Assembly: GCA_964016885.1 (NCBI GenBank)
Contig: OZ024759.1
Span: forward strand, 26,970,001 to 27,034,000
Reading direction: 5' to 3'
From: Eledone cirrhosa
Lineage: Eukaryota
DNA length: 64,000 nt
Shown here: one piece after another, positions 1 to 64,000 of the stretch
How positions within the stretch are numbered: the first letter of the stretch is position 1
Layout of the letters: every line of letters starts with the position of its first letter
The notes under the pieces: model-generated
What the model saw: the letters and a program-made list of their open reading frames with translations, nothing else
Told to the model about the DNA's origin: nothing
Databases searched by the model: none
Program-made: the position numbers and the translations under genes

Positions 1-204
1 GTCTCCAATGTGTAATAAACCGTGACTCATATATATATACCGAAGTATGTACATAAACACATACATACACGCATGTGTATATATATATACATACATGTGT
101 CTCTCTCTCTCTCCCTATATATATGTATATATGTATAAATATGTACATACATATTAGTGTATATATATTGCTATCTATATGCATATTTGTATAATTATAC
201 TGTA

Positions 205-372
205 TGGTGAATTGGCAGTATCGGTAGAGGGTCTGACGCCATGCTTTCCAGCATAGTTACGTCCCTTTACGATCCGAGGTTAACTTTGCCTTTCATCCTT
301 AAGGGGTCGATAAAATAAAGTACCAGTATGTACTGGTTAATTGCTGGCCTTGTGCCTAAAGTAGAAACAATT
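205..372 (+). mobile_element. tRNA-derived SINE of the same family, B-box region deleted (also ~26295-26465, ~39475-39643, ~63505-63675)
   Basis: ggtgaattggcagtatcggtagag...aactttgcctttcatccttaaggggtcgataaaataaagtaccag. Confidence 0.75.
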
Positions 373-932
373 ATTAGTTCAAAGTGAAACCACCATCCTA
401 CCTGAAATATTATGTTATCATATTAAATATTTCTTATACTGTCATGTTTTTTCTTTAAAACGATTGCATCTCAATAAAGTGAAGAAAACTATTATATACT
501 GTTGTTATATCATTATACTTTAGTTTTAACATTTCTATGTGTATAAATATAATGTATGTAAGTGTGTTTGAAAATATATAATAATAATATGCATGTTTGA
601 AGCAGGGTTCAACTGAAATATCTATACCAGTAACTTAATTAGTGTTACACCTTAGGCATAAACTATTTGGCATTCTTTGAAGGAGGTACTAGGTTTTTCG
701 CTTTCTTAAATGGAGTATACACGCGCACACGATGCATATATATAAATTGTTTTTCTCTGTACAAAGAGATTGACATCATTTCTTAAATCATTATTTAGGG
801 TTTTACAACAAAACATATTGTATGTGTAATTATACAAATTGAATTTAAGTATTTATTTTAAAATTTTACATACACTTTAGTAGTATCATCATCATCATCA
901 TCATCATTTTACGTCCGCTTTTCCCTCATTTG

Positions 933-1798
933 TGATGCCATGCATTGTATTGTACACTTCGACATATGGATTATATTCATGCAACACCTCTCATATCATA
1001 GCCATTTTTTGTGGTGAGCAGTCATTATTTGTTGGGACTAGGGCAGTGGATTGGCAGTATCGGTAGAGCGTCAGACACCATGCTTTGCAGCATAGGGTTA
1101 TGGCCCTTTACGTTCTGGGTTCAAATCCCTCTAAGGTTGACTTTGTTTTCATCCTTATGAGGTCGATAGAATAAAGTACCAGTAATTGCTGGCCTTGTGC
1201 CAGACAAAATTATTTGGTTGTACTTCCAATCTGTGCTACACACCTTCGTTCCCATCAATAATATATAACTGGCCATATTGTGGTGTATTTTCTGCAGGTT
1301 ACAGAGATGGGTGTGTATTGATATGTTTGACCCTGAATATGAAATCTATACGGGCCTCTGCCGGGTGGTAACACCAAATGAAGTGAAATAAATGTAGTTT
1401 TAATTGCAGATGTTTCTGTGAAATCAACTGCTTCCTGGCCTCTTTCAAAGAGATTTCTCAGTCTCTCAGGGTATATTTGCAATGGTGGCAACACTACCTT
1501 TCCTTTATTACAACAGTTACAATTTTCATTTCTAAATTTCAAAGCTCCACAGTGATCACACGAAACATTCATATCACTAATATGAAATTCTTCTACATTT
1601 CCATTAATATTAATTGTTGGCCAATTTCTCTTACGACGCTCATTATCCATTCTTCTCTGTCTGAATGTTTTCCATTCTAAGTCTATTTGCATGGAATAAT
1701 TATATTCTGTTGTTTATTATGTAATTAAATAGCTCTGTACAATACATAGAGCATTCTTCTTTTCTTTACCTTTTCTATGGAAATACAAGAACAAACAG

Positions 1799-1830
<32 letters not shown>

Positions 1831-1866
1831 ATATACATAAACAAGACTGTTATTGCTCCAACCAGT
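933..1866 (-). mobile_element. Helitron RepHel N-terminal fragment (Zn-finger region) with embedded SINE
   Basis: ORF remnant 1255-1692 CDHCGALKFRNENCNCCNKGKVVLPPL..GRGPYRFHIQGQTY; direct repeat of 10416-11360 (offset ~9482). Confidence 0.88.
1040..1208 (+). mobile_element. tRNA-derived SINE (same insertion as 10522-10690)
   Basis: A/B boxes, core and flanking duplication as above. Confidence 0.8.
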
Positions 1867-2642
1867 CTATTTACCTTTGATAACTATCCTAAATATAAAT
1901 ACACCTATACCATACATACACATATCATATATGTTTTTGATGCCGTGGTATAGCAGAGATAAGCAAGAAGAGAAAAGAAAATGAAAATGAGAAAAAAAAA
2001 GAAGTAAGAAGTCGGGGGAGGGACAGACACTTCACTCCTGTCGTCTTTCCTCCCGACTTTATGGAGGAAATCAGCAGTACAGGGACCAAGTATGGCAGAG
2101 GTCTCAATGGAGTGGAAGAGGTGAGTCAGGCCTTGGTACTATCTTACTATCCTTTGCATTGCGGGGTGTGGAGCCTAGGTTTGTGGCTGTAGCTATATTT
2201 GAACTTTTATATGAAATTTCAGTTTTATATTTTTCACATCTTAAAACTTAATCTTAGTCTTTTGCAGCTCATCTTGTTTCATCTCGCAGCACACGATTTG
2301 GGAACCACTGCTCTAGAGTTAGAAAAAGTATATTTTATGCAGGGCTTCCCTGAGACATAAAAACTATTTCAAGAGATCGACATGGGTAGAAAGGTTGAGA
2401 AATGCTGCACAATGTTCTTTGGTTTTTGTTCACCTTTAAATAATCATGTATAAAATATCGGGTGTGCAAGATTTCATGAAAAGGTATAACATTATTTATG
2501 CTGATCTTGCAGGAACTAGCTCCAATTGAGAGTTGTACCAATTCCCACTAAACTCGAAACTCCTGGACAATATATACATATCTTTATAAGTTCCTGTGTA
2601 TTGTGTCGTTGTATAATGAAACATAAATATATACCATGCATG

Positions 2643-2883
2643 TCAGTCAGATTTGAACTCACTATATTTGGCGTTTTATAGATATAATTTGTTTGTTAAA
2701 ACAATTGATTAAATAATAACTAAATAAAATTAATTCTACAATCCTGGATAGGGAATGAACTTATAACTTCATAATAGAAGCCATCTATTCGAGCAGTATT
2801 GCCATCTAAGCCACCAGGTTACTTACAGAACTTCATTCAAATATAAAATATATGCCAGACATAGTGAGTTCGAATCTGACTGA
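2643..2883. mobile_element. ~240-bp MITE with ~30-bp terminal inverted repeats (also 28804-29051, 31757-32004, 41918-42165)
   Basis: tcagtcagatttgaactcactatatttggc versus gccagacatagtgagttcgaatctgactga (3 mismatches in 30). No clear TSD. Confidence 0.7.
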
Positions 2884-2999
2884 TTAGTTGGTCATTGTCC
2901 CAGCCAACAGTTTAAATCGCCAACCAGTAGGTTACATCGACTAGGTTGGGAAAACTTGGTTAAGTAGCTCCAGTTATTGCTACGTTAGACATATTCAAG

Positions 3000-3100
3000 A
3001 CTTATCGACACCGAATGGAAGAAAGGTAAAGTTGAACTCAGAGTAAAGAACTGGAAAAATACTGCAAAGAATTCTATCTGATGTTCTAACAATTCTACCA
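3000..3100 (-). mobile_element. Old decayed SINE fragment of the same family
   Basis: cttatcgacaccgaatggaagaaaggtaaagttgaactc is a diverged reverse complement of the SINE core. Confidence 0.5.
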
Positions 3101-3180
3101 AATTACCTTATGTATATATATTTATATCTAGAGATAAGAAGAAAACTGAAAGAAAGAAAAAAAAAATGAGACCTTATATG

Positions 3181-3250
3181 TAACCCATGACCGGGATTGA
3201 AACCGAAACCAGGACTACCACCATCTCTGGTATCACCCACCAGACCACCA
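3181..3250 (-). pseudogene. tRNA-like Pol III head relic
   Basis: Minus strand ggtggtctggtgg (A-box-like) ... ggtttcaatcccgg (B-box-like); no cloverleaf. Confidence 0.35.
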
Positions 3251-3720
3251 TGAAAGATACAAAAATCTGCTTTTTTAATATTTATAAGCCTACTTTCAAT
3301 ATTAAAGTAATTAACATGTGGTGTTGTTCATGCCTTTCTCTATGTTATTGATAAAAAATAAAGTATTTAAACCTCAAATTTTGTTATTCAAATATGCTTG
3401 CTTATGTAATTATAAATGTCGCAGAATACACACACATATATAGATGTGAAAATATTCAGGACCCCAACGGCTGTGCTACTGCCGTTTCGACATCTATATA
3501 TATATCTTTTAGTCCTAGGCTCTTTCAGCGCAGAAAGAATTCTCCAATGATCACAACCAGCTAATGGTGCCCAGTGGAAGCACTTTAGTCTAATTATAAC
3601 CCCAACGATCACGATTAGCGGCGGCTTTTTCGAGTCTGAGGTTGACTGCCAGATATATATATATATATTTTTATACTTTGCTAGAATCCCGGAGAACAAC
3701 AGAAAGATGCTGAGTTCAGA

Positions 3721-4361
3721 GTTTAAAAAACATGTCCCCTTTAATATAAAAACAATCCGAGTCTTGTAAAAGTGTTATTACTGTAATATAAAGTAGAAAC
3801 CCTTTATTTAAACAAAGCTGCGATGCAGCGATCATCAAAGCAAACCCCAAAATGTAAACAAACTTCTCGCAGGTGCTGCCAGATACACGATAACATGTGT
3901 ATACGAAGTGTAACAGGGAGTTGGGTCGTATTATATGACTTTCAAATTGACCCCTATTATATTCAAATTATCCCCTGTGGGGCGTGCACCCCACGTTGAG
4001 AATCCCTCATAAATAAATATATGTGAGTGTGTTGCTATGACTGCTATTTCTAGCAGGTTTACTGCAGTCCTGTAGACGCACAACAAAAACCGGAAGTGGC
4101 AGCCATTAAAAAACTTTGGCTTAAAATCAGCCAAAAGATTTTCAATAATAGTAAAATTTTATTTTTGACAAGGACGATAACTTTTGTCTTACTTAATCGC
4201 AAAAATCGAGGCAAAAATTTTGAGGGTGTGCAGTTTACACGCTAAAAATAAACCTGCTAGAAATAGCAGTCATAGCAACTCACTTACATATATTTATATA
4301 TCATATATATATATATATATATATATGGACACTTTAGAAATAGCAGCGAATAACAGAAAGG

Positions 4362-4458
<97 letters not shown>

Positions 4459-5479
4459 TATATATATATGCCCCAGCATACACACACACACACACATATA
4501 TATACATATATATATGCCCCAGCATGGTCTTGGACGATCGTCTAACTAAGGCCAATAATAAAATCCTTCAAAATAAATTAAACACTACTAAATCCGGGGT
4601 TACAACTTGGATTACTTAAAAGTCAGTAAAGCTGTAAAGATTCTATATTGTAAATAGGTGGTCGCATGTTCGAATCCGGGCAAATCTCGAGAAAAATAAC
4701 AAAAAGAAGGACAATGTAAAAATAGCAGCCATAAACGAGAGGAGGACACACACACAAACACACACACATGTATATATATATATATGTGTGTCTGTGTATG
4801 TGTTTGGCTGCTATATATATATATAGCGGTCAACACACACACACGTACATATATAAGTGTGTGTGTTTGGCTGATATATATATATATATATATATATGAT
4901 ATATAAATATATGTGAGTTGCTATGACTGCTATTTCTAGCAGGTTTATTTTAGCGTGTAAACTGCACACCCGCAAAATTTTTGCCTCGATTTTTGCGATT
5001 AAGTAAGACAAAAGTTATCGTCCTTGTCAAAAATAAAATTTTACTATTATTGAAAATCTTTTGGCTGATTTTAAGCCAAAGTTTTTTAATGGCTGCCACT
5101 TCCGGTTTTTGTTGTGCGTCTACAGGACAGCCATAAACCTACTAGAAATAGCAGTCATAACAACACACTTATGTATATTTATATATCAGGGATTCTCAAC
5201 GAAGGGTACACGCCCCACAGGGGGCAATTTGAATTTAATAGGGGCCAATTAGAAAGTGATATAATACGACCAAACTTCCAGTTACACTTTGTTCACATGT
5301 TATCCTGTATCTGGCAGCAGCTACGAGAAGTTTGTTTATATTTTGAAGTTTGTTTTGATCATCGCGGCATCGTAGCTTTGTTTAATTAAAGCATTTCTAC
5401 TTTATATTACAGTAGTAACACTTTTACAAGACTCGGTTTATTTCTATATTAAAAGGGAACATAAACCTAATTTTTAAAC
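3721..5479. repeat. ~1.75-kb inverted-repeat structure, arms ~600 bp (copy at ~43002-44760)
   Basis: 3721-~4320 is the reverse complement of ~4875-5479; mirrored ORFs 3931-4134(-)/5061-5252(+) and 4184(+)/5011(-). Confidence 0.9.
4023..4283. mobile_element. ~260-bp MITE-like element with ~35-bp inverted ends; inverted copy ~4912-5170, third copy from ~5718
   Basis: gttgctatgactgctatttctagcaggttta ... taaacctgctagaaatagcagtcatagcaac, embedded in TA-rich flanks. Confidence 0.65.
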
Positions 5480-5520
5480 GTTGAGGTGGGGCATGGAGCA
5501 AAAAAGGTTTGGAACTACTG
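5187..5520 (+). mobile_element. Non-autonomous hAT-like element; diverged inverted copy at ~3721-4008
   Basis: 5' cagggattctcaac..ggg and 3' aaaaggtttggaactactg resemble hAT termini (CAG.G.TT..CAAC). No 8-bp TSD seen. Confidence 0.55.
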
Positions 5521-6983
5521 AAGACAACGAATCATCGTTTTTATTAATGTAAACAAACTTCTCGCAGGTGCTGCCAGATACACGATAACATGTGTATACG
5601 AAGTGTAACAGGGAGTTGGGTCGTATTATATGACTTTCAAATTGACCCCTATTATATTCAAATTATCCCCTGTGGGGCGTGCACCCCACGTTGAGAATCC
5701 CTCATAAATAAATATATGTGAGTGTGTTGCTATGACTGCTATTTCTAGCAGGTTTACTGCAGTCCTGTAGACGCACAACAAAAACCGGAAGTGGCAGCCA
5801 TTAAAAAACTTTGGCTTAAAATCAGGCAAAAGTTTTTTAACAATTTGCCAAGAAAGATAACTCTTGTCTTACTTAATCGCAAAAATCGAGGCAAAATTTT
5901 GCGGGTGTGCAGTTTGTTTGGTGTATTTGACTGCTATTTCTAGCATATATGGACACTTTAGAAATAGCAGCGAAACACGGGAAACATAAGAAAGAAGGTC
6001 ACACACGTATATATATATATATATATAATTATGTATCTGTATATATATATATATATATACATATATACATATATATATGCACAGATATATACATTTAAAT
6101 ATATATATTTATATATACATACACGCGCGCACACACACCTATACGTAGATATTGGTGTGTGTATAGCTGGTATATATATATATATGTATGGGTGAGTGTA
6201 TAGCTGGTATATATATATATATATATATAGGTGTGTGTCCTTCTTTCTGCTGTTTTCCGTTTTTCGCTGCTATTTCTAAAGTGTCCATACATGCTAGAAA
6301 TAGCAGTCATAGAAACACACTCACATATATTTATTTATGAGGGATTCTCAACGTGGGGTGCACGCCCCACAGGGGATAATTTGAATATCCCCCTCTTTAT
6401 ATCAATTAGCACTAACTCTCTCCCTCTCTATATCTACTACACGGCACTCTCTTCCAATACCCCTCTCTATATGAAGTAACACCAAACTCTCCCCCTCTCT
6501 ATATATTAAGCACTAAGTCAGGAATTTTTTTCTTCTTTCGTGCAGAGAGAGTAAAGTTGATTAAATCTACTGCAGTGAATTACTGGTATTTTATTTAATA
6601 AAAATTAAAATTTACTATTTGTCTTCGTTTAATTTTCGTTTTTCTTTACATAGTTTCGTTTCGTTAAATGTCTCCAGAATTTGTTTTTACTTTTACCGGA
6701 TATTGAAGGTGTAAACTTGGTGTTGTCTAGAAACGTGTTAGAAATATTTTTCTTTTAATTGTGAAGAATTTAACCGCAAAGTAAGTTTTTTTTACTGTTT
6801 ATTTGTGGCTGGGACAACGTATGGTATGTGTTAATGTAAATGGTGAAGGTTTAAAGATTCTTTTTACAACTGAAAATCGGTTTGTTGTTGCTGCTAATTA
6901 CTTAACGCATGGAATAGATTAAAAAAATACAGGATTGTTTCTCGGAAGAGAGGAAGAAGAAACAAATCACAGAAGCGGGTAGC

Positions 6984-7158
6984 ACACACATTTGGGACCA
7001 CATACAACACAAAAACAGGTAATCCACACATCTGGGACCACATACAACACACCAGCAGGTAATACATACATCTAGGACCACATAAGCAGGTAATACACAC
7101 ATCTAGGACCACATACAACACACAAGCAGGTAATACCCACATCTAGGACGACATACAA
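6984..7158 (+). repeat. ~40-bp minisatellite, ~4-5 units, 3' of the CRE-like tail (also ~34382-34556 and ~46267-46441)
   Basis: acacacatctaggaccacatacaacacacaagcaggtaat and variants. Confidence 0.85.
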
Positions 7159-7260
7159 CCAAAGGCAGGCGAAAGGGGTGGACAAACGAGCTGCTACTAG
7201 ATCAAAAGATAACAGTATCGCGAGGAGCACTGGGAAACCTCTCTAATGATTTTTTAGGAA

Positions 7261-7458
7261 AGCCAGCACGTCTGCAGCGTTACCTCGGGCGATGGCGAGG
7301 CTGAGGAGCTGGAACAACCAAGTGCCCTCACGAGCTTCACCAGTCACCTTCGTCAGGCTAGCCGCCAGTGAAGATAGGAATCTCGCAGTCAGTATCCCGA
7401 CTCCCCCAAACGCCACAGGCTGGAAAATGTAGTTGGCCGACAGATCACAGTATTACTT
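7261..7458 (-). mobile_element. 3' end of a CRE-clade-like non-LTR retrotransposon (restriction-like endonuclease C-terminus)
   Basis: K*YCDLSANYIFQPVAF-GGVG..ARFLSSLA..LTKVTGEAREGTWLFQLLSLAIARGNAADVLA matches the KY..L...Y.F.P.A.ET.G..G...TG..RE...L.QRLS.A..RGNA tail of CRE-type elements. Confidence 0.8.
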
Positions 7459-7485
7459 AACAGTGATAGATATTCTGTCTAAAGG

Positions 7486-7555
7486 AGGGGCGTACAACAG
7501 GCGGCCCGCGGGCCACAGTCGAGCCCACCTGACCAGTCAGAGTGGCCCGCAATGA
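7486..7555 (+). mobile_element. hAT-like 5' terminal fragment
   Basis: aggggcgtacaacaggcggcccgcgggccaca..gagccc..gtggcccgc resembles common hAT ends with subterminal GGCCCGC motifs. Confidence 0.55.
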
Positions 7556-7605
7556 CTCTTGTAGGCTTATTTAGAATTTTTTCCATACCCGTAATACTTC
7601 TGTTA

Positions 7606-8247
7606 GTTGACCTATACTAAAGGACTTCACTGATAGGGTTATATGTGTTATAATTTCCCAGTTGACCTATACTAAAGGACTTCACTGATAGGGTTATATG
7701 TGTTATAGTTTCCCAGTTGACCTATACTAAAGGACTTCACTGATAGGGTTATATGTGTTATAGTTTCCCAGTTGACCTATACTAAAGGACTTCACTGATA
7801 GGGTTATATGTGTTATAATTTCCCAGTTGACCTATACTAAAGGACTTCACTGATAGGGTTATATGTGTTATAGTTTCCCAGTTGACCTATACTAAAGGGC
7901 TTCACTGATAGAGTTATATGTGTTATAGTTTCCCAGAGGGCTTCACTGATAGGGTTATATGTGTTATAGTTTCCCAGTTGACCTATACTAAAGGACTTCA
8001 CTGATAGGGTTATATGTGTTATAGTTTCCCAGTTGACCTATACTAAAGGACTTCACTGATAGGGTTATATGTGTTATAGTTTCCCAGTTGACCTATACTA
8101 AAGGACTTCACTGATAGGGTTATATGTGTTATAGTTTCCCAGTTGACCTATACTAAAGGACTTCACTGATAGGGTTATATGTGTTATAGTTTCCCAGTTG
8201 ACCTATACTAAAGGGCTTCACTGATAGAGTTATATGTGTTATAGTTT
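7606..8247 (+). repeat. 55-bp minisatellite, ~12 units
   Basis: gttgacctatactaaaggacttcactgatagggttatatgtgttatagtttccca; one internally truncated unit near 7936. Confidence 0.96.
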
Positions 8248-8487
8248 GAAACAAACTACCCGCATCAGTTATTATACTTTTATAACACCGCTATATTACG
8301 TACATGAAAGAGGTAAATATTTATTTCTCTTGTCTTCTTAAATGTATAGAACATTTTTCTTATATATATTCTTAACATAGCTAGGACCGTTTATTATTTA
8401 CTAGTCTCTACTCCTAGGACTTTGCTGGTCTCATGTCCCCTCCATCAACACACACTCGGTAGAAAGCTGGTCGTCGGAGGTAAAGTG

Positions 8488-8625
8488 GCCCTGATTACAG
8501 GTCTAGTATTGAAGCCTTTCGGCTTGAGCCTTGCTGATGCCGACACAGTTCCTGTGGTAGTTTTGGTAGCACAGGTGACATTTTATTGTGTTTAGGTACC
8601 GGCTAGTGCGGACACAGAGAGCACA
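8488..8625 (-). pseudogene. Decayed PHD-finger coding relic (copies at 35722-35859 and 47771-47908)
   Basis: Reads CALCVRTSRYLNTIKCHLCYQNYHRNCVGISKAQAERLQY*TCNQG, which fits C4HC3 spacing. The expected Trp is TAG and the last Cys is GGC, each one base from TGG/TGC. Not in the ORF track. Confidence 0.72.
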
Positions 8626-8819
8626 ACCAGGTGGTGAGCTGGCAACGACCAAGTGTAGAGGGCCAGCTTTGAAATTCGAGCGACGGAGTGAACTAGTAAA
8701 AGAGGCAGGGTAAGCAGCATTGGTTCTAACGGTGGGACTAGAACGGAGGTTGGGTGGTGCTGGGGGTGGGCTAACAGCTAACAGTTGTAGGAGTGGTGGG
8801 GGTTTGCTAGGATTAATTT

Positions 8820-11272
8820 TTACATCTGTATGTGAACTCTTGAAAAAGCAACATACAATTGTCCAGGGTTAAATACTTGCTCAGGGAGGAACAGACCCAC
8901 TTTATCATGTATTTGACCATGGTTCTTGTTGATTGTCATGGCATATGACAGTCTTAATGGAAACTGGGGTCTTTCCAAAGTAAAAAGGATGTTGGCACCA
9001 CTGGGGGCTAACTTCAGTCTTGGGATCAAAACACACCTGCCCATCAAAGGACCATAGATATGAGAAGCTTTGATAAAATGTTTATGCAGTTCTACTACTT
9101 CTAATCTTGTGCCATTACATAATCTGTTCTGGATTGAAATATTCCATAGAAGCATTAGTATTGATCCTGCTTTTAATTGGAGTTTGTGAGGCGGCATCCC
9201 AGAAGGTGTAAGCAAGTTCATTTAGCTTGAACCAGGCAGCAAGGGTCCCTGCATTTCTACCACAACCTGAGCATTGCCTCTTTGAAAGTAAACTCTGTTT
9301 GTTCTCCAGGTGTGTGGCTAGGCTGTATAATGTATGTGATGTACCATGAAGCTTAAATTCGGAGAGACACGACACTGCTTCTGGCTGAGACACATACCTG
9401 CAACAAAGATAGGTTCTTATTTCATCATGGTTGTGTTGGTTCTGAGCCTCATTAGGTAATGCATTATTCGTTACTTCTATAGATGTACAATCATGCCCCA
9501 TGTAACATATTTAAAGAGGTACTTGACACTTTTTACAGAAGCGCAAACTTCAACATTAATATGTGCACAATATTTCTTAAGCAAAAAGGCATTAAATGGC
9601 ACAACATTCCTGTTATCTACTGAATGTCATCCAATTTACACTGCAGTTCCTGTCTTGCACCTCCTGTACTCCGGGTATCCATTTAGGTTCAATAATGTTT
9701 CCCTTCTGTAGGTTTTTGGATAGTTCTTTTGGAAAAATCCATTTTGTATAAATGGGGGAAAAGGGTTTCCAGAACCACATGGCCCGTGGATCATAAACTT
9801 TTAAACCTGCTCATATAGTACTTGATCATCTTCCAATGCAGGTATTTCTGCTGACACGATTCTGTCAATGTCTTCTCTGTTTCTTATCTTGTCTTCATTT
9901 CTTAAGGCTCAGTGTTATCATCTGTTTAGATAATTCATTAAACCATTATACTCATCCACTCACAATTGGGCTTGATTGTTCCTCAAATATTGAAGCCTGC
10001 ATCCCTCTACTTTCATATAGGCTTCCACTAAATACTGCTAAAATAATTTACCTGCCCTATATATCGCACTAAATCCTCCTCTATATGCTATACTGTATAT
10101 GTAATACTCCTGCATTGTCAGTCTATTGCAAACACAGGTCCTGCATTCCTCTCCATGTCACTATGCCACCAAAATTCACCATTATGGGTCGGTCATGAGG
10201 TCCAAGTGGCATGAATTATGTGATATTTTCTGAGGAGGATGGTCTTTAGGAAAGATGATAATATCTCTTTGTACAGGTGGTCTGCCCTCAATCCCCCACA
10301 AAACAACAGCTATCATTACTAGTTGGTAAATTATAGCAGCTCATATCTGATCCTCTTCTAAATCTTAATTCACAGTTCTGTACACGACAATGTTCTCTTC
10401 TTGCACTTTGCTGTTTGATGCCATGCATTGTATTGTACAATTCACATATGGATTACATTCATGCAACACCTCTCTTATCATAGCCATTTTTTGTGGTGAG
10501 CACTCATTATTTGTTGGTACTAGGGCGGTGGATTGGCAGTATCGGTAGAGCGTCAGACACCATGCTTTGCAGCATAGGGTTATGGCCCTTTACGTTCTGG
10601 GTTCAAATCCCTCCAAGGTTGACTTTGTTTTCATCCTTATGAGGTCGATAGAATAAAGTACCAGTAATTGCTGGCCTTGTGCCAGAAACAATTATTTGGT
10701 CGTACTTCCAATCTGTGCTACACACCTTCGTTCCCATCAATAATATATAACTGGCCATATTGTGGTGTATTTTCTGCAGGTTACAGAGGTGGGGGTGTAG
10801 TGATATGTTTGACCGTGAATATGAAAGCTATACGGGCCTCTGCCGGGTGGTAACACCAAATGAAGTGAAATAAATGTAGTTTTAATTGCAGACGTTTCTG
10901 TGAAATCAACTGCTTCCTGGCCTCTTTCAAAGAGATTTCTCAGTCTCTCGGGGTATATTTGCAATGGTGGCAACACAGCCTTTACTTTATTACAACAGTT
11001 ATTTTCATTTCTAAATTTCAAAGCTTCACAGTGATCACACGAAACATTCATATCACTAATATGAAATTCTTCTAGATTTCCATTAATATTAATTGTTGGC
11101 CAATTTCTCTTATGACGCTCATTATCCATTCTTCTCTGTCTGAATGTTTTCCATTCTAAGTCTATTTGCATGGAATAATTATATTCTGTTGTTTATTATG
11201 TAATTAAATAGCTCTGTACGATACATAGAGCATTCTTCTTTTCTTTACCTTTTCTATAGAAATACAAGAACA

Positions 11273-11319
<47 letters not shown>

Positions 11320-11360
11320 GTGTGTATATACATAAACAAGACTGTTATTACTCCAACCAG
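8820..11360 (-). mobile_element. Degenerate, internally deleted Helitron (RepHel pseudogene)
   Basis: Hand translation of the minus strand gives, in order: N-terminal Zn-finger CDHCEALKF..CC..LPPL; GRGPYSFHIHGQTYH; PPVQRDIIIFP; AGKLF*QYLVEAYMKVE; IVSAEIP..MIHGPCG; GYPEYRR; VDNRNVVPFN..HINVEVCASVKSVKYLFKYV (Rep motif 3 YxxKY, 9507-9521); DEIRTYL..RYVS.PEA; Pif1-type helicase C-terminus SGMPPHKL..LCNGTRL..QFPLRLSYAMTINK..GQLYVAFSRV. Many stops and frameshifts. Confidence 0.93.
10522..10690 (+). mobile_element. tRNA-derived SINE inserted antisense in the Helitron frame, with target-site duplication
   Basis: A-box-like tggcagtatcggtag, B-box ggttcaaatccc, core gactttgttttcatccttatgaggtcgatagaataaagtaccag. 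Imperfect 16-bp flanks attatttgttggtact / attatttggtcgtact. Same insertion at 1040-1208, ~27134-27302, ~40311-40479, ~49805-49973. Confidence 0.82.
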
Positions 11361-14300
11361 ATGAAACTCTGTCATGTAATGTTATCGACATATCTGCCCT
11401 TGGGGCTAATAATTGTCATGTAATGTTATGGACATCTCTGCCCCTGTGGCTAATAATTCTGTCATGTAATGTTATGGACATCTCTGCCCCTGTGGCTAAT
11501 AATTCTGTCATGTAATGTTATGGACATCTCTGCCCCTGTGGTTAATAATTCTGAGAGAGATAAAACAAGTGAGGGATTAGAGTGTTGAAACAAGAGAGAG
11601 AGAGGAAGAGAGAGAGAGAGCGAGATGAAATGAGACAGGGAGAGCGAGATGAAACGCGAGAGTGAGAGAAGCGATATGAAACGAGAGAGTGAGAGCGAGA
11701 TGAAACGAGAGAGAGAGAGAGCGAGATGAAACGAGACAGAGAGAGCGAGATGTAATGAGAGAGAGAGAGAGAGAGCGGGATGGAACGAGACAGAGAGGAA
11801 ACGAGAGAGAGAGGAAACGAGAGTAGAGAGCGAGATGAAACAGGAGAGAGAGAGCGAGATGAAACGAGAGGGAGAGAGAGATGAAACGAGGGAGATAGAG
11901 ATGAAACGAGAGAGAGGAAGAGAGAGATGGAACGAGAGAGAGGAAGACAGAGATGAAACGAGAGAGAGAGAGAGATGAAACGAGAGAGAGAGAGCGCGAG
12001 ATGAAACGAGAGAGAGAGAGCGCGAGATGAAACGACAGAGAGAGAGAGAGATGAAAGGAGGGAGATAGAGATGAAACGAGAGAGAGGAAGAGAGAGATGG
12101 AACGAGCGAGAGGAAGAGAGAGATGGAACGAGAGAGAGGAAGACAGAGATGAAACGAGAGAGAGCGAGATGAAACGAGAGAGAGAGAGAGCGAGATGAAA
12201 CGAGAGAGAGGAAGAGAGAGAGCGCCAGATGAAACTCTGTCATGTAATGTTATGGACATATCTGCCCTTGGGGCTAATAATTGTCATGTAATGTTATGGA
12301 CATCTCTGCCCCTGTGGCTAATAATTCTGTCATGTAATGTTATGGACATCTCGGCCCCTGTGGCTAATAATTCTGACATGTAATGTTATGGACATCTCTG
12401 CCCCTGTGGCTAATAATTCTGACATGTAATGTTATGGACATCTCTGCCCCTGTGGCTAATAATTCTGTCATGTAATGTTATGGACATCTCTGCCCCTGTG
12501 GCTAATAATTCTGCCATGTAATGTTATGGACATCTCTGCCCCTGTGGCTAATAATTCTGCCATGTAATGTTATGGACATCTCTGCCCCTGTGGCTAATAA
12601 TTCTGACATGTAATGTTATGGACATCTCTGCCCTGTGGCTAATAATTCTGACATGTAATGTTATGGACATCTCTGCCCCTGTGGCTAATAATTCTGAGAG
12701 AGATGAAACAAGTGAGGGATTAGAGAGAGATAAAACAAGTGAGGGATTAGAGTGTTGAAACAAGAGAGAGAGAGGAAGAGAGAGAGAGAGCGAGATGAAA
12801 TGAGACAGGGAGAGCGAGATGAAACACGAGAGTGAGAGAAGCGAGATGAAACGAGAGAGTGAGAGCGAGATGAAACGAGAGAGAGAGAGAGCGAGATGAA
12901 ACGAGACAGAGAGAGCGAGATGTAATGAGAGAGAGAGAGAGCGGGATGGAACGAGACAGAGAGGAAACGAGAGAGAGGAAACGAGAGTAGAGAGCGAGAT
13001 GAAACGAGAGGGAGAGAGAGATGAAACGAGAGAGAGCAAGAGAGAGATGGAACGAGAGAGAGGAAGACAGAGATGAAACGAGAGAGAGAGAGAGCGAGAT
13101 GAAACTCTGTCATGTAATGTTATGGACATATCTGCCCTTGGGGCTAATAATTGTCATGTAATGTTATGGACATCTCTGCCCCTGTGGCTAATAATTCTGT
13201 CATGTAATGTTATGGACATCTCTGCCCCTGTGGCTAATAATTTTGTCATGTAATGTTATGGACATCTCTGCCCCTGTGGCTAATAATTCTGACATGTAAT
13301 GTTATGGACATCTCTGCCCTGTGGCTAATAATTCTGACATGTAATGTTATGGACATCTCTGCCCCTGTGGCTAATAATTCTAAGAGAGATGAAACAAGTG
13401 AGGGATTAGAGAGAGATAAAAAAGTGAGGGATTAGAGTGTTGAAACAAGAGAGAGAGAGGAAGAGAGAGAGAGAGAGCGAGATGAAATGAGACAGGGAGA
13501 GCGAGATGAAACGAGACAGAGAGGAAACGAGAGAGAGGAGACGAGAGTAGAGAGCGAGATGAAACAGAAGAGAGAGAGCGAGATGAAACGAGAGGGAGAG
13601 AGAGATGAAACGAGTGAGCGAGAGAGAGATGAAACGAGAGAGATAGAGATGAAACGAGAGAGAGGAAGAGAGAGATGGAACGAGAGAGAGGAAGAGAGAG
13701 AGGAAGACAGAGATGAAACGAGAGAGAGAGCGAGATGAAATGAGAGAGAGAGAGCGCGAGATGAAACGAGAGAGAGAGAGAGCGCGAGATGAAACGACAG
13801 AGAGAGAGACAGATGAAAGGAGGGAGATAAAGATGAAACGAGAGAGAGGAAGAGAGAGATGGAACGAGAGAGAGGAAGAGAGAGAGGAAGACAGAGATGA
13901 AACGAGAGAGAGAGAGAGCGAGAGGAAACGAGAGAGAGAGAGCGCAAGATGAAACGAGAGAGAGAGAGCGCGAGATGAAACTCTGTCATGTAATGTTATT
14001 GACATATCTGCCTCTGTGGCTAATAATTGTCATGTAATGTTATGGTCATCTCTGCCCCTGTGGCTAATAATTCTGTCATGTAATGTTATGGACATCTCTG
14101 CCCCTGTGGTTAATAATTCTGACATGTAATGTTATGGTCATCTCTGCGCCTGTGGCTAATAATTCTGAGAGAGATGAAACAAGTGAGGGATTAGAGTGTT
14201 GAAACAAGAGAGAGAGAGCGAGATGAAATGAGAGAGTGTGAGCGAGATGAAACGAGACAGGGAGAGCGAGATGAAACGAGAGAGTGAGAGCGAGATGAAA

Positions 14301-17300
14301 CGAGAGAGTGAGAGCGAGATGAAACGAGAGAGAGAGAGCGAGATGAAATGAGAGAGAGAGAGCGAGATGAAATGAGAGAGAGAGAGCGAGATGAAACGAG
14401 ACAGAGAGAGAACGAGATGAAACGAGAGAGTGAGAGCGAGATGAAACGAGAGAGAGAGAGCGAGATGAAACGGGAGGGAGAGAGAGATGAAACGAGAGAG
14501 AGTGGAAACGAGAGTAGAGAGCGAGATGAAACAGGAGAGAGAGAGAGCGAGATGAAACAGGAGAGAGAGAGCGAGATGAAACGAGAGGGAGAGAGAGATG
14601 AAACGAGAGAGCGAGAGAGAGATGAAACGAGAGAGAGGAAGAGAGAGATGGAACGAGAGAGAGGAAGATAGAGATGGAACGAGAGAGAGGAAGACAGAGA
14701 TGAAACGAGAGAGAGAGAGAGCGAGATGAAACAGGAGAGAGAGAGCGAGATGAAACGAGAGGGAGAGAGAGATGAAACGAGAGAGCGAGAGAGAGATGAA
14801 ACAAGGGAGATAGAGATGAAACGAGAGAGAGGAAGAGAGAGATGGAACGAGAGAGAGGAAGAGAGAGATGGAACGAGAGAGAGGAAGACAGAGATGAAAC
14901 GAGAGAGCGAGATGAAACGAGAGAGAGAGAGAGCGAGAAGAAACGAGAGAGAGGAAGAGAGAGAGCGCCAGATGAAACTCTGTCATGTAATGTTATGGAC
15001 ATATCTGCCCTTGGGGCTAATAATTGTCATGTAATGTTATGGACATCTCTGCCCCTGTGGCTAATAATTCTGAGAGAGATGAAACAAGTGAGGGATTAGA
15101 GAGAGATAAAACAAGTGAGGGATTAGAGTGTTAAAACAAGAGAGAGAGAGAGCGAGATGAAACGCGATAGTGAGAGAAGCGAGATGAAACGAGAGAGTGA
15201 GAGCGAGATGAAACGAGAGAGAGAGAGAGCGAGATGAAACGAGACAGAGAGAGCGAGATGTAATGAGAGAGAGAGCGAGCGGGATGGAACGAGACAGAGA
15301 GGAAACGAGAGTAGAGAGCGAGATGAAACGAGAGGGAGAGAGAGATGAAACGAGAGAGCGAGAGAGAGATGAAACCAGGGAGATAGAGATGAAATGAGAG
15401 AGAGGAAGAGAGAGATGGAACGAGAGAGAGGAAGACAGAGATGAAACGAGAGAGAGAGAGAGCGAGATGAAACGAGACAGAGAGAGCGCGAGATGAAACG
15501 AGAGAGAGAGAGCACGAGATGAAACGACAGAGAGAGAGACAGATGAAAGGAGGGAGATAGAGATAAAACGAGAGAGAGGATGAGAGAGATGGAACGAGAG
15601 AGAGGAAGAGAGAGATGGAACGAGAGAGAGGAAGACAGAGATGAAACGAGAGAGAGAGAGAGCAAGATGAAACGAGAGAGAGAGAGCGCGAGATGAAACT
15701 CTATCATGTAATGTTATTGATATATCTGCCCCTGTGGCTAATAATTGTCATGTAATGTTATGGTCATCTCTGCCCCTGTGGCTAATAATTCTGTCATGTA
15801 ATGTTATGGACGTCTCCGCCCCTGTGGCTAATAACTCTGACATGTAATGTTATGGACATCTCTGCCCTGTGGCTAATAATTCTGACATGTAATGTTATGG
15901 ACATCTCTGCCCCTGTGGCTAATAATTCTGAGAGAGATGAAACAAGTGAGGGATTAGAGAGAGATAAAACAAGTGAGGGATTAGAGTGTTGAAACAGGAG
16001 AGAGAGAGCGAGATGAAACGCGATAGTGAGAGAGGCGAGATGAAACGAGAGAGTGAGAGCGAGATGAAACGGGACAGAGAGAGCGAGATGTAATGAGAGA
16101 GAGAGAGAGCGGGATGGAACGAGACAGAGAGGAAACGAGAGTAGAGAGCGAGATGAAACGAGAGGGAGAGAGAGATGAAACGAGAGAGCGAGAGAGAGAT
16201 GAAACGAGGGAGATAGAGATGAAACGAGAGAGAGGAAGAGAGAGATGGAACGAGAGAGAGGAAGACAGAGATGAAACGAGAGAGAGAGAGAGCGAGATGA
16301 AACGAGAGAGAGAGAGCGCAAGATGAAACGAGAGAGAGAGAGCGCGAGATGAAACGACAGAGAGAGAGACAGATGAAAGGAGGGAGATAGAGATGAAACG
16401 AGAGAGAGGAAGAGAGAGATGGAACGAGAGAGAGGAAGACAGAGATGAAACGAGAGAGAGAGCGAGATGAAACGAGAGAGAGGAAGAGAGAGAGCGCGAG
16501 ATGAAACTCTCTCATGTAATGTTATCGACATATCTGCCCTTGGGGCTAATAATTGTCATGTAATGTTATGGACATCTCTGCCCCTATGGCTAATAATTCT
16601 GTCATGTAATGTTATGGACATCTCTGCCCCTGTGGCTAATAATTCTGTCATGTAATGTTATGGACATCTCTGCCCCTGTGGCTAATAATTCTGACATGTA
16701 ATGTTATGGACATCTCTGCCCCTGTGGCTAATAATTCTGCCATGTAATGTTATGGACATCTCTGCCCTGTGGCTAATAATTCTGACATGTAATGTTATGG
16801 ACATCTCTGCCCCTGTGGCGAATAATTCTGAGAGAGATGAACCAAGTGAGGGATTAGAGAGAGATAAAACAAGTGAGGGATTAGAGTGTTGAAACAAGAG
16901 AGAGAGAGGAAGGGAGAGAGAGAGCGAGATGAAACAAGAGAGTGAGAGAAGCGAGATGAAACGAGAGAGTGAGAGCGAGATCAAACGAGAAAGAGAGACA
17001 GCGAGATGAAACGAGACAGAGAGGAAACGAGAGAGAGAGGAAATGAGAGAGAGGAAACGAGAGTAGAGAGCGAGATGAAACAGGAGAGAGAGAGCGAGAA
17101 GAAACGAGCGGGAGAGAGAGATGAAACGAGAGAGCGAGAGAGAGATGAAACGAGGGAGATAGAGATGAAACGAGAGAGAGGAAGAGAGAGATGGAACGAG
17201 AGAGAGGAAGACAGAGATGAAACGAGAGAGAGAGAGAGCGAGATAAAACGAGACAGAGAGAGCGCGAGATGAAACGAGAGAGAGAGAGCGCGAGATGAAA

Positions 17301-18880
17301 CGACAGAGAGAGAGACAGATGAAAGGAGGGAGATAGAGATGAAACGAGAGAGAGGATGAGAGAGATGGAACGAGAGAGAGGAAGAGAGAGATGGAACGAG
17401 AGAGAGGAAGACAGAGATGAAACGAGAGAGAGAGCAGGATGAAACGAGAGAGAGAGAGCGCAAGATGAAACGAGAGAGAGAGAGCGCGAGATGAAACTCT
17501 GTCATGTAATGTTATTGACATATCTGTCCCTGTGGCTAATAATTGTCATGTAATGTTATGGTCATCTCTGCCCCTGTGGCTAATAATTCTGTCATGTAAT
17601 GTTATGGACATCTCTGCCCTTGTGGCTAATAATTCTGAGATATATTAAACAAGTGAGGGATTAGAGTGTTGAAACAAGAGAGAGAGAGCGAGAAGAAATG
17701 AGAGAGTGAGAGCGGGATGAAATGAGAGAGAGAGAGCGAGATGAAACGGGAGGGAGAGAGAGATGAAAAGAGAGAGGAAACGAGAGTAGAGAGCGAGATG
17801 AAACAAGAGAGAGAGAGAGCGAGATGAAACAGGAGAGAGAGAGCGAGATGAAACGAGAGGGAGAGAGAGATGAAACGAGAGAGCGAGAGAGAGATGAAAC
17901 AAGGGAGATAGAGATGAAACGAGAGAGAGGAAGAGAGAGATGGAACGAGAGAGAGGAAGAGAGAGATGGCACGAGAGAGAGGAAGACAGAGATGAAACGA
18001 GAGAGAGAGAGCGAGATGAAACGAGAGAGAGAGAGCGCGACATGAAACGAGAGAGAGAGAGCGCTAGATGAAACGACAGAGAGCGAGACAGATGAAAGAA
18101 GGGAGATAGAGATGAAACGAGAGAGAGGAAGAGAGAGATGGAACGAGAGACAGGAAGACAGAGATGAAACGAGAGAGAGAGAGAGCAAGATGAAACGAGA
18201 GAGAGAGAGAGCGCAAGATGAAACGAGAGAGAGGAAGAGAGAGATGGAACGAGAGAGAGGAAGAGAGAGATGGCACGAGAGAGAGGAAGACAGAGATGAA
18301 ACGAGAGAGAGAGAGCGAGATGAAACGAGAGAGAGAGAGCGCAAGATGAAACGAGAGAGAGAGAGCGCGAGATGAAACGACAGAGAGAGAGACAGATGAA
18401 AGAACGGAGATAGAGATGAAACGAGAGAGAGGAAGAAAGAGATGGAACGAGAGAGAGGAAGAGAGAGATGGAACGAGAGAGAGGAAGACAGAGATGAAAC
18501 GAGAGAGAGAGAGAGCGAGATGAAACGAGAGAGAGGAAGACAGAGATGAATCGAGAGAGAGGGAGAGCGAGATGAAACGAGAGAGAGAGCGCGCAAGATG
18601 AAACTCTGTCATGTAATGTTATTGACATATCTGCCCCTGTGGCTAATAATTGTCATGTAATGTTATGGTCATCTCTGCCCCTGTGGCTAATAATTCTGTC
18701 ATGTAATGTTATGGACATCTCTGCCCCTGTGGCTAATAATTCTGACATGTAATGTTATGGACATCTCTGCCCTTGTGGCTAATAAATCTGACATGTAATG
18801 TTATGGAAATCTCTGCCCCTGTGGCTAATAATTCTGTCATGTAATGTTATGGAAATCTCTGCCCCTATGGCTAATAAATC
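11361..18880 (+). repeat. Composite satellite, left arm: 46-bp arrays alternating with 8 GA-rich blocks
   Basis: Unit tgtcatgtaatgttatggacatctctgcccctgtggctaataattc (46 bp, ~2-10 per array), then linker gatgaaacaagtgagggattagag, then 0.4-1 kb of gagatgaaac(ga)n variants. Confidence 0.96.
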
Positions 18881-18881
18881 A

Positions 18882-21800
18882 GAATTATTAGCCACAGGGG
18901 CAGAGATGTCCATAACATTACATGTCAGAATTATTAGCCACAGGGGCAGAGATGTCCATAACATTACATGACAGATTTATTAGCCACAGGGGCAGAGATG
19001 TCGATAACATTACATGTCAGATTTATTAGCCACAGGGGCAGAGATGTCCATAACATTACATGTCAAAATTATTAGCCACAGGGGCAGAGATGTCCATAAC
19101 ATTACATGACAGATTTATTAGCCACAGGGGCAGAGATGTCCATAACATTACATGACAGAATTATTAGCCACAGGGGCAGAGATGTCCATAACATTACATG
19201 ACAGAATTATTAGCCACAGGGGCAGAGATTTCCATAACATTACATGACAATTATTAGCCCCAAGGGCAGATATGTCCATAACATTACATGACAGACTTTC
19301 ATCTCGCGCTCTCTCTCTCTCGTTTCATCTCACGCTCTCTCTCTTCCTCTCTCTCGTTTCATCTCGCGTTCTCTCTCTTCCTCTCTCTCGTTTCATCTCG
19401 CTCTCTCTCTCGTTTCATCTCTGTCTTCCTCTCTCTCGTTCCATCTCTCTCTTCCTCTCTCTCGTTCCATCTCTCTCTTCCTCTCTCTCGTTTCATCTCT
19501 CTCTCTCTCGTGTCATCTCTATCTCCCTCGTTTCATCTGTCTCTCTCTCTGTCGTTTCATCTCCCTCTATCTCTCTCTCGCTCTCTCGTTTCATCTCTCT
19601 CTCCCTCTCGTTTCATCTCGCTCTCTCTCTCCTGTTTCATCTCGCTCTCTCTCTCCTGTTTCATCTCGCTCTCTACTCTCGTTTCCTCTCTCTCGTATCC
19701 TCTCTCTCGTTTCCTCTCTCTCTCGTTTCCTCTCTCTCTCGTTTCCTCTAGCTCTCACTCTCTCGTTTCATCTCGCTCTCTCTCTCTCATTTCATCTCGC
19801 TCTCTCTCTCTCGTTTCATCTCGCTCTAACCTGTCTCGTTTCATTTCGCTCTCTCTCTCTCTCGTTTCATTTCGCTCTCTCTGTCTCATTTCATCTCGCT
19901 CTCTCTCTCTCATTTCAACTCGCTCTCTCTCTCTCATTTCATCTCGCTCTCTCTCTCTCGTTTCATATCGCTCTCACTCTCTCATTTCATCTCGCTCTCT
20001 CTCTCTCGTTTGATCTCGCTCTCACTCTCTCTTCCTCTCTCTCTCTTGTTTCAACACTCTAATCCCTCACTTGTTTCATCTCTCTCTTATCCCTCACTTG
20101 TTTCATCTCTCTCAGAATTATTAGCCACAGGGGCAGAGATATCCATAACATTACATGTCAGAATTATTAGCCACAGGGGCAGAGATGTCCATAACATTAC
20201 ATGACAGATTTATTAGCCACAGGGGCGGAGATGTCCATAACATTACATGACGAATTTATTAGCCACAGGGGCAGAGATCTCCATAACATTACATGACAGA
20301 ATTATTAGCCACAGGGGCAGAGATGTCCATAACATTACATGACAGAATTATTTGCCACAGGGGCAGAGATGTACATAACATTACATGACAATTATTAGCC
20401 CCAAGGGCAGATATGTCCATAACATTACATGACAATTATTAGCCCCAAGGGCAGATATGTCCATAACATTACATGACAGACTTTCATCTCGCGCTCTCTC
20501 TCTTCCTCTCTCTCGTTTCATCTCGCTCTCTCTCTCTCGTTTCATCTCGCTCTCTCTCTCTCTCGTTTCATCTCGCGCTCTCTCTCTTCCTCTCTCTCGT
20601 TTCATCTCGCTCTCTCTCTCGTTTCATATCTGTCTTCCTCTCTCTCGTTCCATCTCTCTATTCCTCTCTCTCTCGTTTCATCTAGCTATCACTCTCCCGT
20701 TTCATCTCCCTCTATCTCTCTCTCGCTCTCTCGTTTCATCTCTCCCTCCCTCTCATTTCATCTCGCTCTCTCTCTCCGGTTTCATCTCGCTCTCTCTCTC
20801 TCCTGTTTCATCTTGCTCTCTACTCTCGTTTCCTCTCTCTCGTTTCCTCTCTCTCGTTTCCTCTATCTCTCGTTTCCTCTCTCTCTCGTTTCATCTAGCT
20901 CTCACTCTCTCGTTTCATCTCGCTCTCTCTGACTCGTTCCATCTCGCTCTCACTCTCTCGTTTCATCTCGCTCTCTCTCTCTCATTTCATCTCGCTCTCT
21001 CTCTCTCATTTCATCTCGATCTCTCTGTCTCGTTTCATCCCGCTCTCTCTGTCTCGTTTCATCTCGCTCTCTCTCTCTCATTTCATCTCGCTCTCTCTCT
21101 CTCATTTCATCTCGCTCTCTCTCTCTCTCTCGTTTCATCTCACTCTCAATCTCTCATTTCATCTCGCTCTCTCTCTCTCATTTCATCTCGCGCTCTCTCT
21201 CTTCCTCTCTCTCGTTTCATCTCGCGCTCTCTCTCTTCCTCTCTCTCGTTTCATCTCGCTCTCTCTCTCTCGTTTCATCTTGCGCTCTCTCTCTTCCTCT
21301 CTCTCGTTTCATCTCGCGCTCTCTCTCTTCCTCTCTCTCGTTTCATCTTGCTCTCTCCCTCTCTCTTTTCATCTCGCGTTCTCTCTCTTCCTCTCTCTCG
21401 TTTCATCTCTGTCTTCCTCTCTCTCGTTCCATCTCTCTCTTCCTCTCTCTCGTTCCATCTCTCTCTTCCTCTCTCTCGTTTCATCTCTCTCTCTCGTTTC
21501 ATCTCTATCTCCCTCGTTTCATCTGTCTCTCTCTCTGTCGTTTCATCTCCCTCTATCTCTCTCTCGCTCTCTCGTTTCATCTCTCTCTCCCTCTTGTTTC
21601 ATCTCGCTCTCTCTCTCCTGTTTCATCTCGCTCTCTCTCTCCTGTTTCATCTCGCTCTCTACTCTCGTTTCCTCTCTCTCGTATCCTCTCTCTCGTTTCC
21701 TCTCTCTCTCGTTTCCTCTCTCTCTCGTTTCCTCTAGCTCTCACTCTCTCGTTTCATCTCGCTCTCTCTCTCTCATTTCATCTCGCTCTCTCTCTCTCGT

Positions 21801-24800
21801 TTCATCTCGCTCTAATCTGTCTCGTTTCATTTCGCTCTCTCTCTCTCTCGTTTCATTTCGCTCTCTCTGTCTCGTTTCATCTCGCTCTCTCTCTCTCATT
21901 TCAACTCGCTCTCACTCTCTCATTTCATCTCGCTCTCTCTCTCTCGTTTGATCTCGCTCTCACTCTCTCTTCCTCTCTCTCTCTTGTTTCAACACTCTAA
22001 TCCCTCACTTGTTTCATCTCTCTCTTATCCCTCACTTGTTTCATCTCTCTCAGAATTATTAGCCACAGGGGCAGAGATATCCATAACATTACATGTCAGA
22101 ATTATTAGCCACAGGGGCACAGATGTCCATAACATTACATGACAGATTTATTAGCCACAGGGGCGGAGATGTCCATAACATTACATGACGAATTTATTAG
22201 CCACAGGGGCAGAGATGTCCATAACATTACATGACAGAATTATTAGCCACAGGGGCAGAGATGTCCATAACATTACATGACAGAATTATTTGCCACAGGG
22301 GCAGAGATGTACATAACATTACATGACAATTATTAGCCCCAAGGGCAGATATGTCCATAACATTACATGACAATTATTAGCCCCAAGGGCAGATATGTCC
22401 ATAACATTACATGACAGACTTTCATCTCGCGCTCTCTCTCTTCCTCTCTCTCGTTTCATCTCGCTCTCTCTCTCTCGTTTCATCTCGCTCTCTCTCTCTC
22501 TCGTTTCATCTCGCGCTCTCTCTCTTCCTCTCTCTCGTTTCATCTCGCTCTCTCTCTCTCTCGTTTCATATCTCTCTTCCTCTCTCTCGTTCCATCTCTC
22601 TATTCCTCTCTCTCTCGTTTCATCTAGCTATCACTCTCTCGTTTCATCTCCCTCTATCTCTCTCTCGCTCTCACGTTTCATCTCTCCCTCCCTCTCATTT
22701 CATCTCGCTCTCTCTCTCCGGTTTCATCTCGCTCTCTCTCTCTCCTGTTTCATCTTGCTCTCTACTCTCGTTTCCTCTCTCTCGTTTCCTCTCTCTCGTT
22801 TCCTCTCTCTCTCATTTCCTCTCTCTCTCGTTTCATCTAGCTCTCACTCTCTCGTTTCATCTCGCTCTCTCTGACTCGTTCCATCTCGCTCTCACTCTCT
22901 CGTTTCATCTCGCTCTCTCTCTCTCTCATTTCATCTCGCTCTCTCTCTCTCATTTCATCTCGATCTCTCTGTCTCGTTTCATCCCGCTCTCTCTGTCTCG
23001 TTTCATCTCGCTCTCTCTCTCTCATTTCATCTCGCTCTCTCTCTCTCATTTCATCTCGCTCTCTCTCTCTCTCTCGTTTCATCTCACTCTCAATCTCTCA
23101 TTTCATCTCGCTCTCTCTCTCTCATTTCATCTCGCGCTCTCTCTCTTCCTCTCTCTCGTTTCATCTCGCGCTCTCTCTCTTCCTCTCTCTCGTTTCATCT
23201 CGCTCTCTCTCTCTCGTTTCATCTTGCGCTCTCTCTCTTCCTCTCTCTCGTTTCATCTCGCTCTCTCTCTCTCATTTCATCTCGATCTCTCTGTCTCGTT
23301 TCATCCCGCTCTCTCTGTCTCGTTTCATCTCGCTCTCTCTCTCTCATTTCATCTCGCTCTCTCTCTCTCATTTCATCTCGCGCTCTCTCTCTTCCTCTCT
23401 CTCGTTTCATCTCGCGCTCTCTCTCTTCCTCTCTCTCGTTTCATCTCGCTCTCTCTCTCTCTCTCGTTTCATCTTGCGCTCTCTCTCTTCCTCTCTCTCG
23501 TTTCATCTCGATCTCTCTCTGTCTCGTTTCATCTCTGTCTTCCTCTCGCTCGTTCCATCTCTCTCTTCCTCTCTCTCGTTCCATCTCTCTCTTCCTCTCT
23601 CTCGTTTCATCTCTCTCTCTCGTTTCATCTCTGGCTTCCTCTCTCTCGTTCCATCTCCCTCTTCCTCTCTCTCGTTCCATCTCTCTCTTCCTCTCTCTCG
23701 TTTCATCTCTCTCTCTCGTTTCATCTCTATCTCCCGCGTTTCATCTGTCTCTCTCTCTGTCGTTTCATCTCCCTCTATCTCTCTCTCGCTCTCTCGTTTC
23801 ATCTCTCTCTCCCTCTCGTTTCATCTCGCTCTCTCTCTCCTGTTTCATCTCGCTCTCTCTCTCCTGTTTCATCTCGCTCTCTACTCTCGTTTCCTCTCTC
23901 TCGTTTCGTCTCTCTCGTTTCCTCTCTCTCTCGTTTCATCTAGCTCTCCCACTCTCGTTTCATCTCGCTCTCTCTGTCTCGTTCCATCTCGCTCTCACTC
24001 TCTCGTTTCATCTCGCTCTCTCTCTCTCATTTCATCTCGCTCTCTCTCTCTCATTTCATCTCGCTCTCTCTCTCTCGTTTCATCTCGCTCTCTCTGTCTC
24101 GTTTCATCTCGCTCTCGCTCTCTCTGTCTCGTTTCATCCCGCTCTCTCTCTCTCATTTCATCTCGCTCTCTCTCTCTCATTTCATCTCGCTCTCTCTCTC
24201 TCTCTCGTTTCATCTCGCTCTCACTCTCTCATTTCATCTCGCTCTCTCTCGTTTGATTTCGCTCTCACTCTCTCTTCCTCTCTCTCTCTTGTTTCAACAC
24301 TCTAATCCCTCACTTGTTTCATCTCTCTCAGAATTATTAGCCACAGGGGCAGAGATGTCCATAACATTACATGTCAGAATTATTAGCCACAGGGGCAGAG
24401 ATGTCCATAACATTACATGACAGATTTATTAGCCACAGGGGCAGAGATGTCCATAACATTACATGACGAATTTATTAGCCACAGGGTCAGAGATGTCCAT
24501 AACATTACATGTCAGAATTATTAGCTACAGGGGCAGAGATGTCCATAACATTACATGTCAGAATTATTAGCCACAGGGGCAGAGATGTCCATAACATTAC
24601 ATGACAGATTTATTAGCCACAGGGGCAGAGATGTCCGTAACATTAAATGACAGATTTATTAGCCACAGGGGCAGAGATTCCATAACATTACATGTCAGAA
24701 TTATTAGCCACAGGGGCAGAGATTTCCATAACATTACATGACAGAATTATTAGCCACAGGGGCAGAGATGTCCATAACATTACATGACAGAATTATTAGC

Positions 24801-26100
24801 CACAGGGGCAGAGATGTCCATAACATTACATGACAATTATTAGCCCCAGGGGCAGATATGTCCATGACAGAGTTTCATCTCTCGCTCTCTCTCTTCCTCT
24901 CTCTCGTTTCATCTCGCTCTCTCTCTCGTTTCATCTCGCTCTCTCTCTCTCTCGTTTCACCTCTGTCTTCTTCTCTCTCGTTTCATCTCTCTCTTCCTCT
25001 CTCTCGTTCTATCTCTCTCTTCCTCTCTCTCGTTTCATCTCTCTCTCTCGTTTCATCTCTATATCCCTCGTTTCATCTGTCTCTCTCTCTGTCGTTTCAT
25101 TTCCCTCTATCTCTCTCTCGCTCTCTCGTTTCATCTCTCTCTCCCTCTCGTTTCATCTCGCTCTCTCTCTCCTGTTTCATCTCGCTCTCTCTCTCCTGTT
25201 TCATCTCGCTCTCTACTCACGTTTCCTCTCTCTCGTTTCCTCTCTTTCTCGTTTCATCTCTCTCTCGTTTCATCTCTCTATGTCTCATTTCATCTCGCTC
25301 TCTCTCTCTCTCATTTCATCTCGTTCTCTCTCTCTCTCATTTCATCTCGCTCTCACTCTCTCGTTTCATCTCGCTCTCTCACTCTCGTTTCATCTCGCAC
25401 TCTCTCTCTCGTTTCATCTCTCTCTCTCTCTCTCTCTCATTTCATCTCGCTCTCTGTCTCGTGTCATCTCGCTCTCTCTGTCTCTCGTTTCATCTCGCTC
25501 TCACTCTCTCGTTTCATCTCACTCTAACTCTCTCATTTCATCTCGCTCTCCCTGTCTCGTTTCATCTCGCTCCCACTCTCTCATTTCATCTCACTCTCTT
25601 TCTCTCATTTCATCTCGCTCTCTCGCTCTTGTTTCAACACTCTAATCCCTCACTTGTTTCATCTCTCTCTAATCCCTCACTTGTTTCATCTCTCTCTTGT
25701 TTCAATTCTTTCTCTCTCTCTCTCTCACTCTCTCTCTCTCTCTCTCTCTCTTTCTATCCCCTCTCTCTTTCTCTCCCCTCTCTCTGTTGTTTCATCCCTC
25801 ACCCTCTTGTTTCATCCCCTTCTCTCCCTCTCTCTCTCTTCCCCTCTATCTCTATTCCTCTCTCTCATCCCCTCTCTCTCTCTTCCTCTCTCTCTCTTCC
25901 TGTCTCCCCTCACCCTCTTGTTTCAACTCTCTCCTCGTTTCAACTCTCTCCTCGTTTCAACTCTCTCCTCGTTTCAACTCTCTCCTCGTTTCAACTCTCT
26001 CTCTCTCCTCTCGTTTCAACTCTCTCTCTCTCCTCGTGTTTCAACCATCTCCTCTCTTGTTTCAACTCTCTCACCTCTCGTTTCAACTCTCTCTCTCTGT
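18882..26100 (-). repeat. Composite satellite, right (inverted) arm with 4 CT-rich blocks
   Basis: Reverse complement of the same 46-mer, linker and (ct)n gtttcatctc blocks; orientation flips at 18881. Confidence 0.96.
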
Positions 26101-27025
26101 GTCTCCAATGTGTATACCGATATATATACCGAAGAATGTACATAAACACACATGCATACACGCATGTGTATATATATATACATACATGTGTCTCTCTCTC
26201 TCCCTATATATATGTACATATGTGTAAATATGTACATACATATTAGTGTATATATATTGCTATCTATATGCATATTTGTATTAATTATACTGTATGGTGA
26301 ATTGGCAGTATCGGTAGAGGGTCTGACGCCATGCTTTCCAGCATAGTTACGTCCCTTTACGATCCGAGGTCAACTTTGCCTTTCATCCTTACGGGGTCGA
26401 TAAAATAAAGTACCAGTAATGTACTGGTTAATTACTGACCTTGTGCCTAAAATAGAAACAATTATTAGTTCAAAGAGAAACCACCATCATAGAGAAACCA
26501 CCGTCCTACCTGAAATATTATGTTATCATATTAAATATTTCTTATACTGTCATGTTTTTTCTTTAAAACGATTGCATTTCAATAAAGTGAAGAAAACTAT
26601 TATATACTGTTGTTATATCATTATACTTTAGTTTTAACTTATTATTTCTATGTGTATAAATATAATGTATGTAAGTGTGTTTGAAAATATATAATAATAA
26701 TATGCATGTTTGAAGCAGGGTTCAACTGAAATATCTACACCGGTAACTTAATTAGTGTTACACCTTAGGCATAAACTATTTGGCATTCTTTGAAGGAGGT
26801 ACTAGGTTTTTCACTGTCTTAAATGGAGTATACACGCGCACACAATGCATATATATAAATTGTTTTTCTCTGTACAAAGAGATTGACATCATTTCTTAAA
26901 TCATTATTTAGGGTTTTACAACAAAACATATTGTATGTGTAATTATACAAATTGAATTTAAGTATTTATTTTAAAATTTTACATACACTTTAGTAGTATA
27001 TATATATATATATATATATTCATTT

Positions 27026-27917
27026 GTGATGCCATGCATTGTATTGTACACTTCGACATATGAATTACGTTCATGCAACACTTCTCTTATCATAGGCATT
27101 TTTTGTGGTGAGCAGTCATTATTTGTTGGTACTAGGGCAGTGGATTGGCAGTATCGGTAGAGCGCCAGACACCATGCTTTACAGCATAGGGTTATGGCCA
27201 TTTACGTTCTGGGTTCAAATCCCTCCAAGGTTGACTTGGTTTTCATCCTTATGAGGTCGATAGAATAAAGTACCAGTAATTGCTGGCCTTGTGCCAGAAA
27301 CAATTATTTGGTTGTACTTCCAATCTGTGCTACACACCTTCGTTCCCATCAATAATATATAACTGGCCATATTGTGGTGTATTTTCTGCAGGTTACAGAG
27401 ATGGGGGTGTAGTGATATGTTTGACCCTGAATATGAAAGCTATACGGGCCTCTGCCGGGTGGTAACACCAAATGAAGTGAAATAAATGTAGTTTTAATTG
27501 CAGATGTTTCTGTGAAATCAACTGCTTCCTGGCCTCTTTCAAAGAGATTTCTCAGTCTCTCAGGGTATATTTGCAATGGTGGCAACACAACCTTTCCTTT
27601 ATTACAACAGTTACAATTTTCATTTCTAAATTTCAAAGCTCCACAGTGATCACACGAAACATTCATATCACTAATATGAAATTCTTCTACATTTCCATTA
27701 ATATTAATTGTTGGCCAATTTCTCTTACAACGCTCATTATCCATTCTTCTCTGTCTGAATGTTTTCCATTCTGTTGTTTATTATGTAATTAAATAGCTCT
27801 GTACAATACATAGAGCATTCTTCTTTTCTTTACCTTTTCTATGGAAATACAAGAACAAACATGTAAATATATATATATATGTATATACATAAACAAGACT
27901 GTTATTGCTCCAACCAG
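27026..27917 (-). mobile_element. Helitron N-terminal fragment (U2)
   Basis: ORF remnant 27349-27744 with the same motifs as 1255-1692. Confidence 0.88.
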
Positions 27918-29360
27918 TCTATTTACCTTTGATAACTATCCTAAATATAAATACACCTATACCATACATACATATATCATATATGTTTTTGATGCCGTGG
28001 TATAGCAGAGATAAGCAAGAAGAGAAAAGAAAATGAAAAGGAGAAAAAAAAAAGAAGTAAGAAGTCGGGGGAGGGACAGACACTTCACCCCAGTCTAAGT
28101 GGTCCCTCAGCCGCAACCTGTGGAAGAAACTTAAAAGCGTTACCTCGGAGCAAGGCCAGAGACACCTGCTACAATAGTCGCCCCTCCTCATGAGGCTCCT
28201 GTCATCTTTCCTCCCGACTTTATGGAGGAAATCAGCAGTACAGGGACCAAGTATGGCAGAGGTCTCAATGGAGTGGAAGAGGTGAGTCAGGCCTTGGTAC
28301 TATCTTACTATCCTCTGCATTGCGGGGTGTGGAGCCTAGGTTTGTGGCTGTAGCTATATTTGAACTTTTATATGAAATTTCAGTTTTATATTTTTCACAT
28401 CATAAAACTTAATCTTAGTCTTTTGCAGCTCATCTTGTTTCATCTCGCAGCACACGATTTGGGAACCACTGCTCTAGAGATAGAAAAAGTATATTTTATG
28501 CAGGGCTTCCCTGAGACATAAAAACTATTTCAAGAGATCGACATGGGTAGAAAGGTTGAGAAATGCTGCACAATGTTCTTTGGTTTTTGTTCACCTTTAA
28601 ATAATCATGTATAAAATATCGGGTGTGCAAGATTTCATGAAAAGGTATAACATTTTTTATGCTGGTCTTGCAGGGACTAGCTCCAATTGAGAGTTGTACC
28701 AATTCCCACTAAACTCGAAACTCCTGGACAATATATACATATCTTTATAAGTTCCTGTGTATTGTGTCGCTGTATAATGAAACATAAATATATACCATGC
28801 ATGTCAGTCAGATTTGAACTCACTATATTTGGCGTTTTATAGACATAATTTGTTTGTTAAAAGAATTGATTAAATAATAACTAAATAAAATTAATTCTAC
28901 AATCCTGGATAGGGAATGAACTTATAACTTCATAATAGAAGCCATCTATTCGAGCAGTATTGCCATCTAAGCCACCAGGTTACTTACAGAACTTCATTCA
29001 AATATAAAATATAAAATATATGCCAGACATAGTGAGTTCGAATCTGACTGATTAGTTGGTCATTGTCCCAGCCAACAGTTTAAATCGCCAACCAGTAGGT
29101 GACATCGACTAGGTTGGGAAAACTTGGTTAAGTAGCTCCAGTTATTGCTACGTTAGACATATTCAAGACTTATCGACACCGAATGGAAGAAAGGTAAAGT
29201 TGAACTCAGAGTAAAGAACAGGAAAAATACTGCAAAGAATTCTATCTGATGTTCTAACAATTCTACCAAATTACCTTATGTATATATATTTATATCTAGA
29301 GATAAGAAGAAAACTGAAAGAAAGAAAAGAAAAAAAATGAGACCTTATATGTAACCCATG

Positions 29361-30424
29361 TTACAACTCAATATATATATATTTGGGTTGTAACATATTC
29401 CCGCCGGTGAAATAAAAATTTTAATAGAAAAACGGCGGGAATATATGTTACAACCCAATCTATATATATTTGAGTTGTAACATATATTCCCGCCGTTGAA
29501 ATAAAAATTTTAATAGAAAAACGGCGGGAATATATGTTACAATCCAATCTAGATATATTTGGGTTGTAACATATATTCCCGCCGTTGAAATAAAAATTTT
29601 AATAGAAAACCGGCGGGAATATATGTTACAACCCAATCTATATATATTTGGGATGTAACATATATTCCCGCCGTTGAAATAAAAATTTTAATAGAAAAAC
29701 GGCGGGAATATATGTTGCAACCCAATCTACATATATTTGGGTTGTAACATATATTCCCGCCGTTGAAATAAAAATTTTAATAGAAATACGGCGGGAATAT
29801 ATGTTACAACCCAATCTATATATGTTTGGGTTGTAACATATATTCCCGCCGTTTTTCTATTAAAATTTTTATTTCAACGGCGGAAATATATGTTACAACC
29901 CAAATATATGTAGATTGGGTTGCAACATATATTCCCGCCGTTTTTCTATTAAAATTTTTATTTCAACGGCGGGAATATATGTTACAATCCAAATATATAT
30001 AGATTGGGTTGTAACATATATTCCCGCCGTTTTTCTATTAAAATTTTTATTTCAACGGCGGGAATATATGTTGCAACCCAAATATTTATAGATAGGGTTG
30101 TAACATATATTCCCGCCGTTTTTCTATTAAAATTTTTATTTCGACGGCGGGAATATGTTACAACCCAAATATATATAGATTGGGTTGTAACATATATTCC
30201 CGCCGTTTTTCTATTAAAATTTTTATTTCAACGGCGGGAATATATGTTACAACTCAAATATATATAGATTGGGTTGTAACATATATTCCCGCCGTTTTTC
30301 TATTAAAATATTTATTTCAACGGCGGGAATATATGTTACAACCCAAAAATATGTAGATTGGGTTGTAACATATATTCTCGCCGTTTTTCTATTAAAATTT
30401 TTATTTCACCGGCGGGAATATATA
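29361..30424. repeat. 89-bp hairpin-unit tandem array with internal orientation switch
   Basis: Unit = 28-bp stem ttgggttgtaacatatattcccgccgtt + 22-nt loop + reverse-complement stem + 11-nt spacer. Five loops forward, then seven reversed; switch at ~29825-29850. Confidence 0.95.
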
Positions 30425-30480
30425 CCCTGAGAGACTGAGAAATCTCTTTCAAAGAGATTTCTCAGTCTCTCAGGGTATAT
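30420..30480. other. Perfect 30-bp-arm palindrome with a 1-nt loop
   Basis: atataccctgagagactgagaaatctcttt-c-aaagagatttctcagtctctcagggtatat; in the other copies only the right arm and the short ctctttc seed are present (e.g. 1440-1476). Confidence 0.95.
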
Positions 30481-30797
30481 TTGCAATGGTGGCAACACAA
30501 CCTTTCCTTTTTTACAACAGTTACAATTTTCATTTCTAAATTTCAAAGCTCCACAGTGATCACACGAAACATTCATATCACTAATATGAAATTCTTCTAC
30601 ATTTCCATTAATATTAATTGTTGGCCAATTTCTCTTACGACGCTCATTATCGATTCTTCTCTGTCTGAATGTTTTCCATTCTAAGTCTATTTGCATGGAA
30701 TAATTATATTCTGTTGTTTATTATGTAATTAAATAGCTCTGTACAATACATAGAGCATTCTTCTTTTCTTTACCTTTTCTATGGAAATACAAGAACA

Positions 30798-30836
<39 letters not shown>

Positions 30837-30872
30837 ATATACATAAACAAGACTGTTATTGCTCCAACCAGT
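30444..30872 (-). mobile_element. Truncated Helitron N-terminal fragment at the start of the local duplication
   Basis: ORF remnant 30406-30696 follows the Helitron sequence to RLRNLFER, then diverges at the fold-back hairpin. Confidence 0.85.
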
Positions 30873-33800
30873 CTATTTATCTTTGATAACTATCCTAGAT
30901 ATAAATACACCTATACCATACATACATATATCATATATGTTTTTGATGCCGTGGTATAGCAGAGATAAGCAAGAAGAGAAAAGAAAATGAAAAGGAGAAA
31001 AAAAAAGAAGTAAGAAGTCGGGGGAGGGACAGACACTTCACCCCAGTCTAAGTGGTCCCTCAGCCGCAACCTGTGGAAGAAACGTAAAAGCGTTACCTCA
31101 GAGCAAGGCCAGAGACACCTGCAACAATAGTCGCCCCTCCTCATGAGGCTCCTGTCGTCTTTCCTCCCGACTTTATGAAGGAAATCAGCAGTACAGGGAC
31201 CAAGTATGGCAGAGGTCTCAATGGAGTGGAAGAGGTGAGTCAGGCCTTGGTACTATCTTACTATCCTCTGCATTGCGGGGTGTGGAGCCTAGGTTTGTGG
31301 CTGTAGCTATATTTGAACTTTTATATGAAATTTCAGTTTTATTTTTTTCACATCATAAAACTTAATCTTAGTCTTTTGCAGCTCATCTTGTTTCATCTCG
31401 CAGCACACGATTTGGGAACCACTGCTCTAGAGATAGAAAAAGTATATTTTATGCAGGACTTCCCTGAGACATAAAAACTATTTCCAGAGATCGACATGGG
31501 TAGAAAGGTTGAGAAATGCTGCACAATGTTCTTTGGTTTTTGTTCACCTTTAAATAATCATGTATAAAATATCGGGTGTGCAAGATTTCATGAAAAGGTA
31601 TAACATTATTTATGCTGATCTTGCAGGGACTAGCTCCAATTGAGAGTTGTACCAATTCCCACTAAACTCGAAACTCCTGGACAATATATACATATCTTTA
31701 TAAGTTCCTGTGTATTGTGTCGTTGTATAATGAAACATAAATACATACCATGCATGTCAGTCAGATTTGAACTCACTATATTTGGCGTTTTATAGATATA
31801 ATTTGTTTGTTAAAACAATTGATTAAATAATAACTAAATAAAATTAATTCTACAATCCTGGATAGGGAATGAACTTATAACTTCATAATAGAAGCCATCT
31901 ATTCGAGCAGTATTGCCATCTAAGCCACCAGGTTACTTACAGAACTTCATTCAAATATAAAATATAAAATATATGCCAGACATAGTGAGTTCGAATCTGA
32001 CTGATTAGTTGGTCATTGTCCCAGCCAACAGTTTAAATCGCCAACTAGTAGGTGACATCGACTAGGTTGGGAAAACTTGGTTAAGTAGCTCCAGTTATTG
32101 CTACGTTAGACATATTCAAGACTTATCGACACCGAATGGAAGAAAGGTAAAGTTGAACTCAGAGTAAAGAACTGGAAAAATACTGCAAAGAATTCTATCT
32201 GATGTTCTAACAATTCTACCAAATTACCTTATGTATATATATTTATATCTAGAGATAAGAAGAAAACTGAAAGAAAGAAAAATGAGACCTTATATGTAAC
32301 CCATGACCAGGATTGAAACCGAAACCATGACTACCACCATCTCTGGTATCACCCACCAGACCACCATGAAAGATACAAACATCTGCTTTTTTAATATTTA
32401 TAAGCCTACTTTCAATATTAAAGTAATTAACATGTGGTGTTGTTCATGCCTTTCTCTATGTTATTGGTAAAAAATAAAGTATTTAAACCTCAAATTTTGT
32501 TATTCAAATATGCTTGCTTATGTAATTATAAATGTCGCAGAATACACACACATATATAGATGTGAAAATATTCAGGACCCCAACGGCTGTGCTACTGCCG
32601 TTTCGACATCTATATATATATCTTTTAGTCCTAGGCTCTTTCAGCGCAGAAAGAATTCTCCAATGATCACAACCAGCTAATGGTGCCCAGTGGAAGCACT
32701 TTAGTCTAATTATAACCCCAACGATCACGATTAGCGGCGGCTTTTTCGAGTCTGAGGTTGACTGCCAGATATATATATATATCTATATATATATATATAT
32801 ATTTTTTTATACTTTGCTAGAATCCCGGAGAACAACAGAAAGATGCTGAGTTCAGAGTTTAAAAAACATGTCCCCCTTTAATATAAAAACAATCCGAGTC
32901 TTGTAAAAGTGTTATTACTGTAATATAAAGTAGAAACCCTTTATTTAAACAAAGCTGAGATGCAGCGATCATCAAAGCAAACCCCAAAATGTAAACAAAC
33001 TTCTCGCAGGTGCTGGCAGATACACGATAACATGTGTATACGAAGTGTAACAGGGAGTTGGGTCGTATTATATGACTTTCAAATTGACCCCTATTATATT
33101 CAAATTATCCCCTGTGGGGCGTGCACCCCACGTTGAGAATCCCTCATAAATAAATATATGTGAGTGTGTTGCTATGACTGCTATTTCTAGCAGGTTTACT
33201 GCAGTCCTGTAGACGCACAACAAAAACCGGAAGTGGCAGCCATTAAAAAACTTTGGCTTAAAATCAGGCAAAAGTTTTTTAACAATTTGCCAAGAAAGAT
33301 AACTCTTGTCTTACTTAATCGCAAAAATCGAGGCAAAAATTTTGCGGGTGTGCAGTTTGTTTGGTGTATTTGACTGCTATTTCTAGCATATATGGACACT
33401 TTAGAAATAGCAGCGAAACACGGGAAACATAAGAAAGAAGGACACACACGTATATATATATACATATATATATGCACAGATATATACATTTAAATATATA
33501 TATTTATATATACATACACGCGCGCACACACACCTATACGTAGATATGGGTGTGTGTATAGCTGGTATATATATATATATGTATGGGTGAGTGTATAGCT
33601 GGTATATATATATATATATATATAGGTGTGTGTCCTTCTTTCTGCTGTTTTCCGTTTTTCGCTGCTATTTCTAAAGTGTCCATACATGCTAGAAATAGCA
33701 GTCATAGCAACACACTCACATATATTTATTTATGAGGGATTCTCAACGTGGGGTGCACGCCCCACAGGGGATAATTTGAATATCCCCCTCTTTATATCAA

Positions 33801-34599
33801 TTAGCACTAACTCTCTCCCTCTCTATATCTACTACACGGCACTCTCTTCCAATACCCCTCTCTATATGAAGTAACACCAAACTCTCCCCCTCTCTATATA
33901 TTAAGCACTAAGTCAGGAATTTTTTTCTTCTTTCGTGCAGAGAGAGTAAAGTTGATTAAATCTACTGCAGTGAATTACTGGTATTTTATTTAATAAAAAT
34001 TAAAATTTACTATTTGTCTTCGTTTAATTTTCGTTTTTCTTTACATAGTTTCGTTTCGTTAAATGTCTCCAGAATTTGTTTTTACTTTTACCGGATATTG
34101 AAGGTGTAAACTTGGTGTTGTCTAGAAACGTGTTAGAAATATTTTTCTTTTAATTGTGAAGAATTTAACCGCAAAGTAAGTTTTTTTTACTGTTTATTTG
34201 TGGCTGGGACAACGTATGGTATGTGTTAATGTAAATGGTGAAGGTTTAAAGATTCTTTTTACAACTGAAAATCAGTTTGTTGTTGCTGCTAATTACTTAA
34301 CGCATGGAATAGATTAAAAAAATACAGGATTGTTTCTCGGAAGAGAGAAAGAAGAAACAACAAATCACAGAAGCGGGTAGCACACACATTTGGGACCACA
34401 TACAACACAAAAACAGGTAATCCACACATCTGGGACCACATACAACACACCAGCAGGTAATACATACATCTAGGACCACATAAGCAGGTAATACACACAT
34501 CTAGGACCACATACAACACACAAGCAGGTAATACACACATCTAGGACGACATACAACCAAAGGCAGGCGAAAGGGGTGGACAAACGAGCTGCTACTAGA

Positions 34600-34857
34600 T
34601 CAAAAGATAACAGTATCGCGAGGAGCACTGGGAAACCTCTCTAATGATTTTTTTAGGCAAGCCAGCACGTCTGCAGCGTTACCTCGGGCGATGGCGAGGC
34701 TGAGGAGCTGGAACAACCAAGTGCCCTCACGAGCTTCACCAGTCACCTTCGTCAGGCTAGCCGCCAGTGAAGATAGGAATCTCGCAGTCAGTATCCCGAC
34801 TCCCCCAAACGCCACAGGCTGGAAAATGTAGTTGGCCGACAGATCACAGTATTACTT
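34600..34857 (-). mobile_element. CRE-like endonuclease tail (U2)
   Basis: ORF remnant 34600-34815 ..TGEAREGTWLFQLLSLAIARGNAADVLA. Confidence 0.8.
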
Positions 34858-35004
34858 AACAGTGATAGATATTCTGTCTAAAGGAGGGGCGTGCAACAGG
34901 CGGCCCGCGGGCCACAATCGAGCCCACCTGACCAGTCAGAGTGGCCCGCAATGACTCTTGTAGGCTTATTTAGAATTTTTTCCATACCCGTAATACTTCT
35001 GTTA

Positions 35005-35481
35005 GTTGACCTATACTAAAGGACTTCACTGATAGGGTTATATGTGTTATAATTTCCCAGTTGACCTATACTAAAGGACTTCACTGATAGGGTTATATGT
35101 GTTATAGTTTCCCAGTTGACCTATACTAAAGGGCTTCACTGATAGAGTTATATGTGTTATAGTTTCCCAGAGGGCTTCACTGATAGGGTTATATGTGTTA
35201 TAGTTTCCCAGTTGACCTATACTAAAGGACTTCACTGATAGGGTTATATGTGTTATAGTTTCCCAGTTGACCTATACTAAAGGACTTCACTGATAGGGTT
35301 ATATGTGTTATCGTTTCCCAGTTGACCTATACTAAAGGGCTTCACTGATAGGGTTATATGTGTTATAGTTTCCCAGTTGACCTATACTAAAGGACTTCAC
35401 TGATAGGGTTATATGTGTTATCGTTTCCCAGTTGACCTATACTAAAGGGCTTCACTGATAGAGTTATATGTGTTATAGTTT
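35005..35481 (+). repeat. 55-bp minisatellite, ~9 units
   Basis: Same unit; array is 165 bp (3 units) shorter than in U1. Confidence 0.96.
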
Positions 35482-36053
35482 GAAACAAACTACCTGCATC
35501 AGTTATTATACTTTTATAACACCGCTATATTACCTACATGAAAGAGGTAAATATTTATTTCTCTTGTCTTCTTAAATGTATAGAACATTTTTCTTATATA
35601 TATTCTTAACATAGCTAGGACCGTTTATTATTTACTAGTCTCTACTCCTAGGACTTTGCTGGTCTCATGTCCCCTCCATCAACACACACTCGGTAGAAAG
35701 CTGGTCGTCGGATGTAAAGTGGCCCTGATTACAGGTCTAGTATTGAAGCCTTTCGGCTTGAGCCTTGCTGATGCCGACACAGTTCCTGTGGTAGTTTTGG
35801 TAGCACAGGTGACATTTTATTGTGTTTAGGTACCGGCTAGTGCGGACACAGAGAGCACAACCAGGTGGTGAGCTGGCAACGACCAAGTGTAGAGGGCCAG
35901 CTTTGAAATTCGAGCGACGGAGTGAACTAGTAAAAGAGGCAGGGTAAGCAGCATTGGTTCTAACGGTGGGACTAGAACGGAGGTTGGGTGGTGCTGGGGG
36001 TGGGCTAACAGCTAACAGTTGTAGGAGTGGTGGGGGTTTGCTAGGATTAATTT

Positions 36054-37652
36054 TTACATCTGTCTGTGAACTCTTGAAAAAGCAACATACAATTGTCCAG
36101 GGTTAAATACTTGCTCAGGGAGGAACAGACCCACTTTATCATGTATTTGACCATGGTTCTTGTTGATTGTCATGGCATATGACAGTCTTAATGGAAACTG
36201 GGGTCTTTCCAAAGTAAAAGGGATGTTGGCACCACTGGGGGATAACTTCAGTCTTGGGATCAAAACACACCTGCCCATGAAAGGACCATAGATATGAGAA
36301 GCTTTGATAAAATGTTTATGCAGTTCTACTACTTCTAATCTTGTGCCATTACATAATCTGTTCTGGATTGAAATATTCCATAGAAGCATTATTATTGATC
36401 CTGCTTATAATTGGAGTTTGTGAGGCGGCATCCCAGAAGGTGTAAGCAAGTTCATTTAGCTTGAACCAGGCAGCAAGGGTCCCTGCATTTCTACCACAAC
36501 CTGAGCATTGCCTCTTTGAAAGTAAACTCTGTTTGTTCTCCAGGTGTGTGGCTAGGCTGTATACTGTATGTGATGTACCATGAAGCTTAAATTCCGAGAG
36601 ACACGACACTGCTTCTGGCTGAGACACATACCTGCAACAAAGATAGGTTCTTATTTCATCATGGTTGTGTTGGTTCTGAGCCTCATTAGGTAATGCATTA
36701 TTCGTTACTTCTATAGATGTACAATCATGCCCCATGTAACATATTTAAAGAGGTACTTGACACTTTTTACAGAAGCGCAAACTTCAACATTAATATGTGC
36801 ACAATATTTCTTAAGCAAAAAGGCATTAAATGGCATAACATTCCTGTCATCTACTGAATGTCATCCAATTTACACTGCAGTTCCTGTCTTGCACCTCCTG
36901 TACTCTGGGTATCCATTTAGGTTCAATAATGTTTCCCTTCTGTAGGTTTTTGGATAGTTCTTTTTGAAAAATCCATTTTGTATAAATGGGGGAAAAGGGT
37001 TTCCAGAACCACATGGCCTGTGGATCATAAACTTTTAAACCTGCTCATGTAGTACTGGATCATCTTCCAATGCAGGTATTTCTGCTGACACGATTCTGTC
37101 AATGTCTTCTCTGTTTCTTATCTTGTCTTCATTTTTTAAGGCTCAGTGTTATCATCTGTTTAGATAATTCATTAAACCATTATACTCATCCACTCACAAT
37201 TGGGCTTGATTGTTCCTCAAATATTGAAGCCTGCATCCCTCTACTTTCATATAGGCATCCACTAAATACTGCTAAAATAATTTACCTGCCCTATATATCG
37301 CACTAAATCCTCCTCTATATGCTATACAGTATATGTAATACTCCTGCATTGTCAGTCTATTGCAAACACAGGTCCTACATTCCTCTCCATGGCACTATGC
37401 CACCAAAATTCACCATTATCGGTCGGTCATGAGGTCCAAGTGGCATGAATTATGTGGTATTTTCTGAGGAGGATGGTCTTTAGGAAAGATGATAATATCT
37501 CTTTGTACAGGTGGTGTGCCCTCAATCCCCCACAAAACAACAGCTATCATTACTAGTTGGTAAATTAGAGCAGCTCATATCTGATCCTCTTCTAAATCTT
37601 AATTCACAGTTCTGTACACGACAATTTTCTCTTCTTGCACTTTGCTGTTTGA
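36054..37652 (-). mobile_element. Helitron Rep/helicase portion in U2, interrupted at 37652
   Basis: Paralogue of 8820-10418 (ORF remnants 36054-36389, 36349-36735). Homology stops at ctgtttga (37652) and resumes at 40204. Confidence 0.92.
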
Positions 37653-37670
37653 GATGAAACAAGATAGCAA

Positions 37671-39268
37671 TGTCCATAACATTACATGTCAGAATTATTA
37701 GCCACAGGGGCAGAGATGTCCATAACATTACATGTCAGAATTATTAGCCACCGGGGCAGAGATGTCCATAACATTACATGTCAGAATTATTAGCCACAGG
37801 GGCAGAGATGTCCATAACATTACATGACAGAATTATTAGCCACAGGGGCAGAGATGACCATAACATTACATGACAGATTTATTAGCCACAGGTGCAGAGA
37901 TGACCATAACATTACATGACAGAATTATTAACCACAGGGGCAGAGATGACCATAACATTACATGACAATTATTAGCCCCAGGGGCAGATATGTCCATAAC
38001 ATTACATGACAGAGTTTCATCTCGCGCTCTCTCTCTCTCGTTTCATCTCGCTCTCTCTCTCTCTCGTTTCATCTCTGTCTTCCTCTCTCTCATTTCATCT
38101 CTGTCTTCCTCTCTCTCGTTCCATCTCTCTCTTCCTCTCTCTCGTTCCATCTCTCTCTTCCTCTCTCTCGTTTCATCACTCTCTCTCGTTTCATCTCTAT
38201 TTCTCTCTCTCGTTTCATCTGTCTCTCTCTCTGTCGTTTCATCTCCCTCTATCTCTCTCTCGCTCTCTCATTTCATCTCTCTCTCCCTCTCGTTTCATCT
38301 CGCTCTCTCTCTCCTGTTTCATCTCGCTCTCTCTCTCCTGTTTCATCTCGCTCTCTAGTCTCGTTTCCTCTCTCTCTCATTTCATCTCGCTCTCTCTCTC
38401 TCATTTCATCTCGCTCTCACTCTCTCTCATTTCATCTCGCTCTCTCTCTCTCATTTCATCTCGCTCTCACTCTCTCATTTCATCTCGCTCTCACTCTCTC
38501 TCATTTCATCTCGCTCTCTCTCTCTCTCTCGTTTCATCTCGCTCTCTCTCTCTCATTTCATGTCGCTCTCACTCTCTCTCATTTCATCTCGCACTCACTC
38601 TCTCATTTCATCTCGCTCTCTCTCTCTCTCGTTTCATCTCGCTCTCTCTGTCTCATTTCATCTCGCTCTCTCTCTCTCTCTCTCTCGTTTCATCTCGCTC
38701 TCTCTCTCTCTCATTTCATCTCACTCTCTCTCTCTCTCGTTTCATCTCGCTCTCACTCTCTCATTTCATCTCGCTCTCTCTCTCTCGTTCCATCTTGCTC
38801 TCTCTCTCTCTTCCTCTCTCTCTTGTTTCAACACTCTAATCCCTCACTTGTTTCATCTCTCTCTAATCCCTCACTTGTTTCATCCCTCACCCTCTTGTTT
38901 CATCCCCCTCTCCCTCTTCCTCTCTCTCTCTTCCTCTCTCTCTCTTCCTCTCTCTCTCTCTTTCTCTCTCTCTCTTCCTCTCTCTCTCTCTTCCTCTCTC
39001 TCTCTCTCTTCCTCTCTCTCTCTCTTTCACACTCTATCTCCGACTCGTTTCATCACTCTCTCCCCTCTCTCCCCTCACCCTCTTGTTTCAACTCTCTCTT
39101 CGTTTCAACTCTCTCTCCTCTCGTTTCAACTCTCTCTCTCTCTCTCTCCTCTCGTTACAACTCTCTCTCTCTCTCCTCTCGTTTCAACTCTCTCTCTCTT
39201 TTCTCGTTTCAACTCTCTCCTCTCTTGTTTCAACTCTCTCACCTCTCGTTTCAACTCTTTCTCTCTGT
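37671..39268 (-). repeat. Single composite satellite module (46-bp array + CT-rich block)
   Basis: About 7-8 inverted 46-mers (37671-38010) followed by a CT block ending like 25640-26100. Confidence 0.95.
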
Positions 39269-40203
39269 GTCTCCAATGTGTAATAAACCGTGACTCATAT
39301 ATATATACCGAAGTATGTACATAAACACATACATACACGCATGTGTATATATATATATACATACATGTGTCTCTCTCTCTCTCCCTATATATATGTATAT
39401 ATGTATAAATATGTACATACATATTAGTGTATATATATTGCTATCTATATGCATATTTGTATAATTATACTGTATGGTGAATTGGCAGTATCGGTAGAGG
39501 GTCTGACGCCATGCTTTCCAGCATAGTTACGTCCCTTTACGATCCGAGGTTAACTTTGCCTTTCATCCTTAAGGGGTCGATAAAATAAAGTACCAGTAAT
39601 GTACTGGTTAATTGCTGGCCTTGTGCCTAAAGTAGAAACAATTATTAGTTCAAAGTGAAACCACCATCCTACCTGAAATATTATGTTATCATATTAAATA
39701 TTTCTTATACTGTCATGTTTTTTCTTTAAAACGATTGCATCTCAATAAAGTGAAGAAAACTATTATATACTGTTGTTATATCATTATACTTTAGTTTTAA
39801 CATTTCTATGTGTATAAATATAATGTATGTAAGTGTGTTTGAAAATATATAATAATAATATGCATGTTTGAAGCAGGGTTCAACTGAAATATCTATACCA
39901 GTAACTTAATTAGTGTTACACCTTAGGCATAAACTATTTGGCATTCTTTGAAGGAGGTACTAGGTTTTTCGCTTTCTTAAATGGAGTATACACGCGCACA
40001 CGATGCATATATATAAATTGTTTTTCTCTGTACAAAGAGATTGACATCATTTCTTAAATCATTATTTAGGGTTTTACAACAAAACATATTGTATGTGTAA
40101 TTATACAAATTGAATTTAAGTATTTATTTTAAAATTTTACATACACTTTAGTAGTATCATCATCATCATCATCATCATTTTACGTCCGCTTTTCCCTCAT
40201 TTG

Positions 40204-41067
40204 TGATGCCATGCATTGTATTGTACACTTCGACATATGGATTATATTCATGCAACACCTCTCATATCATAGCCATTTTTTGTGGTGAGCAGTCATTATT
40301 TGTTGGGACTAGGGCAGTGGATTGGCAGTATCGGTAGAGCGTCAGACACCATGCTTTGCAGCATAGGGTTATGGCCCTTTACGTTCTGGGTTCAAATCCC
40401 TCTAAGGTTGACTTTGTTTTCATCCTTATGAGGTCGATAGAATAAAGTACCAGTAATTGCTGGCCTTGTGCCAGACAAAATTATTTGGTTGTACTTCCAA
40501 TCTGTGCTACACACCTTCGTTCCCATCAATAATATATAACTGGCCATATTGTGGTGTATTTTCTGCAGGTTACAGAGATGGGTGTGTATTGATATGTTTG
40601 ACCCTGAATATGAAATCTATACGGGCCTCTGCCGGGTGGTAACACCAAATGAAGTGAAATAAATGTAGTTTTAATTGCAGATGTTTCTGTGAAATCAACT
40701 GCTTCCTGGCCTCTTTCAAAGAGATTTCTCAGTCTCTCAGGGTATATTTGCAATGGTGGCAACACTACCTTTCCTTTATTACAACAGTTACAATTTTCAT
40801 TTCTAAATTTCAAAGCTCCACAGTGATCACACGAAACATTCATATCACTAATATGAAATTCTTCTACATTTCCATTAATATTAATTGTTGGCCAATTTCT
40901 CTTACGACGCTCATTATCCATTCTTCTCTGTCTGAATGTTTTCCATTCTAAGTCTATTTGCATGGAATAATTATATTCTGTTGTTTATTATGTAATTAAA
41001 TAGCTCTGTACAATACATAGAGCATTCTTCTTTTCTTTACCTTTTCTATGGAAATACAAGAACAAAC

Positions 41068-41105
<38 letters not shown>

Positions 41106-41141
41106 ATATACATAAACAAGACTGTTATTGCTCCAACCAGT
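40204..41141 (-). mobile_element. Helitron N-terminal fragment (U1'); continues the frame broken at 37652
   Basis: ORF remnant 40526-40963 identical to 1255-1692. Confidence 0.88.
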
Positions 41142-43642
41142 CTATTTACCTTTGATAACTATCCTAAATATAAATACACCTATACCATACATACACATAT
41201 CATATATGTTTTTGATGCCGTGGTATAGCAGAGATAAGCAAGAAGAGAAAAGAAAATGAAAATGAGAAAAAAAAAGAAGTAAGAAGTCGGGGGAGGGACA
41301 GACACTTCACTCCTGTCGTCTTTCCTCCCGACTTTATGGAGGAAATCAGCAGTACAGGGACCAAGTATGGCAGAGGTCTCAATGGAGTGGAAGAGGTGAG
41401 TCAGGCCTTGGTACTATCTTACTATCCTTTGCATTGCGGGGTGTGGAGCCTAGGTTTGTGGCTGTAGCTATATTTGAACTTTTATATGAAATTTCAGTTT
41501 TATATTTTTCACATCTTAAAACTTAATCTTAGTCTTTTGCAGCTCATCTTGTTTCATCTCGCAGCACACGATTTGGGAACCACTGCTCTAGAGTTAGAAA
41601 AAGTATATTTTATGCAGGGCTTCCCTGAGGCATAAAAACTATTTCAAGAGATCGACATGGGTAGAAAGGTTGAGAAATGCTGCACAATGTTCTTTGGTTT
41701 TTGTTCACCTTTAAATAATCATGTATAAAATATCGGGTGTGCAAGATTTCATGAAAAGGTATAACATTATTTATGCTGATCTTGCAGGAACTAGCTCCAA
41801 TTGAGAGTTGTACCAATTCCCACTAAACTCGAAACTCCTGGACAATATATACATATCTTTATAAGTTCCTGTGTATTGTGTCGTTGTATAATGAAACATA
41901 AATATATACCATGCATGTCAGTCAGATTTGAACTCACTATATTTGGCGTTTTATAGATATAATTTGTTTGTTAAAACAATTGATTAAATAATAACTAAAT
42001 AAAATTAATTCTACAATCCTGGATAGGGAATGAACTTATAACTTCATAATAGAAGCCATCTATTCGAGCAGTATTGCCATCTAAGCCACCAGGTTACTTA
42101 CAGAACTTCATTCAAATATAAAATATAAAATATATGCCAGACATAGTGAGTTCGAATCTGACTGATTAGTTGGTCATTGTCCCAGCCAACAGTTTAAATC
42201 GCCAACCAGTAGGTTACATCGACTAGGTTGGGAAAACTTGGTTAAGTAGCTCCAGTTATTGCTACGTTAGACATATTCAAGACTTATCGACACCGAATGG
42301 AAGAAAGGTAAAGTTGAACTCAGAGTAAAGAACTGGAAAAATACTGCAAAGAATTCTATCTGATGTTCTAACAATTCTACCAAATTACCTTATGTATATA
42401 TATTTATATCTAGAGATAAGAAGAAAACTGAAAGAAAGAAAAAAAAATGAGACCTTATATGTAACCCATGACCGGGATTGAAACCGAAACCAGGACTACC
42501 ACCATCTCTGGTATCACCCACCAGACCACCATGAAAGATACAAAAATCTGCTTTTTTAATATTTATAAGCCTACTTTCAATATTAAAGTAATTAACATGT
42601 GGTGTTGTTCATGCCTTTCTCTATGTTATTGATAAAAAATAAAGTATTTAAACCTCAAATTTTGTTATTCAAATATGCTTGCTTATGTAATTATAAATGT
42701 CGCAGAATACACACACATATATAGATGTGAAAATATTCAGGACCCCAACGGCTGTGCTACTGCCGTTTCGACATCTATATATATATCTTTTAGTCCTAGG
42801 CTCTTTCAGCGCAGAAAGAATTCTCCAATGATCACAACCAGCTAATGGTGCCCAGTGGAAGCACTTTAGTCTAATTATAACCCCAACGATCACGATTGGC
42901 GGCGGCTTTTTCGAGTCTGAGGTTGACTGCCAGATATATATATATATATTTTTATACTTTGCTAGAATCCCGGAGAACAACAGAAAGATGCTGAGTTCAG
43001 AGTTTAAAAAACATGTCCCCTTTAATATAAAAACAATCCGAGTCTTGTAAAAGTGTTATTACTGTAATATAAAGTAGAAACCCTTTATTTAAACAAAGCT
43101 GCGATGCAGCGATCATCAAAGCAAACCCCAAAATGTAAACAAACTTCTCGCAGGTGCTGCCAGATACACGATAACATGTGTATACGAAGTGTAACAGGGA
43201 GTTGGGTCGTATTATATGACTTTCAAATTGACCCCTATTATATTCAAATTATCCCCTGTGGGGCGTGCACCCCACGTTGAGAATCCCTCATAAATAAATA
43301 TATGTGAGTGTGTTGCTATGACTGCTATTTCTAGCAGGTTTACTGCAGTCCTGTAGACGCACAACAAAAACCGGAAGTGGCAGCCATTAAAAAACTTTGG
43401 CTTAAAATCAGCCAAAAGATTTTCAATAATAGTAAAATTTTATTTTTGACAAGGACGATAACTTTTGTCTTACTTAATCGCAAAAATCGAGGCAAAAATT
43501 TTGAGGGTGTGCAGTTTACACGCTAAAAATAAACCTGCTAGAAATAGCAGTCATAGCAACTCACTTACATATATTTATATATCATATATATATATATATA
43601 TATATATGGACACTTTAGAAATAGCAGCGAATAACAGAAAGG

Positions 43643-43739
<97 letters not shown>

Positions 43740-46543
43740 TATATATATGCCCCAGCATACACACACACACACACATATATATACATATATATATGCCCCA
43801 GCATGGTCTTGGACGATCGTCTAACTAAGGCCAATAATAAAATCCTTCAAAATAAATTAAACACTACTAAATCCGGGGTTACAACTTGGATTACTTAAAA
43901 GTCAGTAAAGCTGTAAAGATTCTATATTGTAAATAGGTGGTCGCATGTTCGAATCCGGGCAAATCTCGAGAAAAATAACAAAAAGAAGGACAATGTAAAA
44001 ATAGCAGCCATAAACGAGAGGAGGACACACACACAAACACACACACATGTATATATATATATATGTGTGTCTGTGTATGTGTTTGGCTGCTATATATATA
44101 TATATAGCGGTCAACACACACACACGTACATATATAAGTGTGTGTGTTTGGCTGATATATATATATATATATATATATGATATATAAATATATGTGAGTT
44201 GCTATGACTGCTATTTCTAGCAGGTTTATTTTAGCGTGTAAACTGCACACCCGCAAAATTTTTGCCTCGATTTTTGCGATTAAGTAAGACAAAAGTTATC
44301 GTCCTTGTCAAAAATAAAATTTTACTATTATTGAAAATCTTTTGGCTGATTTTAAGCCAAAGTTTTTTAATGGCTGCCACTTCCGGTTTTTGTTGTGCGT
44401 CTACAGGACAGCCATAAACCTACTAGAAATAGCAGTCATAACAACACACTTATGTATATTTATATATCAGGGATTCTCAACGAAGGGTACACGCCCCACA
44501 GGGGGCAATTTGAATTTAATAGGGGCCAATTAGAAAGTGATATAATACGACCAAACTTCCAGTTACACTTTGTTCACATGTTATCCTGTATCTGGCAGCA
44601 GCTACGAGAAGTTTGTTTATATTTTGAAGTTTGTTTTGATCATCGCGGCATCGTAGCTTTGTTTAATTAAAGCATTTCTACTTTATATTACAGTAGTAAC
44701 ACTTTTACAAGACTCGGTTTATTTCTATATTAAAAGGGAACATAAACCTAATTTTTAAACGTTGAGGTGGGGCATGGAGCAAAAAAGGTTTGGAACTACT
44801 GAAGACAACGAATCATCGTTTTTATTAATGTAAACAAACTTCTCGCAGGTGCTGCCAGATACACGATAACATGTGTATACGAAGTGTAACAGGGAGTTGG
44901 GTCGTATTATATGACTTTCAAATTGACCCCTATTATATTCAAATTATCCCCTGTGGGGCGTGCACCCCACGTTGAGAATCCCTCATAAATAAATATATGT
45001 GAGTGTGTTGCTATGACTGCTATTTCTAGCAGGTTTACTGCAGTCCTGTAGACGCACAACAAAAACCGGAAGTGGCAGCCATTAAAAAACTTTGGCTTAA
45101 AATCAGGCAAAAGTTTTTTAACAATTTGCCAAGAAAGATAACTCTTGTCTTACTTAATCGCAAAAATCGAGGCAAAATTTTGCGGGTGTGCAGTTTGTTT
45201 GGTGTATTTGACTGCTATTTCTAGCATATATGGACACTTTAGAAATAGCAGCGAAACACGGGAAACATAAGAAAGAAGGTCACACACGTATATATATATA
45301 TATATATATAATTATGTATCTGTATATATATATATATATATACATATATACATATATATATGCACAGATATATACATTTAAATATATATATTTATATATA
45401 CATACACGCGCGCACACACACCTATACGTAGATATTGGTGTGTGTATAGCTGGTATATATATATATATGTATGGGTGAGTGTATAGCTGGTATATATATA
45501 TATATATATATAGGTGTGTGTCCTTCTTTCTGCTGTTTTCCGTTTTTCGCTGCTATTTCTAAAGTGTCCATACATGCTAGAAATAGCAGTCATAGAAACA
45601 CACTCACATATATTTATTTATGAGGGATTCTCAACGTGGGGTGCACGCCCCACAGGGGATAATTTGAATATCCCCCTCTTTATATCAATTAGCACTAACT
45701 CTCTCCCTCTCTATATCTACTACACGGCACTCTCTTCCAATACCCCTCTCTATATGAAGTAACACCAAACTCTCCCCCTCTCTATATATTAAGCACTAAG
45801 TCAGGAATTTTTTTCTTCTTTCGTGCAGAGAGAGTAAAGTTGATTAAATCTACTGCAGTGAATTACTGGTATTTTATTTAATAAAAATTAAAATTTACTA
45901 TTTGTCTTCGTTTAATTTTCGTTTTTCTTTACATAGTTTCGTTTCGTTAAATGTCTCCAGAATTTGTTTTTACTTTTACCGGATATTGAAGGTGTAAACT
46001 TGGTGTTGTCTAGAAACGTGTTAGAAATATTTTTCTTTTAATTGTGAAGAATTTAACCGCAAAGTAAGTTTTTTTTACTGTTTATTTGTGGCTGGGACAA
46101 CGTATGGTATGTGTTAATGTAAATGGTGAAGGTTTAAAGATTCTTTTTACAACTGAAAATCGGTTTGTTGTTGCTGCTAATTACTTAACGCATGGAATAG
46201 ATTAAAAAAATACAGGATTGTTTCTCGGAAGAGAGGAAGAAGAAACAAATCACAGAAGCGGGTAGCACACACATTTGGGACCACATACAACACAAAAACA
46301 GGTAATCCACACATCTGGGACCACATACAACACACCAGCAGGTAATACATACATCTAGGACCACATAAGCAGGTAATACACACATCTAGGACCACATACA
46401 ACACACAAGCAGGTAATACCCACATCTAGGACGACATACAACCAAAGGCAGGCGAAAGGGGTGGACAAACGAGCTGCTACTAGATCAAAAGATAACAGTA
46501 TCGCGAGGAGCACTGGGAAACCTCTCTAATGATTTTTTAGGAA

Positions 46544-46741
46544 AGCCAGCACGTCTGCAGCGTTACCTCGGGCGATGGCGAGGCTGAGGAGCTGGAACAA
46601 CCAAGTGCCCTCACGAGCTTCACCAGTCACCTTCGTCAGGCTAGCCGCCAGTGAAGATAGGAATCTCGCAGTCAGTATCCCGACTCCCCCAAACGCCACA
46701 GGCTGGAAAATGTAGTTGGCCGACAGATCACAGTATTACTT
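46544..46741 (-). mobile_element. CRE-like endonuclease tail (U1')
   Basis: Copy of 7261-7458. Confidence 0.8.
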
Positions 46742-46888
46742 AACAGTGATAGATATTCTGTCTAAAGGAGGGGCGTACAACAGGCGGCCCGCGGGCCACA
46801 GTCGAGCCCACCTGACCAGTCAGAGTGGCCCGCAATGACTCTTGTAGGCTTATTTAGAATTTTTTCCATACCCGTAATACTTCTGTTA

Positions 46889-47530
46889 GTTGACCTATAC
46901 TAAAGGACTTCACTGATAGGGTTATATGTGTTATAATTTCCCAGTTGACCTATACTAAAGGACTTCACTGATAGGGTTATATGTGTTATAGTTTCCCAGT
47001 TGACCTATACTAAAGGACTTCACTGATAGGGTTATATGTGTTATAGTTTCCCAGTTGACCTATACTAAAGGACTTCACTGATAGGGTTATATGTGTTATA
47101 ATTTCCCAGTTGACCTATACTAAAGGACTTCACTGATAGGGTTATATGTGTTATAGTTTCCCAGTTGACCTATACTAAAGGGCTTCACTGATAGAGTTAT
47201 ATGTGTTATAGTTTCCCAGAGGGCTTCACTGATAGGGTTATATGTGTTATAGTTTCCCAGTTGACCTATACTAAAGGACTTCACTGATAGGGTTATATGT
47301 GTTATAGTTTCCCAGTTGACCTATACTAAAGGACTTCACTGATAGGGTTATATGTGTTATAGTTTCCCAGTTGACCTATACTAAAGGACTTCACTGATAG
47401 GGTTATATGTGTTATAGTTTCCCAGTTGACCTATACTAAAGGACTTCACTGATAGGGTTATATGTGTTATAGTTTCCCAGTTGACCTATACTAAAGGGCT
47501 TCACTGATAGAGTTATATGTGTTATAGTTT
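46889..47530 (+). repeat. 55-bp minisatellite, ~12 units
   Basis: Same length and variant order as 7606-8247. Confidence 0.96.
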
Positions 47531-48102
47531 GAAACAAACTACCCGCATCAGTTATTATACTTTTATAACACCGCTATATTACGTACATGAAAGAGGTAAA
47601 TATTTATTTCTCTTGTCTTCTTAAATGTATAGAACATTTTTCTTATATATATTCTTAACATAGCTAGGACCGTTTATTATTTACTAGTCTCTACTCCTAG
47701 GACTTTGCTGGTCTCATGTCCCCTCCATCAACACACACTCGGTAGAAAGCTGGTCGTCGGAGGTAAAGTGGCCCTGATTACAGGTCTAGTATTGAAGCCT
47801 TTCGGCTTGAGCCTTGCTGATGCCGACAGAGTTCCTGTGGTAGTTTTGGTAGCACAGGTGACATTTTATTGTGTTTAGGTACCGGCTAGTGCGGACACAG
47901 AGAGCACAACCAGGTGGTGAGCTGGCAACGACCAAGTGTAGAGGGCCAGCTTTGAAATTCGAGCGACGGAGTGAACTAGTAAAAGAGGCAGGGTAAGCAG
48001 CATTGGTTCTAACGGTGGGACTAGAACGGAGGTTGGGTGGTGCTGGGGGTGGGCTAACAGCTAACAGTTGTAGGAGTGGTGGGGGTTTGCTAGGATTAAT
48101 TT

Positions 48103-50555
48103 TTACATCTGTATGTGAACTCTTGAAAAAGCAACATACAATTGTCCAGGGTTAAATACTTGCTCAGGGAGGAACAGACCCACTTTATCATGTATTTGAC
48201 CATGGTTCTTGTTGATTGTCATGGCATATGACAGTCTTAATGGAAACTGGGGTCTTTCCAAAGTAAAAAGGATGTTGGCACCACTGGGGGCTAACTTCAG
48301 TCTTGGGATCAAAACACACCTGCCCATCAAAGGACCATAGATATGAGAAGCTTTGATAAAATGTTTATGCAGTTCTACTACTTCTAATCTTGTGCCATTA
48401 CATAATCTGTTCTGGATTGAAATATTCCATAGAAGCATTAGTATTGATCCTGCTTTTAATTGGAGTTTGTGAGGCGGCATCCCAGAAGGTGTAAGCAAGT
48501 TCATTTAGCTTGAACCAGGCAGCAAGGGTCCCTGCATTTCTACCACAACCTGAGCATTGCCTCTTTGAAAGTAAACTCTGTTTGTTCTCCAGGTGTGTGG
48601 CTAGGCTGTATAATGTATGTGATGTACCATGAAGCTTAAATTCGGAGAGACACGACACTGCTTCTGGCTGAGACACATACCTGCAACAAAGATAGGTTCT
48701 TATTTCATCATGGTTGTGTTGGTTCTGAGCCTCATTAGGTAATGCATTATTCGTTACTTCTATAGATGTACAATCATGCCCCATGTAACATATTTAAAGA
48801 GGTACTTGACACTTTTTACAGAAGCGCAAACTTCAACATTAATATGTGCACAATATTTCTTAAGCAAAAAGGCATTAAATGGCACAACATTCCTGTTATC
48901 TACTGAATGTCATCCAATTTACACTGCAGTTCCTGTCTTGCACCTCCTGTACTCTGGGTATCCATTTAGGTTCAATAATGTTTCCCTTCTGTAGGTTTTT
49001 GGATAGTTCTTTTGGAAAAATCCATTTTGTATAAATGGGGGAAAAGGGTTTCCAGAACCACATGGCCCGTGGATCATAAACTTTTAAACCTGCTCATATA
49101 GTACTTGATCATCTTCCAATGCAGGTATTTCTGCTGACACGATTCTGTCAATGTCTTCTCTGTTTCTTATCTTGTCTTCATTTCTTAAGGCTCAGTGTTA
49201 TCATCTGTTTAGATAATTCATTAAACCATTATACTCATCCACTCACAATTGGGCTTGATTGTTCCTCAAATATTGAAGCCTGCATCCCTCTACTTTCATA
49301 TAGGCTTCCACTAAATACTGCTAAAATAATTTACCTGCCCTATATATCGCACTAAATCCTCCTCTATATGCTATACTGTATATGTAATACTCCTGCATTG
49401 TCAGTCTATTGCAAACACAGGTCCTGCATTCCTCTCCATGTCACTATGCCACCAAAATTCACCATTATGGGTCGGTCATGAGGTCCAAGTGGCATGAATT
49501 ATGTGATATTTTCTGAGGAGGATGGTCTTTAGGAAAGATGATAATATCTCTTTGTACAGGTGGTCTGCCCTCAATCCCCCACAAAACAACAGCTATCATT
49601 ACTAGTTGGTAAATTATAGCAGCTCATATCTGATCCTCTTCTAAATCTTAATTCACAGTTCTGTACACGACAATGTTCTCTTCTTGCACTTTGCTGTTTG
49701 ATGCCATGCATTGTATTGTACAATTCACATATGGATTACATTCATGCAACACCTCTCTTATCATAGCCATTTTTTGTGGTGAGCACTCATTATTTGTTGG
49801 TACTAGGGCGGTGGATTGGCAGTATCGGTAGAGCGTCAGACACCATGCTTTGCAGCATAGGGTTATGGCCCTTTACGTTCTGGGTTCAAATCCCTCCAAG
49901 GTTGACTTTGTTTTCATCCTTATGAGGTCGATAGAATAAAGTACCAGTAATTGCTGGCCTTGTGCCAGAAACAATTATTTGGTCGTACTTCCAATCTGTG
50001 CTACACACCTTCGTTCCCATCAATAATATATAACTGGCCATATTGTGGTGTATTTTCTGCAGGTTACAGAGGTGGGGGTGTAGTGATATGTTTGACCGTG
50101 AATATGAAAGCTATACGGGCCTCTGCCGGGTGGTAACACCAAATGAAGTGAAATAAATGTAGTTTTAATTGCAGACGTTTCTGTGAAATCAACTGCTTCC
50201 TGGCCTCTTTCAAAGAGATTTCTCAGTCTCTCGGGGTATATTTGCAATGGTGGCAACACAGCCTTTACTTTATTACAACAGTTATTTTCATTTCTAAATT
50301 TCAAAGCTTCACAGTGATCACACGAAACATTCATATCACTAATATGAAATTCTTCTAGATTTCCATTAATATTAATTGTTGGCCAATTTCTCTTATGACG
50401 CTCATTATCCATTCTTCTCTGTCTGAATGTTTTCCATTCTAAGTCTATTTGCATGGAATAATTATATTCTGTTGTTTATTATGTAATTAAATAGCTCTGT
50501 ACGATACATAGAGCATTCTTCTTTTCTTTACCTTTTCTATAGAAATACAAGAACA

Positions 50556-50606
<51 letters not shown>

Positions 50607-50647
50607 GTGTGTATATACATAAACAAGACTGTTATTACTCCAACCAG
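48103..50647 (-). mobile_element. Degenerate Helitron RepHel pseudogene (macro-repeat copy 2)
   Basis: Near-identical to 8820-11360; same ORF remnants at 48103-48504, 48398-48784 and 50020-50454. Confidence 0.93.
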
Positions 50648-53600
50648 ATGAAACTCTGTCATGTAATGTTATCGACATATCTGCCCTTGGGGCTAATAAT
50701 TGTCATGTAATGTTATGGACATCTCTGCCCCTGTGGCTTATAATTCTGTCATGTAATGTTATGGACATCTCTGCCCCTGTGGCTAATAATTCTGTCATGT
50801 AATGTTATGGACATCTCTGCCCCTGTGGTTAATAATTCTGAGAGAGATAAAACAAGTGAGGGATTAGAGTGTTGAAACAAGAGAGAGAGAGGAAGAGAGA
50901 GAGAGAGCGAGATGAAATGAGACATGGAGAGCGAGATGAAACGCGAGAGTGAGAGAAGCGATATGAAACGAGAGAGTGAGAGCGAGATGAAACGAGAGAG
51001 AGAGAGAGCGAGATGAAACGAGACAGAGAGGAAACGAGAGAGAGAGGAAACGAGAGTAGAGAGCGAGATGAAACAGGAGAGAGAGAGCGAGATGAAACGA
51101 GAGGGAGAGAGAGATGAAACGAGGGAGATAGAGATGAAACGAGAGAGAGGAAGAGAGAGATGGAACGAGAGAGAGGAAGACAGAGATGAAACGAGAGAGA
51201 GAGAGAGATGAAACGAGAGAGAGAGAGCGCGAGATGAAACGAGAGAGAGAGAGCGCGAGATGAAACGACAGAGAGAGAGAGAGATGAAAGGAGGGAGATA
51301 GAGATGAAACGAGAGAGAGGAAGAGAGAGATGGAACGAGCGAGAGGAAGAGAGAGATGGAACGAGAGAGAGGAAGACAGAGATGAAACGAGAGAGAGCGA
51401 GATGAAACGAGAGAGAGAGAGAGCGAGATGAAACGAGAGAGAGGAAGAGAGAGAGCGCCAGATGAAACTCTGTCATGTAATGTTATGGACATATCTGCCC
51501 TTGGGGCTAATAATTGTCATGTAATGTTATGGACATCTCTGCCCCTGTGGCTAATAATTCTGTCATGTAATGTTATGGACATCTCGGCCCCTGTGGCTAA
51601 TAATTCTGACATGTAATGTTATGGACATCTCTGCCCCTGTGGCTAATAATTCTGACATGTAATGTTATGGACATCTCTGCCCCTGTGGCTAATAATTCTG
51701 TCATGTAATGTTATGGACATCTCTGCCCCTGTGGCTAATAATTCTGCCATGTAATGTTATGGACATCTCTGCCCCTGTGGCTAATAATTCTGCCATGTAA
51801 TGTTATGGACATCTCTGCCCCTGTGGCTAATAATTCTGACATGTAATGTTATGGACATCTCTGCCCTGTGGCTAATAATTCTGACATGTAATGTTATGGA
51901 CATCTCTGCCCCTGTGGCTAATAATTCTGAGAGAGATGAAACAAGTGAGGGATTAGAGAGAGATAAAACAAGTGAGGGATTAGAGTGTTGAAACAAGAGA
52001 GAGAGAGGAAGAGAGAGAGAGAGCGAGATGAAATGAGACAGGGAGAGCGAGATGAAACACGAGAGTGAGAGAAGCGAGATGAAACGAGAGAGTGAGAGCG
52101 AGATGAAACGAGAGAGAGAGAGAGCGAGATGAAACGAGACAGAGAGAGCGAGATGTATTGAGAGAGAGAGAGAGCGGGATGGAACGAGACAGAGAGGAAA
52201 CGAGAGAGAGGAAACGAGAGTAGAGAGCGAGATGAAACGAGAGGGAGAGAGAGATGAAACGAGAGAGAGCAAGAGAGAGATGGAACGAGAGAGAGGAAGA
52301 CAGAGATGAAACGAGAGAGAGAGAGAGCGAGATGAAACTCTGTCATGTAATGTTATGGACATATCTGCCCTTGGGGCTAATAATTGTCATGTAATGTTAT
52401 GGACATCTCTGCCCCTGTGGCTAATAATTCTGTCATGTAATGTTATGGACATCTCTGCCCCTGTGGCTAATAATTTTGTCATGTAATGTTATGGACATCT
52501 CTGCCCCTGTGGCTAATAATTCTGACATGTAATGTTATGGACATCTCTGCCCTGTGGCTAATAATTCTGACATGTAATGTTATGGACATCTCTGCCCCTG
52601 TGGCTAATAATTCTAAGAGAGATGAAACAAGTGAGGGATTAGAGAGAGATAAAAAAGTGAGGGATTAGAGTGTTGAAACAAGAGAGAGAGAGGAAGAGAG
52701 AGAGAGAGAGCGAGATGAAATGAGACAGGGAGAGCGAGATGAAACGAGACAGAGAGGAAACGAGAGAGAGGAGACGAGAGTAGAGAGCGAGATGAAACAG
52801 AAGAGAGAGAGCGAGATGAAACGAGAGGGAGAGAGAGATGAAACGAGTGAGCGAGAGAGAGATGAAACGAGGGAGATAGAGATGAAACGAGAGAGAGGAA
52901 GAGAGAGATGGAACGAGAGAGAGGAAGAGAGAGAGGAAGACAGAGATGAAACGAGAGAGAGAGAGAGCGAGATGAAATGAGAGAGAGAGAGCGCGAGATG
53001 AAACGAGAGAGAGAGAGAGCGCGAGATGAAACGACAGAGAGAGAGACAGATGAAAGGAGGGAGATAAAGATGAAACGAGAGAGAGGAAGAGAGAGATGGA
53101 ACGAGAGAGAGGAAGAGAGAGAGGAAGACAGAGATGAAACGAGAGAGAGAGAGAGCGAGAGGAAACGAGAGAGAGAGAGCGCAAGATGAAACGAGAGAGA
53201 GAGAGCGCGAGATGAAACTCTGTCATGTAATGTTATTGACATATCTGCCTCTGTGGCTAATAATTGTCATGTAATGTTATGGTCATCTCTGCCCCTGTGG
53301 CTAATAATTCTGTCATGTAATGTTATGGACATCTCTGCCCCTGTGGTTAATAATTCTGACATGTAATGTTATGGTCATCTCTGCGCCTGTGGCTAATAAT
53401 TCTGAGAGAGATGAAACAAGTGAGGGATTAGAGTGTTGAAACAAGAGAGAGAGAGCGAGATGAAATGAGAGAGTGTGAGCGAGATGAAACGAGACAGGGA
53501 GAGCGAGATGAAACGAGAGAGTGAGAGCGAGATGAAACGAGAGAGTGAGAGCGAGATGAAACGAGAGAGAGAGAGCGAGATGAAATGAGAGAGAGAGAGC

Positions 53601-56600
53601 GAGATGAAATGAGAGAGAGAGAGCGAGATGAAACGAGACAGAGAGAGAACGAGATGAAACGAGAGAGTGAGAGCGAGATGAAACGAGAGAGAGAGAGCGA
53701 GATGAAACGGGAGGGAGAGAGAGATGAAACGAGAGAGAGTGGAAACGAGAGTAGAGAGCGAGATGAAACAGGAGAGAGAGAGAGCGAGATGAAACAGGAG
53801 AGAGAGAGCGAGATGAAACGAGAGGGAGAGAGAGATGAAACGAGAGAGCGAGAGAGAGATGAAACGAGGGAGATAGAGATGAAACGAGAGAGAGGAAGAG
53901 AGAGATGGAACGAGAGAGAGGAAGATAGAGATGGAACGAGAGAGAGGAAGACAGAGATGAAACGAGAGAGAGAGAGAGCGAGATGAAACAGGAGAGAGAG
54001 AGCGAGATGAAACGAGAGGGAGAGAGAGATGAAACGAGAGAGCGAGAGAGAGATGAAACAAGGGAGATAGAGATGAAACGAGAGAGAGGAAGAGAGAGAT
54101 GGAACGAGAGAGAGGAAGAGAGAGATGGAACGAGAGAGAGGAAGACAGAGATGAAACGAGAGAGCGAGATGAAACGAGAGAGAGAGAGAGCGAGAAGAAA
54201 CGAGAGAGAGGAAGAGAGAGAGCGCCAGATGAAACTCTGTCATGTAATGTTATGGACATATCTGCCCTTGGGGCTAATAATTGTCATGTAATGTTATGGA
54301 CATCTCTGCCCCTGTGGCTAATAATTCTGAGAGAGATGAAACAAGTGAGGGATTAGAGAGAGATAAAACAAGTGAGGGATTAGAGTGTTAAAACAAGAGA
54401 GAGAGAGAGCGAGATGAAACGCGATAGTGAGAGAAGCGAGATGAAACGAGAGAGTGAGAGCGAGATGAAACGAGAGAGAGAGAGAGCGAGATGAAACGAG
54501 ACAGAGAGAGCGAGATGTAATGAGAGAGAGAGCGAGCGGGATGGAACGAGACAGAGAGCAAACGAGAGTAGAGAGCGAGATGAAACGAGAGGGAGAGAGA
54601 GATGAAACGAGAGAGCGAGAGAGAGATGAAACGAGGGAGATAGAGATGAAATGAGAGAGAGGAAGAGAGAGATGGAACGAGAGAGAGGAAGACAGAGATG
54701 AAACGAGAGAGAGAGAGAGCGAGATGAAACGAGACAGAGAGAGCGCGAGATGAAACGAGAGAGAGAGAGCACGAGATGAAACGACAGAGAGAGAGACAGA
54801 TGAAAGGAGGGAGATAGAGATAAAACGAGAGAGAGGATGAGAGAGATGGAACGAGAGAGAGGAAGAGAGAGATGGAACGAGAGAGAGGAAGACAGAGATG
54901 AAACGAGAGAGAGAGAGAGCAAGATGAAACGAGAGAGAGAGAGCGCGAGATGAAACTCTATCATGTAATGTTATTGATATATCTGCCCCTGTGGCTAATA
55001 ATTGTCATGTAATGTTATGGTCATCTCTGCCCCTGTGGCTAATAATTCTGTCATGTAATGTTATGGACGTCTCCGCCCCTGTGGCTAATAACTCTGACAT
55101 GTAATGTTATGGACATCTCTGCCCTGTGGCTAATAATTCTGACATGTAATGTTATGGACATCTCTGCCCCTGTGGCTAATAATTCTGAGAGAGATGAAAC
55201 AAGTGAGGGATTAGAGAGAGATAAAACAAGTGAGGGATTAGAGTGTTGAAACAGGAGAGAGAGAGCGAGATGAAACGCGATAGTGAGAGAGGCGAGATGA
55301 AACGAGAGAGTGAGAGCGAGATGAAACGGGACAGAGAGAGCGAGATGTAATGAGAGAGAGAGAGAGCGGGATGGAACGAGACAGAGAGGAAACGAGAGTA
55401 GAGAGCGAGATGAAACGAGAGGGAGAGAGAGATGAAACGAGAGAGCGAGAGAGAGATGAAACGAGGGAGATAGAGATGAAACGAGAGAGAGGAAGAGAGA
55501 GATGGAACGAGAGAGAGGAAGACAGAGATGAAACGAGAGAGAGAGAGAGCGAGATGAAACGAGAGAGAGAGAGCGCAAGATGAAACGAGAGAGAGAGAGC
55601 GCGAGATGAAACGACAGAGAGAGAGACAGATGAAAGGAGGGAGATAGAGATGAAACGAGAGAGAGGAAGAGAGAGATGGAACGAGAGAGAGGAAGACAGA
55701 GATGAAACGAGAGAGAGAGCGAGATGAAACGAGAGAGAGGAAGAGAGAGAGCGCGAGATGAAACTCTCTCATGTAATGTTATCGACATATCTGCCCTTGG
55801 GGCTAATAATTGTCATGTAATGTTATGGACATCTCTGCCCCTATGGCTAATAATTCTGTCATGTAGTGTTATGGACATCTCTGCCCCTGTGGCTAATAAT
55901 TCTGTCATGTAATGTTATGGACATCTCTGCCCCTGTGGCTAATAATTCTGACATGTAATGTTATGGACATCTCTGCCCCTGTGGCTAATAATTCTGCCAT
56001 GTAATGTTATGGACATCTCTGCCCTGTGGCTAATAATTCTGACATGTAATGTTATGGACATCTCTGCCCCTGTGGCGAATAATTCTGAGAGAGATGAACC
56101 AAGTGAGGGATTAGAGAGAGATAAAACAAGTGAGGGATTAGAGTGTTGAAACAAGAGAGAGAGAGGAAGAGAGAGAGAGAGCGAGATGAAACAAGAGAGT
56201 GAGAGAAGCGAGATGAAACGAGAGAGTGAGAGCGAGATCAAACGAGAAAGAGAGACAGCGAGATGAAACGAGACAGAGAGGAAACGAGAGAGAGAGGAAA
56301 TGAGAGAGAGGAAACGAGAGTAGAGAGCGAGATGAAACAGGAGAGAGAGAGCGAGAAGAAACGAGCGGGAGAGAGAGATGAAACGAGAGAGCGAGAGAGA
56401 GATGAAACGAGGGAGATAGAGATGAAACGAGAGAGAGGAAGAGAGAGATGGAACGAGAGAGAGGAAGACAGAGATGAAACGAGAGAGAGAGAGAGCGAGA
56501 TAAGACGAGACAGAGAGAGCGCGAGATGAAACGAGAGAGAGAGAGCGCGAGATGAAACGACAGAGAGAGAGACAGATGAAAAGAGGGAGATAGAGATGAA

Positions 56601-59600
56601 ACGAGAGAGAGGATGAGAGAGATGGAACGAGAGAGAGGAAGAGAGAGATGGAACGAGAGAGAGGAAGACAGAGATGAAACGAGAGAGAGAGCAAGATGAA
56701 ACGAGAGAGAGAGAGCGCAAGATGAAACGAGAGAGAGAGAGCGCGAGATGAAACTCTGTCATGTAATGTTATTGACATATCTGTCCCTGTGGCTAATAAT
56801 TGTCATGTAATGTTATGGTCATCTCTGCCCCTGTGGCTAATAATTCTGTCATGTAATCTTATGGACATCTCTGCCCTTGTGGCTAATAATTCTGAGATAT
56901 ATTAAACAAGTGAGGGATTAGAGTGTTGAAACAAGAGAGAGAGAGCGAGAAGAAATGAGAGAGTGAGAGCGGGATGAAATGAGAGAGAGAGAGCGAGATG
57001 AAACGGGAGGGAGAGAGAGATGAAACGAGAGAGAGAGGAAACGAGAGTAGAGAGCGAGATGAAACAAGAGAGAGAGAGAGCGAGATGAAACAGGAGAGAG
57101 AGAGCGAGATGAAACGAGAGGGAGAGAGAGATGAAACGAGAGAGCGAGAGAGAGATGAAACAAGGGAGATAGAGATGAAACGAGAGAGAGGAAGAGAGAG
57201 ATGGAACGAGAGAGAGGAAGAGAGAGATGGCACGAGAGAGAGGAAGACAGAGATGAAACGAGAGAGAGAGAGCGAGATGAAACGAGAGAGAGAGAGCGCG
57301 ACATGAAACGAGAGAGAGAGAGCGCTAGATGAAACGACAGAGAGCGAGACAGATGAAAGAAGGGAGATAGAGATGAAACGAGAGAGAGGAAGAGAGAGAT
57401 GGAACGAGAGAGAGGAAGACAGAGATGAAACGAGAGAGAGAGAGAGCAAGATGAAACGAGAGAGAGAGAGAGCGCAAGATGAAACGAGAGAGAGGAAGAG
57501 AGGGATGGAACGAGAGAGAGGAAGAGAGAGATGGCACGAGAGAGAGGAAGACAGAGATGAAACGAGAGAGAGAGAGCGAGATGAAACGAGAGAGAGAGAG
57601 CGCAAGATGAAACGAGAGAGAGAGAGCGCGAGATGAAACGACAGAGAGAGAGACAGATGAAAGAACGGAGATAGAGATGAAACGAGAGAGAGGAAGAAAG
57701 AGATGGAACGAGAGAGAGGAAGAGAGAGATGGAACGAGAGAGAGGAAGACAGAGATGAAACGAGAGAGAGAGAGAGCGAGATGAAACGAGAGAGAGGAAG
57801 ACAGAGATGAATCGAGAGAGAGGGAGAGCGAGATGAAACGAGAGAGAGAGCGCGCAAGATGAAACTCTGTCATGTAATGTTATTGACATATCTGCCCCTG
57901 TGGCTAATAATTGTCATGTAATGTTATGGTCATCTCTGCCCCTGTGGCTAATAATTCTGTCATGTAATGTTATGGACATCTCTGCCCCTGTGGCTAATAA
58001 TTCTGACATGTAATGTTATGGACATCTCTGCCCTTGTGGCTAATAAATCTGACATGTAATGTTATGGAAATCTCTGCCCCTGTGGCTAATAATTCTGTCA
58101 TGTAATGTTATGGAAATCTCTGCCCCTATGGCTAATAAATCAGAATTATTAGCCACAGGGGCAGAGATGTCCATAACATTACATGTCAGAATTATTAGCC
58201 ACAGGGGCAGAGATGTCCATAACATTACATGACAGATTTATTAGCCACAGGGGCAGAGATGTCCATAACATTACATGTCAGATTTATTAGCCACAGGGGC
58301 AGAGATGTCCATAACATTACATGTCAAAATTATTAGCCACAGGGGCAGAGATGTCCATAACATTACATGACAGATTTATTAGCCACAGGGGCAGAGATGT
58401 CCATAACATTACATGACAGAATTATTAGCCACAGGGGCAGAGATGTCCATAACATTACATGACAGAATTATTAGCCACAGGGGCAGAGATTTCCATAACA
58501 TTACATGACAATTATTAGCCCCAAGGGCAGATATGTCCATAACATTACATGACAGACTTTCATCTCGCGCTCTCTCTCTCTCGTTTCATCTCACGCTCTC
58601 TCTCTTCCTCTCTCTCGTTTCATCTCGCGTTCTCTCTCTTCCTCTCTCTCGTTTCATCTCGCTCTCTCTCTCGTTTCATCTCTGTCTTCCTCTCTCTCGT
58701 TCCATCTCTCTCTTCCTCTCTCTCGTTCCATCTCTCTCTTCCTCTCTCTCGTTTCATCTCTCTCTCTCGTTTCATCTCTATCTCCCTCGTTTCATCTCGC
58801 TCTCTCTCTCCTGTTTCATCTCGCTCTCTCTCTCCTGTTTCATCTCGCTCTCTACTCTCGTTTCCTCTCTCTCGTATCCTCTCTCTCGTTTCCTCTCTCT
58901 CTCGTTTCCTCTCTCTCTCGTTTCCTCTAGCTCTCACTCTCTCGTTTCATCTCGCTCTCTCTCTCTCATTTCATCTCGCTCTCTCTCTCTCTCGTTTCAT
59001 CTCGCTCTAACCTGTCTCGTTTCATTTCGCTCTCTCTCTCTCTCTCGTTTCATTTCGCTCTCTCTGTCTCATTTCATCTCGCTCTCTCTCTCTCATTTCA
59101 ACTCGCTCTCTCTCTCTCATTTCATCTCGCTCTCTCTCTCTCGTTTCATATCGCTCTCACTCTCTCATTTCATCTCGCTCTCTCTCTCTCGTTTGATCTC
59201 GCTCTCACTCTCTCTTCCTCTCTCTCTCTTGTTTCAACACTCTAATCCCTCACTTGTTTCATCTCTCTCTTATCCCTCACTTGTTTCATCTCTCTCAGAA
59301 TTATTAGCCACAGGGGCAGAGATATCCATAACATTACATGTCAGAATTATTAGCCACAGGGGCAGAGATGTCCATAACATTACATGACAGATTTATTAGC
59401 CACAGGGGCGGAGATGTCCATAACATTACATGACGAATTTATTAGCCACAGGGGCAGAGATGTCCATAACATTACATGACAGAATTATTAGCCACAGGGG
59501 CAGAGATGTCCATAACATTACATGACAGAATTATTTGCCACAGGGGCAGAGATGTACATAACATTACATGACAATTATTAGCCCCAAGGGCAGATATGTC

Positions 59601-62600
59601 CATAACATTACATGACAATTATTAGCCCCAAGGGCAGATATGTCCATAACATTACATGACAGACTTTCATCTCGCGCTCTCTCTCTTCCTCTCTCTCGTT
59701 TCATCTCGCTCTCTCTCTCTCGTTTCATCTCGCTCTCTCTCTCTCTCGTTTCATCTCGCGCTCTCTCTCTTCCTCTCTCTCGTTTCATCTCGCTCTCTCT
59801 CTCTCTCGTTTCATATCTCTCTTCCTCTCTCTCGTTCCATCTCTCTATTCCTCTCTCTCTCTCGTTTCATCTAGCTATCACTCTCTCGTTTCATCTCCCT
59901 CTATCTCTCTCTCGCTCTCACGTTTCATCTCTCCCTCCCTCTCATTTCATCTCGCTCTCTCTCTCCGGTTTCATCTCGCTCTCTCTCTCTCCTGTTTCAT
60001 CTTGCTCTCTACTCTCGTTTCCTCTCTCTCGTTTCCTCTCTCTCGTTTCCTCTCTCTCTCATTTCCTCTCTCTCTTGTTTCATCTAGCTCTCACTCTCTC
60101 GTTTCATCTCGCTCTCTCTGACTCGTTCCATCTCGCTCTCACTCTCTCGTTTCATCTCGCTCTCTCTCTCTCATTTCATCTCGCTCTCTCTCTCTCATTT
60201 CATCTCGATCTCTCTGTCTCGTTTCATCCCGCTCTCTCTGTCTCGTTTCATCTCACTCTCTCTCTCTCATTTCATCTCGCTCTCTCTCTCTCATTTCATC
60301 TCGCTCTCTCTCTCTCTCTCGTTTCATCTCACTCTCAATCTCTCATTTCATCTCGCTCTCTCTCTCTCATTTCATCTCGCGCTCTCTCTCTTCCTCTCTC
60401 TCGTTTCATCTCGCGCTCTCTCTCTTCCTCTCTCTCATTTCATCTCGCTCTCTCTCTCTCTCGTTTCATCTTGCGCTCTCTCTCTCTTCCTCTCTCGTTT
60501 CATCTCGCTCTCTCTCTCTCATTTCATCTCGATCTCTCTGTCTCGTTTCATCCCGCTCTCTCTGTCTCGTTTCATCTCGCTCTCTCTCTCTCATTTCATC
60601 TCGCTCTCTCTCTCTCATTTCATCTCGCGCTCTCTCTCTTCCTCTCTCTCGTTTCATCTCGCGCTCTCTCTCTTCCTCTCTCTCGTTTCATCTCGCTCTC
60701 TCTCTCTCTCTCGTTTCATCTTGCGCTCTCTCTCTTCCTCTCTCTCGTTTCATCTCGATCTCTCTCTGTCTCGTTTCATCTCTGTCTTCCTCTCGCTCGT
60801 CCCATCTCTCTCTTCCTCTCTCTCGTTCCATCTCTCTCTTCCTCTCTCTCGTTTCATCTCTCTCTCTCGTTTCATCTCTGTCTTCCTCTCTCTCGTTCCA
60901 TCTCCCTCTTCCTCTCTCTCGTTCCATCTCTCTCTTCCTCTCTCTCGTTTCATCTCTCTCTCTCGTTTCATCTCTATCTCCCGCGTTTCATCTGTCTCTC
61001 TCTCTGTCGTTTCATCTCCCTCTATCTCTCTCTCGCTCTCTCGTTTCATCTCTCTCTCCCTCTCGTTTCATCTCGCTCTCTCTCTCCTGTTTCATCTCGC
61101 TCTCTCTCTCCTGTTTCATCTCGCTCTCTACTCTCGTTTCGTCTCTCTCGTTTCCTCTCTCTCTCGTTTCATCTAGCTCTCCCACTCTCGTTTCATCTCG
61201 CTCTCTCTGTCTCGTTCCATCTCGCTCTCACTCTCTCGTTTCATCTCGCTCTCTCTCTCTCATTTCATCTCGCTCTCTCTCTCTCATTTCATCTCGCTCT
61301 CTCTCTCTCGTTTCATCTCGCTCTCTCTGTCTCGTTTCATCTCGCTCTCGCTCTCTCTGTCTCGTTTCATCCCGCTCTCTCTCTCTCATTTCATCTCGCT
61401 CTCTCTCTCTCATTTCATCTCGCTCTCTCTCTCTCTCTCGTTTCATCTCGCTCTCACTCTCTCATTTCATCTCGCTCTCTCTCGTTTGATTTCGCTCTCA
61501 CTCTCTCTTCTATCTCTCTCTCTTGTTTCAACACTCTAATCCCTCACTTGTTTCATCTCTCTCAGAATTATTAGCCACAGGGGCAGAGATGTCCATAACA
61601 TTACATGTCAGAATTATTAGCCACAGGGGCAGAGATGTCCATAACATTACATGACAGATTTATTAGCCACAGGGGCAGAGATGTCCATAACATTACATGA
61701 CGAATTTATTAGCCACAGGGTCAGAGATGTCCATAACATTACATGTCAGAATTATTAGCTACAGGGGCAGAGATGTCCATAACATTACATGTCAGAATTA
61801 TTAGCCACAGGGGCAGAGATGTCCATAACATTACATGACAGATTTATTAGCCACAGGGGCAGAGATGTCCGTAACATTAAATGACAGATTTATTAGCCAC
61901 AGGGGCAGAGAATCCATAACATTACATGTCAGAATTATTAGCCACAGGGGCAGAGATTTCCATAACATTACATGACAGAATTATTAGCCACAGGGGCAGA
62001 GATGTCCATAACATTACATGACAGAATTATTAGCCACAGGGGCAGAGATGTCCATAACATTACATGACAATTATTAGCCCCAGGGGCAGATATGTCCATG
62101 ACAGAGTTTCATCTCTCGCTCTCTCTCTTCCTCTCTCTCGTTTCATCTCGCTCTCTCTCTCGTTTCATCTCGCTCTCTCTCTCTCTCGTTTCACCTCTGT
62201 CTTCTTCTCTCTCGTTTCATCTCTCTCTTCCTCTCTCTCGTTCTATCTCTCTCTTCCTCTCTCTCGTTTCATCTCTCTCTCTCGTTTCATCTCTATATCC
62301 CTCGTTTCATCTGTCTCTCTCTCTGTCGTTTCATTTCCCTCTATCTCTCTCTCGCTCTCTCGTTTCATCTCTCTCTCCCTCTCGTTTCATCTCGCTCTCT
62401 CTCTCCTGTTTCATCTCGATCTCTCTCTCCTGTTTCATCTCGCTCTCTACTCACGTTTCCTCTCTCTCGTTTCCTCTCTTTCTCGTTTCATCTCTCTCTC
62501 GTTTCATCTCTCTATGTCTCATTTCATCTCGCTCTCTCTCTCTCTCATTTCATCTCGTTCTCTCTCTCTCTCATTTCATCTCGCTCTCACTCTCTCGTTT

Positions 62601-63310
62601 CATCTCGCTCTCTCACTCTCGTTTCATCTCGCACTCTCTCTCTCGTTTCATCTCTCTCTCTCTCTCTCTCTCATTTCATCTCGCTCTCTGTCTCGTGTCA
62701 TCTCGCTCTCTCTGTCTCTCGTTTCATCTCGCTCTCACTCTCTCGTTTCATCTCACTCTAACTCTCTCATTTCATCTCGCTCTCCCTGTCTCGTTTCATC
62801 TCGCTCCCACTCTCTCATTTCATCTCACTCTCTTTCTCTCATTTCATCTCGCTCTCTCGCTCTTGTTTCAACACTCTAATCCCTCACTTGTTTCATCTCT
62901 CTCTAATCCCTCACTTGTTTCATCTCTCTCTTGTTTCAATTCTTTCTCTCTCTCTCTCTCTCACTCTCTCTCTCTCTCTCTCTCTCTCTTTCTATCCCCT
63001 CTCTCTTTCTCTCCCCTCTCTCTGTTGTTTCATCCCTCACCCTCTTGTTTCATCCCCTTCTCTCCCTCTCTCTCTCTTCCCCTCTATCTCTATTCCTCTC
63101 TCTCATCCCCTCTCTCTCTCTTCCTCTCTCTCTCTCTCTTCCTCTCTCCCCTCACCCTCTTGTTTCAACTCTCTCCTCGTTTCAACTCTCTCCTCGTTTC
63201 AACTCTCTCTCTCTCCTCTCGTTTCAACTCTCTCTCTCTCCTCGTGTTTCAACCATCTCCTCTCTTGTTTCAACTCTCTCACCTCTCGTTTCAACTCTCT
63301 CTCTCTCTGT
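50648..63310. repeat. Composite satellite palindrome, copy 2 (centre 58142)
   Basis: Same module order and the same centre ggctaataaatc-a-gaattattagcc; the right arm has 3 CT blocks. Confidence 0.96.
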
Positions 63311-64000
63311 GTCTCCAATGTGTATACCGATATATATACCGAAGAATGTACATAAACACACATGCATACACGCATGTGTATATATATATACATACATGTG
63401 TCTCTCTCTCTCCCTATATATATGTACATATGTGTAAATATGTACATACATATTAGTGTATATATATTGCTATCTATATGCATATTTGTATTAATTATAC
63501 TGTATGGTGAATTGGCAGTATCGGTAGAGGGTCTGACGCCATGCTTTCCAGCATAGTTACGTCCCTTTACGATCCGAGGTCAACTTTGCCTTTCATCCTT
63601 ACGGGGTCGATAAAATAAAGTACCAGTAATGTACTGGTTAATTACTGACCTTGTGCCTAAAATAGAAACAATTATTAGTTCAAAGAGAAACCACCATCAT
63701 AGAGAAACCACCGTCCTACCTGAAATATTATGTTATCATATTAAATATTTCTTATACTGTCATGTTTTTTCTTTAAAACGATTGCATTTCAATAAAGTGA
63801 AGAAAACTATTATATACTGTTGTTATATCATTATACTTTAGTTTTAACTTATTATTTCTATGTGTATAAATATAATGTATGTAAGTGTGTTTGAAAATAT
63901 ATAATAATAATATGCATGTTTGAAGCAGGGTTCAACTGAAATATCTACACCGGTAACTTAATTAGTGTTACACCTTAGGCATAAACTATTTGGCATTCTT

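Follow-up and report, generated by a model that had tools for sequence, protein, structure and literature searches.

A modular satellite switches strand within a tandemly repeated 39-kb mosaic of transposon remnants in Eledone cirrhosa

In the 64,000-nucleotide stretch of Eledone cirrhosa DNA analysed here (the window), a modular satellite flips strand at position 18881 inside a 39-kb unit made up of remnants of transposons; the inverted block probably goes back to one old replication template switch. The site is a strand flip of this satellite, neither a 14.7-kb palindrome nor a foldback transposon, and most likely represents a passive scar left by rearrangement, without a function of its own.

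Each satellite module consists of an array of 46-mers and a GA-rich block. The left arm (11361..18880, plus strand) comprises nine arrays with 47 monomers (anchors 11373-18838) and eight GA-rich blocks of 412-970 bp, and the right arm (18882..26098, minus strand) contains four arrays with 36 monomers (anchors 18924-24832) and three GA blocks of 819-1,912 bp. The arms meet at the strand-switch centre TC-A-GA (18879..18883), which has a 2-bp perfect core and a 1-nt spacer. One monomer family lies on either side of this point joint in opposite orientation, and GC skew and AT skew both reverse sign at 18881. A 1.2-kb degenerate head is present in the right arm; the left arm has no head and begins mid-module, and its last monomers bear variants typical of right-arm arrays. 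The window holds 166 monomers, in arrays on both strands. A second flipped copy (50648..63308) has its centre at 58142 and three right-arm arrays, not four. The original prediction had described plus-strand modules that continue as reverse-complement modules past 18881, an inversion of purine/pyrimidine skew at the centre, arms of unequal module number and length, and a recurrence of the same centre at 58142. All of this holds. A sigma-70 scan, with one match per 46-mer monomer, was discarded as irrelevant because the genome is that of an animal; reading frames in the GA blocks were dismissed as low-complexity by-products.

The claim of a 14.7-kb spacer-less palindrome fails on arm-to-arm comparison. 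The sole in-register inverted stem (18651..19111) measures 230 bp per side, with 12 mismatches and a longest perfect run of 40 bp. Counted from 18881, the first mismatch falls at offset 3, 14 mismatches occur in 232 positions, and no perfect stem of at least 12 bp was found at this centre. Mirror-register identity over successive 100-bp steps is 94/100, 95/100, 50/100 and 16/100 with no later recovery, register being lost after about 230 bp. Global alignment of the left with the right arm gives 73% matches, 563 mismatches and 280 gap blocks, against only 14 mismatches and 4 gap blocks between the two left-arm copies compared directly, and exact inverted matches from arm to arm reach at most 124 bp, versus 1,232 bp for exact matches between the direct left-arm copies. 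To judge from these alignments, the arms are old and evolved separately. They have a family in common, but neither module order nor private words: 291 of 598 recurring left-arm 20-mers are missing from the right modules, as are 406 of 713 in the reverse direction (20-mer containment between arms 0.30-0.50). Near-identical mirror arms and a perfect centre, the marks of a true palindrome, are both lacking at 18881. The 1-nt spacer is weak evidence and does not prove a fold-back, as it would arise in about 10% of cases by chance; when 46-mer phases were simulated, tail-to-tail joins had a spacer of 0-1 in 206 of 2,116 pairs (9.7%). A multi-kb cruciform finds no support, the in-register stem being only about 230 bp long and mismatched from offset 3. 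The arms pair strongly out of register (-315 kcal/mol for 691 nt, computed as single-stranded DNA), and inverted matches of at least 85% and at least 200 bp cover 40% of the left arm, the longest spanning 1,012 bp. Long imperfect dsRNA from the arms is structurally possible, with transcription hypothetical. Skew flips within satellites can mimic giant palindromes without being such, which calls for caution.

Both ends of the inverted block are microhomology joints rather than transposon ends. At the left end, the 4-bp microhomology CCAG (11357..11360, plus strand) joins flank DNA, the same as at 1862-1865, to a module start, and direct flank copies bracket the block (933-1865 equals 10416-11360 at 95%). 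The arrangement resembles DUP-TRP/INV-DUP or ODIRA products, with an inverted segment between direct repeats and microhomologies of 4 bp and 2-3 bp at the joints. Across both arms, the ends of the flipped satellite are one microhomology junction and one ordinary satellite head; compared inward, these outer ends are identical at 15 of 60 positions. The longest word common to both flanks has 6 nt, and a flank word of at least 7 bp on both sides is absent. This 6-mer was ruled out as a target duplication, because the implied empty site was not found and each flank recurs elsewhere in the window beside a different partner. A 15-bp match of the GA-block motif to a transposon end at 2271-2285, which we take to be hAT-like, was rejected as a link since it is not significant (E = 0.16).

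The flip is embedded in a higher-order tandem unit (1..39268, plus strand) that repeats from 39269 and forms a mosaic of satellite and transposon in sub-units of about 13 kb. In non-satellite DNA the two 39,268-bp copies differ by 0.0-0.09% substitutions. The flipped-satellite copies at 18881 and 58142 have the same flanks in the 64-kb window, and their centres have 13 of 14 stem mismatches in common. Because both sit in the 39,268-bp direct duplication, 58142 is not independent and represents the same event as 18881. In its basic form the sub-unit comprises a dead Helitron interrupted by an insert that carries the satellite in minus-strand orientation; one sub-unit has an extra 7.5-kb plus-strand satellite block. 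All flanks are direct, and only the left arm is inverted with respect to the basic unit. A second, unrelated strand-switched satellite (29358..30480) consists of 89-bp double-hairpin units, five forward and seven reverse, and terminates in a perfect 26-bp stem with a 9-nt loop at a direct-duplication joint. The units' own hairpins confound a mirror-centre scan of this array, and orientation was therefore read from the loop motifs. The 39-kb unit also holds a 592-bp inverted duplication.

The satellite-bearing insert (37653..40203, minus strand; 2,551 bp) contains eight monomers, a GA head and an AT-rich part, is flanked by a 3-bp direct repeat and interrupts the Helitron RepHel frame between residues 340 and 341 of P0001. 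Minus-strand Helitron remnants lie downstream of it at 36060..37650 (P0001 residues 341 onward) and upstream at 40196..40933 (residues 148-340), and the upstream type also occurs at 925-1662 and 27019-27756. The empty site of the insert is found at 10416-10418, inside an unsplit dead RepHel remnant (8826..11156, minus strand; residues 141-867 and 1367-1498). The N-terminal Helitron piece was positioned by tblastn with P0001; a homologue search at near lengths gave no match for it, and Helitron termini were not located on inspection by eye. With tandem repeats inside a Helitron, the layout resembles that of a Helitron-borne, HINE-like satellite.

Sequencing reads bear on the junction itself. 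The comparison covers runs X1, X4, X5 and X12, with X6 and X7-X10 (shares below 0.2) left out, and the 46-mer satellite is present in all four, as befits a repeated genomic family rather than an accident of one locus. X12, with 1,088 satellite reads, consists of raw RAD reads from another sample of the same species label, for which the enzyme was deduced; 464 of its molecules terminate at an AATT site. Twelve of the 1,088 reads lie on the left half, end at the AATT immediately to the right of the centre and carry 93 loose letters. They fit a 57-nt AATT-to-AATT fragment crossing the centre (18830..18886, plus strand), and 57 nt plus 93 loose letters make up the 150-nt read length. This fit, deduced from summary tables, reaches no further than 6 nt beyond the centre, including the 4 nt of the cut site. 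Two centre-type alleles are retained in 13 of 51 and 12 of 49 left-half X12 reads, and an in-silico digest of one unit predicts one junction fragment in 65 (1.5%), versus 1.1% seen. From the X12 read fit, the junction looks native. Eleven X12 'opposite strand' joints (18880 to 18924 or 18927) were rejected as ordinary tandem continuations split across the reference halves. From X1, X4 and X5, 110, 11 and 11 contigs were placed; of their pieces 24 were listed and 128 were not, and none of the 24 spans the centre. Depth in X1 apparently drops to zero at about 18877-18878, though other rare monomer variants occur in that run; its summed contig depth of about 2.9e5 is not a copy number. In X4, a run of another organism label, the 46-mer is likewise found next to its 27-mer/GA neighbour. 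The exact 26-nt monomer pattern gave no match in metagenome contigs, and a sequencing-run search for the satellite returned no RNA run among the matches listed.

In the proposed origin, a nascent strand would have departed from the flank, primed synthesis within a satellite module on the opposite strand and copied that module backwards. The switch back may have used the self-complementary motif TC-N-GA, which lies where a 46-mer array ends, beside a tract of 87% purine with the potential to stall forks. Slippage and unequal exchange could afterwards have altered each arm separately, the loss of mirror register would have removed most of the instability, and the three-sub-unit block may recently have been duplicated as the 39-kb unit. 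PMC10766186 describes segments that are inverted between direct repeats and joined by microhomology, and palindromes that eroded later. Human HSat3B5 and beta-satellite arrays contain more than 200 strand switches (10.1101/2021.07.12.452052), and satellite strand switches have been interpreted as by-products of array expansion (10.64898/2026.07.22.740206). The pathway itself is not readable, because the arms are too diverged and because end joining or re-insertion of a satellite piece leaves the same two joints; nor can a template be named, since the left arm is no recognisable copy of the right arm.

Such a re-insertion, in which an excised satellite piece (e.g. a circle or break fragment) was put back in reverse by microhomology-mediated end joining without any template switch, is unlikely. 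It would suit the mere 2-4 bp of homology at both joints, and the left arm's lack of special likeness to the adjoining right modules (0.30-0.50) would be expected of a piece from another array. However, the block lies between direct flank copies, and elsewhere in the unit there is another flipped array and, at a different duplication joint, a perfect fold-back, so copying fits better than cut and paste. The right-arm-type variants in the last left-arm monomers also speak against a foreign piece. An assembly artefact, be it a chimeric fold-back read at the centre or two haplotypes placed in tandem as the 39-kb duplication, is very improbable. The original prediction had already doubted a simple fold-back read, and rightly so, because the arms carry fixed differences: such a read would give identical arms, whereas 14 of 232 positions differ here, 13 of them in both copies, and the 12 fitting reads stem from an independent library. 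The lack of a centre-crossing piece among the listed X1, X4 and X5 contigs would agree with an artefact, and a divergence of 0.0-0.09% is possible for alleles too, yet the centre does not hinge on the 39-kb duplication, which is itself putative.

A decayed foldback-type DNA transposon, with long terminal inverted repeats made of satellite, is hardly credible, even though each arm consists of modular tandem repeats and the two are inverted relative to each other, the flanks share a 6-mer and the GA motif matches the presumed hAT-like end over 15 bp. The original prediction of a foldback-like element does not stand, because the outer ends do not form inverted repeats; a target duplication of 8-10 bp is missing, as is the empty site that such an insertion would imply, the flanks have other partners elsewhere, and the left arm starts mid-module. 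In Tetris-type elements, by comparison, the TIRs comprise flanking, outer and inner domains, and the duplications measure 8-10 bp (PMC4079207). There is also only a very slim chance that the flip was kept for a function, be it to supply long dsRNA to editing or small-RNA silencing, or to form structures as an element of heterochromatin or the centromere. Junction reads amount to about 1% of X12 monomer reads, close to the share expected from one per unit, so units with a centre may constitute the family's main form. The occurrence in X4, the strong out-of-register pairing and the putative dsRNA and hyper-editing in which octopus is reportedly rich (PMC5625713) would be in line with a function. 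Yet the arms drifted apart instead of staying alike, the junction frequency is explicable by passenger amplification, and the unit has no annotated gene or RNA family: Rfam at the gathering threshold gave no match over 1-39300, ARAGORN found no gene in the unit, and a Pfam scan of 6 of the 64 listed ORFs returned a Pif1 2B match and a sub-threshold PHD match. Improbable, too, is the wider picture of an undescribed octopod macrosatellite with nearly spacer-less switches built into the 39-kb unit, which would be the dominant form of a cross-species family, grow in a fold-back-prone manner (rolling-hairpin or Helitron-driven) and yield kb-long dsRNA feeding the very high A-to-I editing or the small-RNA silencing in these animals.

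Read as the scar of a template switch, the locus offers a clear, well-dated case of strand-switch persistence, in which arms lose register, the centre collects mismatches and the joint is amplified as a passenger. It also describes, for the first time, a modular satellite family of cephalopod type, and would gain greater weight only if the unit turned out to form an array of several megabases with a role in the chromosome, or to be a source of edited dsRNA.

Among known systems, foldback transposons (Tetris, PMC4079207; FB and Galileo as cited there) likewise have long inverted arms with internal tandem repeats, but conserved inverted termini, an 8-10-bp target duplication, a middle domain and dispersed insertions in the window are all missing here. 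DUP-TRP/INV-DUP and ODIRA structures (PMC10766186; PMC11293582) share the inverted segment between direct repeats, the two microhomology joints and the eroded palindromic centre; the present arms, however, are too diverged to show an exact triplication, and the spacer is 1 nt, whereas ODIRA joints in yeast are described with 40-80 nt. Mollusc Helitrons also harbour tandem repeats (PMC10048060), whereas the present satellite came in secondarily, as an insert flanked by a 3-bp direct repeat, and breaks a dead RepHel frame. Helitron ends were not located, so rolling-circle amplification would be hypothetical. The large tandem unit of remnants resembles composite satellites that consist of transposon pieces, as mentioned in 10.1101/2021.07.12.452052. 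The strand switches of human HSat3B5 (chr9) and beta satellite are alike in having one family on both sides, a point flip and related non-mirror arms (10.1101/2021.07.12.452052; 10.64898/2026.07.22.740206), but differ from the two-part module of 46-mer array and GA block, the kb-sized arrays and the location of the switch within a 39-kb unit seen here. The modular satellite family looks undescribed; its kind, the satellite strand switch, is known and common in satellite DNA.

Tandem-repeat searches, composition analysis, self-BLAST, and scripts were applied to the window, and the sequence was read over 1-41500 and 56500-64000. The left arm of the satellite (11361-18880) consists of nine plus-strand arrays of a 46-bp monomer (4, 10, 6, 4, 2, 5, 7, 3, and 6 monomers) with eight GA-rich blocks between them. 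To the right of 18881, four minus-strand arrays (9, 8, 8, and 11 monomers) follow, and the GC skew turns from +0.42 to -0.52. The same centre recurs at 58142. The satellite is real, and the original observation is borne out in part. The right arm (18882-26098) terminates in a degenerate head, which also terminates a lone array at 37670-39268.

The original prediction of a 14.7-kb palindrome fails because the mirror register is lost early. Counted from the centre, identity is 94/100 and 95/100 over the first 200 bp, 50/100 and 16/100 over the next, and at background beyond. In an end-to-end alignment of the two arms, 5,522 positions match (73% of the length) and 563 do not, with 280 gap blocks, compared with 7,452 matches, 14 mismatches, and 4 gap blocks for the left arm and its direct copy. 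Inverted matches of at least 85% and at least 200 bp cover 40% of the left arm. A giant cruciform is equally unsupported, given this loss of register and 14 stem mismatches within the first 232 positions, the earliest already at offset 3. In the predicted single-strand fold of 18605-19295 the arrays pair one monomer out of register, with a large loop between them, and the sole perfect stem of at least 12 bp with a loop of at most 10 nt outside microsatellites lies at 30420-30480, not at the centre. Every tail-to-tail join of the 46-bp monomer is quasi-palindromic, and 206 of 2,116 simulated phase pairs of such joins have a spacer of 0-1 nt; the spacer-less joint, singled out earlier, is therefore only mildly unusual.

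Both copies of the centre share 13 of the 14 stem mismatches, so that a simple fold-back read artefact is unlikely, as had been proposed. Part of 9000-12700 occurs in ten of the fourteen public sequencing runs listed, with at least half of the words in three. Four runs, three with contigs (X1, X4, X5) and one of RAD reads from another sample and study (X12), were aligned to 18835-18927. The monomer was found in all four, including X4, which carries a different organism label and in which a loose end shows the same 27-mer/GA neighbour. Among the 1,088 aligned X12 reads, the AATT site at 18883 is where 464 molecules end, and the library was therefore probably prepared with an enzyme that cuts at AATT. 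In the centre-type monomer the usual AATT is absent; a fragment crossing the centre would consequently extend from 18830 to 18886 (57 nt). Twelve X12 reads lie on the left half, stop at 18886, and continue with a median of 93 loose letters that are mutually unlike (agreement 0.43); 57 and 93 add up to the 150-nt read length of this run. Centre-type letters are kept at 18854 and 18867 in 13/51 and 12/49 left-half reads. When one unit is digested in silico, one centre fragment per 65 aligned is expected (1.5%), and the observed share is 12/1,088 (1.1%) among the loose-end groups listed, beyond which nine further groups exist. Judged from summary tables, these twelve reads appear to fit the junction, reaching only 6 nt beyond the centre. 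Against a native junction, no piece spanning the centre was among the 24 listed from X1, X4, and X5 (128 further pieces exist), and in X1 the depth seems to fall to zero at about 18877-18878 although other rare variants are present; contigs can show presence, not absence.

A foldback-like element had also been suggested. Tetris elements are described as having a middle domain between terminal inverted repeats of three parts each, and target duplications of 8-10 bp (PMC4079207). In contrast, the outer ends of the flipped satellite agree at only 15/60 positions, the longest word common to both flanks is 6 nt, the window holds no empty site of the kind a target duplication implies, and each flank is found elsewhere in the window beside another partner. 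The foldback reading was rejected on these grounds. The left arm starts mid-module, at a 4-bp microhomology common to flank DNA (1862-1865 and three further copies) and two module starts (12225 and 14968). It is the only inverted block, set between direct copies of flank DNA (933-1865 and 10416-11360, 95%).

The inverted block has one 4-bp and one 2-3-bp joint, and a tract of 87% purine lies beside the centre. Such tracts may stall replication forks. Two template switches in replication or repair most likely created the block, the second at a self-complementary motif at an array end next to this tract. Later slippage would have brought the arms out of register; of the recurring 20-mers, 291/598 and 406/713 are private to one arm. 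The block would then have been copied as part of the 39-kb unit. Alternatively, a satellite piece may have been re-inserted by end joining. Palindromic joints of inverted copy-number variants are reported to be eroded by later rearrangement (PMC10766186). Most likely, the flipped satellite is the scar of an old inversion of satellite DNA within a composite macrosatellite.

Of the 39,268-bp unit, 1-22034 recurs at 39269-61262 (97.5% identity with gaps), and copy 2 lacks one right-arm module. Non-satellite DNA differs at 0/855, 2/2,119, and 2/2,201 aligned bases (0.0-0.09%), yet a whole 1.9-kb module is different. Two readings fit these differences: a very recent duplication in which the satellite turns over fast, or a pair of haplotypes placed in tandem. 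The unit is itself composed of older sub-units, which diverge from one another by 1.2-3.0%. An interspersed repeat, short and present at 214, 1053, and 10535, presumably resembles octopus SINEs.

The unit has further scars of the same type as the 18881 joint. An unrelated satellite of 89-bp units with two hairpins each (29358-30421) runs five units forward and then seven in reverse, about 1 kb being self-inverted at 93-95%, at the point where the two copies of a direct duplication (27534-29360/30444-32305) meet. At its end, a perfect 26-bp inverted repeat with a 9-nt loop (30420-30480) arose by fold-back copying of flanking DNA, with a short, naturally occurring inverted repeat as the priming site (compare 1440-1475). 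A 592-bp inverted duplication (3735-4326 and 4874-5458, 91.5%) surrounds AT/AC microsatellites; it and a shorter self-inverted stretch at 5928-6309 are missing from the sub-unit at 31-35 kb. The unit also contains 40-bp repeats (6968-7169) and a 55-bp tandem array of 9-12 copies (7605-8247, 35004-35481, 46888-47530), preceded by what we take to be a hAT-like end near 7484.

Every sub-unit carries Helitron RepHel remnants, with a Pif1 2B domain at 8820-9221 (PF21530, E 4.4e-13). This piece is 77% identical to the full-length protein P0001, which can be placed in order along the minus strand; the best named match is from Octopus bimaculoides (65%), and by this match and the SINE-like repeat the host is probably an octopod. 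About 500 residues (P0001 867 to 1367) are missing from all three copies (break at about 9217-9221), and the Helitron was therefore dead before the sub-units were amplified. Directly after the helicase piece, an open frame with a PHD-finger-like end (8503-8868, minus strand; E 1.6e-4) falls under the Pfam cut-off. The frame at 11156-8826 is continuous across P0001 residues 303-512, and that at 40933-36060 is interrupted between residues 340 and 341 by an insert of 2,551 bp (37653-40203). The insert has a direct repeat of 3 bp, and its empty sites are at 10416-10418 and 49699-49701. No terminal inverted repeats were seen in this insert; its first 17 bases include a GA-block motif in opposite orientation to the remainder. 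The insert carries the satellite, whose usual orientation is therefore the minus strand, within the dead Helitron.

No description of the 46-bp family was found among the octopus and cephalopod satellite papers listed or by sequence motif. For O. vulgaris, 80 satellite families making up 3.12% of the genome are reported as counts (PMC13282606), and the 46-bp family may already be in an existing repeat library. High hyper-editing and putative dsRNA reported in octopus (PMC5625713) make any transcription of the flipped satellite of interest. Strand switches in satellites are a common, known phenomenon: more than 200 are reported in human HSat3B5 and beta satellite (10.1101/2021.07.12.452052), and such switches are described as randomly scattered and proportional to array length (10.64898/2026.07.22.740206). 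The flipped satellite resembles these human satellites in its strand switches and, with tandem repeats inside a Helitron, also the mollusc Helitrons reported to contain them (PMC10048060).

Follow-up and report, generated by a model that had tools for sequence, protein, structure and literature searches.

A decayed Helitron Rep/helicase frame in Eledone cirrhosa DNA is split at one exact spot by a 2.55-kb insert (positions 37653–40203 of the window, by which we mean the whole 64,000-nucleotide stretch that was analysed), and the insertion at this site is confirmed as genuine. The insert is best read, with a probability that we put at roughly 55%, as one filler-type insertion made in the course of break repair, which would have been followed by tandem amplification while its satellite module multiplied and folded back. 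A preliminary description of the locus had proposed a mobile carrier of the HINE/DINE-1 or Helitron kind. This proposal is not borne out, as the terminal features that define such elements were not found, one end is variable and the sequencing depth in four runs shows no hint of further, dispersed copies.

At the insertion site, the sequence ctgtttga stops at 37652 and tgatgccatgc restarts at 40204. The uninterrupted form is present twice (Table 1), with the two halves adjacent and overlapping in TGA at join points 10416 and 49699. Translated on the minus strand, the open frame across this empty site reads YNTMHGIKQQSARRE, in agreement with the preliminary description, whose coordinates for the insert and for the empty site are likewise exact. 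A tblastn search with the intact relative P0001 places residues 148–340 on the right flank and residues 341–385 on the left flank from 37650, splitting the frame between residues 340 and 341. Helitron Rep/Pif1 homology is present to the left and to the right of the insertion site, both in protein searches and by tblastn. A piece of the left flank is matched by 1301 proteins at E <= 0.001, the best being P0001 (1530 aa, 79% identical), and Octopus bimaculoides proteins match the frame at 63–64%. The Helitron copy is dead, carrying stops and frameshifts, and P0001 residues 513–632 and 868–1366 are absent from both copies of the left flank. Pfam matched two of seven frames, with Pif1_2B (E 4.4e-13) on the sister copy at 48103–48504; the N-terminal ORF alone gave no match among two candidates in the protein search, and P0001 residues 290–420, used as query, matched only P0001 among 34 candidates.

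In the window, all three right junctions and the one left junction lie at one site. Since every filled copy is interrupted at the identical site, one event is recorded rather than repeated targeting. The single precise site that had been claimed is supported by the junctions, the tblastn split and the empty-site translation. The further right junctions reported earlier stand in part: the one at 933 is present, but it is the 40204 junction repeated in a 39.27-kb unit and not an independent case, and the one near 27026 has the same breakpoint (27027) but only the last 7 bp in common, the preceding 40 bp being different.

Within the insert, a 46-mer array of 7.5 copies, a CT block, a TA/CA tract, a SINE and an AT-rich tail follow each other in the order described before, and the left end, given earlier as 18 bp, measures 17 bp. 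The last 47 bp at the right end vary between copies, with the exception of the final 7 bp; the (CAT)n piece and its ~20 bp (40157–40196) we take to be a likely later short retro-insertion. In the lineage that ends at 27026, the flank is 2.3% and the tail 2.1% diverged. An Rfam scan over 35000–47000 returned 55 matches, nearly all on microsatellites, of which none reached the gathering score. Matches of the R/E-rich Helitron N-terminus to the CT block (25–30% identity, tblastn with composition correction off) were rejected as a low-complexity artefact, because units of 24–26 and 46 bp keep no reading frame. Among the papers listed in a literature search, none describes this satellite or locus. 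Helitrons and abundant SINEs are reported for Octopus vulgaris in a part of PMC13282606 that does not include this locus.

Table 1. Coordinates of the insert, its insertion site and related features in the window.
Feature	Position	Strand	Basis or remark
Left flank, decayed Helitron Rep/Pif1 remains	36060..37652	-	tblastn; P0001 residues 341–512, 633–867 and 1367–1498, intervening blocks missing
Left TGA copy, 3-bp overlap	37650..37652	+	target duplication or microhomology, which sequence cannot distinguish
Left end, 17 bp	37653..37669	+	inverted-motif match; likely templated junction filler
46-bp tandem array, 7.5 copies, including a 44-bp variant unit	37670..38013	+	repeat analysis
CT-rich block, 24–26-bp units; two 27-mers at ~38818–38888	38014..39266	+	
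TA/CA low-complexity tract	39267..39468	+	
SINE-like high-copy repeat	39476..39646	+	~73% identical to one inside the Helitron frame, 40317–40472
AT-rich tail, no terminal structure	39647..40156	+	
(CAT)n + ~20 bp	40157..40196	+	alignment; at the 40203 and 932 ends, (TA)n instead at 27026
Right end, 7 bp common to both lineages of the filled copy	40197..40203	+	alignment
Right flank, Helitron N-terminal remains	40204..40933	-	tblastn; P0001 residues 148–337; opens with the right TGA (plus strand)
Uninterrupted (empty) site	10411..10426, repeated 49694–49709	+	sequence, tblastn, homolog comparison
Second tail lineage, breakpoint 27027 likewise	26101..27029	+	2.1% diverged from the 39460–40160 tail
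Fold-back array, satellite modules as in the insert	11361..26100	.	turns at ~18878
15-bp motif identical to the insert left end, opposite orientation	41546..41560	-	~25 bp from a presumed hAT-like terminal sequence

The comparison with P0001 also bears on whether the filled or the empty state came first. The empty site is three codons shorter than P0001, with no equivalents of residues 338–340, and in tblastn the match of the right flank continues for three more codons inside the end of the insert, where TNE stands opposite EQE of P0001. Furthermore, the span from NPY to NxP, which was counted by hand in 57 homolog matches, measures 47 or 49 residues in 24 of the 29 that carry both anchor motifs, and ~44 here. 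These observations would fit a filled state from which a TGA–TGA deletion removed the insert together with about nine Helitron coding bases, in which case TGA would be the microhomology of the deletion, and what is counted here as the final bases of the insert would belong to the Helitron. Such an order appears rather improbable to us: only one of the three residues is identical, the gap fits equally well after KQQ, a tblastn search with P0124 puts a two-residue gap after KQQS, and slippage between EQ and EH codons would account for the gap. The flank of the empty copy is moreover the most diverged: its distance to either filled copy is 2.9%, as against 2.3% between the two filled ones, which is the pattern expected of an outgroup.

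Higher-order units of ~39.27 kb follow each other in tandem along the window, and 3–11359 and 39271–50646 are 99.7% identical. On the plus strand, the unit runs from a satellite block through the tail (~39270–40203), the right flank (from 40204) and TE-rich DNA to the left flank (35004–37652), and the two flanks are the remains of one minus-strand Helitron Rep/Pif1 gene. The satellite module of the insert is indeed built like those of the large palindrome, as had been noted: every array has a 44-bp variant unit near its end and passes into the CT block in an identical way, and the terminal fold-back module (24800–26110) can be aligned with the whole of the insert's module. The fold-back array meets Helitron DNA at 11357–11360 through a 4-bp CTGG overlap, which is seen in a neighbouring module variant. 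A transposase-cut end common to both Helitron/satellite junctions was considered as well and is weakened by this overlap. At 20113–22050, one module seems to be doubled in the first 39-kb unit and not in the second (anchors 20467 and 22405 against 59650 only), a difference that may represent ongoing copy change or an assembly difference.

Internal modules begin at a join between 27-mer and 46-mer that is missing from the insert's module, which fits expansion from a one-module state. In a module tree of 12 rows, two of the nine inner branches were well supported, four were open and the insert's module was not basal, although this tree left out a module near 24850 (missed by the anchor) and a shortened one at 11381 and cannot root the insert's module. 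The ancestral one-module state put forward earlier is accordingly favoured by the missing join and lacks a basal placement in the tree; we consider a one-module-first order plausible. The filled unit is unlikely to have been derived from the fold-back unit by deletion, because a second break at the identical codon would be required. The left flanks are 1.3% and the right flanks 2.9% apart (Fisher p 0.003), and this divergence therefore calls for exchange between copies under any model. By eye, no convincing Helitron 5′ or 3′ terminus was recognized in the unit, and the 13-kb unit may have originated as a rolling-circle concatemer.

Macrosatellites and similar higher-order tandem arrays can consist of DNA rich in TEs. 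The present array resembles them in its multi-kb unit of decayed TEs and microsatellites, which is repeated head to tail at >99% identity, and is distinguished from them by nested periods of 46 bp, ~1 kb, ~13 kb and 39 kb and by the 14.7-kb fold-back inside the unit.

To compare the ends of the insert with those of mobile elements, the features expected of Helitrons and of HINE/DINE-1 elements were taken from excerpts of two sources (PMC4067079; PMC7492417). As given there, canonical Helitrons have a 5′ TC, a 3′ CTRR and a 16–20-nt palindrome ~11 bp from the 3′ end, and insert at an A/T target (PMC4067079). The insert shares with canonical non-autonomous Helitrons, in the excerpted description, the 5′ TC, in the minus-strand reading only, and in that reading it may also occupy an A/T site without duplication (PMC4067079). 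This site corresponds to one of four equivalent placements, and a 3-bp duplication fits equally well. Such agreement, together with the unchanged target, is in keeping with a low-copy or old non-autonomous rolling-circle element, read on the minus strand, that jumped once into this Helitron copy and has a non-canonical or decayed 3′ end (for Helitrons, see the same excerpt of PMC4067079). However, where the canonical element described there has CTRR and a 16–20-nt hairpin (PMC4067079), the minus-strand 3′ end of the insert reads CATC and the plus-strand ends fit neither signal. The 16–20-nt 3′ palindrome is absent; the only structure lies within the 46-mer unit, where a 5-nt loop is closed by a 5-bp stem, and the folded end stretches (56–71 nt) reach -0.4 to -4.4 kcal/mol.

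HINE/DINE-1 elements, according to the excerpts, carry a subTIR pair of 11–15 bp located 2–4 nt from the 5′ end and 38–60 bp from the 3′ end, a short inverted repeat beside the 5′ subTIR, a stem-loop 8–35 bp from the 3′ end and a T-rich (TT) target, each end having two or more T (PMC4067079; PMC7492417). Oyster Cg_HINEs, in the portion of the report that describes them, combine a tandem array with microsatellites and are often inserted into other TEs (PMC7492417). The insert is like these Helentrons, including the oyster Cg_HINEs as excerpted, in being non-coding, in lying inside another TE and in its short array and microsatellite (PMC4067079; PMC7492417), a likeness that also favours the rolling-circle alternative; central tandem repeats and a microsatellite are common in HINE/DINE-1 elements and not diagnostic. 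Conversely, it differs from the elements of these excerpts in lacking a subTIR pair, a 3′ palindrome, T runs at both ends and any sign of dispersal, and its array is separated from one end by 17 bp and from the other by 2.2 kb (PMC4067079; PMC7492417). In four combinations of orientation and variant, no subTIR pair was found: the best candidate, in one of them, had 8 bp with one mismatch, the other three had none of at least 8 bp, and 118 of 150 shuffles reached at least 8 bp, equalling or beating the best candidate. The 5-bp stem at the left end of the insert uses flank bases and has no subTIR beside it. A HINE-type 3′ stem-loop was found neither at the 40203 end nor at 27026, where there is only a (TA)n tract, and nothing beyond the 5-bp stem of the array unit occurs on the minus strand. 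No placement has TT on both sides, and one lies between two T.

The junction bases themselves were set against random joins of the same DNA, which gave an overlap of at least 3 bp in 6.7% of 200,000 trials and the A–TC reading in 5.6% of 40,000; among the 2727 joins with an overlap of at least 3 bp, 451 allowed the A–TC reading. Both the 3-bp overlap and the A–TC reading are within chance expectation. The TGA overlap that had been described as a duplication, or alternatively as an A–TC insertion, is seen, but each of these readings is expected in ~6% of random joins. TIR transposons that make 3-bp duplications, such as CACTA and PIF/Harbinger, carry terminal inverted repeats, and no terminal inverted repeat was found at the insert ends in a comparison with these groups.

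Sequencing runs provide a view beyond the window. Seven of the eleven listed runs, from three studies, contain 39470–41060 or part of it, and four of them, all contigs, were examined. The ratio of the median depth of nine SINE-free tail bins to that of eight flank bins was 0.60, 0.23, 0.54 and 0.71, never exceeding the flank in any of the four; this contig depth is not copy number, dispersed relatives of the flank may lower the ratio and one run is possibly the window's own sample. A ratio of ~0.5–0.67 is predicted from the window itself, where two tails stand against three or four copies of the flank. The SINE bin, by comparison, was 7,620 to 308,585 times as deep as the tail median. In run X1, the tail is a single contig of flat depth 6.28 that resembles the 27026 lineage. 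The tail/flank depth argues against a high-copy carrier family and likewise weighs against the rolling-circle alternative. In runs X7 and X2, one of which stands under another organism label, several contigs (up to 16 in X7) share other letters at 39734, 39738 and 39753; parts of the tail therefore have diverged relatives, an observation that speaks for a rolling-circle element. Among the pieces listed for 39470–41060, none spans 40203/40204 and none has a loose end there, a result that is swamped by the SINE and uninformative either way. Metagenome contigs were scanned for 25 nt of the 46-mer and yielded no match, which counts weakly against a rolling-circle element, given that host DNA may be absent from such contigs; a metagenome scan with P0001 gave one weak locus from 456 candidate stretches. 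Taking ends, joins and depth together, we regard a single jump of a rolling-circle element as possible but doubtful.

Two further depth values concern the flank. In run X7, a difference-free flank contig has a depth of 1737, as against 5–12 for single records that have diverged, which hints that the array of this sample is very large, although depth is not copy number. In run X1, the flank contig is near baseline.

The left end of the insert carries an inverted motif. Reverse-complemented, positions 37651–37663 reproduce 13 bp of the 27-mer motif of the satellite itself (38847–38859), and 37651–37665 are the exact reverse complement of 15 bp in the right flank, at 41546–41560, ~1.3 kb from the break and 3.9 kb from the left end. 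This 15-bp match was noticed first and shuffle-tested afterwards, and 3 of 3000 shuffles of a 20-bp query reached 15 bp in a background of 7.2 kb. These matches account for most of the 17 bp at the left end, which probably arose as templated filler of the junction. A shorter inverted match of 10 bp, between the left end and 39437–39446, is the longest exact one against 39270–40230; it lies ~760 bp inside the right end and is likely due to chance.

The same motif can be given a different origin, in which the satellite part alone derives from an element, namely a truncated TIR-type element whose right motif grew into the CT block, the tail being passenger DNA. A 10-bp inverted motif, which is also present in a nearby miniature element that we take to be hAT-like, borders the 46-mer array on both sides (37651–37660 and 38015–38024), and the exact 15-bp match adjoins a terminal sequence at 41546–41585 that we take to be hAT-like. 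We hold this origin to be very improbable, as the insert ends have neither a terminal repeat nor an 8-bp duplication and the likeness to this miniature element, judged by eye, is confined to ~19 bp. The motif next to the hAT-like end also matches the CT satellite unit over ~12 bp.

Junction fillers that form inverted repeats with nearby sequence are treated as templated insertions in the excerpt of PMC2943611 that we used, where such repeats were scored within 20 bp of the junction. Like the synthesis-dependent microhomology-mediated end joining outlined there, the present locus shows a likely inverted-repeat junction filler and snap-back palindromes (PMC2943611). In contrast, the excerpt deals with short insertions within 20 bp of fly breaks, whereas the fragment here measures 2.5 kb and its candidate templates lie 1.2–1.3 kb away (PMC2943611); the distance of ~1.3 kb between the 15-bp template and the break, compared with the 20 bp scored there, counts against a templated filler. 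An inverted duplication is present at 43016–43607 and 44155–44739. A perfect 30-bp snap-back palindrome at 30420–30480 joins an 89-bp array to a shortened copy of the Helitron right flank, its left arm being the reverse complement of flank sequence. Together with the overlap at 11357–11360 and the fold-back at 18878, this palindrome and the inverted duplication (43016–44739) resemble scars of repair, by analogy.

From the observed site, ends and nested repeats we infer a repair step, a donor and an order of events as follows. A break in the dead Helitron would have been joined to a donor fragment consisting of one satellite module and ordinary intergenic DNA, through microhomology of a few bases and, on the left side, a short stretch of filler copied from a template. 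Tandem duplication of the ~13-kb locus would then have produced filled and empty copies that are now 2–3% apart. In one copy, the module may have multiplied, folded back at ~18878 and become joined to the empty copy via the 4-bp overlap, and the resulting 39.27-kb unit would have been amplified recently, its copies being 99.7% alike. A one-off insertion is preferred because there is a single site, the junction overlaps by 3 bp, the left end is an inverted motif, the right end is variable and terminal structures are lacking. The overlap is in line with the short homology that filler capture predicts between the broken acceptor ends and the flanks of the donor locus. It is opposed by the minus-strand 5′ TC and A/T site with no loss of target, by the diverged relatives of the tail in X7 and X2, and by the unequal divergence of the flanks, which demands later exchange between copies.

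Capture of filler within Helitrons is known from the Sfru_Hel1 exemplars, for which the excerpt consulted gives end junctions of 2–13 bp (PMC6544945). The present case is similar in that unrelated sequence lies internal to a Helitron, with a junction of 3 bp against 2–13 bp in that excerpt (PMC6544945). There, most pieces could be traced to their source loci, and elements enlarged in this way kept transposing, whereas here the donor is putative and the spread is local and tandem (comparison limited to the excerpt of PMC6544945).

If a one-off filler insertion is the correct reading, a satellite module entered a dead transposon and was amplified at four nested scales, which would provide a case study of satellite birth and amount to ordinary repeat evolution with no new mechanism. 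A more far-reaching version of the rolling-circle reading is that the insert is a true low-copy element of this type with a non-canonical 3′ end, in CATC, and neither hairpin nor subTIR, and that its single module seeded the 14.7-kb fold-back and the 39-kb macrosatellite. This seems unlikely to us; were it true, the locus would still show, next to each other, all stages between a carrier and a higher-order satellite. Should the same ends occur in unrelated flanks, a rolling-circle-like element that lacks the accepted terminal signals would be defined by them, and the series from carrier to satellite could be dated.

Several smaller features accompany the array. At 43016–45700, a repeat of 390–590 bp occurs three times, one of the copies being inverted, and a palindrome rich in GC lies close to one end; at 32868–33358 the repeat is reduced to a single copy. 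It looks closer to a HINE than the insert does, and it may indicate where the 13-kb subunits are joined. Just downstream of the Helitron frame, a 55-bp tandem array at 35004–35481 (also at 7605–8247 and 46888–47530; 8.9 against 11.9 copies) may go back to a Helitron 3′ region that was duplicated. The last Helitron codons are interrupted at 35640–36057 (also at 8400–8825) by ~430 bp with a PHD-finger-like frame, for which the Pfam E value of 0.03 is below the cut-off; the tblastn match of P0001 stops at residue 1498, and by eye the C-terminus resumes beyond this ~430-bp piece. One subunit per 39-kb repeat contains an 89-bp tandem array of 12 copies (29358–30423), whose AT-rich unit has internal inverted repeats. 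Finally, a 100-bp stretch bordered by a short direct repeat is present in two subunits (28096–28195 and 31049–31148) and missing from the third (near 2040).
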